A program made the translations under genes and the position numbers. The notes beneath the pieces are model-generated. The model saw only the letters and a list, made by a program, of their open reading frames with translations. It was not told the origin of the DNA and did not search any database. Source: a virus. From it: 62,861 bases of DNA. Where the stretch lies: IMG/VR virus record IMGVR_UViG_3300034069_000992, positions 1 to 62,861 of that record. One strand, written 5' to 3'. This document shows, piece by piece, positions 1 through 62,861 of the stretch. Within the stretch, counting starts at the first letter, position 1. Every line of letters begins with the position of its first letter.

Positions 1-141
1 CGCGGCCTTCATGCGAAGCGCTCGAGCGGTAGCTGGGCGGTAGAACAGTTTGGAGCGCCCGATGTTCTTGCGCTTACGGCCGGTGGTCCGGTCGCCCCAA
101 TTGACCTTCTCGTTGATCTCCGGATGTATCCGAAGCATCTC
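1..141. repeat. Terminal direct repeat, left copy (assembly overlap of a circular or circularly permuted genome)
   Basis: Bases 1-141 (cgcggccttcatgcgaagcg...ccgaagcatctc) recur exactly at 62721-62861. Confidence 0.95.
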
Positions 142-543
142 ATCGCCGCGCTCGTCGATGTAATCGTTGAGCGAGTCTTCGTCCTGCACGAACCAGATGA
201 CGTTGGTGGCCGGGCCGAACGTCCACCGCTTCAGCGCGAAGTTCTCCGCCGCGACCGTCTTGCCCGAGCGGGTGTTGCCCTTCACCAGCACCAGCCGCAC
301 CAGCGGGTGATCCAGCGCATCCATGATGCCGTCGCTGTACGGTGTCTTGAGCGGATCGTACCTGAAGGGCTCGCCGCCCTGGTTGACCATCATGCGCTTG
401 GTTCGCGCGTATTCCTTCGTCGTGATCGCTTGAACCGGCAGCGCCATGTCCAGGCGCGCGGCAAATGCGTCAGGTGCGCTTCCGTCGTACTCGTGATTTC
501 CGAGCGCGATCAGGCGTTGTTCTAGGCGTTCCGGAGACAGCAT
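1..543 (-). CDS. terL: Terminase large subunit, N-terminal (ATPase) part; continues across the contig junction into 61089..62861
   Basis: Hand translation of the minus strand from ATG 543: MLSPERLEQRL...LVLVKGNTRSGKTVAAENF (Walker A)...DERGDEMLRIHPEINEK, in frame with ORF 61089..62858. Alternative start ATG 447. Not in the ORF track because it is cut by the contig end. Confidence 0.85.
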   Translation of the reverse strand, partial: MLSPERLEQRLIALGNHEYDGSAPDAFAARLDMALPVQAITTKEYARTKRMMVNQGGEPFRYDPLKTPYSDGIMDALDHPLVRLVLVKGNTRSGKTVAAENFALKRWTFGPATNVIWFVQDEDSLNDYIDERGDEMLRIHPEINEKVNWGDRTTGRKRKNIGRSKLFYRPATARALRMKAA

Positions 544-1141
544 CGGCGTTCAGCAATAGCCGGAGCGTCTTGTGAAAGCCAAGTAGCGCCTCCGCGCCGC
601 CGGTATCGATGATCGTGCGAAGCTTCGGGTCGAGCAGACCGTTCGGATCGACACGGTTGGAAAGCGACGCCATGAACTCCGACAGCGCGCTGAACACTTC
701 GCCGGCAGTCCGCGCCACTTCCGCCGCCGGAATGTACGCCCGCTGCTCCCGCTCCCGCTCTTCAACCTCTGCCGCCAGCCGGTTGAGGATCTGAAGTTCG
801 CGGGCTGGCAGATGCGCCGACGTCGCTTCCTCGTGACGATCACGCGTCAGGGTTCCGAGGATGGCATCGCGGCGGCGCGAGATGTCGACCGCGGCGGCGT
901 CGTTGCGCGTCTCGAAGTCGAGCATGGCCTTCAGCGCGGCGCGGGCGGGGTAGATGTGTTGCGTGCCCTGAAGAATGGGCTGCGGCATGCCGGGCATCTG
1001 CTTTTTGGCCGTGACGAACGGACCCTTCGTCGTGCCGTAAACGAAGGCGAGATCCTCCAGCGACAGCATATCGTTCGGCTTCGCGCGTTTCAGCGCCGCC
1101 GCTATGTCCGATCGCCGGTTTGGATTCGCCTTCGCTCCCAC
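470..1141 (-). CDS. terS: Terminase small subunit, Nu1-like (N-terminal wHTH)
   Basis: GTG 1141 lies 1 nt after the upstream stop, preceded by GGAAGG. LSLEDLAFVYGTTKGPFVTAKKQMPGMP...IYPARAALKAMLDFE resembles the lambda Nu1 N-domain. Sits immediately upstream of and overlaps TerL. Confidence 0.6.
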   Translation of the reverse strand: MGAKANPNRRSDIAAALKRAKPNDMLSLEDLAFVYGTTKGPFVTAKKQMPGMPQPILQGTQHIYPARAALKAMLDFETRNDAAAVDISRRRDAILGTLTRDRHEEATSAHLPARELQILNRLAAEVEEREREQRAYIPAAEVARTAGEVFSALSEFMASLSNRVDPNGLLDPKLRTIIDTGGAEALLGFHKTLRLLLNADAVSGTPRTTPDRARKSRVRRKRT

Positions 1142-1142
1142 G

Positions 1143-1667
1143 TCAGCCTTCCATCTCGGACGCAAGCCGAGCAAGACGCTGCAAGCGCTCGACCTCCAGA
1201 GCCAGCTTGAACGCCTTTGGGTCTGCCGCCTCTGCAACCCACTTCACCAACTGGCGCTCATCGGTGACGCATCGGCGGGCAGCGTGAAGCAGCGGCAGAA
1301 CCGTCGTCGCTGGCAGATCGTCGAACTCGCGCATAACGGCCGCGATGTACTCCTGCTTTGAGTCCGGCGACATGCGTTGGCCGATCAGCGCTACGATCGA
1401 GGTGACGACGGCAAACAGTTCCTCTGTTGATGCCGGCTCGCTCTCGTGCAGAGCGCCATCGAGTGCGAGCCTGATGTCCGAAGCGTATTGCAGAAGATGC
1501 TGATCCTTCAGCCTCTCGTCATCCGCGCCGTTTTCGATCAGCGAGATATAGTGCGAGCGCGTCACGACCAGCCTGTTCCGCCGGGCCATACCGTCTTCCG
1601 GTGACAGGGTTGTGAGTTTCGCGGGTGTCGGGTCCATAAGTTTTTGCCTTTTCGAGAGTCCGCGCAA
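1143..1667 (-). CDS. Hypothetical protein (start uncertain; 1637 or 1589 possible)
   Basis: 174-aa ORF in the minus-strand operon; overlaps the end of the initiator gene if the longest start is used. Confidence 0.5.
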   Translation of the reverse strand: MRGLSKRQKLMDPTPAKLTTLSPEDGMARRNRLVVTRSHYISLIENGADDERLKDQHLLQYASDIRLALDGALHESEPASTEELFAVVTSIVALIGQRMSPDSKQEYIAAVMREFDDLPATTVLPLLHAARRCVTDERQLVKWVAEAADPKAFKLALEVERLQRLARLASEMEG

Positions 1668-2616
1668 ATACCTTCACGCGCAGGATATAGTCGATGTCGA
1701 GTGAGAACGGGACTGGATACCGGTCCGTTGGCGACCCCTCGCCTCGCAACCACGGGTCTCCGCGGATCGCTTCAAACATCGCGTCCCAGACAGCGTAGGC
1801 ATCTAGCGTCCCGCCGGAATCGCGAACGATCTCCGCCGCACGCCGCGCGATTCCTTTCTGCCTCGAGTCGTTCCAGGCTTGCACCGCATGCGTGCGAGGA
1901 AAATCCTCAACCAGTCGCGCCCAACCTTGCTTCACATAATCGATGATTGTGCCGCGTTGGTCGACGGTTACGAGTGCTGTCGAAGAAGAGATCGGATCTC
2001 CAAGCAGATCCGTGGGGGTGGCCTCTCCCGTAAGGGAGAGGGGGGAATCTTCTAACTTCAGAGGTTCAGGATTCAGAAGTTCTATGGCTCGCTCACCAGT
2101 GGTCGAGCGCGCTCGCTCACCGGTGGTCGAGCGCGCTCGCTCATATTGAGCGAGCGGTTCATCCCCTTCGCCGTCATCCTGATCGTCTTCGGCGAAGGCA
2201 TATGTCACCGACGATGACGGCATTTCAAAGGTGGCGCGCACGTTGAGCGTGTACGTGCAACCAGCAACGCCGCCGCTCTTCTTCATGCGAGGCCGCCGGA
2301 GCAGAAAGCCCTTTTCCTCCAGTTCGTTGATGTGCCGCTTCAGCGTGGAAATCGGCATGTCACACGCGTCGGCAAGCGTGGCTTGCTTCGGCCACACGTC
2401 GAAGTCGCCGCGCTTGTTGTTGACCATATGGGCCATCACCATGAGCACTTTCCATGCTGTCGGTGTCAGCCCTCGGGCATGCAGCGCCCATGAAGTTGCT
2501 GCTATGTGACGAGAGATCATTTGCCGACGATCCAATGGATCGAAACGACCACGCTGCATATTATCAGCGCAGCGATCAGGATCTTCTCGATTATCGTAAT
2601 ACGGACTGGAGCCCAT
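1519..2616 (-). CDS. Replication initiator-like winged-helix DNA-binding protein
   Basis: N-terminal wHTH-like segment (WPKQATLADACDMPISTLKRHINELEEKGFLLRR). Directly downstream of DnaB. Contains a tandem DNA repeat encoding ERARSTTG x2. Confidence 0.6.
   Translation of the reverse strand: MGSSPYYDNREDPDRCADNMQRGRFDPLDRRQMISRHIAATSWALHARGLTPTAWKVLMVMAHMVNNKRGDFDVWPKQATLADACDMPISTLKRHINELEEKGFLLRRPRMKKSGGVAGCTYTLNVRATFEMPSSSVTYAFAEDDQDDGEGDEPLAQYERARSTTGERARSTTGERAIELLNPEPLKLEDSPLSLTGEATPTDLLGDPISSSTALVTVDQRGTIIDYVKQGWARLVEDFPRTHAVQAWNDSRQKGIARRAAEIVRDSGGTLDAYAVWDAMFEAIRGDPWLRGEGSPTDRYPVPFSLDIDYILRVKVFARTLEKAKTYGPDTRETHNPVTGRRYGPAEQAGRDALALYLADRKRRG
2087..2155. repeat. Tandem 24-bp repeat (2.4 copies) ending in a palindrome; candidate origin iterons
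   Basis: gctcgctcacc(a/g)gtggtcgagcgc at 2087-2110 and 2111-2134, then gctcgctca-tat-tgagcgagc (2135-2155). Flanked by perfect IR CCTCTCCC-GTAA-GGGAGAGG (2022-2041) and a relatively AT-rich stretch at 2045-2085. Confidence 0.7.
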
Positions 2617-2747
2617 TCATATTCGTCATCGTCGCGCATATCGTTCCCTCTCTGTTGCGGGAGCGACTCGCGTCGTCTATATCGACGGCGAGCGTGCCTG
2701 CTCCCATGTTGCGGCCGTCCGGTGTCAGAAGCCGGGCGGCCGTTCTG

Positions 2748-4217
2748 CTATACGAGCAGCGGATCATCGTTGCCAATAGACAGCACCTCGCGCTGTCGCA
2801 CCGAATAGAACTCCCCGTGGAATGATACCGTCGCCGTCATGGTACGGCCGTGGCGGTTCTTGGCGCCGATCAGATCGGCTTTCCCCCGCGCGGCCATCAT
2901 CTCGACCTCCCACGCCTCGTGAAGATCCTGTTTCTTTTCGTTGGTCTCCCCCTTCCTCGGCTCAGTCTGCTCTAGGTAATATTCCTCGCGGTAGATGAAC
3001 GTGACGGTGTCGGCGTCCTGCTCGAGATTGCCGGACTCCTTCAGATCCGAAAGCATCGGCCGCTTGTTCTGCCGGCCCTCAACGCCTCGCGACAACTGGT
3101 TGAGCGCAATCACGGCGATGTCGAGCGCGTGCGCCATCGCGTTGAGGAAGGCGGAGATGAAGTTCACCCGCTTACGATCGTCGTCGATCAGCTTGCCGTC
3201 GATATCAGCGGCGTAGAGCGCCACCGAGTCGACGACACAAAACGCGAGATCCTTCCCCTCTGCCTTGAGCAGCGCCTTCTTGCGCGCGCACTCACTCCAG
3301 ACGCGACGAATGTTGCCGCCGCGCAGATCTACGAAGTCGAGCGGGATGAGATCGCAGCGGTCGGCGATCTTCTCCAGCGCCATGCGCTCGCCCGGCGTCA
3401 CCTTGCCTCGCCGCAGATCGTCGTGCTTGATCCGATAGCCGAGCGCGAAACCGATATCGGTGGCAGCGCGCATGGCAAGCTGCTCCTCCGTCATCTCCGC
3501 CGACAGGTAGATGCCCGGATTGCCGTTGATCGCGTAGCCGTGCGCCGCCGACAGCGCGAGCGTCGTCTTGCCCATACCCGGTCGACCGGCAATCAGGTGG
3601 AAGCCGGGCTCGAGCGGACCCAGGATGACGTCGAGATCCGGAACCAGGTGGTTCGTCATCCCGATCGCTTCACCTTCGTCCTGGATGCGTCGGACGCGGT
3701 CGCCAGCAAGCCGCACCATGTTCCCGAGGGTTCGGACCGGCTTTGCCGTCGACCGCGTGCTGGCGGCCCAGCCAGCCGCCTCAACGCGCCCCGTGATCTC
3801 CATGATCGGCGTGTCGAAATTCGACGTCAGCATTTCGTCGGCCAACTGCACGGCGGCGCGCGCAACACGGCGATCGGAGAGCTCAATTATCTGCGCGGCG
3901 AAATCGGCGGCACCAACCACCGCCGCGGGCGAATCCACAAGCCGAGCGAGATAGTCGCCGTGCATTGCGGCTTCATCCTTGGCGAAGATCGGGCGCAGTG
4001 AGATCGCACTGGCTCGCGCTCCCTTGGCGCTGAAGCGCAGCAACGCGCTGTAGATCCGACCGTGCAAGGGTTCGGCGAAATCGTCGACCCGCAGGCGATC
4101 CGCCCAAGCGGTGATGATGGAATTGTCGATGAGCATGCCGCCGAGCAAGGCAGCTTCAGCATCGATGTTCGTCAGCAGATCAGGTGCGGTGGCTTCGTCC
4201 TGTTCGTAATAACTCAC
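2748..4217 (-). CDS. dnaB: Replicative DNA helicase DnaB
   Basis: 489 aa; DnaB N-domain followed by RecA-like domain with Walker A GRPGMGKTTLALS; GTG start overlaps the upstream stop (GTGA). Confidence 0.92.
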   Translation of the reverse strand: MSYYEQDEATAPDLLTNIDAEAALLGGMLIDNSIITAWADRLRVDDFAEPLHGRIYSALLRFSAKGARASAISLRPIFAKDEAAMHGDYLARLVDSPAAVVGAADFAAQIIELSDRRVARAAVQLADEMLTSNFDTPIMEITGRVEAAGWAASTRSTAKPVRTLGNMVRLAGDRVRRIQDEGEAIGMTNHLVPDLDVILGPLEPGFHLIAGRPGMGKTTLALSAAHGYAINGNPGIYLSAEMTEEQLAMRAATDIGFALGYRIKHDDLRRGKVTPGERMALEKIADRCDLIPLDFVDLRGGNIRRVWSECARKKALLKAEGKDLAFCVVDSVALYAADIDGKLIDDDRKRVNFISAFLNAMAHALDIAVIALNQLSRGVEGRQNKRPMLSDLKESGNLEQDADTVTFIYREEYYLEQTEPRKGETNEKKQDLHEAWEVEMMAARGKADLIGAKNRHGRTMTATVSFHGEFYSVRQREVLSIGNDDPLLV

Positions 4218-4837
4218 GCTGTGGCGCCTCCGTTGAACTTTGCCTGCTCATTGCCCCACGTCGACCATCCTGCACGCTCTTCGCGGCTGAAGATCTCGGC
4301 ATACGGACCTTCGCAATATCGCTGCACGCGCGCGAACGCCTCGTCAGGCTTGCGACTGTGCTCCCGCACCGGCGCCAGAATGATCTCGTGCACGTCCTTC
4401 GCCATCCGCCGCGCATTGCCACGGCGGCCGAGCAGGACATATTCCGCGTTCTTCCGCGTGGTGTGCCCCAGCCCCATGAACAGATCCGCTTGGATCAGCG
4501 GCAGCATCCGCATCGGTTGCGTCGCGAACGCGCGGCGCATCTTCACCCACACGAACCCCATGCCGGAATATTTGAAGCCCCACCGGTCCATCGTCTCCAG
4601 CGCTTGCGGGAGATGTGGGCCGGTCGACCACAGGAAGAGGTGGCAGTCGCGCGCGGCGATATCGAGCATCGGCATCGCGCAGATCTCTTCCCTCGTCATG
4701 GTCTGGTAATGCTTCGTCACCCCGCGATCGCTGGCAAAGTTCTGCGGGCGGGGCGGCGCGTAGCCTTTGAACGCCCATGGTGGATCGGCCATGATCGCCT
4801 TGAAGCCGCCGGGTGGCACGGACAGCGCATCGAACAT
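4214..4837 (-). CDS. MT-A70 family DNA N6-adenine methyltransferase
   Basis: IMADPPWAF catalytic DPPW motif; start ATG 4837 overlaps the GcrA-like stop (TGATG); longer start at 4879 possible. Confidence 0.85.
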   Translation of the reverse strand: MFDALSVPPGGFKAIMADPPWAFKGYAPPRPQNFASDRGVTKHYQTMTREEICAMPMLDIAARDCHLFLWSTGPHLPQALETMDRWGFKYSGMGFVWVKMRRAFATQPMRMLPLIQADLFMGLGHTTRKNAEYVLLGRRGNARRMAKDVHEIILAPVREHSRKPDEAFARVQRYCEGPYAEIFSREERAGWSTWGNEQAKFNGGATA

Positions 4838-5145
4838 CAAACGGCCTGCCAGCCAACGCGGGCAACTAAACCGTCCCACATCTTCATCGCCTGTATGTAG
4901 GCGAGCCCGACCTCTCGCGAAGCTTCGAGAATGTTGCGGTCCTGATCTGCTACCAAGTCGATCAGACGCTCGAATTTAGCCTCGTTTGTCTCCACCGGAT
5001 TAACGCGGCGATCAAGACTTAGCCTGTGCGCCTTGCCCATAACCATGTTGCGGGTGATGCCCATGATCTTGCCGATGTCGGAAGCTGTCATGCCCTTATC
5101 CCAGAGTTCGGTCAGCTTTGTGATCTTGTCGTCTGTCCAAACCAT
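4837..5145 (-). CDS. gcrA: GcrA-like cell-cycle regulator, N-terminal DNA-binding domain only
   Basis: MVWTDDKITKLTELWDKGMTASDIGKIMGITRNMVMGKAHRLSL matches the GcrA N-domain signature (WTD..LW..G.SAS.I...G.TRN.V.GK.HRL.L). This is the real gene inside the 364-aa track ORF 4837..5931. Confidence 0.8.
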   Translation of the reverse strand: MVWTDDKITKLTELWDKGMTASDIGKIMGITRNMVMGKAHRLSLDRRVNPVETNEAKFERLIDLVADQDRNILEASREVGLAYIQAMKMWDGLVARVGWQAV

Positions 5146-5723
5146 TATCGACTTCCTCCAAATAAGATCTGATCGCGCCACGGGCGGTGATAGTCGGGCA
5201 GAAGTGACAGCCCGAAATCGAGGATGCCCGCCGCCTCGGCCGCGTCGTGAATGTCTGTGTGCCAGCCGTATGACTCGCAGCGCTGCATCGCGAGTTCCTT
5301 TGGATCTTCGCCGGGCAGATACGGCTTGCCCTTCTTCGTCTTGTCTCGCTTGAAGCCGCTGCCGCGACCGATGAAGTGCTTGCGCCAGGTCGAGATGTCG
5401 ACGCAGTAGCAATGCGCCTTTACCTGGAACGCGAACTTCTCGACGATCGCACCAAGCCCGATCAGGCGGTATGCGTTCTGCGGGTTCATGTTCTCCGCGA
5501 TGTGCTGCGCCTCGAAGAAGAAGTGGCTGATCCCTCCCTGCGATCGCATCTCGAGGTATTTTTCCCGCAACCACATCTCGAGCGCGGCGCACGGCTCTCC
5601 GATCGCGTTCGCGGCGCCGGGCAGCGTGAAGGCGTCCAGGAACGGGCGCTGCATCCCTGGTCGGTGCAGCGCCCATCCTGTCGTCGTCGCGAGATCCAGT
5701 GCGAGGACGGCAGCTTGCTTCAT
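5145..5723 (-). CDS. RuvC-like Holliday junction resolvase
   Basis: VLALDLATTTGWA N-terminal catalytic Asp motif and C-terminal DIHDAAEAAGI, typical of the RuvC fold; stop overlaps the next start (TAATG). Confidence 0.7.
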   Translation of the reverse strand: MKQAAVLALDLATTTGWALHRPGMQRPFLDAFTLPGAANAIGEPCAALEMWLREKYLEMRSQGGISHFFFEAQHIAENMNPQNAYRLIGLGAIVEKFAFQVKAHCYCVDISTWRKHFIGRGSGFKRDKTKKGKPYLPGEDPKELAMQRCESYGWHTDIHDAAEAAGILDFGLSLLPDYHRPWRDQILFGGSR

Positions 5724-6319
5724 TCCGGATTGAGATCCGAATTGTCGCCCGTGTACGGCTCTTGCGTCGCCGCGTCGGGCTGTGCACCCTTCGCATGCGC
5801 TTCCTTGATCCGCTTACGCTTCTCCGCCGGCGACTCGGCCTTGGGCGCTGCCGCGTCGAACTCAGCATCGCGCCGCTTACGCTCTTCAGCGGGATCGACC
5901 TCCGGCTCATCCGACTTCGGGGTTTCGACATCCGCTACCAGCTTGTCGATTTCCTCATCGTTCTGCGGTTGCTCGCGACGGCCAAAATCGGGCTTGATGA
6001 TGTTGCCCGGCTCAGCGCCCTCCGCCCGATCGACGAGATCGCCGATGGACCACTCGGCCGCATCGATCAGACCCGTCAGTGAGCGCCAGATGTCCTGCTG
6101 CTCATCGCTCTCTAGGCCATCCAGTGCGAGGAAGATCCGCGCTGCCTTCTTGTTGACCTTGAAGCCAACGACGGTGTCGTAGATGCCGCCGATCTCGCCG
6201 TTGATGCCGGCGATGCGTTCCTTCTTCGGCTTGATTCCCCGAAGACGCTGGATTGCGCCCCGGTAGTTGGGCGGTTTCATGTCGTTTTGGACACGATCCG
6301 CAGTCGCACGATCTGCCAT
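5720..6319 (-). CDS. Hypothetical acidic protein
   Basis: Start ATG 6319 preceded by GGAGAA; stop overlaps the RuvC start (ATGA). The longer track ORF (to 6445) would overlap the Cro-like gene. Confidence 0.6.
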   Translation of the reverse strand: MADRATADRVQNDMKPPNYRGAIQRLRGIKPKKERIAGINGEIGGIYDTVVGFKVNKKAARIFLALDGLESDEQQDIWRSLTGLIDAAEWSIGDLVDRAEGAEPGNIIKPDFGRREQPQNDEEIDKLVADVETPKSDEPEVDPAEERKRRDAEFDAAAPKAESPAEKRKRIKEAHAKGAQPDAATQEPYTGDNSDLNPE

Positions 6320-6371
6320 GATGTTCTCCTGGCGTGGTGACACCGGCAAATGCTGCCGGCGACGCGGCTCT

Positions 6372-6599
6372 TCAGCCGGCGTTCGGTAAATCGAGATCGG
6401 GAAAGCCTGGCATCTCGTGCCCCAGAACCTTCCCCAGCAGCGCAAGCGGCCGTCGATAATGTTTTGGGACGCCCCGGCACCGCCATTGGCGCACGCCTTC
6501 AGGGCTCAAGTCGAAATGCGTGCGCACGACGTCCGCGCCTATGCGCTGGATCGCCGCCGAGTCGTGTTGCTTGGTGTCCATGTCGACCTGCATAGCCAT
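6372..6599 (-). CDS. Cro/YdaS-like HTH transcriptional regulator
   Basis: AAIQRIGADVVRTHFDLSPEGVRQWRCRGVPKHY resembles YdaS/Cro-type HTH. First gene of the minus-strand operon, facing a divergent intergenic region. Confidence 0.5.
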   Translation of the reverse strand: MAMQVDMDTKQHDSAAIQRIGADVVRTHFDLSPEGVRQWRCRGVPKHYRRPLALLGKVLGHEMPGFPDLDLPNAG

Positions 6600-6848
6600 G
6601 CCCTTTGCGCGTGACAACCAACACAATTCGCCTTGCCAGCCCTTAAAAATAAGGCGATACGGGATCGTCATCGAGTCGGAGGCCACCAGCGATGCGCTTG
6701 AAGAAACTACTCTGTCGCATCCCGGACCGGGTGCTCATCGCTGTCTGCGGTTTGGCAGGCGCACTCATGTTTGGGTGCGGCGCTCGGCTGATCCGACAGT
6801 TGATCCTTTATTGGTCCTAACCCCTCAAAAACGACTGGAGAAATTAAC
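6600..6848. promoter_or_regulatory. Divergent early control region between the Cro-like gene and the plus-strand early operon
   Basis: 249-bp non-coding gap between divergent genes. Contains IR CGCCTT-N16-AAGGCG around an AT-rich TTAAAAAT. Promoters not confidently placed. Confidence 0.4.
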
Positions 6849-7439
6849 ATGGGAGCGACGCGCCCGTACCTGCTCATCTACAAGGGCAAGAAGCATATCA
6901 TCGAGGCGGCGAACGCCGCGCTCGCCGTGCACCACGTCGTCGGCGCTGACATCAGCGAATTGCGTCCGGCGCGTGCCGCCGAGGTGACGCAGTGGATGCG
7001 CGAAAAAAACGAAATTCCGGTCGCGGACGGCAAGCGCGTGGATGTTGCGGGTGTCGTGGAGAGCACGCCAGGCGTGGAGGCGAAACCCGATCCAGCTAAC
7101 GATCTGATCGTCGCTAAGAACGGCAGCGACGCCGATCGTGCGCTGCTGTGGTTTGAGATGGCTGCTGGCTTCGATCGTACTGACGAGGCGAACACAACAT
7201 CGGCGGCGGAGACAGTCGGAGTTTTCGCGCGCATGCATCCGCGTGGTGTGCTCGATCTCATGACTTTTGATGTGCTGCGCCAGCGCGTGCCGGCTTTCGG
7301 CGAATTGTTGGTCGCTGGCACGGTGTCGAACACCGTTGACGCTCTGCGCGCTCGCTTGGAAGAGCAGCCGATGACGTTCGACGCAGTTGTGAAGGCGATG
7401 ACCGCTGGCATCGAATTGGAGCAGACGGTCGCCGGATGA
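6849..7439 (+). CDS. Hypothetical protein
   Basis: 196-aa ORF, GGAGAA SD 7 nt upstream of the ATG. Confidence 0.65.
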   Translation: MGATRPYLLIYKGKKHIIEAANAALAVHHVVGADISELRPARAAEVTQWMREKNEIPVADGKRVDVAGVVESTPGVEAKPDPANDLIVAKNGSDADRALLWFEMAAGFDRTDEANTTSAAETVGVFARMHPRGVLDLMTFDVLRQRVPAFGELLVAGTVSNTVDALRARLEEQPMTFDAVVKAMTAGIELEQTVAG

Positions 7440-7837
7440 TCGACGAGCCGTTCCTTCGTGAGCAGGGCGGTGCTGACGCGCTGGTTGAGGGTTACTACCT
7501 CATCCAGCGCCGACGCGCTCGCCGCGTGGACGTGCCGGTGCGGATCTGGTTCGGGGCTCCGATCGATCCCGACACCGGTGACGAGATGGATCGGTCGCAT
7601 CGGTGGCAGATTGAGATCGCCGGCGTGCTCTTCGATCAGCCGCTCACCTTTGGTGGCATAACGATTTCAGCGGTGACGGAATTTTGGCCCGCCATTGTAC
7701 GCGAGCAGATTGACGAAGCGGATTACCGCTTCCGCATCGCGCGCGCGGAGTGGGCGCAGGAGTTCGATCCGGAAGATGCGCTGGGCTCGCCCGGCGGAAA
7801 GATCAACGCAATGACGGCTCGCTTACCGGGCCTGTAG
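7436..7837 (+). CDS. Hypothetical protein
   Basis: 133-aa ORF, ATGA overlap with the upstream gene. Confidence 0.6.
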   Translation: MIDEPFLREQGGADALVEGYYLIQRRRARRVDVPVRIWFGAPIDPDTGDEMDRSHRWQIEIAGVLFDQPLTFGGITISAVTEFWPAIVREQIDEADYRFRIARAEWAQEFDPEDALGSPGGKINAMTARLPGL

Positions 7838-7846
7838 GAGACGGGA

Positions 7847-8089
7847 ATGTCGATGAATACGTGTTGGACGGAGCCGACAACGCCGGCGCAGAAGGTGGCT
7901 ATCGAGATGCTCCAGCATGAGCAGCGCATGCTCATGGCGCTCGGCATGTTAATCAACCCGGGCCAGGTGAGCGACATGGATAGCCGGCGGATCAGGAAGA
8001 CGCTGAAGCTGGCGCGGGATCTTCAGCAAGTACGCTGCGCGGCTCTGCGCGCGATCATCATCGAGGAAGAGCAGGCAAAGACCCGATGA
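7847..8089 (+). CDS. Hypothetical protein
   Basis: 80-aa ORF, GGAGACGGGA upstream. Confidence 0.55.
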   Translation: MSMNTCWTEPTTPAQKVAIEMLQHEQRMLMALGMLINPGQVSDMDSRRIRKTLKLARDLQQVRCAALRAIIIEEEQAKTR

Positions 8090-8883
8090 TCCCGGACGAA
8101 GTCCCACAAGCCAGCGGCAGCGTCTTCGGACACAACAGCGGGTCAATGCTGGTGCAGGCAAAGGCCGAGCACGCGGCCGCCTTGCATGACACCCCACGCG
8201 ATGAAGGCAAGACGTTCGCACAGCGTAAGGCCGAGTTCCTGGCTTCGGCGGCGGCGCAGCGGGTGCGTGATCGCCAGTCCGCCGCAGACGCCGGCGACAC
8301 GATCAAGATGGCTGGTGAGATCTGGGCGCTGATTGACGCGGAGCGTCGGCGGCTTTCCGATCCGTTCCGCGAGACGCATCTGGCGCTGTCGGCGATGGCG
8401 AGCGAATTTTGGGAGCCGGTGAACGACGCGATGCTCGCGTTGCACCAGCAGATCGATGCTTGGACTGCGGCCGAGGATAAGCGCGTTGCTGCGATACGCC
8501 GTGAGCAAGAGGCCGAACTTGCGAACTTGCGCAAGCCTACAATCGATCCAGAGAAAGAGCGGCAGGCCGAGCGCGCTATCGATACCTCGCTTGGGCACGC
8601 CCCCCGCTCTTTCATCGATTATTCGGCGCCAGCGTCTACGCCGGCGATGTCCGTCATGCGGCCGACGAAGCGGGCGAAGATCCGGGGCGACCTGGGCGCC
8701 ACGATTTCGCAGCGCGACGTCGTTGGATACGAGATCGAGGATATCAGCCTGATCCCGGATCACATCATGCAATCGGAAACGGTCAAGGCCGCGATTCTCA
8801 CCGTCGTCAAGACGACTGCGCGCCATCTGGGCGTGCCGGCCGGCATCCGCGTCATCACCACCTCTGGCAACCAGATCTCATAG
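8086..8883 (+). CDS. Hypothetical protein upstream of RecT
   Basis: 265-aa ORF, ATGA-coupled; no motif recognised. Confidence 0.6.
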   Translation: MIPDEVPQASGSVFGHNSGSMLVQAKAEHAAALHDTPRDEGKTFAQRKAEFLASAAAQRVRDRQSAADAGDTIKMAGEIWALIDAERRRLSDPFRETHLALSAMASEFWEPVNDAMLALHQQIDAWTAAEDKRVAAIRREQEAELANLRKPTIDPEKERQAERAIDTSLGHAPRSFIDYSAPASTPAMSVMRPTKRAKIRGDLGATISQRDVVGYEIEDISLIPDHIMQSETVKAAILTVVKTTARHLGVPAGIRVITTSGNQIS

Positions 8884-8892
8884 GAATCGAAC

Positions 8893-10098
8893 ATGGCTCG
8901 ACCAAATAACGGCGGCGGCAGCAGGCAGGCGTCGCAGACGAATAACGAGACGATCAGCCTTCAGCAGCAACTTCAGTTTGTGCTTGGGCAGATCGTTGTT
9001 CGGAAGGAAGAGATCGCTGCGGTGCTGCCGCCAGATCTGCCCTTTGATCGGTTCCATGCGACGATCAATCAGGCGCTTCGTAACAACCCGGAGATCCTGA
9101 AGTGTACGGGCGTGTCGATCGTCAACGCTTGCGTGAAGAGTGCCTACGATGGCCTTCGTCTTGACGGCAAGGAAGCCGCGCTGGTGGCGCACAACGTGAA
9201 GGTCTCGAGGAACCCCGACAAGTGGGAAAGCCAGGCCGAATATTTCCCGATGGTGCGCGGGCTCATCAAAAAGATCCTAACCTCGCGTGAGGTTGTCTCG
9301 ATGGAGGCTGAAGTCATCTATGAGCACGACACGTACCGCGTGTTGCGCGGTACGAACCCGGAGATCCACCACGAGCCGCGGCTGGTTGGAGATCGTGGTA
9401 AGCCGATCGCCTACTACAGCATTGCTACGCTGAAGGGTGGCTATCGCACGGCGGAGATAATGACGTCGGCTGACGTTGCCGATGTCAGGAAAGAGGCGAA
9501 GACGGCGTTCGTCTGGGATCGGTGGCCGGGTGAAATGGGCAAGAAGTCCGTTATCCGCCGCCACGAGAAGAAGCTGCCGAGCGGCCGCGATATGGTCGAC
9601 GTCGAAGCGATGGCGATGTTCCCGCAATACGATCGCACGACGCCGCATCCCTCGCTTGCTGCGCCTGTCGCTGCTGCCCCGCGCCCAACCCGTGCTGCTA
9701 TCACCGATCAGCAAGGCACTGAGTTCGGCATGTCATTCGGCAACCAGTCGATCGATGATCGTGATGACGATCGCGAACACGTCGTGGTTGAGCAGGAACG
9801 CAGCCAGCAGCGGCAGCAGGAAGCCCCGCGTGAACAGCAGGGCAATCAGCAGCAGCGCGAGCCGGAGGTGCAGCTTCCGGAAGACGATGCGGCTTGGGGC
9901 GTATGGGGCGCCGGGCTCGAGAAAAGCATCACCAATTCCGAGAACGCCGAGGTGCTGGATCAGATCTGGCGCGAGGCTCAACCCATTCTGAAACACGCCA
10001 GCAAGGCAATCCGCGACCGCATCACCGGCAAGGTGACGGATCGCAATGCCGACCTGGCGCTGGAAGGCAGCGACGCGGGTGACGCGGCCGATAATTGA
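8893..10098 (+). CDS. recT: RecT-family single-strand annealing recombinase with Q/E-rich C-terminal tail
   Basis: N-terminal 230 aa show the RecT pattern (FHATINQALRNNPEILKCT...SAYDGLRLDGKEAALV...YFPMVRGLIKK...YYSIATLKGG...DRWPGEMGKKSVIRR). Confidence 0.85.
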   Translation: MARPNNGGGSRQASQTNNETISLQQQLQFVLGQIVVRKEEIAAVLPPDLPFDRFHATINQALRNNPEILKCTGVSIVNACVKSAYDGLRLDGKEAALVAHNVKVSRNPDKWESQAEYFPMVRGLIKKILTSREVVSMEAEVIYEHDTYRVLRGTNPEIHHEPRLVGDRGKPIAYYSIATLKGGYRTAEIMTSADVADVRKEAKTAFVWDRWPGEMGKKSVIRRHEKKLPSGRDMVDVEAMAMFPQYDRTTPHPSLAAPVAAAPRPTRAAITDQQGTEFGMSFGNQSIDDRDDDREHVVVEQERSQQRQQEAPREQQGNQQQREPEVQLPEDDAAWGVWGAGLEKSITNSENAEVLDQIWREAQPILKHASKAIRDRITGKVTDRNADLALEGSDAGDAADN

Positions 10099-10107
10099 TA
10101 TCACCCG

Positions 10108-10404
10108 ATGGAGACCATGATGAGCGATGTGAAGATTAACCGTCACACCAGCCGCGCGCTGGTGGAGAAGATGCGCGAGCGCAACTCGACGATGACGGAA
10201 GCCGAGGCGAAGCTGGCAGTGGGTCGCGTGTTCGACTCGATGGCGACGCTGCTCGAAGGCGATGAACCGCTGCGCGTCGGCGGGTTCGGCACCTTCCGCC
10301 GGCATTTCGTGCCCGGTGGTGATCGCCGCAATCCGGCCACCGGTGAGACCGTGAAGACGAGCGACAAGCACGTGATTAGATTCAAACAGGGCAAATTGGC
10401 CTGA
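10108..10404 (+). CDS. HU/IHF-family DNA-binding protein
   Basis: GGFGTFRRHFVPGGDRRNPATGETVKTSDKHVIRFKQGK is the HU/IHF beta-arm signature. Confidence 0.88.
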   Translation: METMMSDVKINRHTSRALVEKMRERNSTMTEAEAKLAVGRVFDSMATLLEGDEPLRVGGFGTFRRHFVPGGDRRNPATGETVKTSDKHVIRFKQGKLA

Positions 10405-10454
10405 GAGCCCGGGGCGCTGCCGAGGCGGCGCCCCTAACCACGAAGGAAGCATGC

Positions 10455-10910
10455 ATGGCTACCGGCGAACGAACTGGGCGGATGAACGTCAATACCTATT
10501 GGCAGGGTGGCCGCGTCATCACTGAAGCCGGTTATGTGCTGATTAAGGTTGGGAAGAAGCATCACCTCGCGGATGTTCGCGGTTATGCTTACGAGCATCG
10601 CATGGTTGCGGAGTGCAACCTTGGCCGGGATCTTCACCCCGGGGAAGAGGTCCACCATCGTGATGAGACCGATCGACAAAACAACGATTGGTCGAACCTG
10701 ATGGTCTGCGCCTCTCGCTTAGAACATCAAGTTCAGCATCGCACATCAATTCTGCCGTCCCGAGCCCAGCGCCTTCCGGGCGAAGGCAACCCGACTGTCG
10801 AGTGTGCGTGCGGGTGCGGTGGCACCTTTGCCAAATACGATAAGGTTCGGCGGATGCGAAGGTATTTGCCTAATCACAACAGTGCGCGGAGGTGCAGAGC
10901 AAATGGCTGA
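10455..10910 (+). CDS. HNH endonuclease
   Basis: YAYEHRMVAE...GEEVHHRDETDRQNNDWSNL...EHQVQH (H-N-H spacing). Confidence 0.8.
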   Translation: MATGERTGRMNVNTYWQGGRVITEAGYVLIKVGKKHHLADVRGYAYEHRMVAECNLGRDLHPGEEVHHRDETDRQNNDWSNLMVCASRLEHQVQHRTSILPSRAQRLPGEGNPTVECACGCGGTFAKYDKVRRMRRYLPNHNSARRCRANG

Positions 10911-11742
10911 AGTATCGGGGATTTCGTGGACTGATAGCAGTCTATCGCTATGGTTTGGCTGTACGCAGATCAGCAGCGCATGTGATAATTGTTATGCACG
11001 CGGTATGGCGGGGCGGCTGGGCGTGGTGTGGAACGGGCCGCCGCGCAAGGCGGCCGCCAGCGCCTTGGAAAAGATCGCGCAGTGGCAGCGCGGCGCGGCG
11101 AAGTTCTTCGCGCTCCACGGCCGCGATCGGCGCGTCTTCATCAACCACCTCTCGGACTTCTTCGATAATCAGGCGGAACAGGACTGGCGCACGGAAGCCG
11201 CGCTCGAGATGGCGCGCGCCACGGACGTCATCTTCATTCTCGTCACCAAGCGCCCGCAGAACGTCGCGTCGATGGTGCCAGCACACTGGATGAAGAAGAA
11301 CGGGTGGCCGGCAAACGTCTGGATGCTGGTGACGGCCGAGAATCAGAAACAGTGGGACAAGCGCGTCGCGTGGTTGCTCACTATCCCGGCCAAGGTGCGT
11401 GGTGTTTCGATTGAGCCGATGCTGGAGCCGATCGGACCGCAGCACTCGATCTCGAATAGCACTCGCGAGCGCGCGGCCTACGTCGAAACACATACCGGCA
11501 GGATCTTCCCGCCCGAACAGGTGGGCACGCTCAATTGGGCGATCATCGGCGGCGAGAGCGGTCGCAAGGCTCGGCCGATGCCGCACAGGGATGCGATCGA
11601 CAAGTTGGTCGATCAGCTACGTAGCGCTGGCGTCTCTATCTTCGTGAAGCAGTTGAGCCAGGCCGATCATCCCAAGACGTTCCGCGACGTCGCTACTTTC
11701 CCGCGCGGACTCACCCTTCAGCAATTCCCGGAGACGGTATGA
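10903..11742 (+). CDS. Phage Gp37/Gp68 family protein (DUF5131)
   Basis: MAEVSGISWTDSSLSLWFGCTQISSACDNCYA is the family N-terminal signature; start overlaps the HNH stop. Confidence 0.75.
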   Translation: MAEVSGISWTDSSLSLWFGCTQISSACDNCYARGMAGRLGVVWNGPPRKAAASALEKIAQWQRGAAKFFALHGRDRRVFINHLSDFFDNQAEQDWRTEAALEMARATDVIFILVTKRPQNVASMVPAHWMKKNGWPANVWMLVTAENQKQWDKRVAWLLTIPAKVRGVSIEPMLEPIGPQHSISNSTRERAAYVETHTGRIFPPEQVGTLNWAIIGGESGRKARPMPHRDAIDKLVDQLRSAGVSIFVKQLSQADHPKTFRDVATFPRGLTLQQFPETV

Positions 11743-12284
11743 AAGCGCTCACCATCTATCAGCCTTGGGCTTCACTCATCATGGCCGGTGCGAAGCCCTA
11801 TGAATTCCGGGGCTGGAACCCGCGCCGGCGGGGCGGCGCGTATGCCGCACTGATCGGGCAGCGGATCGTCATCCACGCGAGCGCGCGCAAAATTGATCGC
11901 TCCGAAGTGATGGATCTCATCACTGTGCTTCAGCGCGGTGGCGAGGCCGCCGCCGAAACGTGTTTGGACGCCTCAATTGCCCTACCAATTCTTAACCGAG
12001 CGCTTGCGAAACAGGTCCGCACCGAGCGCGGCTTCATCGACCTGGGCGCGCACGGCGATCTCCCGTGGAGCGTAGGACTTGGCACCGCCATCTTGGGCGA
12101 GCCTCGCCTTGGAACGGAGATCGCCGAAGAGTTCGGCGTACCGCGCGCGAATGACAGCGATCGCGACGCGCACGCCAATTGGGGATGGCCGATGCTCGAT
12201 ATCGAGGTGTGGGACATGCCGATCGAGTGCCGTGGCCTTCAGGGCTTTTGGAACTGGCCGACGCCTGAAGGTGCTGGGCTGTGA
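11739..12284 (+). CDS. ASCH domain protein
   Basis: MKALTIYQPWASLIMAGAKPYEFRGW is an ASCH-type N-terminus. Confidence 0.65.
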   Translation: MKALTIYQPWASLIMAGAKPYEFRGWNPRRRGGAYAALIGQRIVIHASARKIDRSEVMDLITVLQRGGEAAAETCLDASIALPILNRALAKQVRTERGFIDLGAHGDLPWSVGLGTAILGEPRLGTEIAEEFGVPRANDSDRDAHANWGWPMLDIEVWDMPIECRGLQGFWNWPTPEGAGL

Positions 12285-12478
12285 CACGACTTGGCAACCC
12301 GCATCCGCCTCGTTGGACCTTTTCGACGGATACCGGCGGAGATGCAGAGCCACAGCAAAGTGCACAGCGCTTCGCGGATAAGTGCGAAGCCGTGGACGCG
12401 GCATGCGCGTGGCTGAAGGTATGTGCGGACAATAACTTCTTCCCGTTCGTCCGCATCGAGAGGGCTGAAACCGCATGA
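12281..12478 (+). CDS. Hypothetical protein
   Basis: 65-aa ORF coupled at both ends by 4-nt overlaps. Confidence 0.5.
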   Translation: MTRLGNPHPPRWTFSTDTGGDAEPQQSAQRFADKCEAVDAACAWLKVCADNNFFPFVRIERAETA

Positions 12479-14163
12479 GCCTTTCCCCCGCCTTCTTGGA
12501 CGAACTGCGCTCGCGCACGTCGCTGTCACGCCTGATCGAGCAATCGGTCAAGCTGACGAAGGCGGGCAGCGAGAAGCGCGGTTGCTGCCCGTTCCACAAT
12601 GAGAAGAGCCCAAGCTTCTACGTCAACGACGACAAGGGCTTTTACCACTGCTTCGGGTGCAGCGCGCACGGCGACGCGATCCGCTGGATGACGGATCAGC
12701 GCGGCCTCCAGTTCATCGACGCGGTTAAGGAACTGGCCGCCGCTGCCGGCATGCAAATGCCTGATCGAGATCCGCAGCACGCGGAGCGCGATCGCGAGCA
12801 GCAGGCGATGTTCGACATCATGGATCACGCGACACGATATTTTGCTTTGAATATGGAGATGGCCGGGGCGCAGAGCGCGGCTTGGCGCTATCTCGATAAT
12901 CGGGGTGTAACGGCACGCGCTATCTTTGACTTCGACATAGGGCTGGCGACGCGAGATGCCGAACCGCTGCATCGCCACCTGAAGGATGTCGCGCCTGAGA
13001 TGCTGGTGAAGCTGGGACTGGCGAAGATCCACGACGAGGGCGATCGCAAAGGCGAGGTCTTCGACTTCTTCCGTGGTCGCATCATGTTCCCGATTCGGGA
13101 TCAACGTGGCCGAGTGATCGGTTTCGGTGGCCGGGTGCTGGGCGATCAGCAGCCCAAGTACCTCAACAGTCCGGACACGCCAATCTTCGACAAGGGGCGC
13201 ACGCTCTACAACATCGATCGAGCCGGACCGGCAGCGAAAGCGGCGAAGCGCGTCCTGGTGGTGGAAGGCTACATGGACGTCATCGGGCTCGCCAGCGCCG
13301 GCGTGAACGAAACGGTGGCTCCGAACGGCACCGCGCTCACTGAAGCGCAAATCACGCGGCTGTGGACGCTATCCGACACGCCGATCCTTTGCTTCGACGG
13401 CGACAAGGCCGGGAAGGCGGCGGCGGCGCGCGCGGCGATTCGCGCGTTGCCCCTGCTCGAGCCGGATCGTTCGCTTTCCTTCATCACGCCGCCCAATGGC
13501 AAAGATCCCGACGATATCGCCCGCAGCGGCGGCGCAGAAGCGGTGGAAGCGATGCTGGCGTCGCCCAAGCCGCTTGTGGACGTGATATGGGAGCATGAGT
13601 GCGCTGCCGGGCCAACAGATACCCCAGAGCAGCGTGCTGGGCTCGCGTCGCGGCTTCGGGAGCGAGCAGCGTCGATCCGGAACCGTGGCGTCGCGCAAGC
13701 CTACTACGACGAGTTCAAGGCACGATTCGAGGCGAAGCCGAAGGTGATCTACGTCGCCGAGCCCCGCCGTGCGCCGATGCAGCGCCAGTCGACTGAACGC
13801 CAGCCGTTCATTCGGCGTGAGAAGCCGCAGACTGATGCGTCTAAAGCGATTGCCCGAAAGGGTGTGGGCATGGCGCTCGAGCGAGCGATAATTGCCGGCC
13901 TGATGCGGTATCCCAGCGTGGTCTCCAGCGAGATGGATATCGTTTGCTCGATGACGATCGCTGAGGATTCGATGCGCGAATTACGCGACGTGCTTATGGA
14001 CGCGGCGATCTCCGGCAAGCCGTTCGTTGTGCCCGATCATCTCGAAGGCGCGGCTCGAGCAGCCAATGTTACGCCGCTGCGCTTCAGCTTCAACCGTGAT
14101 GGCGCAGACCCCGCTCAAGCGATGCGCAATCTCACCGACGCCCTTTACCAGCTTCGCCGATAA
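12475..14163 (+). CDS. dnaG: DNA primase DnaG
   Basis: CHC2 zinc finger CPFHNEKSPSFYVNDDKGFYHCFGCSAHGD; TOPRIM VLVVEGYMDVI...FDGDKAG. Confidence 0.92.
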   Translation: MSLSPAFLDELRSRTSLSRLIEQSVKLTKAGSEKRGCCPFHNEKSPSFYVNDDKGFYHCFGCSAHGDAIRWMTDQRGLQFIDAVKELAAAAGMQMPDRDPQHAERDREQQAMFDIMDHATRYFALNMEMAGAQSAAWRYLDNRGVTARAIFDFDIGLATRDAEPLHRHLKDVAPEMLVKLGLAKIHDEGDRKGEVFDFFRGRIMFPIRDQRGRVIGFGGRVLGDQQPKYLNSPDTPIFDKGRTLYNIDRAGPAAKAAKRVLVVEGYMDVIGLASAGVNETVAPNGTALTEAQITRLWTLSDTPILCFDGDKAGKAAAARAAIRALPLLEPDRSLSFITPPNGKDPDDIARSGGAEAVEAMLASPKPLVDVIWEHECAAGPTDTPEQRAGLASRLRERAASIRNRGVAQAYYDEFKARFEAKPKVIYVAEPRRAPMQRQSTERQPFIRREKPQTDASKAIARKGVGMALERAIIAGLMRYPSVVSSEMDIVCSMTIAEDSMRELRDVLMDAAISGKPFVVPDHLEGAARAANVTPLRFSFNRDGADPAQAMRNLTDALYQLRR

Positions 14164-14225
14164 CGGCGCGCTCTGGGCAGCGGCGGGCTGTCCTGGGCGA
14201 TCACTCACCCGCCGAAGGAAGCAAC

Positions 14226-14846
14226 ATGGAAGTCCCTGAAGATCGCACGCACGGCGCCGATTCGGCGATCAACGACACCATCCCAGGTTCGGAAGTCATC
14301 CCAGACAACATCCCAGACAGCCCGCACGGCGATATGTCGCTCGAATATTCGCTCCAGAATTTCAACGCGCTCGTGTCGGCGAACACGGCGATGCAAGGTG
14401 AGGTGTCGAGTCTCAACGTCATCATCGCCGATCTGCGCGATCGCCTGAAGGACAATGCGCACGAGATCGCCGGCAACGAGAAGGCGTACAATGACCTGTA
14501 CGTCGAGAGGGGCGAACTGAAGAAGGAACTGGTGGCTCTCAAGCAGAAACACGACAATGTGGTGGAGGATCGCAACTTCGCCCGAGAACAGACAGCCGTG
14601 CTTCAGCGGCGGCTCGACCGGTCGCTTGGCTATCTCGATCGCGTGCTCGACGACGAAGATGGCATGCGCGCGCCGGATACCCGCGCAGTGCCCGCCGAAA
14701 AGCCGCCGGTCGGCCCGGCGATCGGAGAAATCCCTGATGCTGCGATGCCTTCACGGCGCGAGCGCAATTACAGCGATGCAGAGATCCGACCTTATAGCGT
14801 TGCCACACTGAGCACGCCGGAGTTCGGCCGCCGCCGCCGGTTCTGA
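14226..14846 (+). CDS. Hypothetical coiled-coil protein
   Basis: 206-aa ORF, GAAGGAAG SD; heptad-like central region. Confidence 0.6.
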   Translation: MEVPEDRTHGADSAINDTIPGSEVIPDNIPDSPHGDMSLEYSLQNFNALVSANTAMQGEVSSLNVIIADLRDRLKDNAHEIAGNEKAYNDLYVERGELKKELVALKQKHDNVVEDRNFAREQTAVLQRRLDRSLGYLDRVLDDEDGMRAPDTRAVPAEKPPVGPAIGEIPDAAMPSRRERNYSDAEIRPYSVATLSTPEFGRRRRF

Positions 14847-14910
14847 TGCCACGAGAGGGGCGGTGCGATCGCCCCCGACGATGGCAACAGTGCCAACATG
14901 GGAGACGAAA

Positions 14911-15051
14911 ATGGATTTCGAGAACGATCTTAACGAACTGGTCGACAAGGCTAAGGCCGCTGGCGTCAGCAATGAAGAGATTATCGGCGCCTTCGAGTTG
15001 AAGACGATGGCTCTGAACGAAGGTGTCGACGACGACGAGATCGACGACTGA
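14911..15051 (+). CDS. Small acidic hypothetical protein (start uncertain, 14863/14881 possible)
   Basis: GGGAGA SD before ATG 14911; MDFENDLNELVDKAKAAGV... Confidence 0.4.
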   Translation: MDFENDLNELVDKAKAAGVSNEEIIGAFELKTMALNEGVDDDEIDD

Positions 15052-15061
15052 TGTGACCGGA

Positions 15062-15104
15062 GGGTGGACTAGCGAGCACAGGGATGCCGCGCGCTAGTCC
15101 ACCC
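15062..15104 (+). promoter_or_regulatory. Perfect 13-bp inverted repeat (strong hairpin) in an intergenic gap
   Basis: GGGTGGACTAGCG (15062-15074) / CGCTAGTCCACCC (15092-15104), 17-nt loop, no U-tract; between stop 15051 and start 15135. Confidence 0.6.
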
Positions 15105-15134
15105 CGAGCCTCACACCAGCAGGAGATTATCCCT

Positions 15135-15725
15135 ATGAAGTCCGTTCGTATCTTACGTGTCGATCCCAACCGCAGGACGGTCGCGACGATGTTCCTTCGC
15201 GCCGTGAAAGATGCCACCCCACAGCTTCGCAAGCTGGTGCGAGCAAACGACATCGGCTCGCGCGAGATCATGCAGATCGACGGCAAGCCGCTGATGTGCA
15301 TCGCCGGCCTGGCGGTTGATGAGTCGATGAAGGGTTGGCGCATGCGCGGCGGTGACGACACCGGCGGCGTGGCGGTGCTCACCGGGCGCAACGAAGCCAA
15401 CGTGCTGATCGACGTGCCGATCTCGCGCGAGTGGATTCTATCCCGCCTAGAGTGGATGGACGGTGAGGACGTGGGCGAGCGCTCTGATCGCGCAGATGAG
15501 CTGATCCCCGCCCTCAACGACGATATCCGCGCCGCGCTCGATGAGGCGATCGTCCTGCCTGACGGCATCTGGATCTCGGCCGCGCACAAGGCGATCGTCG
15601 GTGAGGCGATGGTGACGCTCGGCCTGGGCACCGATCGCAGCGGTGGACAGTTGCTCACCCCGTTGGGCGAGGACGTCTTCGATAAGCTGCCGGGCACGCC
15701 CGTAGATGGTCCGGAGACACGCTGA
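15135..15725 (+). CDS. Hypothetical protein
   Basis: CAGGAGA SD before ATG 15135 (MKSVRILRVDPN...). Confidence 0.6.
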   Translation: MKSVRILRVDPNRRTVATMFLRAVKDATPQLRKLVRANDIGSREIMQIDGKPLMCIAGLAVDESMKGWRMRGGDDTGGVAVLTGRNEANVLIDVPISREWILSRLEWMDGEDVGERSDRADELIPALNDDIRAALDEAIVLPDGIWISAAHKAIVGEAMVTLGLGTDRSGGQLLTPLGEDVFDKLPGTPVDGPETR

Positions 15726-15856
15726 TGTCGGTTCGTGCAGTAGCGCCGCATTGGTTGCCCCGCAGGCACCTATATCGGCAAGCGAACGGATCAGAAGGGC
15801 ATTGCGCCGGCCCGGGGTTCTGCCGGGAGTGCAATCGAGAGGCTGTGGAGGTTTAT

Positions 15857-16114
15857 ATGTCAGACGACACGAAGAATAAGATCCGGGCAGTGTTGGAAGA
15901 GCACATCGGACCGGCGGCAACGAAAGATATCGGCGATCAGGACAGCTTACGCGACGTCGGCAAGACGATCGAGTGGGTGAACGTGGTGATGGCGCTGGAA
16001 ACAGAGTTCAGCGTGCCACTAGACGAGATGGTGGTTATGAAGTGCGACACCATCGACATGATCGCGCGCCTGATCGACACGATCGTCGCATCTGATCGCG
16101 CCCCCGGGCACTGA
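15857..16114 (+). CDS. Acyl-carrier-protein-like small protein (attachment-site Ser apparently replaced by Thr)
   Basis: GGAGG SD before ATG 15857. DVGKTIEWVNVVMALETEF aligns with E. coli AcpP [20 protein letters not shown]. A coupled alternative start at 15725 exists. Confidence 0.5.
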   Translation: MSDDTKNKIRAVLEEHIGPAATKDIGDQDSLRDVGKTIEWVNVVMALETEFSVPLDEMVVMKCDTIDMIARLIDTIVASDRAPGH

Positions 16115-16130
16115 TGCCGGCCTTCCGGCC

Positions 16131-16592
16131 TTGGAAACCCGAAACGTGCCACGACTGTCCAAGTCGGCACCCCTTCTTCAGTCACGACGGCATGGCCGGA
16201 CCGTGGAGATGCCAGCAATGCCATGCCAAAGCGACGAAGAAGCCGGAGTTTCGAGGGCAGGGCATGCTACTGTAGACCCGCCACGGTGCACATGCGCCGA
16301 ATGTCGTACTCTCGATCTGCTCCCGGACCACCTTCAGGGGTGGCCGGGGGCGTTCCAGATCCCACTTTTCCACGCGCGAATCGTGGCGAAACGGAGGAAG
16401 ATCGTGGCCTTACCGCCCTTTGATGATCCGAAATTGGCCGAAGAATGTATGGCGCGCTGCGCCTACTTTGGTGAGCCGGCATGCTACAATGTCGAGCCCG
16501 GCTGCAAACCATGCTCCGATTGCCTGAAGGCATGCGGAATAACCGATATCGAGCCGTTCGACGAAGATGCGGCCATGGGGAGGCTGATATGA
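16131..16592 (+). CDS. Cys-rich hypothetical protein (start uncertain; ATG 16218 plausible)
   Basis: ORF with CTCAEC...CKPCSDCLKAC motifs. Confidence 0.45.
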   Translation: METRNVPRLSKSAPLLQSRRHGRTVEMPAMPCQSDEEAGVSRAGHATVDPPRCTCAECRTLDLLPDHLQGWPGAFQIPLFHARIVAKRRKIVALPPFDDPKLAEECMARCAYFGEPACYNVEPGCKPCSDCLKACGITDIEPFDEDAAMGRLI

Positions 16593-16843
16593 CCGAGCGC
16601 ACATGCAAAACATGCGAGTATGCAGTTCCCCGCTATGATGGATCTGGCCGGCGGTTCTGCAACGGTCCACACCGATATCGCTTCAGCGACGTGCGCGGCG
16701 GATACACCGATCCGACGAACTGCGAATACGAGCGCTGGAGTTTCTGGCGCTGGTTGGGATTTGATACGTGCGGGCCGAGCGGCCGATACTGGTTGAAGGC
16801 CGCTGTACGCATCCCGCCGAAGGTCTCTGCTCGCGATGAGTGA
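16589..16843 (+). CDS. Cys-rich hypothetical protein
   Basis: ATGA coupling; MTERTCKTCEYAVP... Confidence 0.5.
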   Translation: MTERTCKTCEYAVPRYDGSGRRFCNGPHRYRFSDVRGGYTDPTNCEYERWSFWRWLGFDTCGPSGRYWLKAAVRIPPKVSARDE

Positions 16844-17243
16844 GCACAGATCATGGGGGTGCTGGGCGTGCGGCGATAAGAGCGCGCTGTGGCGCATGAA
16901 CCGGACGGGCAAGGCGGGCATCTTCGCCTGCGCCAAGCATCTTGATCGCACGAAATGCGCGATCGACGGCTGCACCCGATCCTGCAAGCGCGAGGATGGC
17001 CGTCCGTGGGAATGGATCTGCTCCGTGCACTGGCGGCGCTATTGCCCGCCGCGCTCGCTTCGCCGCCGCGCCTACCTGGCGTTCTTCCGCAAGGCAAAGC
17101 GCTATGGCTGGAGTGAGCGTCTCTCCGCGCAATACTGGCGCTTCTGGGATACACTCACCCGCTCCGCCAACGTGATCGAGTCGGCCGGCTCAATCGACAC
17201 GTCAGAAATCAACAAGATGTTTGGATGGAACGATGACACCTGA
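16836..17243 (+). CDS. Cys-rich hypothetical protein
   Basis: 135-aa ORF, multiple CxxC/CxxxC pairs. Confidence 0.5.
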   Translation: MSEHRSWGCWACGDKSALWRMNRTGKAGIFACAKHLDRTKCAIDGCTRSCKREDGRPWEWICSVHWRRYCPPRSLRRRAYLAFFRKAKRYGWSERLSAQYWRFWDTLTRSANVIESAGSIDTSEINKMFGWNDDT

Positions 17244-17604
17244 GAAATATGCCGCTGTGATCTCCAGCTTGTTGCGGACGGCGCGCTTGCGCTCGAGCAA
17301 CGAAGCCGCGCTCCAGCTATCCCTCGAAGAGACCCTCACGGCGGCCAATATCGAATTCGAGCGTGAGAAGGCGATCGATAAGCGCGATCGTCCCGACTTC
17401 CTGCTCGCCGGCGGCGGCGTGGTGATCGAGGCGAAGGCCCGGTACGGCAAGAAGGCGATCTACCGGCAACTCTGCCGCTATGCCGAGCACGACTCGGTCT
17501 TTGCCATCATCCTCGTCACTGGAACGGCCATGGGCATGCCCGAAGAGATCAACGGCAAGCCAGTGCACGTCGTTTCGATCGGTTTGGGGACGCTCGGATG
17601 CTGA
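17221..17604 (+). CDS. VRR-NUC / PD-(D/E)xK nuclease-like protein
   Basis: DRPDFLLAGGGVVIEAKARYGK fits D...ExK; precedes an SNF2 helicase, as commonly seen in phages. Confidence 0.5.
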   Translation: MDGTMTPEKYAAVISSLLRTARLRSSNEAALQLSLEETLTAANIEFEREKAIDKRDRPDFLLAGGGVVIEAKARYGKKAIYRQLCRYAEHDSVFAIILVTGTAMGMPEEINGKPVHVVSIGLGTLGC

Positions 17605-19430
17605 AAACCTACGGGAAGGTGCTGCTGGAGGTTGGGCGGAACGCAAGATGGCATATCAAGGATCTGTCACCGCACGTCGCGGTGGCGTTCAAGCGTCTGT
17701 TCCCCCGTGTCGATCAGTATGCGACCGAGTTCTTCATTAGCGACAGCGACGATGCCAGGGCCGATCTTTACTGGTTCATGAGCAGATATCCGCTCGAAAC
17801 GGTGCACCTCGCGCGGCTGAAGGCCGGCGCCAACGCCGTCAGAGATCGAATCGCGCGTCGCGGCGAGATCTTGAGCCCCGATTGGAAGCCGGATGCGACC
17901 AAGGGCATCCGCGAGGGCGAGGCGCCGTACATCTACCAGAGCCAGGCGGCCACCATAGCCGTTGGACAGGGCGGGTTGCTGCTCGCCGACGACGTGGGCC
18001 TGGGCAAGACGGAAGGCGCGCTCACGGCGCTCGCCACCGGCGCCCCTATGCCCGCTGGCGTCGTGGTGCAGGCGCATCTCGCCTATCAGTGGCAGCAGCG
18101 GATCGAGAAGTTCACCACCTTTACCGCGCACGTCATCAACGGCACGACACCGTACTCCCTGCCGCCGGCCGACGTGTATATCTTCCGCTACACCAACATC
18201 GGCGGCTGGATCGACTTCCTGAAAAACGGATTACTGAAATCGGTAATTTACGACGAGATCCAGGAACTCCGGACCGGGACTGAGACGGCGAAAGGCCGGT
18301 GCTGCTCAATCGTCAGCGCGCAGTCGAAGTTCAAGATGGGGCTCACCGCCACCGCCACGTACAATTACGGCGATGAGATCCACACGGTGATGGAATTTCT
18401 CAATCCGGATCTGCTCGGCGAGCGGGAAGAGTTCCTACGCGAGTGGTGCTCTGCCGGCAGGATCGTGAAGCAGCCCGATGCGCTCGGCGAGTTCCTGAAG
18501 GAAACGGGATGGATGCTCCGACGCGACGAGAACGATCCAAACGTGCAGCAGTCGATGCCGAAGCCGAACATCATCCCGATCGAGGTCGACTGGAACGACA
18601 ACGACGTAGAGGACGAGTCGGAGTTGATCCGCAAGCTGGCGATGCGCGTCATGGGCGGCAGCTTCCACGGTTCCGGCAGTGCGTCTCGCGAACTCGATAT
18701 ACGCATGCGCCAGATGACCGGGGTCGCCAAGGCGCGATCGGTGGCGGCCTATGTAAAGATGCTGCTTCAGGACAATGAGCGCGTGATCCTCACCGGCTGG
18801 CATCGCGAGGTCTATGCGATCTGGTACAAGGCGCTGGCACCCTATCGGCCGGTCTTTTACACCGGGACTGAGGACGGCGGGCGCAAGCAGATCTCCATCA
18901 ACAACTTCACCGTTGGCCGCAGTCGCGTCTTCATCCTCTCCAACCGCTCCGGCGCCGGCATCGACGGCCTACAGCACTATTGCTGGGAGACGGTGGTGGG
19001 TGAGTTGGATTGGTCGCCGCAGATCCATAAGCAGATCATCGGCCGCACCCGCCGCCCCGGGCAAAAGCACCAGGTCAACGCGCACTTCCCTTACGTCACG
19101 CAAGGCTCCGATCCGGTGCTTATGGAGATCAACGCCATCAAGAGCGATCAGGCCCGCGGCATCCATGATCCGGGCATCGTGCAGGAGGCGCGGCTTACCG
19201 AAACCAGCCGAGTGAAGCGCCTGGCGCAGTATGTGCTCGATCAGGAAGCCCCGGAGGACACAGGATGCGCGATATGTGGCGGTCCGAGCACGGGACAGCC
19301 GCTCAACATCGTTCCGCTCGCACATGCCGACCGATATCAGGCCGGATCGGAGCGCGAGGCGCTATTCGGCCCCGAAAACATCTGGTTTCTGTGCCGATTG
19401 CACCAGGAAGAAGAGGCGCAGGCCGCTTAG
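17598..19430 (+). CDS. SNF2-family helicase
   Basis: LLADDVGLGKT (motif I), VIYDEIQELR (motif II), ILSNRSGAGIDGLQ...IIGRTRRPGQ (helicase C). Confidence 0.88.
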   Translation: MLKTYGKVLLEVGRNARWHIKDLSPHVAVAFKRLFPRVDQYATEFFISDSDDARADLYWFMSRYPLETVHLARLKAGANAVRDRIARRGEILSPDWKPDATKGIREGEAPYIYQSQAATIAVGQGGLLLADDVGLGKTEGALTALATGAPMPAGVVVQAHLAYQWQQRIEKFTTFTAHVINGTTPYSLPPADVYIFRYTNIGGWIDFLKNGLLKSVIYDEIQELRTGTETAKGRCCSIVSAQSKFKMGLTATATYNYGDEIHTVMEFLNPDLLGEREEFLREWCSAGRIVKQPDALGEFLKETGWMLRRDENDPNVQQSMPKPNIIPIEVDWNDNDVEDESELIRKLAMRVMGGSFHGSGSASRELDIRMRQMTGVAKARSVAAYVKMLLQDNERVILTGWHREVYAIWYKALAPYRPVFYTGTEDGGRKQISINNFTVGRSRVFILSNRSGAGIDGLQHYCWETVVGELDWSPQIHKQIIGRTRRPGQKHQVNAHFPYVTQGSDPVLMEINAIKSDQARGIHDPGIVQEARLTETSRVKRLAQYVLDQEAPEDTGCAICGGPSTGQPLNIVPLAHADRYQAGSEREALFGPENIWFLCRLHQEEEAQAA

Positions 19431-21160
19431 ACGGTGGCGATTGCCACCGAAACGACGTCTGTATCGCCATCGTCGAAGGTGGCGATACAGCGCACCAGCG
19501 CCTCTTGAGGCGTGCCCCCACGCACCCGAACCGACGCCAGCAGGCCATCCCACGTCGGATCTACCAGTTCCAAGCCGCCATCGGGCTGGAAAACCACCTT
19601 CACGATCGCCCGGCCTTCCGAAAAGTCAGTGAGATCGACGCCGTAGCGCCGTGACGTCTCCGGAGCACGATCAGGCCAGCGCAGTTCCATGATTGCCCCT
19701 CTCTTGGGTGTGACGATGCGCGTAGGCGTAGCAGGCGCATAGACGATGCGCGAGACAGCGGCCGGGCGGACGATGAAGTCGTCGTACGCCGGCGGCCGAG
19801 ATGCCCCGACGTCGAACAGAGCCGCCAATCCGGCGAAACTGAAGATCCCAGGCTCGCCAGCCAGCCGGCGGCTGAGCAAAAGGCCCGCGCCTACCGATGC
19901 AAGGGCGAAAGCGGCCGCTCCAGCGCCGAATCGACGGTAACGGGGGAAGGAAGCGGGCTTTCCGCTGGTCGAAAAGATGCCGGAAGAGGCTAGAAAACGG
20001 TGTCCGAAGGCCAGATTTGCGGCCGATACGACCACGAGAAACGCCCCGGTGGACGCCATAAGGGACCGCGCGCCGATCTTTGTGAGCGCAACAGGCATAC
20101 CGTTGAGGGCAAATGAGCCCTTGGAAGCCCCGATACTGCGGTTCAATCCGAGGTTTATAGCCTGCCCGACGAAGCTAAAATCGCTTTTTCCGGCTGGGAG
20201 AAGGTGCCCGGTAAGCAGATTTACGGCTTTGCCCAGGAGCGAATAGCTGCCCGGCGCTGCGGTAAGTAAGCGCGATCCTCGCAATACAACCTGGTTGCCT
20301 GTTAGCCCGTACGCGCCAGCCGAGATTGGCATGGCGTATCCGCGCAGCAGGTTGGCCCCGACACCTGATAGTTGGAACGCGCCCGTCTGCGCTGAGATCG
20401 TCGTTCCTGCCGATGCTCCAGTCGTCGGCGCGGCCGACTTATATGGGTGCGCATCCGGCAGCAGGGATTGCATACCCCACTTCCAAGCAAGATAGCCTTC
20501 AAGCTTCTGCCGATCGCTGTCCGACAGGATGTAGTTGAAGACGAGGCTTTCTTGGATGAAACCGGTGAGAAAGTACTTCTCAACCGCGCCGCGGCCGAAG
20601 GTAAAGCTGTAGGCTGTCGGTGTATTATACGACAGCGTGCCGGTTTCCATTGAACCGCCATCGATATAGCCGGTTACGGCACCGGCATTAAGACCGAAGA
20701 CGTTTACGACACCTAGCGCGTCATTATTGAAGTTGCGTGCTGACGCAACTCCGCTGCCAAGAACTTCCCAGGTCGTCGTATAATAGGCATCAATGCCCCG
20801 GGTGGAGCCATTTACCTTGCCGCCATATTCCACGTAGCGGCCGCCACTGGCTTTGCCGACCACCGCCATCATCGACGGGGCGCTTGATCCTGTTGAGAGA
20901 CCTGAAGAAGCGCCGTAACCCGCCGAAAGGATTTGGCCTCCGGCGAATTGCAACGCCGGAAGCCCGTTCAATCCCGTAGGCGAGTAGGTCGGTAAGCTGG
21001 TGGTGACGGTGCCGTTAGAAAAGGTTGTCTGCCAGCTTCCCTTGTTAGCGATCGAATTTACGTGCGAACCATCGGCGTTCATCACGATCGTCGACGCATC
21101 GGAGACGTCCACCCATACTACGGGCGGAACGGCTAGGCTGGCAGGCGTCCAGAGTGCCAT
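19427..21160 (-). CDS. Tail fibre protein: N-terminal LamG/ConA-like lectin domain, about nine 22-aa repeats, C-terminal domain
   Basis: RQKLEGYLAWKWG motif closing a LamG-like domain. Repeats GAFQLSGVGANLLRG / GAYGLTGNQVVLRGS / GSYSLLGKAVNLLTG / SDFSFVGQAINLGLN ... (DNA about 19800-20370). Confidence 0.65.
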   Translation of the reverse strand: MALWTPASLAVPPVVWVDVSDASTIVMNADGSHVNSIANKGSWQTTFSNGTVTTSLPTYSPTGLNGLPALQFAGGQILSAGYGASSGLSTGSSAPSMMAVVGKASGGRYVEYGGKVNGSTRGIDAYYTTTWEVLGSGVASARNFNNDALGVVNVFGLNAGAVTGYIDGGSMETGTLSYNTPTAYSFTFGRGAVEKYFLTGFIQESLVFNYILSDSDRQKLEGYLAWKWGMQSLLPDAHPYKSAAPTTGASAGTTISAQTGAFQLSGVGANLLRGYAMPISAGAYGLTGNQVVLRGSRLLTAAPGSYSLLGKAVNLLTGHLLPAGKSDFSFVGQAINLGLNRSIGASKGSFALNGMPVALTKIGARSLMASTGAFLVVVSAANLAFGHRFLASSGIFSTSGKPASFPRYRRFGAGAAAFALASVGAGLLLSRRLAGEPGIFSFAGLAALFDVGASRPPAYDDFIVRPAAVSRIVYAPATPTRIVTPKRGAIMELRWPDRAPETSRRYGVDLTDFSEGRAIVKVVFQPDGGLELVDPTWDGLLASVRVRGGTPQEALVRCIATFDDGDTDVVSVAIATV

Positions 21161-21399
21161 TATTCGAGGCTGGTACGGCCGCCGAGTGCCCGGGCGATCA
21201 GCCCGCGCTCCTGATCGATGTCGAAGAGGCCGGCTTCAGCGGCGCGGATCTCGTCGTCGAGCGCCTCCATCTGCGTCTGCGCATTGACTGAAACTTCGTC
21301 GCGCTGCTCGCGCAGTGGTGTCGACTGTCCGAGGATCGAATCACGCTGCTCGCCAAGTTCGGCGAAGCGCGCGCGCAATGCTTCTGGTGTCATATCCAT
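21160..21399 (-). CDS. Small coiled-coil protein (fibre-associated)
   Basis: 79-aa ORF; stop/start overlap with the fibre gene. Confidence 0.5.
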   Translation of the reverse strand: MDMTPEALRARFAELGEQRDSILGQSTPLREQRDEVSVNAQTQMEALDDEIRAAEAGLFDIDQERGLIARALGGRTSLE

Positions 21400-21411
21400 C
21401 GGTGCAGATCC

Positions 21412-21864
21412 TTACGAGAGGGTGAGGACGCCGTTGGCGTCGTCGAAGTCGGCCGTCAACGTCTCGCCCGACGCGAGAGTGAACGATGCGCCATAATCCC
21501 ACCAGCCGATCAGGCCGCCGGACGTGGCGTTGTAGAGCACCGCGTAACGTGCCGGTCCGATCGATCCGCCCGACGCGCTGATGACGGTATCGGCGAGCGT
21601 CAGCTTGTAGATCCCGTTGGTTTGGGCCGACGAACTGACTGTCGTTTGCGGGCCGCCGGCAACATAGCCATTGCCTGCTGCGATTTCGGCGATATCAGCT
21701 TTCACCGCGTTGGTGCGTACCGGCAAGGTGTTAGTCAGCATCAAGCGCAGCGTATCCGATGCAAGGTTATGCTGCTTCTCGGCGACGGCCTTCACGAAGG
21801 CGTCGAATTTATTAAATGCGGCCACGGCAACGATCTCCATCAAGGGCTCGCCCGCAATTATCAC
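21412..21864 (-). CDS. Hypothetical structural protein (start 21840 or 21864)
   Basis: 150-aa ORF, first gene of the isolated minus-strand fibre unit. Confidence 0.5.
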   Translation of the reverse strand: MIIAGEPLMEIVAVAAFNKFDAFVKAVAEKQHNLASDTLRLMLTNTLPVRTNAVKADIAEIAAGNGYVAGGPQTTVSSSAQTNGIYKLTLADTVISASGGSIGPARYAVLYNATSGGLIGWWDYGASFTLASGETLTADFDDANGVLTLS

Positions 21865-22078
21865 ATCGATTTGCCGTTGTCGTTTCGCATAATTCTCGAA
21901 AATCTCGATGTGACCAATTCAGCGGTCCACAACCGCTATGGCCGAAGGGGTCGGAAAGAAGGACCCGGACCCCGGGGGGGGTGCATATGTCCGCGCCCGC
22001 GCACCCGTACCTGTGCGCCCGCGTGCAAGGACTCGCGCGCCAATCTCCAGCCCGGCGCGAGCGCGCGCAGCGTGCTTC

Positions 22079-22097
22079 ATTCGCAATATTTGCGAAT
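22079..22097. promoter_or_regulatory. Perfect 19-bp palindrome (candidate operator) abutting a candidate -35 TTGCAA
   Basis: ATTCGCAA-TAT-TTGCGAAT at 22079-22097. TTGCAA at 22102-22107 and CATTTA 17 nt downstream; about 80 nt upstream of the first ORF of the ribozyme-containing operon. Confidence 0.45.
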
Positions 22098-22185
22098 TGT
22101 GTTGCAACCTCCGATCAACTGGCGCATTTAGACCATGCCAGCACCGGGAAGCCCGAGTCGCCACGGCAGAAACGAAGGAACTACG

Positions 22186-22434
22186 ATGACACTCGACACC
22201 ATCGACAGCACCGAACTAGCGCGCCGCTTCGCGCTCAACCCTTTTAACCTTGGCGGCATTGCCAACGCCCCACGCCTGAGCGCCCACGACTTCAGCGCCG
22301 CGTGCTTCGAGGCTCAAGGCCGCGCCGCCTATCCGCATGGCCGTAACCCTTACAACGCTGGCACCATGGCTAACACGCGTTGGGCGCGCGGTTGGCATCA
22401 GGCCGATGATGCCACGATCGCAAAGGAGGCTTGA
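22186..22434 (+). CDS. Rmf/CrpP-like small protein
   Basis: GAAGGA SD. GRAAYPHGRNPYNAGTMANTRWARGW resembles the RMF/CrpP G..G....PY.....W..GW pattern. Confidence 0.45.
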   Translation: MTLDTIDSTELARRFALNPFNLGGIANAPRLSAHDFSAACFEAQGRAAYPHGRNPYNAGTMANTRWARGWHQADDATIAKEA

Positions 22435-22437
22435 GCG

Positions 22438-22680
22438 ATGCGCCACTATTTCACCGATGCGATCGCCTACACCAAGCCGGAGCCGCATCATCGCCTTTGC
22501 CTTCAGTTTGACGCGGTGACACTTCAGCAACGCGGCAAAGACAATTTCGCTGTGCGCTACGGCAAGCAAGTTGATGCAGATGCTACATATGCGGAAGCGT
22601 GTGCACTGTTAGGCGCGGCCTTGATGCATCAAGCCGCATGTGGGGGCCTGTTAGACAATCGAGAGAAAGGCGAACGCTAA
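22438..22680 (+). CDS. Hypothetical protein
   Basis: 80-aa ORF 3 nt after the upstream stop; its TAA is followed immediately by hammerhead 1. Confidence 0.55.
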   Translation: MRHYFTDAIAYTKPEPHHRLCLQFDAVTLQQRGKDNFAVRYGKQVDADATYAEACALLGAALMHQAACGGLLDNREKGER

Positions 22681-22736
22681 GGCGAAACGGGGCGCACGCC
22701 CCGTCCGCTAGGCTGGCATCCTAGCGCTGATGAGCC
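22681..22736 (+). ncRNA. Type II hammerhead self-cleaving ribozyme (HHR-1)
   Basis: GGC-GAAA-[CGGGGC GCAC GCCCCG]-UC|-[CGCUAGG CUGGCAU CCUAGCG]-CUGAUGA-GCC. Full conserved core, GUC cleavage triplet; predicted cut between 22705 and 22706. Confidence 0.88.
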
Positions 22737-22759
22737 TGCCACGAATGAAAGAACACACG

Positions 22760-22990
22760 ATGCCCGTATCCCTCGCCAAGTCGGTTGACCTGTCCAAGCG
22801 CACCGCACCCGCACCCGTGATCGTGTGCACCGTTGACATGGGCGCACGCCCCGCCCGCATCGATCGCAAGCGCGCACCTAGCGCCAAGGCTCGCACCGTG
22901 TCGCGCCGTACCGCACGCCGCATGAAGTTGACCGCCGCCTTCCTCGCGTTCGCCTTCCCTGCGGACCTCTCCGCCTTCGCTGCCCGCTGA
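22760..22990 (+). CDS. Hypothetical basic protein
   Basis: ATG 22760, about 24 nt after HHR-1; low-complexity, coding status less certain. Confidence 0.4.
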   Translation: MPVSLAKSVDLSKRTAPAPVIVCTVDMGARPARIDRKRAPSAKARTVSRRTARRMKLTAAFLAFAFPADLSAFAAR

Positions 22991-23005
22991 TCTGGAGCCG
23001 ATACG

Positions 23006-23617
23006 ATGTCTGATTTCACCACCCTTTCCGTTCCCGCAGATGCCACGCCAGCGGACAAGGTGCGCGCCGCGTGCAATGCGCTCGGCCTTACGATCCGCGC
23101 CGAGTTCGTGCCCTTTAGCAAGTCGCGCAATGCGAAGCCCCGCGACGGGCAGGACAAGCCGTGGCGTTCGCTGAACTGGAACATCACGCTTGAGCGCAAC
23201 GGGCGCGACGTGATGACGACGGAATACAGCGCTGGCGAAGGCAATTGCCCCGCGTCCAAACTGCCAGCAACCGCGCTCCGCCGCGCGCAATATACCGATG
23301 CGACGGCGCGCCGGATGGCCGTAGACCATGAAATCGAAACCGGGCGGGAAGCGCGGTTTACCTTCGGCGGATACCTCAAGCAAAATGGTCCGCAGATACA
23401 GCCGGACGCGCCAAGCGTGATTATGTCGCTAGTGCTGGACTCGTCCGTGCTGGATGCTGGCAGCTTCGAGGATTGGGCGGCGGAATACGGTTACGATACC
23501 GATAGCCGTTCGGCGGAGCGCACCTATCAGGCGTGTTTAAAAACCGCGTTGAAGCTGCGCGCCGCGATTGGTGAAGTCGGGCTGGAATTGCTCCGCGCTG
23601 CCGGGGAGGATTTCTGA
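23006..23617 (+). CDS. Hypothetical protein
   Basis: 203-aa ORF with protein-like composition. Confidence 0.6.
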   Translation: MSDFTTLSVPADATPADKVRAACNALGLTIRAEFVPFSKSRNAKPRDGQDKPWRSLNWNITLERNGRDVMTTEYSAGEGNCPASKLPATALRRAQYTDATARRMAVDHEIETGREARFTFGGYLKQNGPQIQPDAPSVIMSLVLDSSVLDAGSFEDWAAEYGYDTDSRSAERTYQACLKTALKLRAAIGEVGLELLRAAGEDF

Positions 23618-23817
23618 TGGCTAAGAAATCCGGCTTCAATCTGTCGTTCGACGTTCGCAATGCGGCTTTTGACGACGGCAACCGGCCATACGAAGCCGCG
23701 CGCATCCTTCGCGAAATCGCCGATAAATTAGAGGCTCAAGCCTATGTGGGTGGCGGCCACGTCCGCGATGTGAACGGCAACACGATAGGCCATTGGGAGA
23801 TGACACCAACCGCATAG
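23617..23817 (+). CDS. Hypothetical protein
   Basis: 66-aa ORF, TGATG coupling; its TAG overlaps the first base of HHR-2. Confidence 0.55.
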   Translation: MAKKSGFNLSFDVRNAAFDDGNRPYEAARILREIADKLEAQAYVGGGHVRDVNGNTIGHWEMTPTA

Positions 23818-23879
23818 GCGAAACGCTCCGCCACCGTGCGGGGCGTCCAACCGGATCGGGAACCGGTTGCTGATGAGCC
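23817..23879 (+). ncRNA. Type II hammerhead self-cleaving ribozyme (HHR-2)
   Basis: GGC-GAAA-[CGCUCCGC CACCGU GCGGGGCG]-UC|-[CAACCGG AUCGGGAA CCGGUUG]-CUGAUGA-GCC; predicted cut between 23847 and 23848. Confidence 0.88.
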
Positions 23880-23903
23880 AGCCCTAGAAACGAAGGATTG
23901 CAC

Positions 23904-24227
23904 ATGCGCTATTTTGTCACCGTCACGCGCGACACCACGGAAAGCACGGTTATCACCGTTGACGCCGCAAACATGACAGCCGCGCGCGACGTCGCGATTG
24001 AGAAGGCCCGGAACGAAGCTGGCGCCTATAATTGGGTTCCGGACGATTGCACCGGTGGCGATCCGTATTTGGCTGATCCCGATGAGAAATTGCAGACAGC
24101 GGACGACGACGCGGACGACGACGCTTGCGGGCAATGCGATGGCACCGGCACCACCGACGCAATGGGGCGCGTAGAGCAATGCCCGGTCTGCGACGGTACC
24201 GGCACCCTCCAGACCGGCGAAATCTGA
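23904..24227 (+). CDS. Small protein with DnaJ-type CxxCxGxG zinc-finger pair
   Basis: CGQCDGTGT...CPVCDGTGT; ATG 23904 preceded by the GAAACGAAGGA leader. Confidence 0.6.
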   Translation: MRYFVTVTRDTTESTVITVDAANMTAARDVAIEKARNEAGAYNWVPDDCTGGDPYLADPDEKLQTADDDADDDACGQCDGTGTTDAMGRVEQCPVCDGTGTLQTGEI

Positions 24228-24230
24228 ACC

Positions 24231-24332
24231 ATGCTCTACAACCTCGCCGCCGCCGCTCAATATGCCTTTTTCGCCTTTGCTGGAGCCGTCGCGATTTACG
24301 CGATCGTCCGCACAATCAAGGATGCCCGCTAA
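24231..24332 (+). CDS. 33-aa predicted membrane peptide
   Basis: Read by eye (below the track cutoff): MLYNLAAAAQYAFFAFAGAVAIYAIVRTIKDAR; TAATG coupling to the next ORF. Confidence 0.4.
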   Translation: MLYNLAAAAQYAFFAFAGAVAIYAIVRTIKDAR

Positions 24333-24532
24333 TGCGCCTTTACCGCCTGATTGTGACAGAGCCGGCTCTGGGCGTAGTGAAGCGCGAGCGCTTCAACGCC
24401 GCTACCGATCTCGCCGCCGAACGCATCGCCGGGGATGCTTGGAACGCACCCTATTCGATCGCTGAACCGGGCCGCTATCGCCTGAAGCTGTACCGCAGCG
24501 GGGAACGCCGCCCGTTCCACACGATAGGCTAA
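24332..24532 (+). CDS. Hypothetical protein
   Basis: MRLYRLIVTEPALGVVKRERF... (C-terminal part of track ORF 24125..24532); stop 2 nt before HHR-3. Confidence 0.5.
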   Translation: MRLYRLIVTEPALGVVKRERFNAATDLAAERIAGDAWNAPYSIAEPGRYRLKLYRSGERRPFHTIG

Positions 24533-24534
24533 TT

Positions 24535-24596
24535 GCCGAAACGCCGCGCCTTGCGCGTGGCGTCCACCGGAACCGTCCACCCGGTGCTGATGAGGC
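24535..24596 (+). ncRNA. Type II hammerhead self-cleaving ribozyme (HHR-3)
   Basis: GCC-GAAA-[CGCCGCGC CUUGC GCGUGGCG]-UC|-[CACCGG AACCGUCCAC CCGGUG]-CUGAUGA-GGC. Stem II is swapped (GCC/GGC) relative to HHR-1/2; predicted cut between 24564 and 24565. Confidence 0.88.
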
Positions 24597-24617
24597 AGGA
24601 CACGAAACGAAGGAACG

Positions 24618-25538
24618 ATGATGCTGAACCTGTTCGATCACACGCAAGGCTTGCCCTACACCGCTGAGAAGCCCCGCGCCGCCGATGCGCACGAAATCCG
24701 CGCCTATCTGGAATGGCTGGCGGCGGTGCGTGGCATCACGATCCCCGCTGATGCCCGCTTCTATACGGCAGGCATTTGGACGGGCACCGGGGAGGATGCG
24801 CGGTGCGTAATGGATATGCCCGGCTATGGCGTCACCGATACGGGCACGATGGAAACGCTAGACGAGGATGGCGAAGTGATCCGCAAGGTTCCGCTCGCCA
24901 CCGACAAAAAGGGCAAGCTAGTGCTTACCGCTGCACAGATTGCCACCGCCTGCGCATTGCCCAAGGTTCGCAAAGCCCGAAAGGCCGCTGCAAAGCCCGT
25001 AGAGCGCGCCGAACCGGTTTCGACTACGTCCGCACCATCCGACGACGTTGTGGCGCTGCTGGCGCGCGTGGCGGCGCTGGAATCGGCAATGCGCACCGTT
25101 GGGCTTGCTGTCACCACCGCGAAGCCGGTTGCAGCTAACGACGATGCCGCGCCGCCGCGCCGCACTGAGCGCGAGCGCGCCGCCATCCTGCGGGCGTGGC
25201 GTATGCGGCGCGAGATGCGCGAGCGGGCGGACCTAGACCGGCGCGCGCTTGAGGCGGCGAACGTCTGGGCGCGCGCTGAAGTGGCGCGAGTTGGCGAAGC
25301 ACTGGAACAAGCCGCCAATGCCCGCACCGCCGCCACCGCCTACAAATCGGAGATGGAAGCCGCATGCATCCGCGCCGATCGCACTGAAGCCGATTTGCGT
25401 GGGGCGCGTGCTGAAGCGGCGGCGCTGGTGCGCAAGCTGGAGCAATCCCGCTCTGCCACCGTCACGCGGCGCGCGCTGCCTATTCCCATGCCTGTCGCCA
25501 CCGCGCTCCCCCGCGTGCTTGTGGGAGCGACACGATGA
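24618..25538 (+). CDS. Hypothetical protein with C-terminal coiled coil
   Basis: 306-aa ORF, GAAACGAAGGAA leader. Confidence 0.6.
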   Translation: MMLNLFDHTQGLPYTAEKPRAADAHEIRAYLEWLAAVRGITIPADARFYTAGIWTGTGEDARCVMDMPGYGVTDTGTMETLDEDGEVIRKVPLATDKKGKLVLTAAQIATACALPKVRKARKAAAKPVERAEPVSTTSAPSDDVVALLARVAALESAMRTVGLAVTTAKPVAANDDAAPPRRTERERAAILRAWRMRREMRERADLDRRALEAANVWARAEVARVGEALEQAANARTAATAYKSEMEAACIRADRTEADLRGARAEAAALVRKLEQSRSATVTRRALPIPMPVATALPRVLVGATR

Positions 25539-25918
25539 TCCGCCGCCCCAAGGGTCTCGACCATGACTCGCACATGGTTCTCAACGTCTATGAATGTGAT
25601 TGCGGCAATAGCTGGGAAGATACCTGGGATTGCGGTTGCGATGACGAGTGCGGGGAATGTGGCGCGGATGTCTCCCCATCTTCTAGCGAGGATGATCCAG
25701 ATTGCGACTGCGCGGATTGCCGTAACAAGCTTGTGCATCATTCTTCGCGGGCATGGTCGCGCGATGCTGACGGCTGGTGGTGCCGCCCGTTCTATCGCAA
25801 GGATGCGATAACGCTGGCGTTCTGCAATGACAGTCACGTCTTCAAGATGGATGGCCGGCTTTACTGCCGCAACGCGAAACAGAAACGCGTTCTTGATAAC
25901 GGGCGCCCCGTACGATGA
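25535..25918 (+). CDS. Cys-rich hypothetical protein
   Basis: 127 aa, CDCG...CGCDDECGECG...CDCADC; ATGA coupling. Confidence 0.55.
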   Translation: MIRRPKGLDHDSHMVLNVYECDCGNSWEDTWDCGCDDECGECGADVSPSSSEDDPDCDCADCRNKLVHHSSRAWSRDADGWWCRPFYRKDAITLAFCNDSHVFKMDGRLYCRNAKQKRVLDNGRPVR

Positions 25919-26085
25919 GCGCGGAACGCATCGACGCCGCCGCCCGCCGCCTGATCCGCGCCGCGAAAGAGATGCTTGACGCATACGGCGGAGACACTCC
26001 CGATTGGCTCCAGTCTGAGGCGATGCGGCTGGATGCCGCCGTCGATGAGATGGACGAAGCACTCAACACGAAGGAAGCACGATGA
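25915..26085 (+). CDS. 56-aa hypothetical protein
   Basis: Read by eye: MSAERIDAAARRLIRAAKEMLDAYGG...; ATGA overlaps at both ends. Confidence 0.45.
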   Translation: MSAERIDAAARRLIRAAKEMLDAYGGDTPDWLQSEAMRLDAAVDEMDEALNTKEAR

Positions 26086-26615
26086 ACCCGAACGATATTG
26101 ATCTGACCAACGCACAGCTTGCCGCCACCGCTACCAGTGAAGGCGACGGGCGCGAACGGTTCACCGTGCTGAACGTGTGGTACGTGCCCGACCATTCCCG
26201 CCCGTGGGTTGCTGAAGCGCTGGGCGTGTCCACGCTGCCCGGTGAGGTGACAAAGACGCGGCGGCTGGCGTCGGCATCGCTTGAGCGGGCAATGCGCTTG
26301 CTCGACGATAGCGATCTGGGCGTGATCGTGAAGGAAGGCGCGCGCGAGTGGGCACAGGAGCATGGGGCTCCGGTCCTGCCGCGCGGTGGGCTGTCCGCCG
26401 CGTGCGATCGCGAGGCACTGGCATTGCTCTTCGGCGTTGGGATCGAGGCGGTGTCTATCAGCGCCGCCGCCGTGGCGTTCAACATGGGCGAGTCCACCTT
26501 GCGCATGTCGATGAAGGATGGGCGCGATATCCGCGTGCCGCTCCGCCGCCTGCTGCCCTATCTCGACCGCGCCGCCTTCCGCCGCGACTTCGGTGCGGAG
26601 GTGTCCCGTGGATGA
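26082..26615 (+). CDS. Hypothetical protein
   Basis: 177-aa ORF. Confidence 0.55.
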   Translation: MNPNDIDLTNAQLAATATSEGDGRERFTVLNVWYVPDHSRPWVAEALGVSTLPGEVTKTRRLASASLERAMRLLDDSDLGVIVKEGAREWAQEHGAPVLPRGGLSAACDREALALLFGVGIEAVSISAAAVAFNMGESTLRMSMKDGRDIRVPLRRLLPYLDRAAFRRDFGAEVSRG

Positions 26616-26835
26616 GATGGTTTTTGAGATCGAAACCGGTGGCGGTGTAGTCATCTCGATCGAGCACCCATTCGGCGGGGCTGTAACCACTTACAAAGCG
26701 AGTGCGCCAGCCGCCCCGGAATACGTGGTTGCCCGCCGCAAGATGCTCATCGCCGCCGCTAAAGTTCTCGATGCCGCCACCGCCGTAGAACTGAACTGGT
26801 TGCTCGACGTGAAATTGGAGAACGCCCGTGCTTAA
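26608..26835 (+). CDS. Hypothetical protein (GTG 26608 or ATG 26617)
   Basis: C-terminal part of track ORF 26518..26835; start chosen by coupling to the upstream stop. Confidence 0.45.
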   Translation: MDEMVFEIETGGGVVISIEHPFGGAVTTYKASAPAAPEYVVARRKMLIAAAKVLDAATAVELNWLLDVKLENARA

Positions 26836-27784
26836 CTGGAGCCGCCTTGTGGGCCTGATCGCGCCCGACAACCGCAGCGCTGTGGAAGCCGCGCCGCCGC
26901 CGCAACCCATCCGCGTTATCCCAGGCGGACCCAACGCACCCGAACTGTGCATGCTGAGCGTGGAGTGGGATGGTCTCGACGCCGCCGTGCTCGCTGAACA
27001 GGAGTCCGGCGTTCCCGACGTGTGGCTGGCACAGGTCAAAATGGATGGCATCAACGCGATCTACATCGATGGCTGCATCGTCGGCGGCCGTGAGGGGGCA
27101 CCGCTCGATTGCGCTCTGCAATGCCAGCCCGGCTTGGCTCGGCTGGAGAAGGCGCTGGGCGAGCCTTACGTCTTCTTTGGCGAGTATGTCGCCAAGGATG
27201 GCTTCAACGCCACGCTGTCCGAGAACCGCAAGCGCGTCGGTGATGGCGTGTTCTGGATCTATGACGCCGTGCCCTTCCGTGAGTGGGCCACCGGGCGGGA
27301 TTACGCCACCGCGATCGAACTGCGCCTGACGCTGCTGCGCGATGCGTTCCAGCAAGCCGACACCGGCGCGTTCGTCGGCTTCCTCAACTTCTGGATGCTC
27401 AACGCCGCCGAGATGCGCGCCAAGGCGCACGAGGTGTGGGCCGCCGGTTATGAGGGGCTGGTGAAGAAGCGCGTGGGCTCGCCGTTTGTGCGCCGCCGCT
27501 CGCAGGACTGGCACAAGGTCAAGCAGCGCTTCAGCGCGCCGTGCGCAGTGATCGACACCATCCACAAGAACGGCAAGCTGCACCGTGTGATCGTGCGCGG
27601 GCCGGAGCCATCCGGTTCCAAGCCGATCACGCTCGCCGGCGGCTGGAGCGATGCTGAAGCCGAGTCGATCGACATCGGCATGGCTGAAGGCTCGCAAGGC
27701 CGCATCGTGAAGGTTGAGTTTGAACTGACTGTTTCCACCCCGCGCACCGTGCGTGCGCCTAAGTTCAAAGGATTGCTGGCATGA
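26828..27784 (+). CDS. ATP-dependent DNA ligase (minimal, nucleotidyltransferase + OB)
   Basis: Motif I VKMDG, motif III FFGEYV, motif IV WIYDAV, motif V EGLVKK. Confidence 0.8.
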   Translation: MLNWSRLVGLIAPDNRSAVEAAPPPQPIRVIPGGPNAPELCMLSVEWDGLDAAVLAEQESGVPDVWLAQVKMDGINAIYIDGCIVGGREGAPLDCALQCQPGLARLEKALGEPYVFFGEYVAKDGFNATLSENRKRVGDGVFWIYDAVPFREWATGRDYATAIELRLTLLRDAFQQADTGAFVGFLNFWMLNAAEMRAKAHEVWAAGYEGLVKKRVGSPFVRRRSQDWHKVKQRFSAPCAVIDTIHKNGKLHRVIVRGPEPSGSKPITLAGGWSDAEAESIDIGMAEGSQGRIVKVEFELTVSTPRTVRAPKFKGLLA

Positions 27785-27939
27785 GCAAGGTTTCTGGTCT
27801 CGCCGCCGACGGCGCTGCATGGTGGTCGCTCTTCATGATCGTGCTGTTCTGCTCGCTCCCGCTGATCGCGCACCCGCTCATCAACGCGCTGGCGTGGCTG
27901 CTCGATGGTCTCGACAGCTTCGGCGCGGGGTGGTGGTGA
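27781..27939 (+). CDS. 52-aa predicted membrane protein
   Basis: Read by eye: MSKVSGLAADGAAWWSLFMIVLFCSLPLIAHPLINALAWLLDG...; ATGA coupling. Confidence 0.45.
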   Translation: MSKVSGLAADGAAWWSLFMIVLFCSLPLIAHPLINALAWLLDGLDSFGAGWW

Positions 27940-28154
27940 TGAGCCTCGCAACCGATCCCCGCTTTTGGCCGTCCGTCCGCCGAATCCTGCGCTACCGACA
28001 GGATCTGCGCGACGCGCGGCGTGACGGCTTCGTGGAGGTGCGAGCGTTCGCGCCCCTGCCATGGCTGTCTCCGAGTAGCGGCAACCGCATCATCGCTACC
28101 CGCGTGAACCGCGATGGCACCGCGCTCTTCGTCAAAGTTGAAAGGATAGTTTGA
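27939..28154 (+). CDS. Hypothetical protein
   Basis: MSLATDPRFWPSVRRILRYRQDL...; TGATG coupling. Confidence 0.5.
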   Translation: MSLATDPRFWPSVRRILRYRQDLRDARRDGFVEVRAFAPLPWLSPSSGNRIIATRVNRDGTALFVKVERIV

Positions 28155-28441
28155 TGACGATGCCCATTCACATCGTCCGCGATATCGGCAACAAATGCAG
28201 TGACGACGTCGCTGCTGCCATCTCCCGCAACATGCATCTGGTGGACACACCGAAGGACGCCAGCAGCGTAGCATTTTTCGGGGCTGCATCAGCATTGGGC
28301 GCGGCATCCGGGGCGTTCCTGGCGACACAGCCGATGAACGGGGGTGGCATGCCCGCCGATGTGCTGGCGGCGGCGCTGTGGAGCATCCTTCAGCCGATGG
28401 TTGTGGGCAGCATCGAGCGCATACAGGAGAGGAAAGCGTAA
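28151..28441 (+). CDS. Hypothetical protein
   Basis: 96-aa ORF. Confidence 0.5.
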   Translation: MMTMPIHIVRDIGNKCSDDVAAAISRNMHLVDTPKDASSVAFFGAASALGAASGAFLATQPMNGGGMPADVLAAALWSILQPMVVGSIERIQERKA

Positions 28442-28788
28442 TGGATCACATCCCAAGCAATAAATCAGCCAGCTTCGTTGATACGAGCGCCGACGATTAT
28501 ATGCCGCGCGCGCACTTCGCGCCGCATACGACGCACGACGAAGGCGGCTTTCACATCGTGCACCCTGCGGGCTCTCTGAAGATCGGGACGTTGCACGATC
28601 GCGATAACGATCGCCCGGTGCCGATCATCCGCGTGGATCACGTCGGCGGCCCCACCTCGCTTCTGTTCGTCCCCAACGCGCAGGAGATGCGCCTGTTCGC
28701 CACCGCCATGACACAGATGGCCGACGAGATGGAAGCCGAAGCCGCCGATCTGCTCGCTGGTGCACTCAAGCGGAAGCCGGGCGCATGA
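28441..28788 (+). CDS. Hypothetical protein
   Basis: MDHIPSNKSASFVD...; TAATG coupling. Confidence 0.5.
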   Translation: MDHIPSNKSASFVDTSADDYMPRAHFAPHTTHDEGGFHIVHPAGSLKIGTLHDRDNDRPVPIIRVDHVGGPTSLLFVPNAQEMRLFATAMTQMADEMEAEAADLLAGALKRKPGA

Positions 28789-28961
28789 AGTGGGAGCAGG
28801 CCACCTTCCTAGCGTTCGGTGTGGCGGTGCTGGTGGCGGGCATAGCCGGCATGATCGGCTGCTTCGTCTACCACCGCAGCGCATCTCTGTTCGGCTGCGC
28901 CTGTATGGTGATGGCCGGGGTAATCTTCATCGACGGGGCTCTGGGAGGTCCGGGTGCATGA
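28785..28961 (+). CDS. 58-aa predicted two-TM membrane protein
   Basis: Read by eye: MKWEQATFLAFGVAVLVAGIAGMIGCFVYH...CMVMAGVIFIDGAL. Confidence 0.45.
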   Translation: MKWEQATFLAFGVAVLVAGIAGMIGCFVYHRSASLFGCACMVMAGVIFIDGALGGPGA

Positions 28962-29227
28962 GCGATCATAAAGAGATCATCGGCATTGACGAGCATCGTT
29001 ACGTCGACACCTATCTGCGCAGCTATCCGGTCAAGGTTATGCAGCCGCGCGCGATGGTGATGCTCAACGTCGACAGCGGGGGACCGCCCGCGCCACCGCT
29101 TGAGCCTAATCGCATTGTGCGCACCGAACGCATCCTGCGCCTGCTCACGCTGCTGCAATCGAGCGATCCGCGGCAGCGGAAACGCGGGACTCGGTTGGCG
29201 ACCGATGCGCTGAAGAGGAAAAAGTAA
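28958..29227 (+). CDS. Hypothetical protein
   Basis: MSDHKEIIGIDEHRYVDTYL...; ATGA coupling. Confidence 0.5.
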   Translation: MSDHKEIIGIDEHRYVDTYLRSYPVKVMQPRAMVMLNVDSGGPPAPPLEPNRIVRTERILRLLTLLQSSDPRQRKRGTRLATDALKRKK

Positions 29228-29520
29228 TGGAAGATTTCCAACGCGAATTTCTCGCCGCGATCGCAGCCAGCTTGGCCGATCACGGCGAGGTAGTGATCGG
29301 ACTCGATCCCGCCTCCGGCCTTGACCAAGCGGCGATCATCGACTTGCATCGCACCATTATAGAGGGGGCGGGGCCGGAATACGTGCTGGTGCGTCACGAC
29401 GTGCTCGATAGGATAGACGAACTCCACGCAATGCACCTTGCACCGCCACCGTCGCGATATCGCGACTATCTTAAACACGATCCTACGAAGTCACACCGCC
29501 GCCGGCGGAACCGGCGCTAA
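29227..29520 (+). CDS. Hypothetical protein
   Basis: 97-aa ORF, TAATG coupling. Confidence 0.5.
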   Translation: MEDFQREFLAAIAASLADHGEVVIGLDPASGLDQAAIIDLHRTIIEGAGPEYVLVRHDVLDRIDELHAMHLAPPPSRYRDYLKHDPTKSHRRRRNRR

Positions 29521-29536
29521 TCGAAAGGCCACCGAT

Positions 29537-29821
29537 ATGAACCAGACAATCCCACCCACCCTTGGCGCCGGCGACACGATCGCGCTCGAATTCATGGATG
29601 TTCCCGTCAACATCGGGAAAGCGCGATCGCGCGCTGCTTGCGTGGCTATCACCGCCAGCCCCAACTCGCCGATCGGCCCTAAGGTTGTGCTGTCGGTCAA
29701 TGCGGCCGCGCCGGGGGAGGATCGGGCGCGCGCGCACGTGGCGCATCTGAGCGCGGAGGAAGCGATATGGCTCGCAGGCCGCTTGCTGTCCGCCGTTGCC
29801 GACCTGAGTGATCCACTATGA
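29537..29821 (+). CDS. Hypothetical protein
   Basis: MNQTIPPTLGAGDTIALEF...; AAAGG upstream. Confidence 0.5.
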   Translation: MNQTIPPTLGAGDTIALEFMDVPVNIGKARSRAACVAITASPNSPIGPKVVLSVNAAAPGEDRARAHVAHLSAEEAIWLAGRLLSAVADLSDPL

Positions 29822-30075
29822 GGGGCGACGATCGCGTTTCGCGCATGGCCGCCGTGCTGGTGATGGCCGCCGGCGGGAAGATCAGCATCGATCTGGATCT
29901 GATCGCCAACGCGCGCTTCATCCGCCTGCACCAGACGGACGATCCGCGCACCAACAAGGTGCACTACACCGCAACCTACGATCGCGAAGGGCAAGGCCCG
30001 ATCGTCGATAACGACGACGTGGTGATCGAGCACATGAAGATCCTGCCGAGCAACAAGGGGAGCCACACCCGATGA
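29818..30075 (+). CDS. Hypothetical protein
   Basis: 85-aa ORF, ATGA coupling. Confidence 0.5.
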   Translation: MRGDDRVSRMAAVLVMAAGGKISIDLDLIANARFIRLHQTDDPRTNKVHYTATYDREGQGPIVDNDDVVIEHMKILPSNKGSHTR

Positions 30076-30272
30076 CGCGCCACCGCACACAATTCGTCCG
30101 CGAGGGCTCCGGCTACAACTTCAACGGGCCGAAGGCGCGCGCGCTGAAGGGCAAGCTGTCTCTCGTTACCGCGCAGAACGCGAAGCGGGTGCCGTGCTCG
30201 ATCTGCGGCATCGGCATCCTGCCTGGCGCCATGCAGGCGCACACCGAAACCGTGCATGGAGATGACCAGTGA
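30072..30272 (+). CDS. Hypothetical protein
   Basis: 66-aa ORF, ATGA coupling. Confidence 0.5.
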   Translation: MTRHRTQFVREGSGYNFNGPKARALKGKLSLVTAQNAKRVPCSICGIGILPGAMQAHTETVHGDDQ

Positions 30273-30661
30273 GCGACAAGCGGCCGATTGACACGTCAAC
30301 CCTTGGTCCGATCAGGCTGGGGCAGCCGAACGCGATGGACAAAGCCCGAGAACTCTACGCCAGAGCGCTGGAAGATGCAGGTTGCGGCGGGTCGGCGTTT
30401 ATCCGCAAAGGGCACGGCAACATCTGGGTTGATCCTGCCTTAGCTGTGATCGCCACCCTGCTCAAGCAGGCGGAGGCCGCACCGGGAGTGGTGGAGGCGG
30501 TCAAGGCCGAGATCGAGCGACAGTGCAGCATCGGCGCGGGAACGTGTCAGCGTGATTCGGAAACAGGGCTGATCGAAGTTCACGCGGACATAGACGCCAA
30601 CGGGTTTGCAGCCGCTATGACCGAAGCCCTCGCCCGCCAGCATGGGGCGCAGGAACAGTGA
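30269..30661 (+). CDS. Hypothetical protein
   Basis: 130-aa ORF. Confidence 0.55.
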   Translation: MSDKRPIDTSTLGPIRLGQPNAMDKARELYARALEDAGCGGSAFIRKGHGNIWVDPALAVIATLLKQAEAAPGVVEAVKAEIERQCSIGAGTCQRDSETGLIEVHADIDANGFAAAMTEALARQHGAQEQ

Positions 30662-30912
30662 AGCGCATATTCTACGGGCTGGTGTGCGTGCAGGTATCTG
30701 CCCCCGGCAAGATTGACCAGCATAACGAGTGCTGGTTTGACGTTGCGTCCTCAAAGGATGAAGCGCTCGGCAGGTGGTCGAAACTGGCGCTGGCAAAGCA
30801 CTCAGGCGGTGTGATCGCTTGGATGGACGCCTACGACATTACGGACGCGGCGCGATCCGCTATTTCTATGATCGCCGCCGCCCCGGCAACCGATGCGGGG
30901 GAGGGGAACTGA
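30658..30912 (+). CDS. Hypothetical protein
   Basis: 84-aa ORF. Confidence 0.5.
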   Translation: MKRIFYGLVCVQVSAPGKIDQHNECWFDVASSKDEALGRWSKLALAKHSGGVIAWMDAYDITDAARSAISMIAAAPATDAGEGN

Positions 30913-30913
30913 C

Positions 30914-31024
30914 ATGCAATATCCCACAAAGCGCCTGGATGTTTGGAAGGTAGTGCTCATCGTCTCGATAAACGCCGCTCTATGCTCCTGCATCGTGATC
31001 GGCGCCTTGCGTGTTTTCACATAA
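30914..31024 (+). CDS. 36-aa predicted membrane peptide
   Basis: Read by eye: MQYPTKRLDVWKVVLIVSINAALCSCIVIGALRVFT; starts 1 nt after the upstream TGA. Confidence 0.35.
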   Translation: MQYPTKRLDVWKVVLIVSINAALCSCIVIGALRVFT

Positions 31025-31080
31025 CAATGGATAGGTGCGGGGCGTATCGGTGGCCCCTGCACTCCTTGGAGCGTAGGTCG

Positions 31081-31130
31081 ACACGCAAAGGGAAGGCCCG
31101 GTGGATCACTCCGCCGGGCCTTCTTCGTTT
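31081..31130. terminator. Bidirectional intrinsic terminator between the convergent plus block and the minus-strand late operon
   Basis: GAAGGCCCGG (31092-31101) / CCGGGCCTTC (31114-31123). Followed by TTCTTCGTTT on the plus strand and CCTTTGCGTGT on the minus strand. Confidence 0.75.
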
Positions 31131-31145
31131 CAGCAGTGGTGCAGA

Positions 31146-31388
31146 TCAGCCGCGGAGATGCGCCGCCGTCGATTCCACATGCGCCGTCACCTTCGCTTCG
31201 ATCGCATCACGCTCCTGTGCCAGCGGCACCGGGATCTTGCCGTCGAACAGATCCTTGGCATGGTCAATCGTCTCCACGATCTTCGAGCCAAGCGCGATCG
31301 CCTCAGGGGCACCGTGTCCGATGATCGGCGCGGCGGCTTGCGCCAGGTCGAGCAGGCTGTCGAGCAGCCCCATCTTCGGGTTTCCCAT
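31146..31388 (-). CDS. Hypothetical protein (last gene of the late operon)
   Basis: 80-aa ORF. Confidence 0.5.
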   Translation of the reverse strand: MGNPKMGLLDSLLDLAQAAAPIIGHGAPEAIALGSKIVETIDHAKDLFDGKIPVPLAQERDAIEAKVTAHVESTAAHLRG

Positions 31389-31389
31389 G

Positions 31390-31926
31390 TCAGTTCCCCT
31401 TCAGGGTGCCGAGCGCGGAACGGGCGCCGGCGAGTGCCGCCTTCGCCTGCTCTAGTGCTGCTCGGTAGTTTTCGGCCTGTCCCGCGCGTTGCGCCTGGCT
31501 GGCGATGCGCAGCCATTTGGAGGAACCCTCCAAGGCGTCGGCAAGACGTTTGGCGCCCACGGTGCCGGCAACGCTTGGCTTGGCCGCAAGCAATGCGTCG
31601 GCCGCGTAGGCAGCGGTGTCGAGCGCGTCATAGGCGACGGCGATCGCGGCGTCGTCGATCGTGGTCGATGCGAGCGGCGACACCGTGGAGATCGGCGGTA
31701 GCGTGGCGTCTGCGACGGCGGCCACAACCGATTCGCTGGTGGTGAGTGGAGGTGTCTGCTGACCGGCAGACGATGCGGCCGGCGAGGAACCCGGGCTGGC
31801 GACCCCGCCGGTTGGGCCGCAAGAGGATAAGCAGGCCGCCGCGGCGAGGCACAGCCATCCCCCGATATTGAATTGTCTCACGGATCTTCTCCGAAGCGCC
31901 GGGCGATTCGCCGGCAGCGCCATCAT
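31390..31926 (-). CDS. Lipoprotein downstream of the endolysin (possible spanin component)
   Basis: Signal peptide with lipobox WLCLAAAACLSS-C; the position next to the endolysin is the only functional hint. Confidence 0.5.
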   Translation of the reverse strand: MMALPANRPALRRRSVRQFNIGGWLCLAAAACLSSCGPTGGVASPGSSPAASSAGQQTPPLTTSESVVAAVADATLPPISTVSPLASTTIDDAAIAVAYDALDTAAYAADALLAAKPSVAGTVGAKRLADALEGSSKWLRIASQAQRAGQAENYRAALEQAKAALAGARSALGTLKGN

Positions 31927-31952
31927 GCGCGCCGCCGGCGATGCGCACCAGC

Positions 31953-32711
31953 CTACTTCAGATAGGTCCCCGCGCGCGCCGTGTACTTCACGCGATCAGG
32001 CATGCCGTTCGGAGTGCCCGACACCACCGGGTTGCCCATGTTGATGCCGCGCGAGACGGCCATGAGATCGTCGGTGTCGGCGTAACGGTTGAGGCTCTTC
32101 ATCGTCCAGTAACGCGCCATGATGCGCTGGCTGATGCGAGGATCTGCCGCCAGGTCCGGGTTGCCATGCAGATCGATCTTCAGAGCAGTGCCGATATCAA
32201 CGTAGTTGCCGCCGAACGTCACCATCGTCATGCCGCGCCCGCGATAGCGCCAGCCATCGCCGCTCGCTTCGTCACCATTGCCGTAGCGACTGGCATAGAC
32301 GTGGTTGGCGATCATCTCCGGATTGCGGGCATGCTTGCGAGCGAGATCGGTGGGCTTGCCGTCCTTGGACGTCGGCTTGCCATTGCTGCTGTAACCACGC
32401 GTCGGAAAGGTGTCGCACAGCCCGGTGACGCTGTAGTTGAGGTTCTCGACAAACTTCCGGAAGCCACCGGTCTCGGCAGCAGCTTGCCCGACGTAGTGGA
32501 TCATGCGCAGCGGCGTGATGATGCCGGCATCCGGCCACGCATCGAGCGCACCGTCTGCCAGCGCCAAGGCGACATCGCCCAAGTCGCCGCCGGACACCGC
32601 AGAGAAGAGCGCGGCGAACGTCTGTCGGCCGCCGAGCCCGTCTATGCCATGCGTGTCAAAGCCCGCCGTGGTAAGCCGTTGCTGCACCGTCTTATCGATC
32701 GCGATCACCAT
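31953..32711 (-). CDS. Endolysin, glycoside hydrolase family 19 (chitinase-like lysozyme)
   Basis: HYVGQAAAETGGF...GDGWRYRGRGMTMVTFGGNY pattern typical of GH19 phage lysins. Confidence 0.8.
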   Translation of the reverse strand: MVIAIDKTVQQRLTTAGFDTHGIDGLGGRQTFAALFSAVSGGDLGDVALALADGALDAWPDAGIITPLRMIHYVGQAAAETGGFRKFVENLNYSVTGLCDTFPTRGYSSNGKPTSKDGKPTDLARKHARNPEMIANHVYASRYGNGDEASGDGWRYRGRGMTMVTFGGNYVDIGTALKIDLHGNPDLAADPRISQRIMARYWTMKSLNRYADTDDLMAVSRGINMGNPVVSGTPNGMPDRVKYTARAGTYLK

Positions 32712-32720
32712 GGCCGCGCC

Positions 32721-33551
32721 TTACTTCGAGGGAGCGGGCGGCGGTGAGCCGAGCGCGTCGCCGGGGATGTGCGGAGTGGTGTCTGCCGCCGGCGCCACTG
32801 GAGGGGCGACTGCCGCCGCGTTTCGATCAGCGGTGTCCGTCGGGTTTCGCCACCGACCATCGATATATGCCCACCCCTTACTCTCTGCGAAGGGGCGGAA
32901 TCCGTGGTCATTTTCCGGGTCGGAGGCCGCAGCCTTTCCGTATTCAGCGTATAGATCAAGGAAATCGGCATCGTTGTCCGCCGCCGGTCGCGAAGCGTCT
33001 ACTCGAATATGATCTGCTTCCCCGAGTAGCAGCGGGGCAAGCAAGATCTTATTACCCGGCGCCATGACCGGGATGCGAGGCTCTGGTGCGGGTGGCGCAA
33101 CAGGCGGCATCGGAGGCGACTGTATCGGAGCAAGCCCAAGCGTTCCGATTGCGTCCGCGCCAACAAGGCGCGTTGTCGTTTCGCGCGCGCGCGTAGGAGC
33201 GGGATCGTTGACCGCCGCCGCGACCTCGCTTTTCAGCATCGCCAGCTTGTTCGGCACCGCTCCGGTGAGTTCGATGTCGCGGACCTTCTTGAACCACGAC
33301 TTCACCGTGCGCCACACGATCCAGAAGACAGGTGCGAGCATCGTGCCGACGGTGGTGAGCCAGCCGATCGTGTCGTCACGCATGAGCAGCGCGCGGATTG
33401 CGTTGAGATCGTGTGCCGACGCCAGGCGCATGAGCGCACCGAACAGGGTGACGCCGAAGAAGATCAGGCTGAAGATGGTAGTGAGCGCGGCGGTACGCGG
33501 GCTATCCCCCACAACATACTTGGGTGTCGTCGAGTCGGTAGGTGTTGGCAT
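32721..33551 (-). CDS. Membrane protein with Pro-rich linker (lysis cassette)
   Basis: Two N-terminal TM segments (ALTTIFSLIFFGVTLFGALM, WLTTVGTMLAPVFWIVW). Confidence 0.5.
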   Translation of the reverse strand: MPTPTDSTTPKYVVGDSPRTAALTTIFSLIFFGVTLFGALMRLASAHDLNAIRALLMRDDTIGWLTTVGTMLAPVFWIVWRTVKSWFKKVRDIELTGAVPNKLAMLKSEVAAAVNDPAPTRARETTTRLVGADAIGTLGLAPIQSPPMPPVAPPAPEPRIPVMAPGNKILLAPLLLGEADHIRVDASRPAADNDADFLDLYAEYGKAAASDPENDHGFRPFAESKGWAYIDGRWRNPTDTADRNAAAVAPPVAPAADTTPHIPGDALGSPPPAPSK

Positions 33552-33583
33552 GGTGGCCTCCTGCTATTGGAGGCCAAGCCTTA

Positions 33584-34024
33584 CTAGCTTTTCGGCGCGT
33601 CGTCAGTCGGGCCAATGCTTTTTACCAAGCCGCTGCGCACGGCATCCCAGATCGTCACGAAGAACTTGGAGCGCATAACGCTCACCGTGCCTGCGCCGGC
33701 CGCGCCGAAGCTGCCGCCGACCCAGAACGAATTGCCCGGCCCCACCTGGTGATCGATGATGAACGTCGCCGTCCCAAGCACAGCGATGCCAGTGACAGCG
33801 AGGTTATAGCTGAGCAGCTTGTTCTTATCGCTCGCGCCGACGATCACCCGCACCAGCAGCGCGGTAAGCACACCGACACCCACCGCGAAGATCGGGACCG
33901 GGCCGATGAATGGAATGTCTGTGGGGGCGACGGTGTGGAGGGGAACCGCAGGGGCGGCAGCAGCGCCCATGGTCGCTGCGCCTACGATTGTCGACGCAAC
34001 CCCGTAAATCTTCGCCCCGATCAT
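33584..34024 (-). CDS. Multi-TM membrane protein, holin candidate
   Basis: 146 aa with several Gly/Ala-rich hydrophobic segments; position upstream of the endolysin. Confidence 0.45.
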   Translation of the reverse strand: MIGAKIYGVASTIVGAATMGAAAAPAVPLHTVAPTDIPFIGPVPIFAVGVGVLTALLVRVIVGASDKNKLLSYNLAVTGIAVLGTATFIIDHQVGPGNSFWVGGSFGAAGAGTVSVMRSKFFVTIWDAVRSGLVKSIGPTDDAPKS

Positions 34025-34025
34025 G

Positions 34026-34574
34026 CTACCACCGCTTCCCCAGCGCGATGAGGGTAGAGATCACAAACACAAGCGCGATCACTTTCACCAACTTCGCTAC
34101 CCTTGCGCGGGGCAACAGCGGAGGCAAGGCGCCGCCGCCGCTCTCGCGGGCTATGCGCACCATACTCATGCAGACGGACGGATAGAAGATAAATACTAGC
34201 GACATCCACGTCATAGCCGGAATGACTGCGAGCGCGTCGCACCACCGCTTCAGCACTAGGATGTTGCTCGCAAGCGTGATGTTCTCGTGCCACGTAATCA
34301 TCATCGCCGCTTCAGGCGCAGAGCGCAGGAACGCCGATAGGCCGCAGCAAAAGAAGATCACTCGCATGGCGAAGAGGGGTTCATAGGGGAAGGCTTCGCG
34401 CCTGCCATGCACGATCTCTTTCGCCATCCAGGACGTCACCATGCCGCCGACGATCGAGATGCACATCAGCGCGAACAAGGCGAGCTGGTAGCGAATGGTC
34501 GAACCATCGAAGCTTGCCGGATACGGGCTAGGAACGCCCGCGACCATAGCTTTGGGGAGGTTGTGCAACATCAC
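34026..34574 (-). CDS. Multi-TM membrane protein
   Basis: 182 aa, at least 4 hydrophobic helices. Confidence 0.5.
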   Translation of the reverse strand: MMLHNLPKAMVAGVPSPYPASFDGSTIRYQLALFALMCISIVGGMVTSWMAKEIVHGRREAFPYEPLFAMRVIFFCCGLSAFLRSAPEAAMMITWHENITLASNILVLKRWCDALAVIPAMTWMSLVFIFYPSVCMSMVRIARESGGGALPPLLPRARVAKLVKVIALVFVISTLIALGKRW

Positions 34575-34732
34575 TTCCGCACTGTCCGATCGATCATGCG
34601 CAGCGCCAGGTCGAAATCGGGGTTCGGGCCTTCTTCATTGCGTACCTTTTCAACGCTCGCGATCCAGTCTCGATACGCCTTGCGGGGATTGAGACGTGAT
34701 GCAAGCACATCGGTAATTGTACGGATAGCCAT
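34571..34732 (-). CDS. Small hypothetical protein
   Basis: ATG 34732 preceded by GGAGGAACGTCAG; MAIRTITDVLASRLNPRKAY... Confidence 0.5.
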   Translation of the reverse strand: MAIRTITDVLASRLNPRKAYRDWIASVEKVRNEEGPNPDFDLALRMIDRTVRK

Positions 34733-34809
34733 CTGACGTTCCTCCGACCGGCGCGCGGGATAAGAACCGTTCACCGCAGATACGCCTAACGCGCCGGCAG
34801 CGCCATAGA

Positions 34810-35898
34810 TCAGATGATGGAGTTGACCGTGAAGCTGCGCGTGTATCGCGGGCTGGTCGCGTTGACGATGCGGCCGCCGGTGAGTTCACCGTACAGGATG
34901 CGATCGTGCAGGAAGCCGCCGGCCTTGGTGTTGGGAATGACCAGCACGGGCTCGCCTTCGTAGCGCCACAGATCGCCGTAGATCGTTTCGTATTGCGCTT
35001 CGGTTAGCATTTGCAACTCGAAGTCGACCTTGCGCATCGGCAAGCCCTTCACCCTGTCTACGATGCCGCTGCGCTTGCGATCGCTGGTGGTGAGCGGAGC
35101 CGGTGATTCGGTCTTTTCGACGGCATGGTTCTTCGACACCCGGTTGAGCCCGATGATTAGCGAACCGATCTGGAGGATGTTGCCGGTGCATGCAGGCGCG
35201 CTGATGACGATACGCACCCAATTGGAGTTCCGCACCACCGGCAAGCGCGCGAGGGTGTGATACCCGGGGCGGCCGGGCAGGTTGAGGCTGGCACGCGCCG
35301 GCGTCGCGAAGGTGAAGTCGCCACCTGAGTCCGACAGCGCTTGCGTCGAGCCGCCGGTGACGGTGACGGTGACGCCTTCCGGGATGTTGTGGTTGAGCAG
35401 TGCCACCGTGTCGAACGGCTGTCCCGCCATGCGAAGATAGATCGCATAGTCACCGTTGGAATTGGGCGTTCCGCGCCATGCGACGGGGGCATCGCGGAAG
35501 AGGTTGCTGACCGGGAAGCCAGCGACGTCGCCGGTGGTGATGATCTGCGCGGCGGTAAGCGGCGTCACCAGCGCGGCCGGCTCTATCATCACGGCCGCCG
35601 GCGCCACCGCCTGCGCGAGACCATCGGCGGTGCGGAAGATTTCGGTGTTGCCCCAATCGTCGACAACGCCAGCCGACGACCGATTGCGGGTTCGCACCCA
35701 ATATGTCGTGCGCTGATTGAGCCCGCCGAACTGGATGTTGCTCGCGCGCGCCGCCGAAAAGATCGGGCACACACAGAACTGGAAATCCGGCCGCGTGGAA
35801 ACCTGCACGTCGATCGTGCCGTTCGCCCCGGTGTCCGACATATTAAGCTGAGCGCTGGTGGTGGTGACGGCGCTGACGCTGGAGATCGTCGTCGTCAT
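34810..35898 (-). CDS. Tail/baseplate-associated structural protein
   Basis: 362 aa; FN3-like N-terminus (VQVSTRPDF...TYWVRTRN); position after the large fibre protein. Confidence 0.5.
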   Translation of the reverse strand: MTTTISSVSAVTTTSAQLNMSDTGANGTIDVQVSTRPDFQFCVCPIFSAARASNIQFGGLNQRTTYWVRTRNRSSAGVVDDWGNTEIFRTADGLAQAVAPAAVMIEPAALVTPLTAAQIITTGDVAGFPVSNLFRDAPVAWRGTPNSNGDYAIYLRMAGQPFDTVALLNHNIPEGVTVTVTGGSTQALSDSGGDFTFATPARASLNLPGRPGYHTLARLPVVRNSNWVRIVISAPACTGNILQIGSLIIGLNRVSKNHAVEKTESPAPLTTSDRKRSGIVDRVKGLPMRKVDFELQMLTEAQYETIYGDLWRYEGEPVLVIPNTKAGGFLHDRILYGELTGGRIVNATSPRYTRSFTVNSII

Positions 35899-36287
35899 TT
35901 AAGCACCTCTACGCTGAAGCGATCCGTACCCATATCATAGGCGTAGGCGCGGGTGCGAAGCGGCTCATCCTGATTGTGGCTGGCATCAACCACGCGAAAG
36001 CGAGGGACAGCCGGGGTGATCGAAATCGAGCCGCCGATATCGAGCGCCTCTTCTACCTCGATGCCCAGGTGCGAGGGGTTGGTCTGCGCGAGGTACGAGA
36101 ACCGTTCGTCGAGCACGGTCTGTCCGTCCGACGCATTGTCGTAGAACATCTCGATCTCAGTGGCCGCGCCGGTGCGTGCATCGATGAACGCGCCCGCGAT
36201 GCCCGCCGACACGGACGGATCGGTCGGCGAGGTGATGACCACCCCGTCGACCGTGAACTGTGCAATGTCGGCTGGCGTCGCGGGCAT
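35895..36287 (-). CDS. Hypothetical tail-module protein
   Basis: 130-aa ORF, ATGA coupling. Confidence 0.5.
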   Translation of the reverse strand: MPATPADIAQFTVDGVVITSPTDPSVSAGIAGAFIDARTGAATEIEMFYDNASDGQTVLDERFSYLAQTNPSHLGIEVEEALDIGGSISITPAVPRFRVVDASHNQDEPLRTRAYAYDMGTDRFSVEVLK

Positions 36288-36290
36288 CTC

Positions 36291-36698
36291 TTATTCCTGC
36301 GTCGGCGCGGCGGGCTCTTCCACCGGCGTCACCACTGGCTCTTCGATCAGCATGCCCGGCGCGGGATCGGGCTCGGCCGGTGCCGTCTTGATCTCGCCCA
36401 TGTCCTTCCGGAGATTGGCGATGATCGCGGCACCGCGGCCGTTCTCCTGGAGGCCATGAAAGCCGTTGACGTTTGCGAAGCCGATGAGACCGGTCGCGAG
36501 ATCCTTGGCGGCATCCGACATCTTCTCGCGGTTCGCGTAGATGAACTCGCCGACGCTGACGATCTGGTCGACCGGGCTTGGGCTGTCGCACAGCTTCTCA
36601 AACCGCTCGCGGAAATTATCCGGGATATCGGCGTCGTTCTGGATCTGGAATTTTGTGATCGCACGACGGGCTGTCGTGAAGTCCTCGAAGGTCTGCAT
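36291..36698 (-). CDS. Hypothetical tail-module protein
   Basis: 135-aa ORF. Confidence 0.5.
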   Translation of the reverse strand: MQTFEDFTTARRAITKFQIQNDADIPDNFRERFEKLCDSPSPVDQIVSVGEFIYANREKMSDAAKDLATGLIGFANVNGFHGLQENGRGAAIIANLRKDMGEIKTAPAEPDPAPGMLIEEPVVTPVEEPAAPTQE

Positions 36699-36765
36699 GG
36701 TCTTTCTCCTGCGGTTCGGTGGTCGACGGCATCGACATAGCGCCTGATGCCGCCGAGGGGCAATG

Positions 36766-39700
36766 TCAGCGACGCTTTTCCTCTACCGCCAAAATACCCG
36801 ACGAGATCGTGAACCCGTTGCTTCCCTTGCCGGTCTGCGACGTAAAGCGGATCTGGAAGTTCCACGTTCCGGCCGGCGGCGTAACGTACCAGACGATCAC
36901 GTTGGGCGGGCCACCTTGTGTCACGGCCATATTGTATTGCCGGCTTACGCTCTGTGCGTTCCCGGAGCCGTCGACCACATACAACTGCACCAAGCATAGG
37001 TTGGTACCTTGTCCGGTGCGATAGCTGTCGAAGACAGCCTCCACGCGCACTCGCGCGCCGATCGTCCCGACCTGCACGTTTGATGAGGTGAAGCCCGGGT
37101 TGCCATCGGTATCGACCGATCCGTTGAAGCTGCCGCTATTGAAGTTCGATACGGCAGTGCCAGCGATATCTCCGGTATCAACGCCGCTCTTGGTGGCAAG
37201 CGTTCCCTGCCCGGTGACAGCGGAAGCCACGCCGAGCGACGTGATCGCCAGAGCCTCGGTGACGATGCTCTGGCCGTCCTGCCGCGTGATGCTGTAGTTG
37301 AGGCTGAAGGCGCTGAACTGGAAGAACTGTGCCACCGTCGATTGCGTGATCGTGCCGGCGGTTGCGAACTTCCCCTGCCCCGCGATCGCCGCCGCCGTGC
37401 GAGTTTCCGTCACGTTGGACCCTGCCTCGCCGGGGCGAAGATTGTTCATATACGTGCCGTCGTCGTAGGTCGCGCCGGTCGTGGCTTCGTCGCTAAACCT
37501 TGTACGCGCACCTGTCTGTGCGACTTTCAGCCTGCGCGCGGCCGCATTATTATTTGTGGTGTTGGCGTCTAAGTAAACACGAACACGAGCACGCGTAGTG
37601 TTTGCAGGCGAAACGAACCCCTGCCCGTACTGTGTCCAGCCAGTTCCATTGACCGGCGTGAGACGTGCAAGAGTACTTATCGGGGTATTGCCGTTCCAGA
37701 ACTCAATATCGCAACCCATTGCGCCAGCCGTAATGCCGCCAGCAAAGAGTTCGGCTTGAAGGTAGCCGCCGACGTTCGGAGCCCACGAAAAGAAATCACT
37801 TACTGTCGTTGTCGGCGATGAAGAGCTTTGCCCCGTTCCGATAAGCGGACCATCGCCAGCCCCACCGCCCGACCAAAACCATTTAGGATCAATGATCCAG
37901 CGCGCGGCCCGTAGCGTTAGCGCTCCATCATAAAGAACATTTGCGGTATCATCTGTTAGCCTTGAAACCGGGACAGATGTTGTGGCGAAGGGGCTCTGTC
38001 CGCTGATCGCTGAAGCGACGCGGCTTTCGGTAACATTCGACCCAGCCTCCTGCGGCTTGAGCGATTGCACCGACTGATAGTAGCCGAGTGACTGGCTTCC
38101 ATACTGGATCGCGCTTGCACTGAAGTAGTTGCCATCGCCATTGTCGAGCGGGGCGAAGCGCCCGGTCGCCTGGAAGAGCGAGGTGTTCGTCAAGTTGGCT
38201 TGGCTGATCGTCGCAAACGATCCCTGCCCCGCGATGCCCGCAGCAGTGCGTCCTTCCGTGACGTTCGCACCCGCCTCGCCCGGCCGCAGATTATTCATGT
38301 AGGTGCCGTCGTCGTAGGCGGCACCGACCGTCGCCTCATCGCTGAACTTGGTGAACACGCTTGCCTGTGACACCTTGACGCGGCGCACGGCCGAGTTCGT
38401 GTTGGTGGTGTTGGCGTTGTGATAAACGCGCACCCGCAGCTTCACAGTGTTTGCCGGGGCTGTGAAGGGTGCACCATATTGTGCCCAGCCCACACCGTTA
38501 GGCGTCACTAGCGTACCGCCATAGGTTCCGAGCGATGCATTTGCAGTCCAGAATTCTACGTCCGCAGCCATGCCGCCGGCGGTAACGCCGCCAGTGAACA
38601 TCTCGGCCTGGAGATAGCCGGTGACACCAGGGGACCAAGTGATGAAGTCGCTGTAATTGGCTGTCGCAGCGCTGCTGCTGGTGCCCTTCTGTATAAACGG
38701 ACCATCGCCGCCGCCGCCCGGGCTCCACCCCCAACCAGCGCCAATTACCCAACGCGCGGCTTTCAACGACAGCCCGCCGTCATAGACAAGGTTGGCGCTG
38801 TCATCTGTCAAACGCGCTGTTGGCAATGGGCTGGTGGCAAAGGCGCCCTGATTAGCAATCGCAGATGCCGTGCCCTGGATCGTCTTATAGTTTGCGTTGG
38901 TCGCTGGCACGCCCGCGGACTCGAGCATGTACGGGCCACCAAATGTCAGGCTCGCCAAGCTGCTGAGCGAGCCGAAGCCCGTGAGATATTGAGACCCGTT
39001 GGCGAGGCTGCTGAGCGTCGCGAGCGAACCTTGTCCCGCGATGCCGGCGGCGGTTCGGCCCTCTGTCCGGTTGGAGTTCACTTCCCCCGGCTTCAGCGCG
39101 TTCATATACGTGCCGTCGTCGTAGGCGGCACCGACAGTTGCTTCGTCCGTGAATTTCGTGCGCAGGTTGGAGTTGCTCACCTTGATCCGGCGGATCGCGC
39201 TGTTGGTATTGGCCGCATCGCTGGAGTGATAGAAGCGCACGCGAGCGCGGGTGGTGTTGGCCGGCGAGGTGAACGTCGAACCATATTCAGCCCAGCCGAC
39301 ACCATTGACAGCGGTTACGATTGCACCTCCGTTGCCGGAGATCTGCGTCGAGCCGTTCCAGAACTCCATGTCACAGCCAAACGTACCCGCCGTCATGCCG
39401 CCGGCGAACATTTCAGTTTGCAGATAACCGGGAACGCCCGCCGTCCAGGTAAAAAAATCGGTGTACGTGACGCTTAAACCGCCGGTGGCTCGCCCGATAT
39501 ACGGACCATCACCGCCCCCACCGATCGTCCAGTTCCAGCCTGCGCCAAACGTGTACCGCGCGCCCTGAAGAGTCATGCCACCGTCGTAGACGAGGTTTGC
39601 GCTTTCGTTGACGAGGCGGCCGGTGGGGATCGTCGTCGTCGCCCAGGGTGATTGCCCGGTGATGCCCGACGAGATCCCGAGCAGCGTCTTGAAATTGTTG

Positions 39701-41556
39701 AGCGTGGCCTGCGCGCCGCCACTCGCTTCGAGCAGGAAGTTACTGCCGAAGTTGAGCGCGCTGAGTGGCGACAGCGCACCGAAGCCGGTGAGCAGGTTGC
39801 TGCCGTAGGCCGCGCTGCTGAGCGTGGCGAACGCGCCCTGGCTGGTGATGGCGGACGCGATGCCCTGGATCGTTTTGAAGTTGGGCAGCGTAGCGATCGC
39901 GCCGCCGTTCGACTCCGTGAACAGACTGTTGCCGAAGAACAGGGAGCCGAGCAGGCCAAGCGCACCACCGCCCAAACCGCCGAACGTAACCTGTCCGCCG
40001 CCGCCACCTTGGAACGTGCCGTTCGCCAGAACTTTCAGAAACGAATTGAAGATGTCGCTGTCGGCCGCGGTCGCGCCCCGGCCCTGATTGGTGATCGCCG
40101 CCGCCGTGTTGTTGGCGGTCGGATCTGCGCCCACCTGGCGCGGCTGCAATGCCTGGATCGGCGTGCCATCCTGATAGGTGAAGTCGCTCGCCGTCTTGGG
40201 CGGCTGGCGGCGGAACCACCATGCGTCCTGCACATAGCCGTTCGCATCCGGTGCAGCGGTCGACGGCGGGGCGTGGCCCGATGCCGGCGTAGCGTTCTGA
40301 TAAAGCCACTGCGATCCGTCGGACAGCCACACAAGGTTGCCAGCGCGATAGACCGTCGTGTTGTTGAAGACGCCCTGGTCTACCAGCGTATCGACATAAT
40401 TGACCTGATCGTCGGTGAGCACGGATGCGGGGCGGCCGGCGCGCGCTTTCAGCAGATAGTAGGGCGGCTCATTGTCGTACCATGCCCAATTGAGCACGCG
40501 CGGCTCGATCGAACCGGACCGGTCGAGCGTGCCGACGATCGCGCCACCGACCGCGCGCGTCACTGTCACCATGTTCTGAAAACTGACAAGTGGTGTGGCG
40601 TTGCACGACTGCGCCAGCGCCTCGAGCAGATCCTTCACATTGCGATCGGTGTCCGTCCAGTAGTGGACTGGCAACGGCACCAGCGTATCCAACGCGTCGA
40701 AGGCGGCGCTGTCGACGCGCGCTGCTGGCACCTTGGCGTGCGTGAGCAGCAGGCGCTTCATGATCGCGCCGATGCGGTTCGATCCGAAGGTAGCGTGCAC
40801 GGTGATGATGCCGCTTGGCGGCGCGCCGAGGCCCACCAAACCCTGCGCCACGCACGTTCCCCACTGCCCGGGCTTGATCGTCTTGTTGTCGATCGCCGCC
40901 GCCAGCGCGTCATAGGTCGCGTAATCGGCGACGGCGGGACCGAAGCTGGATAGTCCTTCGCCCAGCCAGTCGATGCTCACCGTATTGTTGTAGCCGTCGA
41001 TCATGCCGATGTTGCGAGTGGTGTCGAACCACACCGGCTGCATGTTCTTGCACCGGCCGAACCCCGCCGGGAACAACGTGCCGCGCTTCGCCGGCTCACC
41101 CGCCAGCCCGCCGCCGCCGGTAAAGCTGCCGGTGAGCATGGGCTTGTCGATCAGCGCGGTTGATACGCTCGCCGTGACGGAGAGGTGCCCGGTGTCCAGG
41201 TCGAGCGTCGCCGACGTCACGTAGCCCCAGAAATCCGGAACGGCGCTGGCACCCTCAAGTGCGCCGGTGTTGTGGATGACGACAGACGCGCCCTTCCAAT
41301 ACATCCAGATGGCGCGCGGCATCGTCATAAGCTGCCCGAGCGCGATGTCGAACGTGGCGGTGCCCGCCTGCACCTTGCCGTCCATGTCCGGCGACATCAG
41401 TTCGATCGACAGCTTGGGGCGGGTCAGAATTGCCGGCTCCCATACGGTGCCGGCGGTCCCGAACACGTCCGCGTTGCCACCATCGGCAACGCGGACATCT
41501 ATCCTTTGGCCGGAACGCTGATCGAAGGGCTGGAGGTAGATCAGTACCGGCTTCAT
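36766..41556 (-). CDS. Giant tail tip / host-specificity fibre protein with three tandem ~275-aa modules
   Basis: 1596 aa, immediately after the tape measure gene; internal triplication (see repeat feature). Confidence 0.7.
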   Translation of the reverse strand: MKPVLIYLQPFDQRSGQRIDVRVADGGNADVFGTAGTVWEPAILTRPKLSIELMSPDMDGKVQAGTATFDIALGQLMTMPRAIWMYWKGASVVIHNTGALEGASAVPDFWGYVTSATLDLDTGHLSVTASVSTALIDKPMLTGSFTGGGGLAGEPAKRGTLFPAGFGRCKNMQPVWFDTTRNIGMIDGYNNTVSIDWLGEGLSSFGPAVADYATYDALAAAIDNKTIKPGQWGTCVAQGLVGLGAPPSGIITVHATFGSNRIGAIMKRLLLTHAKVPAARVDSAAFDALDTLVPLPVHYWTDTDRNVKDLLEALAQSCNATPLVSFQNMVTVTRAVGGAIVGTLDRSGSIEPRVLNWAWYDNEPPYYLLKARAGRPASVLTDDQVNYVDTLVDQGVFNNTTVYRAGNLVWLSDGSQWLYQNATPASGHAPPSTAAPDANGYVQDAWWFRRQPPKTASDFTYQDGTPIQALQPRQVGADPTANNTAAAITNQGRGATAADSDIFNSFLKVLANGTFQGGGGGQVTFGGLGGGALGLLGSLFFGNSLFTESNGGAIATLPNFKTIQGIASAITSQGAFATLSSAAYGSNLLTGFGALSPLSALNFGSNFLLEASGGAQATLNNFKTLLGISSGITGQSPWATTTIPTGRLVNESANLVYDGGMTLQGARYTFGAGWNWTIGGGGDGPYIGRATGGLSVTYTDFFTWTAGVPGYLQTEMFAGGMTAGTFGCDMEFWNGSTQISGNGGAIVTAVNGVGWAEYGSTFTSPANTTRARVRFYHSSDAANTNSAIRRIKVSNSNLRTKFTDEATVGAAYDDGTYMNALKPGEVNSNRTEGRTAAGIAGQGSLATLSSLANGSQYLTGFGSLSSLASLTFGGPYMLESAGVPATNANYKTIQGTASAIANQGAFATSPLPTARLTDDSANLVYDGGLSLKAARWVIGAGWGWSPGGGGDGPFIQKGTSSSAATANYSDFITWSPGVTGYLQAEMFTGGVTAGGMAADVEFWTANASLGTYGGTLVTPNGVGWAQYGAPFTAPANTVKLRVRVYHNANTTNTNSAVRRVKVSQASVFTKFSDEATVGAAYDDGTYMNNLRPGEAGANVTEGRTAAGIAGQGSFATISQANLTNTSLFQATGRFAPLDNGDGNYFSASAIQYGSQSLGYYQSVQSLKPQEAGSNVTESRVASAISGQSPFATTSVPVSRLTDDTANVLYDGALTLRAARWIIDPKWFWSGGGAGDGPLIGTGQSSSSPTTTVSDFFSWAPNVGGYLQAELFAGGITAGAMGCDIEFWNGNTPISTLARLTPVNGTGWTQYGQGFVSPANTTRARVRVYLDANTTNNNAAARRLKVAQTGARTRFSDEATTGATYDDGTYMNNLRPGEAGSNVTETRTAAAIAGQGKFATAGTITQSTVAQFFQFSAFSLNYSITRQDGQSIVTEALAITSLGVASAVTGQGTLATKSGVDTGDIAGTAVSNFNSGSFNGSVDTDGNPGFTSSNVQVGTIGARVRVEAVFDSYRTGQGTNLCLVQLYVVDGSGNAQSVSRQYNMAVTQGGPPNVIVWYVTPPAGTWNFQIRFTSQTGKGSNGFTISSGILAVEEKRR
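37400..39620 (-). repeat. Three tandem ~810-855-bp coding repeats inside the giant fibre gene
   Basis: Each module: ...ANLVYDGG.(T/S)L..AR...GAGW.W..GGGGDGP...YLQ.EMF.GG.TAG...(E/D)FW...GW.(E/Q)YG..F..PANT...RVR.Y...(T/A)NTN(S/N)A.RR.KV......F(T/S)DEAT.GA.YDDGTYMN.L.PGE. DNA echoes are near 37440, 38295 and 39105. Confidence 0.85.
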
Positions 41557-41564
41557 GGGATTTC

Positions 41565-44500
41565 CTACAACTGGTCGGCGTACATTGCCCTCTTAGACCC
41601 AGGCAGCAGCGAGAGCGAACTGCTAGTTCCGCTGCTCGATGCCGGCACCGTCGACCCCAGCGAGTTAATCGCCGCTGTCACCTGATCCAGCTTGCCCGAC
41701 AGCGTATCGGTCTGCGCCTTGGTCGCATCAGCAGACGCGTTTTGCAAAGACGAGATCGCCGCCTGCACCGTGCTGTCGTTGGCGAAGGGCGACGCCGGCA
41801 GCGTGCTGACGTCGGTGATGCCGGCGTTGTCGCGCGCCTTCTCCAGCAGCGAGCGCAGCATATCGAAGTCGTCGAAGAATGATGAGCTCGATCCGTTGAG
41901 CGCACGGCTCGCGTCCTGGAAGTTGCGCGCCGCCTCGAGCAACTTGTCCTGGTCGACCACCTTGCCGTTCGCGATGTCCGATTTGAACGAAGCGAGATCC
42001 GACGCCGCATTGTCGTACGTCGACTTCTTGTTGAGCGGAGACGAAGAGCCGCCGACCATATCCTTGATGAACTGGTCGATCTGATCGGCCGCTTGCGTGG
42101 TGGCTTGTTTGATCGCGTCCGCGCGCTCCAGATCGTACAGCTTTTGCGCATCGGCAAACTGCTCCGCCGTCGCGCCGCCTTCCTTCAAGTACGAGATCAT
42201 CTTCGAGAACTCGTCGTTGAGGTTCGACACGGCGTACTTCACCGGATCGGTAAGCTGGAGAAGCCGCTTCGGGATCGACTCGATCACGATCGCCTTGTTG
42301 ATCGCCTGCTCAAGATCCTGCCCCGACGCGATGATCTTCTTCGACGCGGCGCTGATACCGGAGATCACCGCGTTCTGGATCGAGTAACGCACGGCGTATG
42401 CGATGGCGTCAGCCTCACCATCCTTGCCGAAGTCCTGAAGCTGCGACGAATTGAAGTTGTTGTAGTTGAGCGACTTGCTTGTGCTTGTCGTGGCGACGCG
42501 CGCCTTTCCATCGAACGTGCCGATCGTGACGCCCGGAAGGTTGGAGATCGTGGCGCCAAGCTGCGATGCGATCTGGTTGATGCCGTCCGCCACCGACTTT
42601 GCGCTGCCGGTCGCGGCCGTTGCTGCCGCGCTACTGTTGCCCGTGCCCGTGCCGCCAACCGCCTGCCCGTACTGATCGAGCGAGACGCTGGCGCTGCCAT
42701 ACTTGGGCTTGCTGAACAGGGCTCCAATCGTGCCGCCCAGCAATCCTCCAATCAGGCCCAGCCCGGGGATGCCAGTTGCCTGGCCGAGAAGACCACCAGC
42801 CGCGCCACCGATCTGCGCACCCGTCTGCGATTGCTTGATACCGAGTGCTTGCGCGAAGCCAGAGGCGATCGCACCCTTGCCCGCGCCGTCGAGCGCCGTG
42901 CCGAAGCTGTCGCCGATCTTCTTGAAAAAGGTGGATCCGCCCAGGATCGTTCCGTCTTCCGACCGCGTCGTCTTCTTGCCCGTGATCTTATTCACGAAGC
43001 CGTCGAGCACACTCGCCACCGGCTTGAACAGGCTGCTGCCGATCGTGTTGTAGACCTGCTTGGCGGACGGCGTGACAGACGTTGGCAGCGGTACCGCCGG
43101 CTGCGGCTTGCGCCCCTGCACCACGACATCGCCAGCGTCGTCGGTAGACGTGCCGCCGAGCCCCAGCGCCTTGTTGACCAAGCCGCTGATCGTGTCGGTG
43201 GAGATCTTGCCCGGCCCGACGCCCAGAGCATCCGCGAGCGCCGAAGAGCCGATGCTGCCACCCGACAGGGATCCGCCGGTGCCGAGCGCGCCGGTGATGC
43301 GCGCCGCGCCGTTCTCCACCGCCGTAGCGAACTTATCTACCGCCGTTTCCGAGCGGCTGGCTGTGGAGGTGAGGTTGTCGACGGACGTGCCAAAGTTGCC
43401 GATCGCGGTGTCGACCGCCGACCGCCCCTCGAGCAGCGCGCGCAACTTCTCATCGCTGCCGGCGAAGATCTTTTCGACTAGCTGCTTCGACTGGATCTGC
43501 GCGAACTGGTTTCGGAAGCTGGCGAACGCACTCTTGAAAATGTTGCCGACATTGCCGCCGGTCTGGAGCCCGGTGAAGATCGACTCCGCCGTGCTGCGCG
43601 CATCGTCCAGTGCGCCGGTGATCGACGAGACAACCCGCTGCCGCGACGCCAGCGCATCATTGATGCGAAGCTGCTGCTGCTCATTGCGGATCAAGCCCTG
43701 ATATTCGCTCGCACTGAGCGTGATGCCCTGATCGAATAGCTGATTGCGCTTCTGAAGGGCGGCCGCCTCGCTGTCGCGGCCCTGGAGTGCCAGGCGCGCA
43801 TAGTCTTCGTTGCGCTGGTAGTCGCGCTCCAGATCCCGAAGCGGCTTGCGCACCCCTTCGTTGATGCGCTTGGCGTCCGCATCCGCGATCTCGGCGGTAT
43901 AGATGCCCGTGCCGAGCGGGTTGATCTTCTTGATCGCCTCGATTTCGTCTTTCGTCTTGCCGATGAAGGCCACGCCATCCACCGCCGTATCCACGAAGCG
44001 CGAGAGATCGTCGATCTTGTCGTTGGCCGAGTCGAGTGCGCGCGGCGCATCATCATAGGCGGCAAGGATATCGCGCCGCTTCTCGCCAGCCGATGCGGCG
44101 GCGGCCGCAACTCGCTTGGCATCTGCGATCATCTGAGACGCCGCGCTCGACGATGCGGCCTTGCTCTCGTCGAGCCGGTTCACTTCGTCGTCGTAAGTCT
44201 TCAGGATCTTGATGCGCTGATCGAGGAATTCCTGGCTGTTGGGATTGAGCCCTTGCTTGCTTAGCGCGAGCAAATCCTTGTCGCGCTTGGCCGCCGCTTC
44301 ATCCTTGGCATCCTGGATCGCGTCGCGGACTTCCTTCCGCTCCTGCGCCCGCCCTGCCGACGCGGCCTTCCGCGCATCCGCCTGCGCCTGCTGTGCAGCG
44401 GTGACGGCCTCTAGCGCCGCCTGCAACTTGTTCTGATAGGTGATGTCATCGTCACCAGCCGGACGATTAAGCTGCAACTGCTTCAGAGCAGCCTTCGCCT

Positions 44501-46973
44501 TTTCGAGATCGGTCTGCGCCGCCGCGCTCTTAGCATTGGCGAGGATCTGGCTCTGCTTCAGCGGCTTGGCCGTCGCTGTGATGCCTCCGCTGACGCCGCC
44601 GGTATAGCCCTGTGCCGCGCGCTGGCGGTTCTCCGGCGTATCCTCTCCCGCCAGCAGGCCGATGCCGCCACGGATCTTCTGGTTGGTGCGCGCCAGATCG
44701 ACAATGCCGCCACCGGCGGACGATAGCCGCGCCGCAATGCCGGCGAGGCGATCATCGCTCTGCGCCAGCTTGTTCACCGTGTCGACGACGGTGCCGATGC
44801 TGAGCGTCTGGTCGGCTTTCTGCCCGGTTGCCGGGTTGCCGGTGTAGCGCTGGATGAGCGCGAACGCCTGCTGCTGTTGCGGCGACAGCTTGGTGATGCC
44901 GAACGCGTCCGGCCGCGTGCCCTTGACGATGTCGTTGCCGATCGCCCGAACGCTCGAGCGCGCGTTGAGGTAGGCGGTGTTGGACGATGCGAGCGCCTCA
45001 CGCTGCCCGATGCTGATCCCTGCCAGCTTGGCCTTGTTCTGCTCGATGATCCTGCCGGTGGTGAAGTCCACCGCGCCGGCGAGATCCTGTTGCGCCTTGG
45101 CGAACAGACGCGCGCTCTGCTCGGCCTGGCTCTCCGCCGTGACGAACAGGTAGATCGCCGTGGCCGCCGCCGCGAACGCGATCGCCCATGGTCCGCCCAG
45201 CAACGAAACCACACTGCCCAGAGCGCTGCGCAACAGACCGGTGCGACCGGCTACGCTCGTTTGCGCAACGACTAATTCTTCCGTCGCGGTAGATGCTGCC
45301 TTGGTAGTGGCCGCAATTTCGATATTGGTCGCCGATAGCTTTTGATTAGCAGCAGCCATGGCATTTTTCGCCACCGCCGCCTCTTCCGCAGCCGCAGCCT
45401 CAAGCTGATAGATCTTCGCCGCTTCAGCCTCGAGTGCAAGCTGCGCCTCAGACGTCGTCATGCGAACGCCCGTCGTGGGATTGGAAGCGAATCCGGAATA
45501 ACGCGACTGTACTACAGTCTCGGCCGTCGCCGCTGCGATAGCCCGCTGCTCTGTGATCGCAGCTTCCGCCGCTGCCGCCCGCACCTCCGCCTGCCGGGTC
45601 AACTCGACGATGTTGAGGCGGATCGCCTCACGCTCCGCCAGCAGGCCAGACAGATGTCCGGTATAGGCGTTGGCAGTGATTTCCGCATCGCGCACCCATG
45701 CGGCGTCCATCGCGATCACGGCGTCACGCGTGGCGAGGATGCCGCCGACTGACGCCGCCGCCTGGCTTATGAGCCCCCCCAGCTTCACCGCGGCGAACGC
45801 GGTGCCGATGCCGGCGGCGAGCGACGCGATCACGCGCAGATGCCCGGCCACCACGATCAGGCCATCGGCAAGGGTGCGGGTCAGCCCCACGCTCTGATCG
45901 AAGCGGCCGGTGAGCGTGACGATCGAGTTGCCGAAGGCGACGCCGGCGGTGCTGAGCGTCTGAGGCAGCGACTCGAATTGCTTGTTGATCTTGATTGAGG
46001 CGCGGTCGAGCGCGTCGGCGACGTCGAGACTGGTTAGCGCGCCCTGCTGTCCCAGCTTGCGCAGGTTGGAGATCGACGTGCCGATCGAGCCGTCGACATT
46101 CTTGTAGCCGTCGGCGATCGCCTTCAGCAGCAGCGGGGCGCCTTCCTGGAGCGACTGGAATTCCTGCCCGGAGCCGCGGAAGTTCGCGCCGATCGCCTGG
46201 CTGAACTGCACCAGCGCGCCCTCGCGCGCCTGTGTCGAGCCGCCGGACAGCGTTGCCGCCTTCGACGCGATTTCGGTCAACCGGCCAATGCGGTTCTGGC
46301 TGATGCCAAGCTGATCGGTGTTGCTCTTCAGGCGCGCATAGATCTCGACGATAGGCTCGAGCGCGGTGCGCGACCGCGTGGCGATGCCGATGATGTCTTC
46401 CATCGCCTTGTTGGCGTCGGTCTGACTGTCGAAGAACGGCCGGATGCGAGACGAAAGGTTCGCATATTCATTCCCGGCGCGGCCGAGCGCGAAGATCGTG
46501 GCGCCGAACGCGGCGAGACCGACCTGAAGGCCGGTGAGTTCGGTGACGGCGCGCGACAGCGTGGAGATGCGGCTGGAGACCGGATCAAGGCGGCCCGACA
46601 CCACGTTGAGCGCGGTGGCCGTGGTGGCGAGTGACCCTGCGAACCCACGATGTGCGCGCGCCGATGCGGTGACGGCGTTCGCCTCGCGCGTCGTAGCCGA
46701 TGCCAGCCGCGTTGCCGCGCGCTCACCTTCCGCCGCTGCCGAGATGGTCGACCGGATCGCCGACGCTCGCTGCTGATAGGCTTGCGTCCCTGTACTGGCG
46801 CCGGATGCACTCTTACCCGACAGGAGCCCCGCCGTGGCGCGCGCCGCTTCATTCGCCGCCTGAGTGATCGTCGCATAGCTGGAGGTGGCGATCGACGTCT
46901 GCCGGGCGAACGCCGCCTCCAGGCCGGGATCGATCTGAGCGTTAATATAGGTGGTGAATGTTGCGGCGCGCAT
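41565..46973 (-). CDS. Tape measure protein
   Basis: 1802 aa, Ala/Gly/Ser-rich with coiled-coil and hydrophobic Gly-rich stretches; GGAGA SD; position between the chaperone genes and the fibre genes. Confidence 0.85.
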   Translation of the reverse strand: MRAATFTTYINAQIDPGLEAAFARQTSIATSSYATITQAANEAARATAGLLSGKSASGASTGTQAYQQRASAIRSTISAAAEGERAATRLASATTREANAVTASARAHRGFAGSLATTATALNVVSGRLDPVSSRISTLSRAVTELTGLQVGLAAFGATIFALGRAGNEYANLSSRIRPFFDSQTDANKAMEDIIGIATRSRTALEPIVEIYARLKSNTDQLGISQNRIGRLTEIASKAATLSGGSTQAREGALVQFSQAIGANFRGSGQEFQSLQEGAPLLLKAIADGYKNVDGSIGTSISNLRKLGQQGALTSLDVADALDRASIKINKQFESLPQTLSTAGVAFGNSIVTLTGRFDQSVGLTRTLADGLIVVAGHLRVIASLAAGIGTAFAAVKLGGLISQAAASVGGILATRDAVIAMDAAWVRDAEITANAYTGHLSGLLAEREAIRLNIVELTRQAEVRAAAAEAAITEQRAIAAATAETVVQSRYSGFASNPTTGVRMTTSEAQLALEAEAAKIYQLEAAAAEEAAVAKNAMAAANQKLSATNIEIAATTKAASTATEELVVAQTSVAGRTGLLRSALGSVVSLLGGPWAIAFAAAATAIYLFVTAESQAEQSARLFAKAQQDLAGAVDFTTGRIIEQNKAKLAGISIGQREALASSNTAYLNARSSVRAIGNDIVKGTRPDAFGITKLSPQQQQAFALIQRYTGNPATGQKADQTLSIGTVVDTVNKLAQSDDRLAGIAARLSSAGGGIVDLARTNQKIRGGIGLLAGEDTPENRQRAAQGYTGGVSGGITATAKPLKQSQILANAKSAAAQTDLEKAKAALKQLQLNRPAGDDDITYQNKLQAALEAVTAAQQAQADARKAASAGRAQERKEVRDAIQDAKDEAAAKRDKDLLALSKQGLNPNSQEFLDQRIKILKTYDDEVNRLDESKAASSSAASQMIADAKRVAAAAASAGEKRRDILAAYDDAPRALDSANDKIDDLSRFVDTAVDGVAFIGKTKDEIEAIKKINPLGTGIYTAEIADADAKRINEGVRKPLRDLERDYQRNEDYARLALQGRDSEAAALQKRNQLFDQGITLSASEYQGLIRNEQQQLRINDALASRQRVVSSITGALDDARSTAESIFTGLQTGGNVGNIFKSAFASFRNQFAQIQSKQLVEKIFAGSDEKLRALLEGRSAVDTAIGNFGTSVDNLTSTASRSETAVDKFATAVENGAARITGALGTGGSLSGGSIGSSALADALGVGPGKISTDTISGLVNKALGLGGTSTDDAGDVVVQGRKPQPAVPLPTSVTPSAKQVYNTIGSSLFKPVASVLDGFVNKITGKKTTRSEDGTILGGSTFFKKIGDSFGTALDGAGKGAIASGFAQALGIKQSQTGAQIGGAAGGLLGQATGIPGLGLIGGLLGGTIGALFSKPKYGSASVSLDQYGQAVGGTGTGNSSAAATAATGSAKSVADGINQIASQLGATISNLPGVTIGTFDGKARVATTSTSKSLNYNNFNSSQLQDFGKDGEADAIAYAVRYSIQNAVISGISAASKKIIASGQDLEQAINKAIVIESIPKRLLQLTDPVKYAVSNLNDEFSKMISYLKEGGATAEQFADAQKLYDLERADAIKQATTQAADQIDQFIKDMVGGSSSPLNKKSTYDNAASDLASFKSDIANGKVVDQDKLLEAARNFQDASRALNGSSSSFFDDFDMLRSLLEKARDNAGITDVSTLPASPFANDSTVQAAISSLQNASADATKAQTDTLSGKLDQVTAAINSLGSTVPASSSGTSSSLSLLPGSKRAMYADQL

Positions 46974-46997
46974 TGGACGTTCTCCAGACCACCGCTG

Positions 46998-47031
46998 GAT
47001 ACGCGAACGGCCTCGCTGTTGCCAGCGAAGC
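46998..47031 (-). terminator. Hairpin + GTTCGCGTAT element (copy 3)
   Basis: Stem 47008-47017 / 47022-47031 (9 of 10 bp), followed on the minus strand by GTTCGCGTAT (46998-47007). Confidence 0.45.
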
Positions 47032-47206
47032 CGTCCGGCCCGTTCTATTCTCGAGCGTCTCCTAGTCCGCGCTAGGTCGCCTACTGCCGGCAGTCCCCGC
47101 TCAACCTATCGCGGTATCGCGGATCATCCCACCGGGTTCGCAAGGGATCTCGGTAGCTGATCGCGGCCCATTGGCGCGGGAAGTTCCGCGATCAGCGTGC
47201 GCCTCA

Positions 47207-47241
47207 CATACGCAAGCGGGCCATCTCGATCAAGACGGCCC
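47207..47241 (-). terminator. Hairpin + CTTGCGTAT element (copy 2)
   Basis: Stem CGGGCC 47216-47221 / GGCCCG 47236-47241, followed on the minus strand by CTTGCGTAT (47207-47215). Confidence 0.45.
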
Positions 47242-47398
47242 GTGCGGTTCTGTGGAGGTTGGCTGTAGCTGTCTGCCTCCGGTTGTTCGGGAATTCATTT
47301 CGCCTTGATTGACGCCCGCCAGTGACCGCTACCCGGTGTTTCCTTGTCCCGTGAGGGAGGACATATCCCTGCGCGAATTCTCGCCACCGCAACCGCCT

Positions 47399-47438
47399 GA
47401 TACGCAAACGGCCCGCCTGGATCAATACCAGACGGGCC
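47399..47438 (-). terminator. Hairpin + TTTGCGTAT element (copy 1), terminator-like, downstream of the lipoprotein gene
   Basis: Stem CGGCCCG 47408-47414 / CGGGCCG 47432-47438, followed on the minus strand by TTTGCGTAT (47399-47407). Confidence 0.55.
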
Positions 47439-47513
47439 GCTTCGCGAGGTTGGCTTCGCAGACAATCGCATCACCCCCTTTGCAGATCGAGGGGAAATTA
47501 TGCCGATCCTATG

Positions 47514-47699
47514 TCAGTCCGTGTTGCCGTACGGCTTGCACACGATGTTGTCCGGCCCCGGGTTGCCCGGCGTCTTCACCGCCTGCGTACCGGAAGGGCA
47601 CCACGGGCCACTGGTGTTGCCGGCGGGCGGCGTCGGATCGTTCGTGCTGCACGCGGCGAGCGGCAACGCGGCGATGGCGAGTAGAGCAATCATGCGCAT
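47514..47699 (-). CDS. Small lipoprotein (moron-like)
   Basis: MRMIALLAIAALPLAA-C lipobox; AGGAGAA SD; own downstream terminator-like hairpin. Confidence 0.65.
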   Translation of the reverse strand: MRMIALLAIAALPLAACSTNDPTPPAGNTSGPWCPSGTQAVKTPGNPGPDNIVCKPYGNTD

Positions 47700-47738
47700 G
47701 TCATTCTCCTATGAAGGGACGGCAGCTTTACGCTGATC

Positions 47739-48461
47739 TTACGCACCACGCGAGCGTTGGATCTGCGCAATCTCTTCCGCGATGTACGTCGGCACGCGGC
47801 GGGCATACGGCGCGATCGTCGCATCCTTGTTAAACCGCTGCGCCCGGCGGGTGACGCGCACGCCGACGAAGGCGATGACTTCCTTTGCTGGCACCCGGCT
47901 GCGCGTCTTGCGCGTGCCCGCCGCCTTGGCCTGCCCCGACTTGGGCGACAGCGTCACCTTCTGGACAACCCAGATCGCCTTGCTGTCGCTGAGCGGACGG
48001 AAGATCAATCGGCCGATCGACTGCATCAGGCCGCTGCGCATGTAGAGTTCGGGCGTGATGCGCTGACGTCGGCCGCCGATCGATATCAGCCGTGGGATCG
48101 CTTTGGTTGGGAAGGCGAGCCACTGTCCGCCGGCCGATGGTCGGATCGTGGAGCCCCGGCTGTACGATTCGAGCGCGCCGCCAGCGAGGCTCTTATCGCC
48201 ACCCTTGGCATACAGCACACCGTACGGATCGCTGCGGCTGTTGGCCTTGCCAGCCTGGCGCTTGCTGGAAGTGTATCCGACCGCGTTGCCAAGGCGCCCC
48301 AGTCCCGCGCCGGAGATCCGCTCGCGCGTGCCGATCTGCGCCTCTCTGGTCGCGCGGTCGGTAGCTACGATTGCGGCGGCGCGCAGATCCTTTCGGTACT
48401 GCGCCGCCGCCGCGGAACTGGCCCTTGCTGGATTACCCAGAGGCGTGGCCGTAAATTTCAC
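47739..48461 (-). CDS. Hypothetical basic structural-module protein
   Basis: 240 aa; GTG start overlaps (GTGA) the stop of the -1 frame chaperone extension. Confidence 0.55.
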   Translation of the reverse strand: MKFTATPLGNPARASSAAAAQYRKDLRAAAIVATDRATREAQIGTRERISGAGLGRLGNAVGYTSSKRQAGKANSRSDPYGVLYAKGGDKSLAGGALESYSRGSTIRPSAGGQWLAFPTKAIPRLISIGGRRQRITPELYMRSGLMQSIGRLIFRPLSDSKAIWVVQKVTLSPKSGQAKAAGTRKTRSRVPAKEVIAFVGVRVTRRAQRFNKDATIAPYARRVPTYIAEEIAQIQRSRGA

Positions 48462-49701
48462 CCGCTTGGCTCCTGCTCGTCGAAATACTTTCCGACTATA
48501 TCAAGAGCGCGAAGCAGGCGCACCGGCTGGTCTAGTAGCGATCGTCCGTCGGGGTATCGCTCACTACTCTCAGTGCCGGCGCCGTGCCGGAGTCGGAGAT
48601 AGAGTCTGACGACTTGTCGATGATCGTCGCGGATGCGTCGCCGGGGGCTGGTTCTGAAGATGAGTTCGTCGAACTCCCACCATTGCTCTCCGGGGACTCG
48701 TTGGGTTCGGTCGAACCACCCGGGAGCGACGGCTTCCCGGGCGGCGAGTCGGAGTTTTTTTCCTCGCCACCGTCGATCTGGTAGAGACGATCGATGTAGT
48801 TGATTAGCTGCTGCCACGAGATGTCGTCGACCGCCTGGCGCAGCAAGAGCACGGTGTCTTCCGACATCGCGCGCGTGTGCCGACCCCGCTCGATCTCGAT
48901 TGGTGGATCGAAGTTCTCCACGCCAACGACGTGCATGCGCGCCATGAGCAGGGCGTTGCGACGGCCGAAGTCCATGTTCGCGGCGGCAAGATCTCGAAGG
49001 CGCTGGCTCTCCGTCATCATCCGATCGATGAGCAGTTGCATGCGGGCCTGCTCACGGATGCCGATGATCTTCGGTGGCATCGGCGCGCGCGGGCGCTCCG
49101 GCGCACCGTTCTCAGTGTCGAGCGTGCGTTCGATCTCCTGCTCGCTCCAGCGGCGCGTCGCTTCGTCATGGGCCTGCTGGCGCAGCCACACGCTGTCGAG
49201 GAAGTTGGCATTGTCCTCGGCCCGCTGCTGGTTGAGTTCGTAGGAGATCGCCCCTTCGTCCGGCAGGCTCCAGTCCTGCTGATACAGTTCCTCGATCATG
49301 GTCGCGCGGATCATCTCTTGCGTGATCTGCTTCAAGCCGAGCGATACGAGGCGGCTGTTGATCTGCTCGCGCTCCACCGTCGTCGGCACGGCGATGAGGA
49401 ACTTTTGCGGCTTGGGATAGCGCGCCTTCATGCGAGCGGCTTCGGCGTCCACGAAGCCGTACTCTTCGCGGATCTGGTCGCGCATGACGTCCACGGCGGC
49501 CAAGCGCTTTTCTGCTTCTTCCTGATCGATCCCGCCGATGCCGGTTTTTTCGTTGATCTCCGTCACCATGCGGTCGGCGGCCTGCTCGCGCGCGCGCAGC
49601 GAGGCAAGGTTCGTGCGGCGGTACTTTTCCCAATCCTGCGCGTCGGGAATGAACTCGATCGGCAAAAGCGCTGTCGAGTGGATCGGTGGGGTTACTGTCA
49701 T
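48458..49701 (-). CDS. Tail assembly chaperone -1 frameshift product (gpGT analogue)
   Basis: The -1 frame is open from the slippery site to 48458 (...KKLRLAAREAVAPGWFDRTQ...RALDIVGKYFDEQEPSG). Its stop is coupled to the next gene start. Confidence 0.55.
48532..49701 (-). CDS. Tail assembly chaperone (gpG analogue), zero-frame product
   Basis: GGAGG SD before ATG 49701; located directly after the tail tube gene; contains an A_AAA_AAC slippery site. Confidence 0.6.
   Translation of the reverse strand: MTVTPPIHSTALLPIEFIPDAQDWEKYRRTNLASLRAREQAADRMVTEINEKTGIGGIDQEEAEKRLAAVDVMRDQIREEYGFVDAEAARMKARYPKPQKFLIAVPTTVEREQINSRLVSLGLKQITQEMIRATMIEELYQQDWSLPDEGAISYELNQQRAEDNANFLDSVWLRQQAHDEATRRWSEQEIERTLDTENGAPERPRAPMPPKIIGIREQARMQLLIDRMMTESQRLRDLAAANMDFGRRNALLMARMHVVGVENFDPPIEIERGRHTRAMSEDTVLLLRQAVDDISWQQLINYIDRLYQIDGGEEKNSDSPPGKPSLPGGSTEPNESPESNGGSSTNSSSEPAPGDASATIIDKSSDSISDSGTAPALRVVSDTPTDDRY
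48754..48760 (-). promoter_or_regulatory. Programmed -1 ribosomal frameshift slippery heptamer A_AAA_AAC
   Basis: Minus strand GAG GAA AAA AAC TCC in the zero frame (codons verified in frame with ATG 49701). Confidence 0.6.
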
Positions 49702-49793
49702 CGGTGGCCTCCAAGTGTGCAAAGGCCCGGCGAGTCTCCCCGCCGGGCCTTTGTTTACTAGCGTGGAAGCCGGCGTCGCGCCAGCCTGCGCGC

Positions 49794-50996
49794 TTAGTAC
49801 CAGATGGTAAGCGCCGCCGACTTGTCGACGTCGGTGGTGATCGCGTCGCCGGTGAGGCTGACGTAGCCGTTACGATCGCCCGGGCTGAAGGGGTTGAGCA
49901 CGATGTTCGGCTGCACGAAGCCGAAGTTGTTGCCCGGTCCCATGCCCCACGTCGACATGACAGGGATGATCGACTGGTTGTCTTCCCGGCTGTGCAGATC
50001 GAAATCGGCCACCGCCATCTGGTTGATATCCAGGTTGGTGGTGCGGGTGCCCGAGATGATGTCGAACCCGTCCTGGCCGGCGGCCTGGTTCTGGTTCGAT
50101 GCCGCCGCGATCGTCGCCGCCTCCGTGAAGGAAAGCGACTGGTGGCCCAGCTTGACGCGATCCAGATAGAACTTGCCGTTCCGGGCCGGAGCGACAGGCG
50201 TCTGGAGGATGCTGCTCGGCAGCGTCGGCGTCACGTCATCGACGATCGCCACCACCGTACCACGGCCGGAGAACGTGATGTCCGGAAAGCCTGTGTTGGC
50301 TTCGTTCGCGACCGGGATGTTGATCGCGAGCGATGCCGGCGTCCAGTCGCGGTAATCGTAGCGCTTCTTGTCGCGCCAGATCGAGATCGACAGAACCGGG
50401 GGCGGCGTGGTGAGCGTGCCCAGCACATAGGACAGGTACATCGGGATCGTGTAGCTGGTGCCGCTCGCCGGCGGGGTGCCGATGGTTTCCGCCAGCAGTG
50501 CCGTCTTGGTCGAGCCGACGTAATCGCGGATGATCGACGTCTGCTGGAAGCCACTGCCGAGTGCGGCATGCTGGATCGGAGCGCCGAGCAGGAAGTCGTC
50601 GACCGACGATTCCGACGCAGCAAGTGTCAGCGTGGTCGCCGTGCCCGCCGCCGTGGTTGCCACAGTGCGCGCAGCAGCGTTGCGGATCTCCGCCCAACCC
50701 GCCGACTGCATGATGCGCCCGACCGGCCACGCGTTAGATGCCGGGGGAGCGACGCCGCCCGGGCCGCGCAGCGGAATGGTCGCGCCGAGCGTCGACTGCT
50801 TACCGAGATAGACCCGGTTGTTTTCCCACACCGTGCCGGTGGCGGTGTTGTCATCGGCGGAGATGATTGCGGCGGTGTTGGTGGGGGATGCCACCGCCAT
50901 GAGATCGGTCGCGCTGCTCGGCTGCACGAACACGCCGACCGTTGCCTGCAAGGCAACGGCCATGGCAACGACGCGAGAACGGTGGTTCCAGGCCAT
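49794..50996 (-). CDS. Major tail (tube) protein
   Basis: 400 aa; AGGAG SD; synteny (head-tail genes - this gene - frameshifting chaperone). Confidence 0.6.
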   Translation of the reverse strand: MAWNHRSRVVAMAVALQATVGVFVQPSSATDLMAVASPTNTAAIISADDNTATGTVWENNRVYLGKQSTLGATIPLRGPGGVAPPASNAWPVGRIMQSAGWAEIRNAAARTVATTAAGTATTLTLAASESSVDDFLLGAPIQHAALGSGFQQTSIIRDYVGSTKTALLAETIGTPPASGTSYTIPMYLSYVLGTLTTPPPVLSISIWRDKKRYDYRDWTPASLAINIPVANEANTGFPDITFSGRGTVVAIVDDVTPTLPSSILQTPVAPARNGKFYLDRVKLGHQSLSFTEAATIAAASNQNQAAGQDGFDIISGTRTTNLDINQMAVADFDLHSREDNQSIIPVMSTWGMGPGNNFGFVQPNIVLNPFSPGDRNGYVSLTGDAITTDVDKSAALTIWY

Positions 50997-51002
50997 CGGT
51001 AA

Positions 51003-51371
51003 TTACTCCTTTGTGGGGCTGTCGGCCTTGTCCACCGCGTCGGCGGTGGCGCGAGCCTGTCGGTTGGTGGTTTCGGTGGCCTTTTCCGCATCGTTCTGCG
51101 CGTCGGCATCATCCAGCTTGCCGTTGTAGACCTGGATGGTTTCCTTCACGCCGAGATCCTTGTGCTCGACTTCGACGAACTCGTAGCCCGGGATGGTGCG
51201 CGAGTCCTGTTCGGCGGGGAAATCGACAGCGGCGGCGGACACGGCATCGCGCACGGCGTCGTCGTATTTCTCGGGCTTGCCGGTGGCGGCTTTCTCGAGC
51301 CCTTTCTGAAGGCTCGTCGCGTCAAAGCTGCCGGCGGGCAGCGAGACGGCGTTGGTAATGGGGTCGGTCAT
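51003..51371 (-). CDS. Tail terminator-like / head-tail module protein
   Basis: 122-aa ORF; position only. Confidence 0.45.
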   Translation of the reverse strand: MTDPITNAVSLPAGSFDATSLQKGLEKAATGKPEKYDDAVRDAVSAAAVDFPAEQDSRTIPGYEFVEVEHKDLGVKETIQVYNGKLDDADAQNDAEKATETTNRQARATADAVDKADSPTKE

Positions 51372-51883
51372 CCATTCACTCCTGCTGACAGTAGGACATT
51401 TTCATCGTCCGAGCGCACGCGATATAGCACAGTCAGAGCGCGCGTCATGCGCCCTTCATCGGGTGTGCTGCGATCGTCCGGCTCGAGCGCGCCGATCGAG
51501 ATCCAGTCGCACAAGCCGCCGAGCCATGATGCGTTCTCTGGATCTTTAAGCGACTTCACGAAGACAGCGATCGTGAGCATCAGCAGCGACAGCCCGGTCT
51601 CATCCTCGCCCGTGTCTTCGATGGCGAGTTGGACATCGGCTTGCACGTCGACAACCATTTCGCGCACGATTTCCCATTCGGTGAGCTGTCCTTCGGTCGG
51701 TTGAGGCTCATCGCTCACGAGGATTAGAGAGATGCTCGGCACCTCGCCCAGCGCGGGCTTCCGGTTACGGGCATGCCGGACGGTGACGGCTTTGCTGACG
51801 ATGCCCGCCTGCGTATAGTCCGCAAGCCGGCCACGGCGGGCCATCTCCATAAGCAGTTGGATCGGTGGCGGCATCTCGATCAT
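51368..51883 (-). CDS. Head-tail module protein
   Basis: Start MIEMPPPIQ at 51883 (ATGA coupling); the longer track ORF has an Arg-rich non-coding-looking extension. Confidence 0.5.
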   Translation of the reverse strand: MIEMPPPIQLLMEMARRGRLADYTQAGIVSKAVTVRHARNRKPALGEVPSISLILVSDEPQPTEGQLTEWEIVREMVVDVQADVQLAIEDTGEDETGLSLLMLTIAVFVKSLKDPENASWLGGLCDWISIGALEPDDRSTPDEGRMTRALTVLYRVRSDDENVLLSAGVNG

Positions 51884-52260
51884 GGCTTCGATGCTCCCTG
51901 CACGTCGAAGATCCAGTAGCGGCCTTCGGTCTCTGGCTGCGCGCCGGAAGGACAGAACCAACCCGGCCCAAGCTTCGGATGCTGGATGCGATCGTTGCGG
52001 TTGGGCATATCGACGAGATCCCGCGCGATCTTCACGCGCTTGCGGTTGCCGAGCGTCTCGTCGATCTCGTCGATGTTCTGCGGCCCGACCGCGAAGACGA
52101 CGAAGCCTGGCGTCACCCGACGGTCTGGAGATACTGACGCATCGCCGAGCCACACCCCGTCATGCCAATAGCGCATGCGGTCGCCCAGGATGTTGTCGAC
52201 CGGCTTATCGAGCATCCGCGACGCTGTGTCCCAGATGCTATCGAACATCGACATGCTCAC
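51880..52260 (-). CDS. Head-tail joining/adaptor-like protein
   Basis: 126-aa ORF, first gene after the moron cassette; position only. Confidence 0.45.
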   Translation of the reverse strand: MSMSMFDSIWDTASRMLDKPVDNILGDRMRYWHDGVWLGDASVSPDRRVTPGFVVFAVGPQNIDEIDETLGNRKRVKIARDLVDMPNRNDRIQHPKLGPGWFCPSGAQPETEGRYWIFDVQGASKP

Positions 52261-52299
52261 CTCACAAACAAAACCGCGCCGGTATTAGCCGACGCGGTT
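52261..52299 (-). terminator. Intrinsic terminator
   Basis: AACCGCG (52293-52299 rc) / CGCGGTT, followed by TTTGTTTGTG on the minus strand. Confidence 0.7.
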
Positions 52300-52320
52300 C
52301 GATTTGACGAGGATGCGGAA

Positions 52321-52917
52321 TTATTTGGCGGCCGGAGACTGAAGCGCCATGACGATCGTCCCCGCCGGGCACCAGGAATTTACCGGAATCTGAAGACCGG
52401 TCACAGCCGCGTTGGTCAATTGCGACAGCGTGAAATCCAGCGTCGACTTATCCTGCGAACACTGCGCGGTAAAACCAGTGTTGGTCGACGAGATCACCTT
52501 CCACTTTGCCGGCGCCGCACCCACTACTGCCACCGGCATCAACTGCACTGGATAATTTTTGTACGGGACGCCGCTGGCGGATGCCAGGGGCAACGGGTTG
52601 TCCCATGTCACCGTCAGCATGCCGAGCGAACCGCTGGTCGAGAACACATCGGTACGACTGATTCGGGGCGGCACCGCGTTGCTAAGCTGGCAATAGTTGC
52701 CCGAGCCCGGTGCACCATTCACCATCTCCGCCGGCGGAACGGCTGGCAGCGGGATGCACTTCGAGTCGACCGCCGTCATGGCAGCGGTCGCGGCATCTTG
52801 TGCGGCCTGAGCCTTGGCCGTCGCCGCCTCGATATCCGCAGAGGTGGCGCCCGGATTACTTAACTGCGCTGCCGCTGGCGAGACGGCGAATAGCGCGCAC
52901 AAGAACAACCGCTTCAT
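52321..52917 (-). CDS. Secreted protein (signal peptide)
   Basis: MKRLFLCALFAVSPAAA-Q signal peptide; GGAGA SD. Confidence 0.65.
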   Translation of the reverse strand: MKRLFLCALFAVSPAAAQLSNPGATSADIEAATAKAQAAQDAATAAMTAVDSKCIPLPAVPPAEMVNGAPGSGNYCQLSNAVPPRISRTDVFSTSGSLGMLTVTWDNPLPLASASGVPYKNYPVQLMPVAVVGAAPAKWKVISSTNTGFTAQCSQDKSTLDFTLSQLTNAAVTGLQIPVNSWCPAGTIVMALQSPAAK

Positions 52918-52928
52918 CAGACTCTCCG

Positions 52929-53387
52929 TTACTGAAACCTGTTGAAAGTATAGTTCTGAGTTGCCGCGGTGGAAAGAAGGCGCAGCGTACCGGCCACGCG
53001 GCTAGGCGGCCGATAAGAACCGCCGGTGAGGATCGGGAAGCTGTTGGCGCCATTGACCGCTGGCGTGCCCCACGATGCCCACAGCGTCGCGGTCGACGGG
53101 TTCATCACCTCGTAATCGGAATCGCTCGTGAAGGTGAGCGTGACAGTCGTGCCGCTGGTGGCGATCGTGCCGCCGTTCGTCGTCACGGCAGACGGCGGTG
53201 TGTGATACCACGCGCCCGATGCATCGCCGCCGCCGCCGCAATTGACGTAGGCGGTGCCGTTCCACACCAAACATTTGAACGGCGCGGGGTTGGTATCAGT
53301 CTGCGGCTGTCCGGGGCGATAGGTCTGCGCGGCGGCGGTGGCGGGCATCAGCGCGAGCGCGGCGAGCATTAACAACGAACGGAACAT
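52929..53387 (-). CDS. Secreted protein (signal peptide)
   Basis: MFRSLLMLAALALMPATAAA-Q signal peptide; AAGGAGG SD. Confidence 0.65.
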   Translation of the reverse strand: MFRSLLMLAALALMPATAAAQTYRPGQPQTDTNPAPFKCLVWNGTAYVNCGGGGDASGAWYHTPPSAVTTNGGTIATSGTTVTLTFTSDSDYEVMNPSTATLWASWGTPAVNGANSFPILTGGSYRPPSRVAGTLRLLSTAATQNYTFNRFQ

Positions 53388-53463
53388 GGTGCCTCCTTAG
53401 TCGGCTCGACGCTCGAGCGGATGAGAAAACCCCTTTAGCGCAGGCGACGGGCGCTGACACCCA

Positions 53464-53496
53464 TCAACAAAAACGCCGCCCCATTACAGGGCGGCG
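53464..53496 (-). terminator. Intrinsic terminator
   Basis: CGCCGCCC / GGGCGGCG 8-bp stem, 7-nt loop, followed by TTTTTGTT on the minus strand. Confidence 0.8.
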
Positions 53497-53536
53497 TGAG
53501 GATGGAGCGGCATGAGCGCCGCCCCAGGGAGAAGCC

Positions 53537-53710
53537 TTACTTGACCTTGCCGTACGTGCCCTTGAGCAGCGCGGCATCGGTCGCGGGATGCAAGCCGTGG
53601 TGATCCGGCAAAGCGCCTTCGGCGGCAGCGGCAGCGTTATACTGCTTGAAGCCCTGTGGGTTCTGCTGCTTCAGTTTGACCAGGTACGTGGTGACGTCGG
53701 TGATCGGCAT
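53537..53710 (-). CDS. 57-aa hypothetical protein
   Basis: Read by eye (below the track cutoff): AGGAGG SD, MPITDVTTYLVKLKQQNPQGFKQYNAAAAAEGALPDHHGLHPATDAALLKGTYGKVK. Confidence 0.5.
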   Translation of the reverse strand: MPITDVTTYLVKLKQQNPQGFKQYNAAAAAEGALPDHHGLHPATDAALLKGTYGKVK

Positions 53711-54011
53711 GAGATTCCTCCTGTTCCAAGCGGGACCAAGTACGCCGCTTAGCAGTGTCGATGCAATAACCGCGCTCCGTCAAATATGCACCACGCCGGC
53801 GAACGAAATTTGCCATCGCTTTGTTGTCGGGGAAGTGCTCGAAGTAGATCAGGTGCGCAGGATATCTTTGTACGAAGGCGTGATACATCTTCTTCACGCA
53901 CTCCGGCGTCTCGCACCACAGATAGTCCACGTAGATGTGCGGCTCTTCGTACCAGCACATCCGCGCGGCTATCTCACCCTCCCCGTCGTACAGCACTAAG
54001 CTATGCCGCAT
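53637..54011 (-). CDS. Hypothetical protein
   Basis: 124-aa ORF; its 3' end overlaps the 57-aa ORF in another frame. Confidence 0.45.
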   Translation of the reverse strand: MRHSLVLYDGEGEIAARMCWYEEPHIYVDYLWCETPECVKKMYHAFVQRYPAHLIYFEHFPDNKAMANFVRRRGAYLTERGYCIDTAKRRTWSRLEQEESHADHRRHHVPGQTEAAEPTGLQAV

Positions 54012-54014
54012 GGC

Positions 54015-55244
54015 TCAATGCGCCATCGCCGGTGCGTTCGTCGTCATCTGGATGTAAGGCGACGTCGATTTAGGAAGCGCCCGGAACATATAGTTGCCCC
54101 AGCGCGAGCCGCCGCCCCACAGCGTCACACCGTACAGGTTGGGGGAGTCCTTGATCTCCTGCATGATCGACGGCGCCAAGGCAGCGCATGTATCCTTGAT
54201 CTGCGCATCGCTGCCGAACGCATACTCGCCATAGATGATCGGCATCTTGAACGGCACTGCCGCGCGCGCCGCCGACGCGAGGATCACGTACTTGTCGCAG
54301 TTCATGCTCGAGCCAGAGCCATTGGTGTCGAAATAGCGGTGAATGTCGAGCCCGGTCAGATGCAGCGGATCGCTGATCGTACCACCGGGAAGCTTTACCA
54401 TCGCGCATGCAACCGACGCGCAAGCCTTCGGAGCCCTATCACCCTTATCGAAACGCTGCGCTCCGCTCGAGCCGGGATAGTCCAGCCACATAAAGCGGGT
54501 GACACCAGCCGCACGCACACCAGTCACGATCGATTGCGCATCGGTCGCCCACTGATCCCAATTCTTGATGTTTGGTTCGTTCTGCAACCCGTAGTGGATC
54601 AGCGTCGACTTCGGCAGGACGCTATCGGCCTTGATGACTTGTGCGATCTGGATAGCCGGTGCGGGCCATGCATACGAGTGGTTCTCGAAGATGCACGGGG
54701 TTGCCAGCTTGATGCACTCGTTTGCCAGAGCAATCAGCTTCGGCGCGGAATTGTCGAACTGCACGAACTTGAGCGGGATACGGAACATCCGATAGCCCAC
54801 CGCATAGTAGCTATCCATCTCCGCCGGTGTCGGGATGAATTGCCCGTTGTCCATGTTGGCGAACTCGCCGCCCGATAGGTTGATGCCGTACAGCGGTCCG
54901 ACTGGCGCTACAGGCGTGACTACAACCGGGGCAGGCGCAGGCCCGTCGACAACCTTGTACGTGTACCCGCCATCGACGTAGCCGCCGCCAAGCGGGCCAA
55001 GCGGCAGGATCTTGGTGACGCCAGGCATCGTGAAGAAGCCGTTGGCAACCATCCGGTCGATCCATCCTTTCGGCGATCGCTGTGTGAAGGTGCCGTCGCT
55101 ATGGATCGTCTCCACCAACGGCTTGCTGGTTTGAATGATGTCACCCTGCCGGACATTGAGTGTTCCCGGGTGAATCTGCACCGTGTCGGCTAATGCCGGG
55201 CCGGCGATCACCGCCAGCGCAAACGCAATTAAGAACCGAAACAT
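54015..55244 (-). CDS. Secreted glycoside hydrolase family 5 (cellulase-like glycanase)
   Basis: Signal peptide MFRFLIAFALAVIAGPALA-D. GINLSGGEF, acid/base IHYGLQNEPN, nucleophile IIYGEYAF; GGAGG SD. Confidence 0.75.
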   Translation of the reverse strand: MFRFLIAFALAVIAGPALADTVQIHPGTLNVRQGDIIQTSKPLVETIHSDGTFTQRSPKGWIDRMVANGFFTMPGVTKILPLGPLGGGYVDGGYTYKVVDGPAPAPVVVTPVAPVGPLYGINLSGGEFANMDNGQFIPTPAEMDSYYAVGYRMFRIPLKFVQFDNSAPKLIALANECIKLATPCIFENHSYAWPAPAIQIAQVIKADSVLPKSTLIHYGLQNEPNIKNWDQWATDAQSIVTGVRAAGVTRFMWLDYPGSSGAQRFDKGDRAPKACASVACAMVKLPGGTISDPLHLTGLDIHRYFDTNGSGSSMNCDKYVILASAARAAVPFKMPIIYGEYAFGSDAQIKDTCAALAPSIMQEIKDSPNLYGVTLWGGGSRWGNYMFRALPKSTSPYIQMTTNAPAMAH

Positions 55245-55255
55245 TCCTTACCTCC

Positions 55256-55289
55256 ATAGAAAAAGCCGCCCCATCTCTGGAGCGGCTTT
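55256..55289 (-). terminator. Intrinsic terminator after the capsid genes
   Basis: AAAGCCGC / GCGGCTTT stem, followed by TTCTATGG on the minus strand. Confidence 0.7.
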
Positions 55290-55316
55290 AACGTCATTCC
55301 CGAAAGCACGATAGGC

Positions 55317-55823
55317 TTACGCCGCCGGGGCAGCCGTCCGCTTGGGGCCGGTGTTCCGCTTGGGCGCAGCGGGCGGTGCATCGTCGTCGCCGCTGTCCGT
55401 GTCCACCTCTACGGGCGGAGCCGCATCGCCGGCGTCGCTGGTGCGCACGCCATCGGTAAAGCCTTCGGCATCGCCCTCCACGCGATCACGGTCCGGCCAT
55501 GCGGTCGAAGAACGGCTATCGAGCGCGCTCGGAGCCTTGCCGCCCTCATCGTCCTGCTGTGCGAACTGTTCGGTACGCTCCGCCGCCTTGGTGCCCAGCG
55601 CGTTCGGATCGCGCTCCGGCTCATCCTTGGTGTCGTCTTCCGCGTCCTTCGTCTCGTCGAAGTCTTCGATCAGGCCGCGCTCGTGCGCGTACTTCGCTTC
55701 GGCGAGCGTGAGCAGCGGTTCGCTGTGCTGCTTATCGCTGTGCTTCGGATCGACATACAGGATCGAACCGGTGGTCGGGCTGTTGAACGTACCGTGAGCC
55801 TTGGCTTTGGTCTGGATCTTCAT
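55317..55823 (-). CDS. Acidic hypothetical head-module protein
   Basis: ATG 55823 with GGAAGGAAG SD (MKIQTKAKAHGTF...). Confidence 0.5.
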   Translation of the reverse strand: MKIQTKAKAHGTFNSPTTGSILYVDPKHSDKQHSEPLLTLAEAKYAHERGLIEDFDETKDAEDDTKDEPERDPNALGTKAAERTEQFAQQDDEGGKAPSALDSRSSTAWPDRDRVEGDAEGFTDGVRTSDAGDAAPPVEVDTDSGDDDAPPAAPKRNTGPKRTAAPAA

Positions 55824-55899
55824 CGCGCTTCCTTCCTTTGAAAAAGGCCCGGACGATGCGCTCATCCGGGCCTGTGTCACCTATCCTAGCAGACCCGCC

Positions 55900-56964
55900 T
55901 TACGACGTCGCGCGGGCGCTCATCAGCGCCTTCGGGAAGATGCACGCATACAGCGGATATGCGCGCAAGAAGACGTCGATGAAGGCCGGCATCTGATCGT
56001 GCGTGTCCGGCTGGATGTAGAGGTACTCCGGCCGACCGGGCTGATCGATGTCGAGCAGCGTTTCGCCCGGCGCCCAATACGCCTTGAAGACGTCGACCGC
56101 GTTGACCGGGAAGAAGCGGGCCTCGAGGAACGGCACGGCGATCGCGCTGTTGCGCGTGCCCTGATAGTTCATCCAGCGGATACCGGCGAAGTCCACCTCC
56201 ATCCACATATTCGGCTGAACCAGCGGGTTGGTCGCGCGTGCGATCGCCTGCGCCTGCATCTGCAACTGGTAGATGTTGCGGAAGCCGGGGTGCGTCATCA
56301 GCTTCGCCCAGAAGCCATCGCCGACCAAGCAACCGACGTAGACGGCTGGCGTGTACCGCCCGCTGTCCTGGAGCGTGATGGTGATCGGGCGCAGGAACGT
56401 GTCCTGGAAGAACTGCATAAGCTGCGCTTCCGGGATGTTGGCGAAGTCGACGTTGACGACAGCCGGCGCCGAGATGCCGAACGTGTCGAAGAAGTCGGCG
56501 ATCACCGATACGCCATCGGCGTCGAGCACCTTGCCCTGGATGGCGCCGAAGCGATGAAGTTCCTTCGTCATCTCCAGACGCGACTTCATCTTTGCGGTGC
56601 GGCGCGTGAGCAATTCGCCCAGGTTGCGCGCGCGGATGGTGTCCGGGAGCGCCACGTTGGCGACGCCGATCAGTTCGCCGGCGCGGATGCTGTCGACCTG
56701 GCGAAGCGCCGTCGTCTTGATCGACCGCAGACGGCCAACGTCACGAACCTGCCGGATGTCGGGCGTGCCGCGTTCGGTGGTCGGGACCAACGTGATGACG
56801 TTGTCCTGCTCGTACAACTGCACGATGGGCGTATCGATCGGCTCCGGCTCGAAGATGCCCATGTTGCCCAGCGCCTGCGGGACATAGGTGGTCGCACCAG
56901 CAACGCGCTGGAGATTGACGTACGAGAAGAGATCGTTGCGTACGATGTCGAGAGAGAGTTCCAT
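55900..56964 (-). CDS. Major capsid protein, lambda gpE-like
   Basis: 354 aa; position after a gpD-like gene; N-terminus and length as in the gpE family. Confidence 0.75.
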   Translation of the reverse strand: MELSLDIVRNDLFSYVNLQRVAGATTYVPQALGNMGIFEPEPIDTPIVQLYEQDNVITLVPTTERGTPDIRQVRDVGRLRSIKTTALRQVDSIRAGELIGVANVALPDTIRARNLGELLTRRTAKMKSRLEMTKELHRFGAIQGKVLDADGVSVIADFFDTFGISAPAVVNVDFANIPEAQLMQFFQDTFLRPITITLQDSGRYTPAVYVGCLVGDGFWAKLMTHPGFRNIYQLQMQAQAIARATNPLVQPNMWMEVDFAGIRWMNYQGTRNSAIAVPFLEARFFPVNAVDVFKAYWAPGETLLDIDQPGRPEYLYIQPDTHDQMPAFIDVFLRAYPLYACIFPKALMSARATS

Positions 56965-57030
56965 GCTGACCTTCCTTTTGCTGTCGGAGGAACCCTCCCC
57001 GCGACGCCTTTGCTGTTTAAGTAGTTGCGA

Positions 57031-57423
57031 TCAGTTGCCGGGGATGATGCCCTGTGCAGCCATCGCGGACTCGATCACTGCACGCTGCGGACCGGTGACG
57101 GCGTTCTCATAGTACAGCAGGTTGCTGTTGATGGTCGCCTCACGGACCGTGAGAGCGCCACGCTGAGCGTTCGCGCTGGCGTAACGATGCGACCAGTTGA
57201 TCGCGGCGAAGTTCTGCGATCCATCGGTCGCGGCGGGATCGAGCGACTTGTAGATGCCGGTCGCGGTGATCTTCCCGAGCACCTCACCAACTCGATAGTC
57301 CGTGGCCTTTGCTGCAAGCGTGCCCTGCACATTGGTCCGGTTGTTATCGAAGTTGCCGATCATGAAGGCGCCGGAACCCTGCGGACCGTCGACCGGAATG
57401 TTGTCGCGTAGCGGAGCAGTCAT
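57031..57423 (-). CDS. Head decoration protein, lambda gpD-like
   Basis: 130 aa; GEVLGKITATGIYKSLDPAATDGSQNFAAI pattern and synteny. Confidence 0.65.
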   Translation of the reverse strand: MTAPLRDNIPVDGPQGSGAFMIGNFDNNRTNVQGTLAAKATDYRVGEVLGKITATGIYKSLDPAATDGSQNFAAINWSHRYASANAQRGALTVREATINSNLLYYENAVTGPQRAVIESAMAAQGIIPGN

Positions 57424-57465
57424 TGTCTTTCACCTTTCCTGGTGGCGTCTGGGAAAGCCCCAGGG

Positions 57466-58038
57466 TTAATTGCCGGTCCGACGAACGCCGGATGCGAGAT
57501 CGCCACCGAACGGCGACGTGACGGAAGCTGATGCGCCGTTGATCTGAGCATCCCAGAACTTCGTCGCATCGACGGGCGCCTCGGCCTCACCACCGTTCGC
57601 ACCAGCGCCGACCGTGATGATCGGGGTCTCGGCAAGCGGTACGGTGATCGCCGGGGTGGCAGCCGCCGGGGCCGGTGCGGCAGCAGCGGCAGCAGCGGGC
57701 AGGGTACCGAGATGCGCGATGATCTGGTCTGCCGTGGCGTTCGGAGTGGTGTTGAGCATGAAAGCCGCCATCGAAGGGTTGGCCTTGCCGGCGTCGCTGG
57801 CGAGCACGGCTGCGGTACGGGTGCGCTCTGCGGTGGCACCGCGGATTTCGGCATCGGCGACTGCGGCGTTGGCATCTGCCAGCGTCACGACGTCGACCGT
57901 GTCATCGGCCTGCGCAGCCGTGGCGGCGGGGGCCGGCGCAGGCGCGGGCGGCGCCGGCGGCGTGATTACGGCGGGAGCGGCAGCAGCGGCCGCGGCAACG
58001 CGGGCTGCTGCGAACGGTAGCAAACGGTGGGACGTCAT
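57466..58038 (-). CDS. Scaffolding-like protein (Ala/Pro-rich)
   Basis: ATG 58038 with AAGGAAAGG SD; lies between the protease and the decoration gene. Confidence 0.5.
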   Translation of the reverse strand: MTSHRLLPFAAARVAAAAAAAPAVITPPAPPAPAPAPAATAAQADDTVDVVTLADANAAVADAEIRGATAERTRTAAVLASDAGKANPSMAAFMLNTTPNATADQIIAHLGTLPAAAAAAAPAPAAATPAITVPLAETPIITVGAGANGGEAEAPVDATKFWDAQINGASASVTSPFGGDLASGVRRTGN

Positions 58039-58055
58039 CGTGACCGGGCCTTTCC

Positions 58056-59012
58056 TTATTGAGCGATCAGTTGCTCGAGTTTGGCCCATGCTTCGGGCAT
58101 GGACAGAACATCATTTACTAAGCCGGTGGCCCTGGCGTCAGGGCCGATATAATCTAACCCTTGCGTTCCCGCTACAGCGGATATTGACAAGCGGGGTTGG
58201 TACTTAGCTACGCGGCCGACGAAGACGCTGCCGAGATACTCGATCTGCTTTTGGATGCGTTCGACCTCTGCCGTCGGCAAAGTCTCCACCCCGCCCATGC
58301 CGAGCGCCTTGCCTGGCGCTGAGCGGAACACGGTGACGTCGATGCCTTCCTCGTCAAGCATGCGCGAGAGATCCGCGTACAGCGTGATGCAGCCGATCGA
58401 GCCGACGCCGCCGGTCTCATTGACGTACATCTCATCGCAGGCCGCGCCGATCCAGTAGGCGGCGCTGTACGCATAGTCGCCAGCGAAGGCGTGAATCGGC
58501 TTGCCGCCGAAGCGTGCCGAGCAATTGTAGATGAAGTCGCCGCACTCGAGCAGCCCGTCCACCGTGCCACCGCCGCTGTTGATGTGAAGGAAGATCGCCT
58601 TCACCATCGGGTCGCGCTGCGCAAAGTCGATCGACGTCATGATGCCGTCGTAGCCCGTCATACCCGAGAACGGACCGATTCCCCAGGTACGGCACAGCGT
58701 GCCCCACACTTGGATGATCGCGATGCCGGACGGCGAGATCTCGTACGGCCGATCGCCATACCAGCCGTCGGGGCTCCGCGCCGGCTCCGGCAGGTTCGGG
58801 ATGCCGGCGATCGCATTGCGCCGGGCCTGCGCCGCGACGTCGACCAGATCACCGCGCTCGAGCCGCCCGCCGGCTTCCGACATCCGCTCGTAGCTGGCGA
58901 TGTTGAGACGATTGGCGAGCACCGCGCAAATCGTCTCAGCCTTCTTCTCATGGATGCACAGCGGATTGTTGAGCAAGGTTTGCGCCACGAGGGGCAGGAA
59001 CACGGCCATCAA
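58056..59012 (-). CDS. Head maturation protease, S49 (SppA/ClpP-like, lambda gpC family)
   Basis: KAIFLHINSGGGTVDG...AYSAAYWI pattern. Confidence 0.8.
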   Translation of the reverse strand: MMAVFLPLVAQTLLNNPLCIHEKKAETICAVLANRLNIASYERMSEAGGRLERGDLVDVAAQARRNAIAGIPNLPEPARSPDGWYGDRPYEISPSGIAIIQVWGTLCRTWGIGPFSGMTGYDGIMTSIDFAQRDPMVKAIFLHINSGGGTVDGLLECGDFIYNCSARFGGKPIHAFAGDYAYSAAYWIGAACDEMYVNETGGVGSIGCITLYADLSRMLDEEGIDVTVFRSAPGKALGMGGVETLPTAEVERIQKQIEYLGSVFVGRVAKYQPRLSISAVAGTQGLDYIGPDARATGLVNDVLSMPEAWAKLEQLIAQ

Positions 59013-60817
59013 TCATCTCCCTCGTCAGTTACGCCGTCGCCATCGCCGTCCTTTTGTGTGGCGTCGATAGGCTTTTTCTTGTCGGCGGATGTGCCGCCGC
59101 CGTCATCCGTCTGCCCCTGCGGATCGTCGGCGACTGCGGTGCCCGGCGCGAGCGGATCGAGCGTGAAGCCGCGATCCTCCGCCATGGCGCGCTCTTCCTC
59201 GATGTCGTCGAAGGTTTCCTCAATGTCGCCGCCGTCCATCTCGCCACGCGATTCGGTCCGGCTCTTCATCTTGATCTCGAGCATCGTCTTGAGCGCATTG
59301 GCCTCCTTCTGCGGATCGATCCAGCCCATGCCCGGGCCAGTCCACATGCACGCGGTGTATGCGCCGCGATTCTCCTGGAACGGCGGAGCGCCTGGCGGCA
59401 GCGGGATCTTACCGGTGGCGATGCCCTCTTCCACCACTGCCGAGTAGATCAGCTTGGCGACGTGCGCGGTGAAGAACTTGCGCAACGTCAGCACGCTCCG
59501 CCACACCTCCAGCAGCGCAGCGCGCGCCGCTGAGTAGTTGGCGTCGCTGAAGTTCATCGATAGCTGCTCGAAAGAAATGCCGAGCGCGGACGCGAACTCC
59601 CGCAGGAAGTTGTTGCGGAACGCGGTCGGATCTCCGGTGGCGCGATTGACCGCCGACATGACGATCTTATCGCCCGGCGGCATCACCGGGATTCGCGCAC
59701 CACCGATTCGGATCTTGGCCTTCTCGTAGTACGGCACCTTGCGCTTGAGGAAGTCGTCGGTGACAGCCCCGGCCGGGGCAATGTTCTCCGCCACCGTGTC
59801 GGCGCTGTTCGACGTCTCGATGTAGTTGGCGAGCACCTGGTTGACGATCGCCGCGCCGACGTTGGCATCGTCGAACGTGTCGATCATGCCCGTCTTGCGC
59901 AGCACCGTGACGAGTTTGGTGATGCCGCGCATCTGCCCGCCGCGCGTCTTCTGGAAGAAGTGGAAGCCGATCGCGCGCCCCCACCGCGTCTCGCGCGGGA
60001 CGAAGGTGTACTGCGCGTCATCGACGGTGAGCAGCCCTTCGCTCGGATGCTTGTTCGCAACCCAGAATCCGATCATGCGCCCGTCACGATCGAGTTTTTT
60101 GCCCTCGAAGACGTCGTATCCGTCGGTGGCGTACGTCTTGCCGACCTGATCCGGCGGGGTTTCGATGCGATCAGGATCAAGGATCGTCACATAGGTCGCG
60201 TAGCGCGCGCCGTATTTCGCCTTGCGCGCCTCGTCATAGTGGATGATGCCCGCGCACTCGCCGTCCGGTCCGACAAGGTTCCGGAAAGCCATCCACATCA
60301 TGCCGCCGAAATTGTAATGCCCCTCGGCATCCTGGAGCAGTCGATCGTCGTCTGCCCAATCGCGGAACACGCGCTCGCACGCTTTGGCGAAAGGCTTTTT
60401 CGTCTTCCACCCTTCGTCGTCGTCGACACCGTCTTTGATGAGCCCAAGCAGATGCCAGTCCGGTTGCGCGTGTACGCGCAGCGCCGGGCCAACCACCATA
60501 TCGGCTTTGCGATCGAGGCCGCCCCGGATGTGCTCACTGGTGCGCTCGGCATGGCGTGCAAGCCGGGTGGCGTCGCGCCGCGCCATCTTGCCCTCTTGCC
60601 GGGCAGACAGCTTGGGCGGCGTGTACTGTACCTGCCCGGCAAACGCCTCGAGGTTCTTGAACAGGCCGCCCGCCGCGCCGCCGCCGAGCGCGCCCGGCCC
60701 CGGATCACCGTTGACGCTCGTCGGTGAGATCCGCGCCTCCGGCGTTGCGGTGGCCGCGCCGCCGCTCATCGTGAACGGGGTGCCAAGGGAGGGCATGACT
60801 GCGGTGGTGATGTTCAT
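59009..60817 (-). CDS. Portal protein, lambda gpB family
   Basis: 602 aa between gpW-like and the S49 protease; acidic C-terminus. Confidence 0.8.
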   Translation of the reverse strand: MNITTAVMPSLGTPFTMSGGAATATPEARISPTSVNGDPGPGALGGGAAGGLFKNLEAFAGQVQYTPPKLSARQEGKMARRDATRLARHAERTSEHIRGGLDRKADMVVGPALRVHAQPDWHLLGLIKDGVDDDEGWKTKKPFAKACERVFRDWADDDRLLQDAEGHYNFGGMMWMAFRNLVGPDGECAGIIHYDEARKAKYGARYATYVTILDPDRIETPPDQVGKTYATDGYDVFEGKKLDRDGRMIGFWVANKHPSEGLLTVDDAQYTFVPRETRWGRAIGFHFFQKTRGGQMRGITKLVTVLRKTGMIDTFDDANVGAAIVNQVLANYIETSNSADTVAENIAPAGAVTDDFLKRKVPYYEKAKIRIGGARIPVMPPGDKIVMSAVNRATGDPTAFRNNFLREFASALGISFEQLSMNFSDANYSAARAALLEVWRSVLTLRKFFTAHVAKLIYSAVVEEGIATGKIPLPPGAPPFQENRGAYTACMWTGPGMGWIDPQKEANALKTMLEIKMKSRTESRGEMDGGDIEETFDDIEEERAMAEDRGFTLDPLAPGTAVADDPQGQTDDGGGTSADKKKPIDATQKDGDGDGVTDEGDD

Positions 60818-61092
60818 GGGAATCCGATCTCTACTGCGATTGCGCTGCCGCCCGTTCCATCACCGATCGGAAGGCCGCGGCGGCGGGCCTCCGCCATCAT
60901 CTCACGCAACTCGACGTCGATCGCCTGGCGCTGATCTTTTGTTGAGCCGAACTCGATCAGCCGCCCCTCACCCTGCACCTTGCGGATCATCGCAGTCTCG
61001 CCCGCGAGCGTTTGCTTGCGTGCGGTGACGTACGATCGGATCTCTTCGATGAGCGCTTGGTCGCTATAAAAGTTTGGCCCGTAGAGGTTCAT
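60814..61092 (-). CDS. Head-tail joining protein gpW-like
   Basis: 92 aa, between TerL and the portal gene exactly as lambda W; overlaps on both sides. Confidence 0.6.
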   Translation of the reverse strand: MNLYGPNFYSDQALIEEIRSYVTARKQTLAGETAMIRKVQGEGRLIEFGSTKDQRQAIDVELREMMAEARRRGLPIGDGTGGSAIAVEIGFP

Positions 61093-62861
61093 CGCTCAAG
61101 TTCCCCGTCGATGCCCTCGTTTAGTCGGGCAAGTCGCTCGAAGGGGTTTACAGGGTCGGCGGGGGCGCTGTCGATGCCTTGCCCGCGTGGCCTTGGATCT
61201 GCCCACTCCGGATATTCTCCATCATCCCATAACCCGGGGCGATCCGGCTTGAGCGTCTCGCGCGCGACCTCGCACATCACCCACGCGTCCCACGTCTCGT
61301 TATCCTTGTAGAGTTTCACCCACGCACCGTTGCGGAATCGCTCGGCCGTCAACTCGCGCAGGAAGCGCGGCGTCATCGGCTGGCCTTCGTAGGTCTGGTT
61401 TGGATAGTGCATCCGCCCCGGGCCGGGCTCATCGATGCGCATGCGCCGCGAGATGATCCGCTTCAGTTCGTGCACGTTCGGATAGCGCTCGTAGACTTTG
61501 GTGGTGCGCTGCTTACCGGCATCGTCGATTTCGACCGCGACCGGCTTGCCGTACAGCGGAGCCGTCTTCTTCGATGCGCCGTGAACCAGCGCGATGCGGT
61601 AGGCGTCGATGATCCGCTTCTTACCACCCGGCCGCCGCGATAGAAGGTTCGACAGCCATGAGCGCGCGTTCGCCGTCACGCCAGGCACACCCACCGCGTC
61701 GATCATCGTGCGCGCGATCGGCAGGAAGAGCGGCGCCTCCCCGCGCGCCAGGCGCAGATCGTTGTCAGCGAGCGGATAGGTTCGTGTCAGCACCGCCTCT
61801 TCGATGATGTCCCAATCGGATAGCTTTCCGCCCGGATCGATGTTGTCGAACGCGCCGTGCTCGCCGAAGCGCGGCCATTGTTTGATCGCGAAGGCATCGA
61901 TCAGCCACGATTGCTTGCCGAGATCCCAGCCGATTACGCGGACCTCGTAACGGTCGCCCTGCACGTCGACGAAGGCGGTGAGGAAACGGACGCCGGCGGG
62001 AACCGTCTTCAGGCGATAACGCGAGGTGAGGCGGCCCGAGACCACCTTCCAACTCTCGACAACCTCGTCTTCCTTTGCGCCCAGGTACGTCTCGCCCAGC
62101 TTCTTGACGATCACCTCTTTGAGTTTGACGTCGTTGCCGGTGGCCTCGAATTCCAGCATCGCCGCCGCCCAATCGCGCGCGGTCTCGCCCAGCTTCACGA
62201 ACGGCGCCATGAACGCGTGGATCACGAAGCCCATCGTGATCGATATGCGCGCCTCGCCTTCTACGGTCCCATCGGGCAGCAGGCGTTGATGCGGCTGGAG
62301 CCACATGCCGGTCTGCATAAGCGGCTTGCGCTCTTCGGCGTCGAACAGAGCATTGCAGCCGTCGTGCGGACAGCACAGGCGAACATCGCGCTGCACCGAC
62401 TCGAGGAACTCGGCCCGCTCCATGTCGCCGGCGCGCGACAGCAACTCCGAGACGTTCCACGTCATCCGCGCGCCGGTGTCTTCAGCCTCCTGCGCCGGAG
62501 ACATGGCGTTGCCGCAATGCGGGCATCGCACCCACCACAGATGCAGCAGCGAATCGCGCAGATGCAGATCGATCCCACCGTCCGGTCCCGCGTCGGCGTG
62601 GCTGGCGAGAAACGCCTTCGCCGCCGAACCGAACTCTTCCTGGCGGGAGGTGATGAGCGTGGGGGCGGCGTCGCGCGTCTTCGGTGTCCACGCATCGATC
62701 TCGTCGCCGACGATCAGCGGCGCGGCCTTCATGCGAAGCGCTCGAGCGGTAGCTGGGCGGTAGAACAGTTTGGAGCGCCCGATGTTCTTGCGCTTACGGC
62801 CGGTGGTCCGGTCGCCCCAATTGACCTTCTCGTTGATCTCCGGATGTATCCGAAGCATCTC
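61089..62861 (-). CDS. terL: Terminase large subunit (lambda GpA-like), C-terminal 590 codons; full protein about 724 aa after joining 1..543
   Basis: 589-aa ORF; GpA-like length and position (TerS-TerL-gpW-portal synteny); frame continues upstream through the repeat into 1..543. Confidence 0.85.
   Translation of the reverse strand, partial: EMLRIHPEINEKVNWGDRTTGRKRKNIGRSKLFYRPATARALRMKAAPLIVGDEIDAWTPKTRDAAPTLITSRQEEFGSAAKAFLASHADAGPDGGIDLHLRDSLLHLWWVRCPHCGNAMSPAQEAEDTGARMTWNVSELLSRAGDMERAEFLESVQRDVRLCCPHDGCNALFDAEERKPLMQTGMWLQPHQRLLPDGTVEGEARISITMGFVIHAFMAPFVKLGETARDWAAAMLEFEATGNDVKLKEVIVKKLGETYLGAKEDEVVESWKVVSGRLTSRYRLKTVPAGVRFLTAFVDVQGDRYEVRVIGWDLGKQSWLIDAFAIKQWPRFGEHGAFDNIDPGGKLSDWDIIEEAVLTRTYPLADNDLRLARGEAPLFLPIARTMIDAVGVPGVTANARSWLSNLLSRRPGGKKRIIDAYRIALVHGASKKTAPLYGKPVAVEIDDAGKQRTTKVYERYPNVHELKRIISRRMRIDEPGPGRMHYPNQTYEGQPMTPRFLRELTAERFRNGAWVKLYKDNETWDAWVMCEVARETLKPDRPGLWDDGEYPEWADPRPRGQGIDSAPADPVNPFERLARLNEGIDGELER
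62721..62861. repeat. Terminal direct repeat, right copy
   Basis: Identical to 1-141; lies inside the TerL reading frame on the minus strand. Confidence 0.95.

Follow-up and report, generated by a model that had tools for sequence, protein, structure and literature searches.

The locus and its gene junctions

The window, by which we mean the whole stretch of 62,861 nucleotides analysed here (IMG/VR record IMGVR_UViG_3300034069_000992), belongs to a new, uncultured phage whose host is probably an alphaproteobacterium. It encodes Major capsid E, a lambda-family portal, gpA terminase, DnaB, DnaG, RecT, SNF2 and a fibre-tail adaptor domain, which places the elements described below in a phage context; the closest capsid is 35% identical, and no DNA-level match to a phage was found among 50,697 phage records.

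An array of 27 open reading frames (ORFs) on the plus strand spans positions 22186–31024. At 23 of its 26 junctions the genes overlap by 1–8 nt or are separated by 16 nt or less, and the remaining three gaps, of 79, 86 and 85 nt, are the sites of three hammerhead motifs, here called HHR-1, HHR-2 and HHR-3. The features of the region are as follows.

22080–22096, no strand assigned: operator-like perfect palindrome TTCGCAATATTTGCGAA, 5' of the operon
22136–22168, plus strand: possible hairpin within the primary transcript's 5' leader, directly 5' of the shared leader (RNAalifold)
22169–22179, plus strand: leader and ribosome-binding site GAAACGAAGGA, 6 nt 5' of the ATG of the first ORF (g1)
22186–22680, plus strand: coding part of segment A (g1 and g2)
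22186–22434, plus strand: g1, weak match to ribosome-modulation-factor
22438–22680, plus strand: g2, phrog_6500; its stop codon TAA (22678–22680) abuts stem II of HHR-1
22680–22744, plus strand: HHR-1, type II hammerhead (Rfam 42.7 bits, E 2.1e-05)
22743–22753, plus strand: degenerate leader GAATGAAAGAA after HHR-1, 6 nt 5' of the g3 ATG
22760–23817, plus strand: coding part of segment B (g3, g4 and g5)
22760–22990, plus strand: g3, small basic protein
23006–23617, plus strand: g4, phrog_4273
23617–23817, plus strand: g5, phrog_9027; its stop codon TAG (23815–23817) overlaps stem II of HHR-2
23816–23887, plus strand: HHR-2, type II hammerhead (Rfam 49.0 bits, E 4.8e-07)
23887–23897, plus strand: leader GAAACGAAGGA after HHR-2, 6 nt 5' of the g6 ATG
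23904–24532, plus strand: coding part of segment C (g6, g7 and g8)
23904–24227, plus strand: g6, with a double CXXCXGXG zinc-ribbon motif
24231–24332, plus strand: g7, 33 aa
24332–24532, plus strand: g8; its stop codon TAA (24530–24532) lies 4 nt 5' of stem II of HHR-3
24534–24604, plus strand: HHR-3, type II hammerhead (Rfam 37.3 bits, E 5.6e-04)
24604–24614, plus strand: leader GAAACGAAGGA after HHR-3, 3–6 nt 5' of the ATG ATG of g9
24618–31024, plus strand: segment D (g9 and 18 more tightly coupled ORFs)
24618–25538, plus strand: g9, first gene of segment D
26828–27784, plus strand: ATP-dependent DNA ligase, in segment D
31093–31122, no strand assigned: 13-bp hairpin with T-rich tails on both strands (−25.8 kcal/mol), 3' of the operon

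The array is apparently one transcription unit, running from the palindrome at 22080–22096 to the hairpin at 31093–31122 with the ribozymes on its sense strand. The palindrome may act as a promoter or operator, and the hairpin, which was missed by a simple terminator scan, is probably a bidirectional terminator that would close the operon; the scan found no terminator-like sites on the plus strand inside it. The possible leader hairpin has 12 pairs, five of which show changes on both sides, in an RNAalifold comparison of three phages only that supports the fold weakly.

Identity of the ribozymes

Searching the whole window with Rfam cmscan at gathering thresholds gave exactly three matches, all to the type II hammerhead (Hammerhead_II, RF02276, gathering score 37 bits) and all on the plus strand, with HHR-3 scoring barely above threshold. 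A permissive E-value mode added only a sub-threshold snoRNA match over the same window, scoring 28 bits where the gathering score is 48; this is taken as chance, which leaves the hammerheads as the window's only credible matches to an RNA family. A preliminary description of this DNA had placed three same-strand hammerheads in the only sizeable gaps of the operon, and these matches confirm it.

The catalytic core of a type II hammerhead consists of C3-U4-G5-A6-N7-G8-A9, G12-A13-A14, the A15.1-U16.1 pair and an H17 (not G) at the cleavage site, and it is complete in all three copies: CUGAUGA, GAAA, the A15.1-U16.1 pair and GUC↓C are found in each of them and in all five copies of the relatives discussed below. 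C17 lies at 22705 in HHR-1, 23847 in HHR-2 and 24564 in HHR-3, with the predicted cut 3' of each, and the fragments of 1142 nt (22706–23847) and 717 nt (23848–24564) given earlier are correct. Per copy, stem I has 6–7 bp, stem III 7–9 bp and stem II 3–5 bp; loops cap stems I and III and stem II is left open, which is the type II topology.

All three copies can also form the pseudoknot between loop I and the 3' tail, with UGGCA/UGCCA (5 bp) in HHR-1, GUCC/GGAC (4 bp) in HHR-3 and GGG/CCC in HHR-2, the last having just 3 bp, at the weak end of the family range, where most members have at least 4 bp (PMC3088659). The pairing total was matched by 7 of 2000 tail shuffles, and the pairs vary between orthologues yet stay paired. 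The pseudoknot is absent from the preliminary description.

That description had called stems I and III completely different in sequence while still paired. The pairing stands, but the difference was overstated: the core-proximal pairs II.1, II.3, III.1-2 and I.1 are identical among the three copies, and HHR-2 and HHR-3 are 75% identical over 60 nt in their 3' halves. Judged by sequence and predicted fold, the three elements are genuine members of the type II hammerhead family; they are probably active self-cleaving ribozymes, and both their cutting in the cell and its purpose are our inference.

A leader shared among the segments

The window contains exactly three copies of the purine-rich 11-mer GAAACGAAGGA, at 22169, 23887 and 24604, all of them on the plus strand, and with one mismatch allowed there are 6 matches against a mean of 0.86 in shuffles. 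It was correctly described before as following HHR-2 and HHR-3 and preceding the first ORF, where no ribozyme core was found, with GAATGAAAGAA as its degenerate form after HHR-1. At this last position one relative, L007, has the canonical GAAACGAAGGA and the other, L009, has GAACGAAGGA. The leader is identical at three of four segment starts here and related at 11 of 11 across the three phages. Near-identical leaders are uncommon in a wider sample of viral contigs (6% of within-locus pairs), and the sharing of the leader among segments is a lineage-specific trait.

In thermodynamic folding, the mean unpaired probability of leader and start codon was 0.58–0.64 in cleaved RNA against 0.48–0.69 in uncleaved RNA. 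No cleavage-dependent change in accessibility was seen in these models, which give no obvious sign that cutting uncovers the start site.

Conservation in two distant relatives

The preliminary description had proposed a search for ribozymes at syntenic junctions of related phages, and such ribozymes are present: two distant relatives, L007 and L009, with proteins 35–60% identical to those of the window, keep them at matching junctions.

HHR-1 orthologues: L007 10438–10504; L009 6062–6133
HHR-2 orthologue: L007 11922–11986
HHR-3 orthologues: L007 13570–13632; L009 7623–7694
Palindrome counterparts: L009 5707–5722; L007 about 9380–9398

In both relatives the palindrome similar to 22080–22096 lies 80–100 nt 5' of the first ATG. 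A homologue of g3 directly follows HHR-1, and one of g9 directly follows HHR-3, in all three phages, whereas the intervening genes are replaced and the ribozyme-plus-leader modules stay. The HHR-2 module is even kept between unrelated genes, with DNA homology between this phage and L007 confined to 23811–23907, a conserved module of 97 nt that reaches from stop codon to start codon.

Across the eight copies in the three phages, the catalytic core is invariant, the upstream stop codon lies 0–6 nt from stem II, and 98.3% of stem cells are paired, against 32–45% when the partners are slid. Two-sided changes occur at 9 of 15 stem pairs, none of 500 shuffles reached the observed covariation score, and within orthologue groups there are 22 pairwise compensatory changes. 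Intact cores combined with compensatory stem changes show that selection acts on the ribozyme fold and core, as had been claimed for the fold from the three copies of the window.

Comparison with known systems

Triple type II hammerheads flanking genes were described in 2011 in prophages of Agrobacterium tumefaciens, Azorhizobium caulinodans and Clostridium scindens, and these went to complete cleavage both in vitro and in E. coli (Perreault et al., PLoS Comput Biol, PMC3088659). The window resembles these clusters in that several same-strand hammerheads of type II topology, with a pseudoknot joining loop I to the 3' tail, border individual genes or small groups of them within an array of phage genes: the copies are 1142 and 717 nt apart and enclose three-gene blocks among 27 co-directional ORFs. 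In both cases the flanked genes vary between genomes and the suggested role is to cut one long RNA of the phage into mRNAs the length of a gene or an operon; alphaproteobacteria account for two of the published hosts and probably for the host here. The flanked genes themselves differ, no ardA being seen in the window, and cleavage was shown experimentally there and is predicted here. The 11-nt leader that stands after the ribozymes (degenerate after HHR-1) and before the promoter-proximal gene is a further difference; PMC3088659 does not mention a Shine-Dalgarno sequence or ribosome-binding site.

Three type II hammerheads are active in cells of Desulfovibrio, as detected by cyPhyRNA-seq (PMC8782182). 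Those of Desulfovibrio vulgaris share with ours the ribozyme class, a phage-like neighbourhood and two copies near each other on one strand, but host and genes are others, and neither an operon-wide partition nor a shared leader was described. A functional parallel is offered by RiboJ and other synthetic insulators, in which a hammerhead just 5' of the ribosome-binding site removes variable upstream RNA and leaves a 5'-OH end with a hairpin, making downstream expression independent of context; the natural modules of this phage are laid out in the same way, and the same effect is predicted for them. With RiboJ, transcripts became about twice as abundant and protein rose two- to tenfold (PMC6206723). 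RiboJ was engineered from a plant satellite RNA hammerhead of another topology with an added hairpin, and the relation is one of functional analogy only, not of common descent.

Viroids, satellite RNAs and retrozymes likewise have cuts at both unit ends, which leave 5'-OH and 2',3'-cyclic phosphate ends joinable by ligases of the tRNA-ligase type. Their units, however, are small, mostly non-coding, replicated or retrotransposed and bounded by repeated copies of one ribozyme, whereas those of the window are protein-coding parts of a DNA-phage operon with differing flanking ribozymes. A hammerhead-bounded circular element was considered and rejected, given coding blocks of 0.7–1.1 kb, differing ribozymes and, for segment C, ribozyme halves that mismatch at pair II.2 (those of segment B are compatible); no flanking repeats exist beyond the ribozyme modules.

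Proposed function and its alternatives

The sense-strand position of the ribozymes in one apparent unit, together with their type II topology, makes processing into four RNAs the best reading, one that agrees with what was found experimentally for comparable triple clusters (PMC3088659), and on balance we think it probable that three active hammerheads in one early or middle phage transcript partition the mRNA and insulate its gene blocks. Each motif of about 70 nt would fold as it is transcribed, with stem II open, stems I and III capped and loop I on the 3' tail, and the RNA would cut itself after C17, so that a single polycistronic RNA would become four mRNAs carrying g1–g2, g3–g5, g6–g8 and g9 onward. 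The upstream product of each cut would keep its stop codon and end 25–32 nt further on in a 2',3'-cyclic phosphate, its 3' end formed by the stem III hairpin, which is rich in G+C (−13 to −16 kcal/mol); the downstream product would begin with a 5'-OH, its first nucleotide already paired in stem I, and would carry, about 40 nt in, the same purine-rich ribosome-binding leader that stands before the promoter-proximal first gene. The end structures described earlier for the products are those that type II topology would leave.

From what is known of mRNA decay, such structured ends should resist exonucleases and 5'-end-dependent RNase entry, and the segments would then be autonomous messages, the decay and translation of each block being uncoupled from those of its neighbours and its first cistron gaining a standard start region independent of upstream sequence. 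Within blocks translation would use the 1–8-nt overlaps, while the ribozyme gaps would break this coupling and supply a fresh start site. Since the genes between the ribozymes are swapped and the modules stay, the latter behave like fixed expression slots for accessory genes, and would be a natural counterpart of RiboJ. An effect of cleavage on RNA stability or yield is likewise something we infer, and its direction is uncertain because a 5'-OH end can destabilise RNA in RNase J hosts, as for the glmS ribozyme in work cited in PMC6765202.

The ribozymes might instead be switches, in which a ribosome at the upstream stop codon blocks folding by sitting on stem II, the GAAA core and one half of stem III; cutting would then report whether and how heavily the upstream block is translated, and Mg2+ or another signal may tune the ratio of joined to separated message during infection. 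Regulated cutting of phage hammerheads was raised by Perreault et al. (PMC3088659), and the stop codon is close to stem II in all eight copies and within 12 nt in 78% of 164 sites in the wider sample. We nevertheless regard such control as unlikely, as tight packing by itself accounts for this closeness, there is no sign of a competing alternative fold, and the published triple arrangements cut to completion during transcription; a ligand-controlled ribozyme of the glmS type is also not what is seen, conservation being limited to the minimal ribozyme and leader (97 nt), with no extra conserved ligand-binding domain and with variable adjoining genes. It is distinctly improbable that the modules act on the DNA level, as short homology linkers for the recombination of accessory cassettes with RNA cleavage incidental. 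The gene content between HHR-1 and HHR-3, which is completely different in each of the three phages although all retain the modules, would fit this, as would the homology around HHR-2 that stops exactly at stop and start codons; yet two-sided stem changes around an invariant unpaired core indicate selection on fold and catalysis rather than DNA identity, divergence in the stems, the bulk of the module, is too great for homologous recombination, and the left boundary of the variable region falls after g3 and not at HHR-1. Hardly credible, and already disfavoured, is the view that the elements do nothing for the phage, being inactive relics or selfish passengers. The motif is a simple one, and chance consensus matches in large databases were noted by Perreault et al. 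(PMC3088659), but the three same-strand copies that take up all three sizeable gaps, perfect cores in eight of eight copies across deep divergence and strong covariation speak against this.

Rejoining of the middle or flanking segments into circular or exon-skipped RNAs, by host RtcB or by reassembly of half-hammerheads, has in our view a very small chance of being right. Ends with 5'-OH and 2',3'-cyclic phosphate are established RtcB substrates, and GCCU, the stem II strand that follows CUGAUGA in HHR-1, forms 4 bp with AGGC, the strand that precedes GAAA in HHR-2, so a complete hammerhead could be reassembled from the two ends of segment B; these halves are compatible in L007 too. At pair II.2, however, the halves of HHR-2 and HHR-3 mismatch in the window and in L007, as do those of HHR-1 and the HHR-3-like copy in L009, and the segments are ordinary coding blocks without repeats that would bring their ends together. 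A slimmer chance still attaches to the middle segments, g3–g5 (22706–23847) above all, forming translatable circular mRNAs, or to the flanking segments being joined with a block skipped, through RtcB or through a hammerhead put together from the 3' portion of HHR-1 and the 5' portion of HHR-2; if true, it would give DNA phages their first example of a circular or ribozyme-spliced mRNA. The preliminary description had floated RtcB-joined circles, an idea without support here; the only ligase in the operon is of the ATP-dependent DNA ligase type, a family that needs 5'-phosphate and 3'-OH ends, unlike those of a hammerhead. The idea was already in the 2011 paper, which proposed both long-RNA processing and circular or spliced RNA, and in which circular and spliced products of such clusters were sought and none found (Perreault et al., PMC3088659).

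Significance and the wider sample of viral contigs

Partition and insulation of the mRNA remains the reading we prefer. The processing of the operon had been put forward with an implied novelty that does not hold, its published precedent dating from 2011: the locus is a clean new example of a layout known in phages since then and common, and not a new phenomenon. The statement that the role of clustered type II hammerheads in phages is unresolved does agree with a 2019 review, in which it is still undefined (PMC6765202). If the locus is only an ordinary example, its practical value is limited to annotation. As a comparative case it has modules at fixed junctions despite 35–60% protein identity, with the genes between them replaced, and each module gives the next gene the same kind of start region as the first gene of the primary transcript. 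This points to the testable idea that the ribozymes are natural insulators which make each swappable gene block an independent message.

At the 164 type II hammerhead sites of the viral-contig sample, the frequency of an ORF end within 12 nt upstream given above compares with 11% in the control, and a ribosome-binding site and start codon follow within 70 nt downstream at 87% of sites against 27%. This suggests that, as a general rule, phage type II hammerheads stand between a stop codon on one side and a ribosome-binding site with its start codon on the other, which makes the insulator idea worth testing in a cultured system. At multi-copy loci of this sample the copies are always on one strand.

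Hammerhead ribozymes and leaders in the operon

A search of both strands of the window against 4227 Rfam families at gathering thresholds returned three matches, all of them to the type II hammerhead (Hammerhead_II, RF02276) and all on the plus strand. With the operon ORFs numbered in order from g1, these are:

22680-22744, +, HHR-1, before g3 (42.7 bits)
23816-23887, +, HHR-2, before g6 (49.0 bits)
24534-24604, +, HHR-3, before g9 (37.3 bits, against a gathering score of 37)

A permissive E-value mode added a single snoRNA match, below threshold at 28 bits against 48 and taken as chance, and neither this mode nor a clade-specific covariance model found a fourth ribozyme in the window. A start-codon survey of the 27 plus-strand ORFs at 22186-31024 found overlaps of 1-8 nt or gaps of at most 16 nt at 23 of the 26 junctions; the hammerheads occupy the remaining three, which have gaps of 79, 86 and 85 nt. 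The preliminary description, in which three same-strand hammerheads occupied the only sizeable gaps of an otherwise tightly packed operon, is thereby confirmed. Reading of the sequence and folding of each copy place C17, the nucleotide preceding cleavage, at 22705, 23847 and 24564, in agreement with the cleavage sites first proposed and with predicted fragments of 1142 nt (22706-23847) and 717 nt (23848-24564). Each copy has the family's pseudoknot between loop I and the 3' tail (UGGCA/UGCCA in HHR-1, GGG/CCC in HHR-2 and GUCC/GGAC in HHR-3).

The purine-rich ribosome-binding 11-mer GAAACGAAGGA, referred to here as the leader, has exactly three copies in the window, one ahead of ORF 1 (22169) and one behind each of HHR-2 (23887) and HHR-3 (24604), and a degenerate form, GAATGAAAGAA, follows HHR-1 at 22743. 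The motif count thus reproduces the earlier observation that a leader follows each ribozyme and also precedes the ribozyme-free first ORF. A decayed ribozyme before ORF 1 was considered and rejected, the clade model matching only the leader there, at 17 bits, without the core. Elsewhere in the window, a variant with one mismatch, GAAACGGAGGA (16388-16398, +), precedes a GTG start at 16404, the two being preceded by a gap of about 125 nt that contains a hairpin, and the same variant lies ahead of an ATG at position 17601 of the related locus L007. The ORF following the variant at 16388 is probably another first cistron, and in this phage lineage the leader may be a mark of the cistrons that open transcription units.

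Related phages and selection on the fold

Two related viral contigs were recovered by a motif scan and by protein-guided scans. The motif scan, CTGATGAG...GAAACGAAGGA, gave four matches, of which L005 led to a true relative; the others (L003, L004 and L006) lack a ribozyme and are chance matches. The hammerheads at syntenic junctions in the relatives, a check that the preliminary description had called for, number three in the first and two in the second:

IMGVR_UViG_3300028586_000003 (covering L005, L007, L008 and L011): three same-strand type II hammerheads in L007, 10438-10504, 11922-11986 and 13570-13632, each then followed by GAAACGAAGGA or GAAACGAAAGA, with GAACCGAAGGA before the first ORF
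IMGVR_UViG_3300034069_001421 (L009): 6062-6133 (HHR-1 type) and 7623-7694 (HHR-3 type), with the leader GAACGAAGGAACGA before the first ORF and again after HHR-1

A search for an HHR-2 counterpart in L009 found none, and no ribozymes were found in L001, L002, L010 or L012, the last two of which contain too little upstream sequence to be informative.

With helices anchored on the core and counted over the eight copies of the three phages, standard pairs fill 98.3% of cells, compared with 32-45% when the partners are slid by one to three columns. Both sides have changed in 9 of 15 pairs, spanning 24 cells; the observed covariation score was reached by none of 500 shuffles, and 22 pairwise compensatory changes were counted within orthologue groups. 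The unpaired nucleotides of the core are invariant in all eight copies. Unselected intergenic DNA would not be alignable at such divergence, the proteins common to the three phages being only 35-60% identical. Because of the covariation, the invariant core and this alignability, both the fold and the catalytic core must be considered maintained, which bears out the claim that the fold is under selection, extends it to the core and rules out the ribozymes as relics. The accompanying statement that the stems are completely different in sequence and yet paired stands only in its second part, since core-proximal base pairs are common to all three hammerheads and, over 60 nt, HHR-2 and HHR-3 have 75% identity in their 3' halves.

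The small basic protein g3 always comes after HHR-1 and g9 always after HHR-3 in the three phages, and the genes between HHR-1 and HHR-3 other than g3 have no detectable similarity among them. DNA homology around HHR-2 between the window and L007 is confined to 23811-23907, beginning about 5 nt ahead of the upstream stop and ending at the downstream start, and the genes flanking it on both sides are unrelated. Searches of viral contigs with peptide patterns gave no relatives of g9. The comparative pattern, in which the ribozyme-plus-leader slots are fixed and the genes exchangeable, is a useful and testable refinement. A linker for recombination, acting purely at the level of DNA, would agree with such a cassette pattern but is argued against by the covariation.

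Operon boundaries and gene content

22080-22096, operator-like palindrome, bracketing the operon upstream
31093-31122, 13-bp hairpin (-25.8 kcal/mol) with T-rich tails on both strands
26828-27784, +, g14, ORF of ATP-dependent DNA ligase type (nucleotidyl-transferase motifs KxDG, FFGEY, EGLVxK and WxKxK)

The hairpin, which was missed by a simple terminator scan, lies between the operon end (31024) and convergent minus-strand genes and is a probable bidirectional terminator. Terminator scans found no plus-strand terminator-like site inside the operon, and promoter scans no convincing sigma-70 promoter for it. Given the bracketing palindrome and hairpin and the lack of an internal plus-strand terminator-like site, a single transcription unit is plausible.

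The non-coding DNA upstream of the operon (21873-22096 in the window, 9129-9239 in L007 and 5545-5722 in L009) is about 75-80% identical in the three phages, against 35-60% for the proteins, and within it lie the palindrome TTCGCAATATTTGCGAA, a run GGACCC...CCGGGGGGGG and a hairpin that is invariant, AGCGGTCC-N3-ACCGCT. As this hairpin has no covariation in the three phages, it may be a protein-binding or DNA-level site. A stretch at 22840-22858, in the coding region of g3 and 150 nt downstream from HHR-1, repeats the HHR-1 sequence of stem III and cleavage site (22690-22708) in direct orientation at 18 of 19 nt, without a hammerhead core around it.

Pfam and PHROGs reveal almost nothing of the functions of the flanked genes, among which no ardA or similar anti-restriction gene was recognised, and for most of the other ORFs scanned neither database assigns a function. 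The first gene (22186-22434, +) is 64% identical to its counterpart at 5804-6063 in L009; its match to ribosome modulation factor (RMF) stays, at 21 bits, under the cutoff of 27.9. The first gene after HHR-2, g6 (23904-24227, +), ends with two CXXCXGXG zinc-ribbon motifs; the DnaJ central domain and anti-TRAP match it below threshold, and the annotation of its PHROG match is anti-termination protein Q-like. The g14 ORF has no Pfam match, yet as a four-sequence profile it matches solved ATP-dependent DNA ligases (E 6e-10); it represents a divergent, minimal family of DNA ligases with members in these phages and a Sphingomonadaceae MAG.

Proposed mechanism and alternatives

On hammerhead chemistry and published experiments with equivalent arrangements, co-transcriptional cleavage would yield four RNAs, carrying g1-g2, g3-g5, g6-g8 and g9 onward. 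Triple arrangements in prophages cleave completely in vitro and in E. coli (PMC3088659), and cleavage of type II copies in vivo is documented for Desulfovibrio (PMC8782182); by analogy, these support the proposed processing of the operon mRNA by its ribozymes. Each upstream product would keep its stop codon and, 25-32 nt beyond it, end in the hairpin of stem III; each downstream product would have the first paired nucleotide of stem I at its 5' end, with the common leader about 40 nt further on. From what is generally known of mRNA decay, the structured ends, 5'-OH and cyclic phosphate would alter susceptibility to exonucleases and to 5'-end-dependent RNases, and each block would thereby decay and be translated on its own. 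It is precisely at the ribozyme sites that translational coupling breaks and a strong standard start region comes in, the same one that serves the promoter-proximal gene. In this they resemble the synthetic insulator RiboJ, which increases the amounts of transcript and protein and makes expression independent of the upstream context (PMC6206723). Unmasking of the start site by cleavage found no support, as partition-function folding gives similar accessibility of leader and AUG before and after it.

Cleavage might instead be conditional, the ribozyme acting as a translation-sensitive switch, and the position of the stop codon 0-6 nt from stem II in all eight copies is compatible with this; tight packing also accounts for that closeness, however, and an extra conserved domain is absent. 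The earlier speculation that the segments become circular or spliced RNAs is unsupported. Compatible stem II strands (4 bp) are present in the HHR-1 and HHR-2 halves, but those of HHR-2 and HHR-3 mismatch at pair II.2, and such RNAs were searched for in a 2011 study and none seen (PMC3088659). Nor can the operon ligase be enlisted as an RNA ligase favouring circles, g14 being of the DNA ligase type.

Comparison with other viral hammerheads

IMG/VR contigs are rich in type II hammerheads: scanning with a strict pattern found at least 120 loci (L013-L132), with 164 unique sites listed. Among these 164 sites, an ORF of at least 40 codons ends within 12 nt upstream in 78% (11% at random positions), and a ribosome-binding site and start of such an ORF lie within 70 nt downstream in 87% (27% at random). 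The median distance to the downstream start is 25 nt among the matches listed, which include at least 37 loci with two to five copies, always on one strand. Given this layout and the work of Perreault et al., the operon is a typical member of a common, published arrangement, which would not surprise a specialist. In line with the preliminary description, a 2019 review repeats the hypothesis of processing, stability and translation for such hammerheads and calls their purpose undefined (PMC6765202). An uncultured contig makes the question of that purpose no easier to test than existing cultured examples do.

Among the viral-contig matches listed, leaders compared over the 18 nt ahead of the start have a mean identity of 0.40 when taken from one locus and 0.33 when taken from different loci. 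This only weakly supports a shared leader after every ribozyme as a general phage trait and makes the exact shared 11-mer particular to this lineage. The lineage-specific part is the near-identical leader at all segment starts, including that of the ribozyme-free first gene.

Phage genome and host

The window is the whole or most of a phage genome, with late genes on the minus strand (capsid protein E, lambda-type portal and gpA terminase) and replication and recombination genes encoding DnaB, a GcrA-like protein, RecT, DnaG primase and an SNF2 helicase, after the last of which comes the hammerhead operon. Megablast against 50,697 phage records gave no match, no exact record was found for g4, and the best capsid match is 35% identical; by these comparisons the phage is unlike any cultured one. 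A GcrA cell-cycle-regulator domain, typical of phages of alphaproteobacteria, lies in a 364-aa protein (4837-5931, -; E 1e-12), which together with the ligase homologue on the Sphingomonadaceae MAG contig suggests an alphaproteobacterial host. Between the SNF2 helicase gene and the operon lies a minus-strand three-gene cassette (19427-21864) encoding a 577-aa protein with podophage fibre-tail adaptor (Gp77) and concanavalin-like domains, which looks inserted because it is absent at the same position in L007.

Follow-up and report, generated by a model that had tools for sequence, protein, structure and literature searches.

The family of type II hammerhead ribozymes has thousands of members. 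In 2011, Perreault et al. (PMC3088659) described hammerheads lying between the genes of phages, including sets of several that flank genes in prophages, and hypothesized that they process a long transcript into mRNAs of single genes or gene blocks. Most type II hammerheads align stems I and II by a pseudoknot, of about 4 bp or more, between loop I and the nucleotides 3' of stem II, and shortening this pseudoknot slows cleavage from 20-fold to more than 100-fold (PMC3088659). The three hammerheads of Agrobacterium tumefaciens cleaved upon expression in E. coli (PMC3088659). In haloviruses HF1/HF2, the hammerhead HHphage precedes a start codon by 13 nt on an early polycistronic transcript, whose mapped 5' end coincides with the cleavage site (PMC3088659). 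In Desulfovibrio vulgaris, three type II hammerheads beside phage genes, two of them about 300 nt apart, cleave in vivo as well as in vitro, which supports activity of the type II class in cells (PMC8782182). What phage and bacterial hammerheads are for remains a matter of hypothesis (PMC6765202).

We analyzed a stretch of 62,861 nt (positions 1 to 62,861 of IMG/VR virus record IMGVR_UViG_3300034069_000992), hereafter the window, with attention to a candidate hammerhead, HH1, at 22680-22741 on the + strand. By its gene content the window is an uncultivated siphophage of about 62.9 kb with 62% GC, and it appears to span an entire metagenomic contig, since a homology search places its protein on a contig of 62861 bases. 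Its proteins match DnaB helicase, RecT, a DnaG-type primase, an SNF2 helicase, a lambda-type portal and a gpA-type TerL, and because a tape measure protein is encoded, the phage is long-tailed. Megablast and blastn against 50,697 phage records revealed no close cultured relative, the best match being 96 nt at 73% identity, and no isolate has a portal protein with more than 33% identity to that of the window.

HH1 shares the core, the capped stems I and III, the short open stem II and the pseudoknot with the RF02276 type II hammerheads of PMC3088659, including the A. tumefaciens prophage trio. As in the clusters described in that paper, same-orientation copies surround single genes or short blocks in a phage operon, and the flanking genes are variable and mostly of unknown function. 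Unlike the examples given there, the host genome is new, an uncultivated siphophage without a close isolate. HH1 and D. vulgaris loci 1-3, found by cyPhyRNA-seq, are all type II hammerheads beside phage-like genes; the D. vulgaris copies reside in prophage regions of a bacterial chromosome, whereas HH1 is in a free phage contig (PMC8782182). Like HHphage as presented in PMC3088659, HH1 sits a few nucleotides upstream of a start codon in a presumed polycistronic phage transcript, but HHphage belongs to an archaeal virus and has a variant core, while the core of HH1 is fully canonical. HH1 is thus an added member of a known ribozyme family, and nothing structural distinguishes it from type II hammerheads.

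Sequence and structure of HH1

A first-pass annotation of the window had read positions 22681-22736 as a complete type II hammerhead right after the stop codon of ORF 22438..22680. Direct inspection of the sequence gave exactly the same letters, and the score against RF02276 and a pair-by-pair check bear the reading out. The upstream ORF (+ strand, 80 aa) has a weak match to phrog_6500, and its TAA stop codon at 22678-22680 directly adjoins HH1. From 5' to 3', the element consists of a stem II strand, GAAA, the stem III hairpin, UC, the stem I hairpin, CUGAUGA and the second stem II strand. Stems I and III are capped by loops and stem II is open, which is the type II permutation.

The 5' strand of stem II, GGC (22681..22683, positions 11.3-11.1), pairs with GCC (22734..22736, positions 10.1-10.3) through G22681-C22736, G22682-C22735 and C22683-G22734, and A22680 of the stop codon can form an optional fourth pair with U22737. 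The GAAA at 22684..22687 supplies G12, A13, A14 and A15.1. Stem III (22687..22704) is built of CGGGGC/GCCCCG with a GCAC loop, and stem I (22706..22726) of CGCUAGG/CCUAGCG with the 7-nt loop CUGGCAU at 22713-22719. Between them lies C17, with the predicted scissile bond at 22705..22706, and CUGAUGA at 22727..22733 supplies C3 to A9. A type II core has C3 U4 G5 A6 N7 G8 A9, G12 A13 A14 and H17 at the cleavage site. All of these are intact in HH1 (CUGAUGA at 22727-22733, GAA at 22684-22686 and C17 at 22705, an H17 and not G), as are the standard pairs adjoining the core, G22734-C22683 (10.1-11.1), C22706-G22726 (1.1-2.1) and A22687-U22704 (15.1-16.1). The core, the A15.1:U16.1 pair and C17 listed by the first-pass annotation were therefore all found in place pair by pair. 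Its stem lengths were also correct, 7 bp for stem I and 6 bp plus a tetraloop for stem III, or 7 bp when A15.1:U16.1 is counted. It had cautioned that stem II was only 3-4 bp, and stems II, I and III indeed measure 3-4, 7 and 7 bp; a short stem II is normal in the type II family.

We searched the whole window, on both strands, with all 4227 Rfam families. RF02276 (Hammerhead_II) matched 22680-22744 on the + strand at 42.7 bits (gathering score 37; E = 2.1e-5), and the match covered model positions 1-66, the full length. This covariance-model search, which had been proposed as a check on the hammerhead reading, was passed, and the predicted cut at 22705/22706 is the one given earlier. Only three matches in the window exceeded the curated Rfam thresholds, all of them to Hammerhead_II (49.0, 42.7 and 37.3 bits), and a permissive Rfam scan of the window found no other ribozyme family. 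For the pattern GAAAC..GUH..CUGAUGA, 3 instances are present in the window where 0.15 would be expected, and none of 100 shuffles contained 3 or more. With every sequence-level feature that defines RF02276 present, HH1 is, as judged from its sequence, a genuine type II hammerhead.

One feature had been missed. In loop I, UGGCA (22714-22718) is complementary to the 3' tail UGCCA (22737..22741), a 5-bp pseudoknot with a duplex energy of about -7.3 kcal/mol. Because loop I pairs with this tail, the functional element ends near 22741 and not at 22736; the 56-nt extent of 22681-22736 holds as a reading of the letters but stops short of the tail. This pairing is the tertiary contact that characterizes type II hammerheads, and going by base complementarity HH1 has it. 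Loop I and tail are complementary over 3-6 bp in all 13 hammerheads compared from this phage and its relatives, and their sequences differ, for example GUCC/GGAC, UGGUC/GACCA, UGUUC/GAACA, UAGCC/GGCUA, UGGGC/GCCCA and AUGGCC/GGCCAU. Cognate loops and tails pair over a mean of 4.54 bp versus 2.88 bp for non-cognate combinations, and the observed value was reached in 0 of 20000 permutations.

The operon, its three hammerheads and their proposed role

HH1 is the first of three hammerheads that lie within 1.9 kb on the coding (+) strand, each between a stop codon and the next ribosome-binding site (RBS). HH2 (23816..23887, +, 49.0 bits) has its predicted cut after 23847, and the first nucleotide of its stem II is also the G of the preceding stop codon, TAG (23815-23817). 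HH3 (24534..24604, +) barely exceeds the threshold of 37 with 37.3 bits; it begins 1 nt past the TAA at 24530-24532, is predicted to be cut after 24564, and has a pseudoknot between GUCC (24575-24578) and GGAC (24598-24601). All three thus begin on, or 1-2 nt from, the stop codon of the preceding gene, and the presence of several copies on the coding strand around single genes or short blocks is the arrangement of the clustered intercistronic class.

The + strand operon appears to start in a divergent region near 21865-22186. Where its genes meet the structural genes of the - strand, positions 31090-31131 hold a strong 16-bp hairpin (GGGAAGGCCCGGUGGA...UCCGCCGGGCCUUC) followed by UUCGUUUC, and this hairpin with its U-run is probably the end of the operon and a bidirectional terminator. 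A terminator scan gave nothing terminator-like for about 700 nt around HH1, nor was a convincing internal promoter found.

Gene boundaries from 22.1 to 24.6 kb were set by homologues. The gene downstream of HH1 (22760..22990, +) encodes a small basic protein, MPVSLAK...FLAFAFPADLSAFAAR, which is conserved in related phages, and it is preceded by a weak, purine-rich RBS at 22747-22753. As listed, this ORF runs from 22730 to 22990 and opens at an ATG inside CUGAUGA, with further in-frame ATGs at 22745 and 22760. Homologue starts align with ATG 22760 (M-P/A-VSLAK), which shows that the start at 22730 is spurious and that ATG 22760 is the conserved one. The gain is mainly one of annotation, three ribozymes identified and one start codon discarded. 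A recurring leader, the RBS ACGAAGGA, occurs at 10440, 22172, 23890, 24607 and 26068, where the motif starts 9-10 nt before the start codon; it precedes five + strand genes, including the first of the operon and those after HH2 and HH3. The gene after HH2 (23904-24227) encodes a small CxxC zinc-ribbon protein with weak matches to the phage antitermination protein Q-like phrog_6060 (E = 1.6e-4) and to the DnaJ and anti-TRAP zinc-finger families. Its product could be a regulator, with an mRNA that HH2 and HH3 would release.

We also looked at hammerheads elsewhere in IMG/VR. A strict regular-expression finder missed real copies (e.g. L003 4428-4491), and a covariance model built from ten hammerheads, R1, was used instead. 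A generic type II pattern is present in at least 120 IMG/VR stretches, and among the matches listed R1 confirms 72 hammerheads in 80 loci. The confirmed copies form clusters, so clusters like that of the window are common in phage contigs. Some are dense arrays, with 8 copies in 3.4 kb in L117 (6221-9598) and at least 6 in 4.4 kb in L109 (7252-11603). We measured the layout of 85 type II hammerheads from the window and loci L003-L175, among the matches listed. In 53 of the 85 (62%), the stop codon of an ORF of at least 40 codons ends between -5 and +1 nt from stem II, compared with 4.2% of random same-strand positions. Most commonly a TAG contributes its G as the start of stem II, and the median distance from stem II to the following start codon is 23.5 nt. 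Position 1 of RF02276 is a conserved A, which may be the A of the stop codon. The layout agrees with a compact cassette that runs from a stop codon through hammerhead, pseudoknot tail and RBS to a start codon. Quantification of this stop-to-RBS packing was not found in the available part of PMC3088659. Genome compaction alone could account for much of the packing; if the layout is instead functional, it may constrain models of what the hammerheads do.

We consider it likely that HH1 (22680-22741) is a catalytically competent type II hammerhead within a polycistronic transcript, which it would cleave in cis into mRNAs for blocks of genes, the role that Perreault et al. put forward for prophage clusters. 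The analysis shows that HH1 matches the family in sequence and structure, that the pairing covaries, that the placement is conserved and that the element fits between stop codon and RBS; cleavage in vivo and the fate of the mRNAs are inferred. The transcript would run from about 21865-22186 to the hairpin at about 31090-31131. Once HH1 is transcribed, stems III and I would fold, the 3-4 bp stem II would close, the loop I/tail pseudoknot would align stems I and II, and the RNA would cut itself after C22705. The upstream mRNA would then end 25 nt beyond the stop codon at 22680, within the GC-rich stem III hairpin and with a 2',3'-cyclic phosphate, and the downstream mRNA would have its 5'-OH at 22706, where the stem I hairpin starts, with the RBS and ATG 22760 beyond that hairpin. 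Together, HH1, HH2 and HH3 would split the operon into blocks of two genes, three genes, about two genes and the remainder, and these mRNAs could then differ in stability and translation. Phage T7 offers a parallel, as RNase III sites between its genes turn long transcripts into defined mRNAs with hairpin-protected ends. Both are intercistronic structured RNAs, but T7 uses a host nuclease whereas HH1 would cut itself, and the HH1 products would carry a 2',3'-cyclic phosphate and a 5'-OH, unlike those of the protein-nuclease route.

A cleaving HH1 might serve down-regulation and not mRNA maturation, exposing the downstream or the upstream mRNA to decay in the manner of glmS; we regard this as distinctly unlikely. 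On this view, ribosomes that terminate at the adjoining stop codon might also gate cleavage. The stop codon does adjoin or overlap stem II in most phage type II hammerheads and, judged by the known footprint of a ribosome, one terminating there would sit over stem II, the GAAA and half of stem III. The weak RBS after HH1 (22747-22753) would also suit down-regulation. However, the genes after HH2 and HH3 have strong ACGAAGGA ribosome-binding sites, as does the first gene of the operon, and the tight packing of stop codon and hammerhead may merely reflect genome compaction. The predicted ends point the same way, with a 3' product that opens with a stable hairpin and a 5'-OH and a 5' product that closes in a GC-rich hairpin. 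Such ends usually protect bacterial mRNA from 5'-end-dependent RNase E and from 3' exonucleases.

Hammerheads and element X in related phages

A search with the neighbouring 203-aa protein (23006-23617) gave 275 homologues at E <= 1e-5, and many of these are encoded on contigs of 56-70 kb; homologues on contigs of about 58-62 kb are binned with Alphaproteobacteria and other groups. We fetched loci around these homologues and scanned all of them with R1 and some with Rfam. The first two related IMG/VR loci, L001 and L002, contain no hammerhead. Type II hammerheads lie at the corresponding junctions between genes in L003/L004/L005 (three copies with Rfam scores of 33.9-49.7 bits), in L091 (two copies, 49.4 and 44.4 Rfam bits) and in L008, L052 and L222 (two copies each). 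L056 has one about 1.5 kb downstream of the homologue, away from the flanking junctions, and L044 and L068 contain weaker candidates. In the relatives that carry hammerheads, the 203-aa protein shares 34-60% amino-acid identity with that of the window. Altogether, hammerheads are found in about 8 distinct phages among about 115 loci with this gene family; most loci are without one, so they are dispensable for the lineage.

Across these copies, 93% of the cells in stems I-III are paired, compensatory changes on both sides are seen in 11 of 14 pairs, and sliding the partner columns lowers the pairing to 29-42%. The alignment leans towards structure because it was fitted to the model, and a MAFFT-based count agrees with the model-fitted count of covariation. 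Two hammerhead-like sequences have altered cores: L008 3711-3793 reads CUGAUGU (A9 to U) and retains a 5-bp loop/tail pseudoknot, while L068 166-238 has the cleavage triplet GGC instead of GUC. They may be inactive relics or tolerated variants.

The patchy distribution, about 8 of some 115 loci, is also what would be expected if the hammerheads were selfish or mobile intergenic cassettes that spread among stop-to-RBS slots with little benefit to the phage. Copies inside one phage differ from one another, the upstream gene varies while the cassette and its RBS leader recur, and elsewhere up to 8 copies crowd into 3.4 kb (L117), all of which would agree with mobility. Against it, the surroundings of the copies showed no transposase and neither terminal repeats nor target duplications. 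Moreover, a hammerhead lies directly upstream of the same orthologous small gene in four diverged phages (the window, L003, L008 and L091), which argues for retention at that site. We judge the mobile-cassette explanation quite improbable, and it would in any case be compatible with the processing role proposed above.

In sister phages that have no hammerheads (L006/L007, L010, L019, L094 and L095), the stop-to-RBS slots hold an unclassified GC-rich structured RNA of 90-130 nt, which we call element X. It occurs in L010 at 3246-3341 and 4860-4962; in L006 at 3256-3350, 4427-4533 and 5615-5712; in L019 at about 1723-1830; in L094 at 2634-2770, 2946-3085, 4094-4234 and 4700-4820; and in L095 at 919-1032, 1504-1640, 2746-2890 and 3413-3539. 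Within the window it was not found. In L010 and L006/L007 it is directly upstream of the orthologous small gene, and in sister phages it is followed by an equivalent RBS leader (GAACGAAGGAACGAAC). Its form is roughly GGCG(C/A)GC, hairpin 1, (G)CCGCC, a long hairpin 2, GGCG, A(C)AAGCC and more. The topology is that of the hammerhead, an open basal pairing with two hairpins, but the hammerhead core is absent. Pairing in hairpin 1 reaches 98.5%, and five compensatory pairs stand above a base, GGCG.GC/GC.CGCC, that hardly varies. The first hairpin of element X in L010 resembles stem III of an L003 hammerhead in both stem and loop (GCGCAUAGC).

On short inputs, element X matched no Rfam family even at E <= 10. 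This speaks against twister, twister-sister, pistol, hatchet and HDV-like ribozymes, and threading onto an HDV-like fold by eye also failed. An N4-like hairpin promoter, which would go with a phage-encoded RNA polymerase, was rejected: of the two largest proteins, the first is a tape measure and the second gave no match to a polymerase. Element X could be a degenerate hammerhead, a site bound by a nuclease or other protein, or something new. A bolder view is that the slot cassettes are interchangeable, that element X is an analogue of the hammerhead (a new self-cleaving or nuclease-directing RNA), and that cleavage is gated by translation termination. We hold this to be rather unlikely. The lineage nonetheless offers a natural comparison, with a hammerhead, another structured RNA or neither at the same junction in close relatives, and such a comparison could help to test the purpose of phage hammerheads, a question open in the literature (PMC6765202).

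Competing folds and minor sequence features

The thermodynamic model that we used counts neither the pseudoknot nor the tertiary contacts of the core. In this pseudoknot-free model of 22680-22744, a competing fold at -29.2 kcal/mol lies below the hammerhead fold at -27.6 kcal/mol, a difference of 1.6. The competitor pairs the 5' GGCG with CGCU at 22706-22709 and has a probability of about 0.55-0.63 in the pseudoknot-free ensemble, where stem I reaches about 0.3 and stem II less than 0.03. A strongly preferred alternative fold had been named in advance as grounds for giving up the hammerhead; the one found is favored by those 1.6 kcal/mol only, in a model that leaves out the pseudoknot. For HH3 the hammerhead fold is itself the minimum free energy (MFE) fold, and the MFE fold of HH2 retains stems I-III plus only a small extra helix. 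We therefore take the energy of the competing fold as a caveat on HH1 that this model would suggest, and not as a refutation.

It is possible that HH1 is trapped, kinetically or thermodynamically, in the competing fold and persists as an uncut pair of intercistronic hairpins, which would stabilize mRNA ends or pause ribosomes or exonucleases. The hammerhead fold is not the MFE fold of 22680-22744, and sister phages hold hairpin elements other than hammerheads at the same slot, as a trapped HH1 would lead one to expect. Yet all catalytic-core positions are intact, and the pseudoknot (-7.3 kcal/mol, outside the model) aligns stems I and II and covaries in relatives. Hairpins alone, moreover, give no reason for at least 13 invariant unpaired core nucleotides across phages that have diverged by the measure of 34-60%. 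A trapped HH1 is accordingly very improbable in our estimation. Finally, although HH1 is 65% GC and short motifs like GAAA are common, a chance resemblance in GC-rich DNA or the hairpins of an intrinsic terminator are effectively refuted as its origin by the Rfam score (E = 2.1e-5, over the curated threshold), by the three pattern hits against 0.15 expected, by the covariation of stems and pseudoknot in orthologous copies, and, for a terminator, which requires a GC-rich hairpin and then a U-run, by the lack of a U-run after either hairpin (CCGCUAGG after stem III, CUGAUGAG after stem I) and of any terminator-like site nearby.

 At 10411-10434, right after a TGA, there is a perfect 10-bp GC-rich hairpin (GGGGCGCUGCC GAGG GGCGGCGCCCC) with no U-run; it sits before UAACC-ACGAAGGA-AUG and is another intercistronic hairpin without the look of a terminator. 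Inside the gene downstream of HH1, positions 22840-22858 contain an 18/19 copy of stem III and the cleavage site, GGGCGCACGCCCCG(U>C)CCGC, followed at 22877-22884 by an exact CCTAGCGC, the 3' strand of stem I. The copy has neither GAAA nor CUGAUGA. We considered it as a degenerate second hammerhead or a decoy and rejected this, as it encodes GARPAR; because GARPAR is conserved in the L008 homologue, the copy is probably a coding coincidence.

Follow-up and report, generated by a model that had tools for sequence, protein, structure and literature searches.

A type II hammerhead ribozyme between the genes of a phage operon and its likely role in dividing the messenger RNA

The window analyzed here, the complete stretch of 62,861 nt from the viral record IMGVR_UViG_3300034069_000992, represents a tailed phage, with terminase, portal, tape measure, primase, helicase, RecT and ligase present. 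Within 1.9 kb it contains three type II hammerhead ribozymes (HHR-1, HHR-2 and HHR-3), all on the plus strand, with two blocks of three small genes between them (Table 1). Each of these hammerheads adjoins the stop codon of the preceding gene, and a ribosome binding site and a start codon come about 25 nt after it. The exact 11-mer GAAACGAAGGA occurs in the window only at positions 22169, 23887 and 24604, the first copy preceding gA (region 22169 to 22680, plus strand). Sequence searches in Pfam, NCBIfam, PHROGs and PDB yielded nothing usable on the function of the flanked genes, and all 275 homologues of gD are unnamed. Consensus scans placed neither a promoter nor a terminator for the operon; the polycistronic transcript is therefore deduced only from gene packing and strand.

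Table 1. Genes, ribozymes and ribozyme parts of the operon (positions in the window).
Feature	Position	Strand	Description
gA	22186-22434	+	first operon gene
gB	22438-22680	+	second operon gene; TAA abuts HHR-1
HHR-1	22680-22744	+	type II hammerhead; RF02276 42.7 bits; predicted cut 22705/22706
gC	22760-22990	+	76 aa; first gene of HHR-1/HHR-2 block (22760-23817)
gD	23006-23617	+	203 aa; phrog_4273; HHR-1/HHR-2 block
gE	23617-23817	+	66 aa; phrog_9027; HHR-1/HHR-2 block
HHR-2	23817-23879	+	type II hammerhead; middle one of three
HHR-2 stem II, 5′ strand	23817-23819	+	GGC
HHR-2 G12 A13 A14	23820-23822	+	A15.1 at 23823
HHR-2 stem III	23824-23831, 23832-23837, 23838-23845	+	CGCUCCGC, loop CACCGU, GCGGGGCG
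HHR-2 U16.1	23846	+	
HHR-2 C17	23847	+	
HHR-2 predicted self-cleavage site	23847/23848	+	3′ of C17, from hammerhead numbering
HHR-2 stem I	23848-23854, 23855-23862, 23863-23869	+	CAACCGG, loop AUCGGGAA, CCGGUUG; 7 bp (23848-23869)
HHR-2 CUGAUGA	23870-23876	+	
HHR-2 stem II, 3′ strand	23877-23879	+	GCC
HHR-2 3′ tail	23880-23887	+	A-GCCCUAG; agrees with Rfam consensus tail AGCC
Translation-initiation region	23887-23906	+	GAAACGAAGGA and gF ATG 23904; Shine-Dalgarno AAGGA 23893-23897
gF	23904-24227	+	107 aa; CxxCxGxG zinc-finger-like; HHR-2/HHR-3 block (23904-24532)
gG	24231-24332	+	33 aa; HHR-2/HHR-3 block
gH	24332-24532	+	66 aa; HHR-2/HHR-3 block
HHR-3	24534-24604	+	type II hammerhead; RF02276 37.3 bits, barely over threshold 37; predicted cut 24564/24565
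gI	24618-25538	+	306 aa; first gene past HHR-3

HHR-2 has the type II permutation, in which stems I and III are capped by loops and stem II is open to the flanking RNA. The strands follow in the order stem II 5′, GAAA, hairpin III, C17, hairpin I, CUGAUGA and stem II 3′. Helices II, I and III comprise 3, 7 and 8+1 bp, respectively; the 8 bp of stem III include one U·G pair and are joined by the pair A15.1-U16.1 (23823 to 23846 in full). The invariant core is complete (CUGAUGA, GAA, A23823-U23846 and C23847), the core-adjoining pairs G23877-C23819 (10.1-11.1), C23848-G23869 (1.1-2.1) and A23823-U23846 (15.1-16.1) are intact, and the GUC cleavage triplet is present. The first base, G23817, is at the same time the final base of the TAG (23815-23817) of gE, and 24 nt lie between the end of the ribozyme and the ATG of gF. 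A preliminary description had given HHR-2 base by base, with a stem III of 8 bp including one G:U pair, a stem I of 7 bp, a start on the last base of the TAG of ORF 23617-23817 and an end 24 nt before the next start codon; every detail agrees with the sequence. Hammerhead numbering places the cut at the same position as predicted there (23847/23848), and the claim that HHR-1 has the same architecture with different helices was borne out by the Rfam matches and by comparison of the ribozymes.

A covariance-model search, which the same description had proposed as a check, placed HHR-2 above the gathering score of the family Hammerhead_II (RF02276; 37 bits). Using Rfam cmscan, a score of 49.0 bits was obtained with an E value of 4.8e-7 (whole window against all Rfam families) and a full-length match to model positions 1-66. 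Published acceptance rules for this class ask for all core positions, intact pairs 10.1-11.1, 1.1-2.1 and 15.1-16.1, and three helices at the core without multiple mispairs (Perreault et al., 2011; PMC3088659), and HHR-2 complies with these rules. With a descriptor of our own, in which the core motifs had to be present, both hairpins needed 4 bp or more and stem II needed 2 bp or more, three sites were found in the window compared to a mean of 0.005 per shuffle in 200 dinucleotide shuffles. For positions 23817-23879, the minimum free energy fold (−28.3 kcal/mol) reproduces the proposed three-way junction exactly. The folding-energy z-score was only −1.4 in this genome of 62-64% GC, so that folding stability alone is unconvincing for HHR-2. 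For 28 viral type II hammerheads, double changes were counted in 20 of 29 pairs and the covariation score was 0.54 versus 0.105 in shuffles, both from an alignment fitted to the structure. The pair counts were taken from an N-padded structural alignment; MAFFT misaligned the variable stem III.

Three other readings of the intergenic sequence were rejected. A chance match or plain GC-rich hairpins are ruled out by the covariance-model score together with the shuffle control. With regard to an intrinsic terminator, neither HHR-2 hairpin is followed by a U-run and the consensus scan gives none there. The overlapping ORFs on either strand (e.g. minus 23636-23905 and plus 23836-23976) are the usual spurious ORFs of high-GC DNA; PHROG matches and proper Shine-Dalgarno sequences mark gE and gF as the real genes beside HHR-2. 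By sequence and structure, HHR-2 belongs to the type II hammerhead family, an assignment supported by the RF02276 score, the acceptance rules (PMC3088659), the topology, the orthologues and the phage context. Its self-cleavage and biological role we infer from the sequence.

In type II hammerheads, a pseudoknot of loop I with the 3′ tail usually gives fast cleavage and comprises at least 4 bp in most, not all, copies (PMC3088659). The candidate pseudoknot of HHR-2 consists of only three G-C pairs, between GGG (23858-23860) in loop I and CCC (23882-23884) in the tail, and its length is at chance level (shuffled tails average 3.0 bp). Since shortening of the pseudoknot was described to lower the rate 20- to >100-fold at 0.5 mM Mg2+ (Perreault et al., 2011; PMC3088659), HHR-2 with its 3 bp could be slow. 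HHR-1 has a pseudoknot of 5 bp (UGGCA:UGCCA) and HHR-3 one of 4 bp (GUCC:GGAC).

Three orthologous ribozymes in the same triple layout were found in each of two sister phages from metagenomes, L006 (helicase 75% identical) and L152. The HHR-2 orthologues (L006 14708-14763; L152 5929-5984) keep the pairing, the core, stem II, the G-run of loop I, the C-run of the tail and the initiation region. The pseudoknots formed by these two runs are longer in the orthologues (4-5 bp; GGGC:GCCC in L006 and GGGG:CCCC in L152). In stem I, one A-U pair became U·G, and stem III was rebuilt (8 bp versus 5 bp with a GCAA loop); these changes in the stems are compensatory. It appears very unlikely that HHR-2 is a decaying or very slow relic and that the intergenic sequence matters only as stabilising hairpins and a ribosome binding site. 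Such a relic would fit the 3 bp pseudoknot at chance level, the stem II of just 3 bp, the existence of relatives without any hammerhead, and the sister phage L154, in which the orthologous slots hold hairpins without the hammerhead core, so that hairpins alone may suffice. However, the three window copies and six orthologues retain each of the roughly 13 unpaired nucleotides of the invariant core, and since the core persists while the surrounding helices were rewritten, selection on catalysis rather than on hairpins is indicated. In addition, comparable prophage hammerheads cleaved on testing (PMC3088659, PMC8782182).

Hammerheads were found neither beside the distant gD/gE homologues in IMG/VR (L001-L005) nor in the remoter relatives L008, L009, L131, L133, L140, L144 and L146, which include Sphingomonadaceae genome contigs. 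Since these remoter relatives, whose helicases are 53-58% identical, lack them, hammerheads are dispensable for this phage type. Among the GenBank phages, no relative of the region was detected except for a weak 96-nt match in Erythrobacter phage XM05, and a search for further members via gA or the DNA pattern of ribozyme plus leader returned only the known contigs and chance matches. The phage group probably infects Sphingomonadaceae.

Most genes flanking the ribozymes have no detectable homology between the window and L006; the genes between the ribozymes were exchanged. The HHR-3 orthologue precedes a gI homologue in L006 and L152. The gI homologues of L006 and L007 sit in the same operon, the L006 copy directly behind the HHR-3 orthologue. 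The DNA similarity of the window and L006 operons is found mainly in islands of 47-95 nt at the ribozyme junctions, consisting of the ribozyme 3′ half and the initiation region (23863-23907, 89% identical). These islands as the sole DNA similarity at the junctions between mostly unrelated genes, together with the recurrence of the same initiation region at each junction of five phage contigs, could also mean that the sequence is conserved at the DNA level, as a junction for the recombination of gene cassettes, and that RNA cleavage is secondary. We regard this as quite improbable, because, for homologous recombination, islands of this length are very short, and viral contigs that are unrelated and have different leader sequences show the stop-ribozyme-start layout as well. 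Moreover, DNA conservation is absent from the 5′ halves (stem III), yet these are still paired, for which selection at the RNA level is the sole explanation. A role as DNA junction and RNA cleavage are compatible with each other.

The layout was further analyzed in a survey of viral contigs, covering 175 type II hammerheads. A stop codon of a same-strand ORF was found 2-8 nt before C11.1 in 61% of these copies, compared to 3.2% at random positions. A Shine-Dalgarno sequence with a start codon was located 10-39 nt past stem II in 75% (4.4% at random positions). The median spacing within hammerhead clusters was 651 nt, and no surveyed contig had hammerheads on both strands. The stop-ribozyme-start layout and the clustering are thus the rule in the 175 viral copies. 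This rule, with a stop 2-8 nt upstream and a start about 25 nt downstream, can improve phage gene calling and ribozyme annotation.

The overlap of the gE stop codon with stem II, matched by an abutting stop in 61% of the viral type II copies, would also fit a conditional cleavage. As the ribozyme starts on the stop codon, a terminating or queued gE ribosome would block folding by covering stem II and a portion of stem III, and the weak pseudoknot would make the rate dependent on Mg2+, so that the cut would report translation or physiology and tune the expression of gF to gH. Regulated cleavage has been raised for slow phage variants (Perreault et al., 2011; PMC3088659), and the pseudoknot of HHR-2 is weak. 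Nevertheless, this scenario is considered unlikely: no element for ligand binding or alternative pairing is present, tight gene packing by itself can account for an abutting stop, and the tested tandem prophage ribozymes cut efficiently during transcription (PMC3088659).

The reading favored here, to which we assign a probability of about 0.85, is that HHR-2 is a functional type II hammerhead in a polycistronic plus-strand mRNA and that its cleavage uncouples or insulates the messages. The phage mRNA would begin near 22100-22180 and include HHR-2. The emerging RNA would form the three-way junction with the open stem II (GGC/GCC) and the capped stems III and I, probably with the help of a short loop I/3′ tail contact. 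The 2′-OH of C17 would then attack its own 3′ phosphate, resulting in the cut at 23847/23848; that hammerheads leave 2′,3′-cyclic phosphate and 5′-OH ends is established knowledge (PMC8782182). The upstream product would contain the whole gE frame with its stop codon, and would close with the GC-rich hairpin of stem III and a single further nucleotide bearing a 2′,3′-cyclic phosphate. The downstream product would have a 5′-OH end, its first nucleotide opening the stem I hairpin, and about 45 nt on it would carry the unpaired conserved ribosome binding region GAAACGAAGGA and the gF start codon. In the computed folds of the cleavage products, each of the two new ends carries a terminal hairpin, and the Shine-Dalgarno sequence is largely free.

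Most likely, judged from the sequence, the long messenger RNA is cut up by the three intergenic ribozymes into pieces of gene size. The cuts would yield a 5′ piece with gA-gB, a 1142-nt piece with gC-gD-gE, a 717-nt piece with gF-gG-gH and the remainder from gI onward, each with hairpin-protected ends and a standardised 5′ leader. With such ends and leaders, the stability and translation of each gene block would be independent of its neighbours. We infer both the cleavage in the cell and uncoupling or insulation as its benefit; in the literature, the biological purpose of such phage hammerhead arrangements is called unknown (PMC3088659, PMC8782182).

Two neighbouring ribozymes could also excise the segment between them, with subsequent ligation to circular or spliced RNAs by the reverse hammerhead reaction or an RtcB-type ligase. 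The fragment 22706-23847 would carry the HHR-1 3′ half (CUGAUGA GCCU) at its 5′ end and the HHR-2 5′ half (GGC GAAA, stem III) at its 3′ end, and the stem II strands of the two ribozymes are complementary, so that a chimeric hammerhead could form. However, since most type II copies use GGC/GCC, this complementarity is almost unavoidable, and a chimeric stem II of HHR-2 and HHR-3 would have a C-C mismatch. An RNA ligase gene was not recognised among the window genes scanned, and spliced or circular products of such arrays were sought without any being found (Perreault et al., 2011; PMC3088659). Excision is therefore regarded as extremely improbable.

The class of HHR-2 and the tandem arrangement in phages have been published since 2011: type II hammerheads, their loop I/tail pseudoknot and multiple copies flanking single prophage genes or short blocks are described (PMC3088659). 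HHR-2 shares with RF02276 (PMC3088659) the catalytic core, the open and short stem II, the A-GCC-type tail and the GUC triplet, whereas it differs from most copies in its pseudoknot (3 bp versus at least 4 bp) and in helix sequences unique to it. Co-oriented hammerheads spread over about 2 kb of a polycistronic phage unit, as in the window, are present in Agrobacterium tumefaciens (flanking ardA), Azorhizobium caulinodans and Clostridium scindens, and in all of them the flanked single genes or short blocks are not conserved in identity. The triple array of A. tumefaciens cleaved at every site in vitro and, when cloned, in E. coli, and the arrays of C. scindens and A. caulinodans cleaved at every site in vitro (PMC3088659). 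In contrast to these assayed arrays in annotated prophages, the window array lies on a free phage-like contig of 62.9 kb, is known from sequence, and flanks genes among which no ardA was recognised and which are without assigned function. In Desulfovibrio vulgaris, three type II hammerheads near phage-like genes cleave in vivo, and 2′,3′-cyclic phosphate and 5′-OH ends were detected at the predicted sites by cyPhyRNA-seq (PMC8782182). As in the window, these copies lie beside hypothetical or phage-like genes, with a distance of about 300 nt separating two of the copies, but host lineage and genes are different, and the study shows activity, not function (PMC8782182). The call of HHR-2 as a ribozyme adds one more well-supported example and changes little, since the class is already known to be common in phages.

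In phage T7, RNase III sites between the early genes cut the long transcript into gene-sized messages with a protective 3′ hairpin. These sites are a functional analogy, a structured intercistronic RNA serving as the cutting point; in T7, a host protein enzyme acts on a double-stranded hairpin, whereas the RNA of the window is predicted to cut itself, with 5′-OH and cyclic-phosphate ends. RiboJ, a synthetic ribozyme insulator engineered by adding a hairpin to a hammerhead of satellite-RNA origin, is placed upstream of a ribosome binding site, where it removes variable upstream RNA and gives each gene the same leader. The GAAACGAAGGA leader after each window ribozyme fits this insulator logic, the element in the window being natural and of type II.

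Another sister phage, L154, has in its orthologous slots a GC-rich RNA of two hairpins, the second with a conserved C-C mismatch; the copies lie within L154 4745-4850, 5920-6033 and 7105-7212. One slot follows gD and a gene of 108 aa (slot 1), another precedes the homologue of a 376-aa gene of L152 (slot 2), and both are occupied by a hammerhead in L152; slot 3 lies before the gC homologue, where HHR-1 is located in the window, L006 and L152. The element had no match in Rfam even at E ≤ 10 and is without an A/U-rich conserved unpaired core; its assignment to a known ribozyme was therefore rejected. As a tentative and rather doubtful extension, the hammerheads may be one interchangeable version of a modular cassette bordering swappable gene modules, which would consist of a stop codon, an RNA-processing element, the leader GAA(A)CGAAGGA and a start codon. 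Should the L154 element serve the same function, it might represent a new self-cleaving RNA or a site for a dedicated nuclease, and in either case it would show what the phage needs at the slot, namely RNA cutting or end protection.

The value of the locus is comparative: the ribozymes are conserved at the borders of gene blocks while the genes are exchanged, a shared ribosome binding leader lies behind each ribozyme, and a non-hammerhead element takes the orthologous sites in L154. Border-conserved ribozymes, shared leader and replacement element together make the uncoupling or insulation of phage messages directly testable.

HHR-2, one of three type II hammerhead ribozymes on the plus strand of this phage, reads GGC GAA A-CGCUCCGC-CACCGU-GCGGGGCG-U C / CAACCGG-AUCGGGAA-CCGGUUG CUGAUGA GCC, the slash marking the predicted cut. 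All coordinates in the preliminary description proved correct when the sequence was read directly. The element starts at G23817, the final base of the TAG of ORF 23617-23817, stem I has 7 pairs and stem III has 8 pairs including one U.G, to which the A15.1-U16.1 pair is added. Since C17 is nucleotide 23847, cleavage is predicted between 23847 and 23848, as had been proposed. The ATG at 23904, with the Shine-Dalgarno sequence AAGGA (23893-97), follows the end of HHR-2 after 24 nt.

The assignment to type II hammerheads was likewise borne out by the covariance model RF02276 (49.0 bits against a threshold of 37, E 4.8e-7). Using Rfam cmscan with gathering thresholds, three matches in all were found in the window, each to Hammerhead_II and each on the plus strand, and relaxing the scan to a permissive E-value over 15-35 kb revealed no extra ribozymes. 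Our own descriptor, which asks for GAAA, H17, CUGANGA, capped stems III and I with 4 bp or more each (stem III ending in U) and 2 bp or more in stem II, identified the same three sites, compared to a mean of 0.005 in 200 dinucleotide shuffles of the window. Minimum free energy folding of 23817-23879 gives exactly the hammerhead junction (-28.3 kcal/mol). As the folding-energy z-score is only -1.4 (genome GC 62-64%), the case was built on the core and the covariance model and not on stability. The interpretation of HHR-2 as a type II hammerhead is thus supported. Coordinates in the operon and in related contigs are listed in the table.

Table. Features of the ribozyme operon and of related phage contigs
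Feature	Position	Strand	Remark
gA	22186-22434	+	
gB	22438-22680	+	
HHR-1	22680-22744	+	cmscan match, 42.7 bits
gC	22760-22990	+	
gD	23006-23617	+	
gE	23617-23817	+	
HHR-2	23817-23879	+	cmscan match 23816-23887, 49.0 bits, E 4.8e-7
gF	23904-24227	+	
gG	24231-24332	+	
gH	24332-24532	+	
HHR-3	24534-24604	+	cmscan match, 37.3 bits, barely over Rfam threshold 37
gI	24618-25538	+	
GAAACGAAGGA copy 1	22169-22179		ahead of the operon's first gene
GAAACGAAGGA copy 2	23887-23897		immediately past HHR-2
GAAACGAAGGA copy 3	24604-24614		immediately past HHR-3
Window-L006 island	22725-22815		
Window-L006 island	23863-23907		89% identical
Window-L006 island	24559-24616		83% identical
L006 hammerheads	13223-13286, 14708-14763, 16356-16409		
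L154 element	4757-4850	+	precedes gC homologue, as HHR-1 does in window, L006 and L152
L154 element	about 5927-6033	+	slot orthologous to L152 hammerhead 5929
L154 element	about 7113-7212	+	slot orthologous to L152 hammerhead 6803
L158 elements, three more copies	924, 1517, 3431	+	

Natural type II hammerheads were described by Perreault et al. (2011; PMC3088659), who also reported a pseudoknot between loop I and the 3′ tail that is important for the rate. With a reservation for the pseudoknot, HHR-2 agrees with this description in all respects tested; it is one more example of the class, and the ribozyme call itself is ordinary. A Watson-Crick pseudoknot of at least 4 bp was present in 41% of 166 copies. 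HHR-1 has one of 5 bp (UGGCA:UGCCA) and HHR-3 one of 4 bp (GUCC:GGAC). The candidate in HHR-2 (GGG:CCC) is 3 bp only and, taken alone, indistinguishable from chance. A triple arrangement in a prophage of the alphaproteobacterium A. tumefaciens cleaves in vitro and, when cloned, in E. coli too (PMC3088659), and three type II copies of D. vulgaris were found to cleave in vivo by cyPhyRNA-seq (PMC8782182).

A core-only pattern scan of IMG/VR yielded at least 120 stretches, and many contigs among the matches listed carry 2-9 copies. For 175 distinct descriptor hits among these listed matches, a same-strand ORF stop was located 2-8 nt before C11.1 in 61% (3.2% at random positions), and a Shine-Dalgarno sequence with a start codon 10-39 nt after stem II in 75% (4.4% at random positions); no contig had hammerheads on both strands. 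Among the matches listed, at least two copies occurred on about a third of contig-strands, with a median spacing inside clusters of 651 nt. In five viral contigs (L021, L032, L063, L023, L029), 7-9 type II hammerheads are crowded into a few kb, all on one strand, and these arrays are far denser than the three copies of the window. In an N-padded structural alignment of 28 copies, which is hence fitted to structure, 20 of 29 pairs had double changes, and the covariation score was 0.54, compared to 0.105 in shuffles and at most 0.07 for slid partners.

By its gene content the window is a tailed dsDNA phage, with large terminase, portal and a 1802-aa tape-measure protein on the minus strand and RecT, primase, helicase and ATP-dependent ligase on the plus strand. 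No tRNAs were found in the window, and no close relative was present among GenBank phages. Genome contigs of Sphingomonas sp. AX6 and of a Sphingomonadaceae MAG hold relatives of the helicase, which suggests the host group.

The ribozyme operon begins past the divergent intergenic region 21865-22185, and downstream of gI the genes overlap or are tightly packed as far as the ligase. PHROG matches of the ribozyme-flanked genes are all of unknown function. gD has 275 homologues, all unnamed, and gF has weak, sub-threshold CxxCxGxG zinc-finger matches (anti-TRAP/DnaJ central domain) that are a hint only. The same holds for a sub-threshold Pfam RMF (ribosome modulation factor) match of gA (21 bits, cutoff 28).

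At the head of the operon, block 21873-21984 is 74-76% conserved in L006 and L007 and recognisable in L152 despite different neighbouring genes. It contains the hairpin AGCGGU-CCACAA-CCGCU and the GC hairpin CCCGGaCCCCGGG, and could serve as a promoter or regulatory region or be a small RNA. Some 90 nt ahead of the operon's first gene lies TTCGCAA-tat-TTGCGAA (22080-22096), a perfect inverted repeat of 7 bp that is followed by the palindrome TTGCAA (22102-22107) and looks like an operator. Three minus-strand genes (19427-21864), which encode in this order a virion-structural-like protein of 577 aa and proteins of 79 and 150 aa, separate helicase and operon. They are missing from L006, where the operon directly follows the helicase, and in L007 their place is taken by another insert, which is larger (about 6.6 kb); the interval is a variable insertion spot.

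Each of the three ribozymes adjoins the stop codon of the preceding gene, whose last base lies 3 nt (HHR-1), 2 nt (HHR-2) and 5 nt (HHR-3) before C11.1. The 62.9 kb contain just three exact copies of the 11-mer GAAACGAAGGA, a Shine-Dalgarno region, and HHR-1 is followed by a variant of it at 22743. In L006, L007, L152 and L154, too, this leader comes after each intercistronic element, in all cases on the strand of the operon.

In the IMG/VR contigs L006 and L007 (helicases 75% identical to that of the window), the corresponding operon also contains type II hammerheads, three in L006 and at least one in L007, whose locus ends shortly into the gI homologue. Three were also found in L152/L153, identified via a gD homologue. 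By position and tail sequence, orthology of the ribozymes is clear. The HHR-1 type lies upstream of gC homologues and the HHR-3 type upstream of gI homologues, directly so in L006; the 37.3-bit call is supported by HHR-3 orthologues that L006 and L152 carry in this operon. The HHR-2 type has CUGAUGA(U)GCC-(A)GCCC(C)-…GAAACGAA(G/A)GAUUG in common. The core, stem II (GGC/GCC), the loop I G-run and the tail C-run are kept in all three orthologues. Stem III differs, with 8 bp in the window and, in the other two, 5 bp closed by a GCAA loop, and so does the third pair of stem I, A-U in the window vs U.G. That HHR-2 is an inactive relic is unlikely, given an unpaired core that is intact in nine related copies though the helices changed.

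DNA similarity between the window and L006 at the ribozyme junctions is confined to short islands, which comprise the ribozyme 3′ half and the leader, the first reaching into the gC start. Most genes between the islands have no detectable homology in this comparison, a pattern that marks selection acting on the RNA element as such. The islands are also compatible with a DNA-level cassette junction, but this would not account for pairing that is conserved in 5′ halves whose sequence is not. No hammerheads were found in more distant relatives (helicase 53-58% identical) or at distant gD/gE homologues in other viral contigs, so the ribozymes are a lineage-specific feature. Upstream of a gD homologue in the NCBI metagenome-assembled contig L156, a sub-threshold Hammerhead_II match with intact core (1624-1700, plus strand; 29.8 bits, E 0.021) may be one more member, more divergent and with a long stem III. 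On the viral contig L005, which encodes a gE relative, a partial, sub-threshold match to alphaproteobacterial tmRNA (796-966, minus strand; 30 bits) may be an attachment-site remnant.

L154 (gD 55% identity) is collinear with L152 across gD and a 108-aa gene (73% nucleotide identity) and shares the large gene past the third ribozyme slot (302 aa in L154, 376 aa in L152). In place of the L152 hammerheads at 5929 and 6803, the orthologous slots of L154 hold GC-rich elements of 85-105 nt. Every L154 element is preceded by a stop codon and followed by the leader that also follows the hammerheads (GAACGAAGGAACGAA; GAACGAAGGA). The element has two hairpins and consists of GCG-N, hairpin A (6-7 bp) and, at once, the long hairpin B, which starts with CGC(C) and ends with (G)GCG. 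Two helices of variable sequence in hairpin B are separated by a conserved 1x1 C-C mismatch. The elements are very stable (z-scores -2.5 to -5.8), matched no Rfam family even at E <= 10, and were absent, by a strict descriptor, from the window and 120 hammerhead-bearing viral contigs among the matches listed. They could be stabilisers, sites for a nuclease such as RNase III, or a catalytic RNA of an undescribed kind.

In the hammerhead family, the 2′-OH of residue 17 attacks the adjacent phosphate, giving a 2′,3′-cyclic phosphate and a 5′-OH (PMC8782182). HHR-2 would cleave co-transcriptionally at 23847/23848; cleavage gated by translation or Mg2+ is a possible variant. Due to the type II permutation, both new ends are predicted to be capped, judged from the sequence and post-cleavage folds. 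The upstream RNA would keep an intact stop codon and end 30 nt past it, in the hairpin of stem III and a single C, so that ribosomes could terminate normally. The downstream RNA would begin at nucleotide 1 with the stem I hairpin and a 5′-OH, and the 3-bp stem II and short pseudoknot should ease separation of the products. In bacterial mRNA decay, 3′ exonucleases are hindered by 3′ hairpins, and 5′-end-dependent RNase E entry by a base-paired, non-monophosphorylated 5′ end.

With the predicted cuts in HHR-1 (22705/6) and HHR-3 (24564/24565), four transcript pieces would arise: a 5′ piece, 1142 nt (gC-gE), 717 nt (gF-gH) and the rest. Every internal piece would open with a hairpin and the same leader. 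Circularisation of the RNA between paired ribozymes is very improbable: the strands of a chimeric stem II would pair for HHR-1 with HHR-2 but not for HHR-2 with HHR-3, and no spliced or circular products were detected in a published search (PMC3088659).

The benefit is most likely that neighbouring gene blocks would be uncoupled and insulated in stability and translation. Such a scheme has parallels in the early RNA of T7, which is processed by RNase III, and in engineered ribozyme insulators. The purpose of such arrangements was given as unknown by Perreault et al. (2011; PMC3088659), and the comparative setting of this locus is a usable handle on what phage hammerheads are for.
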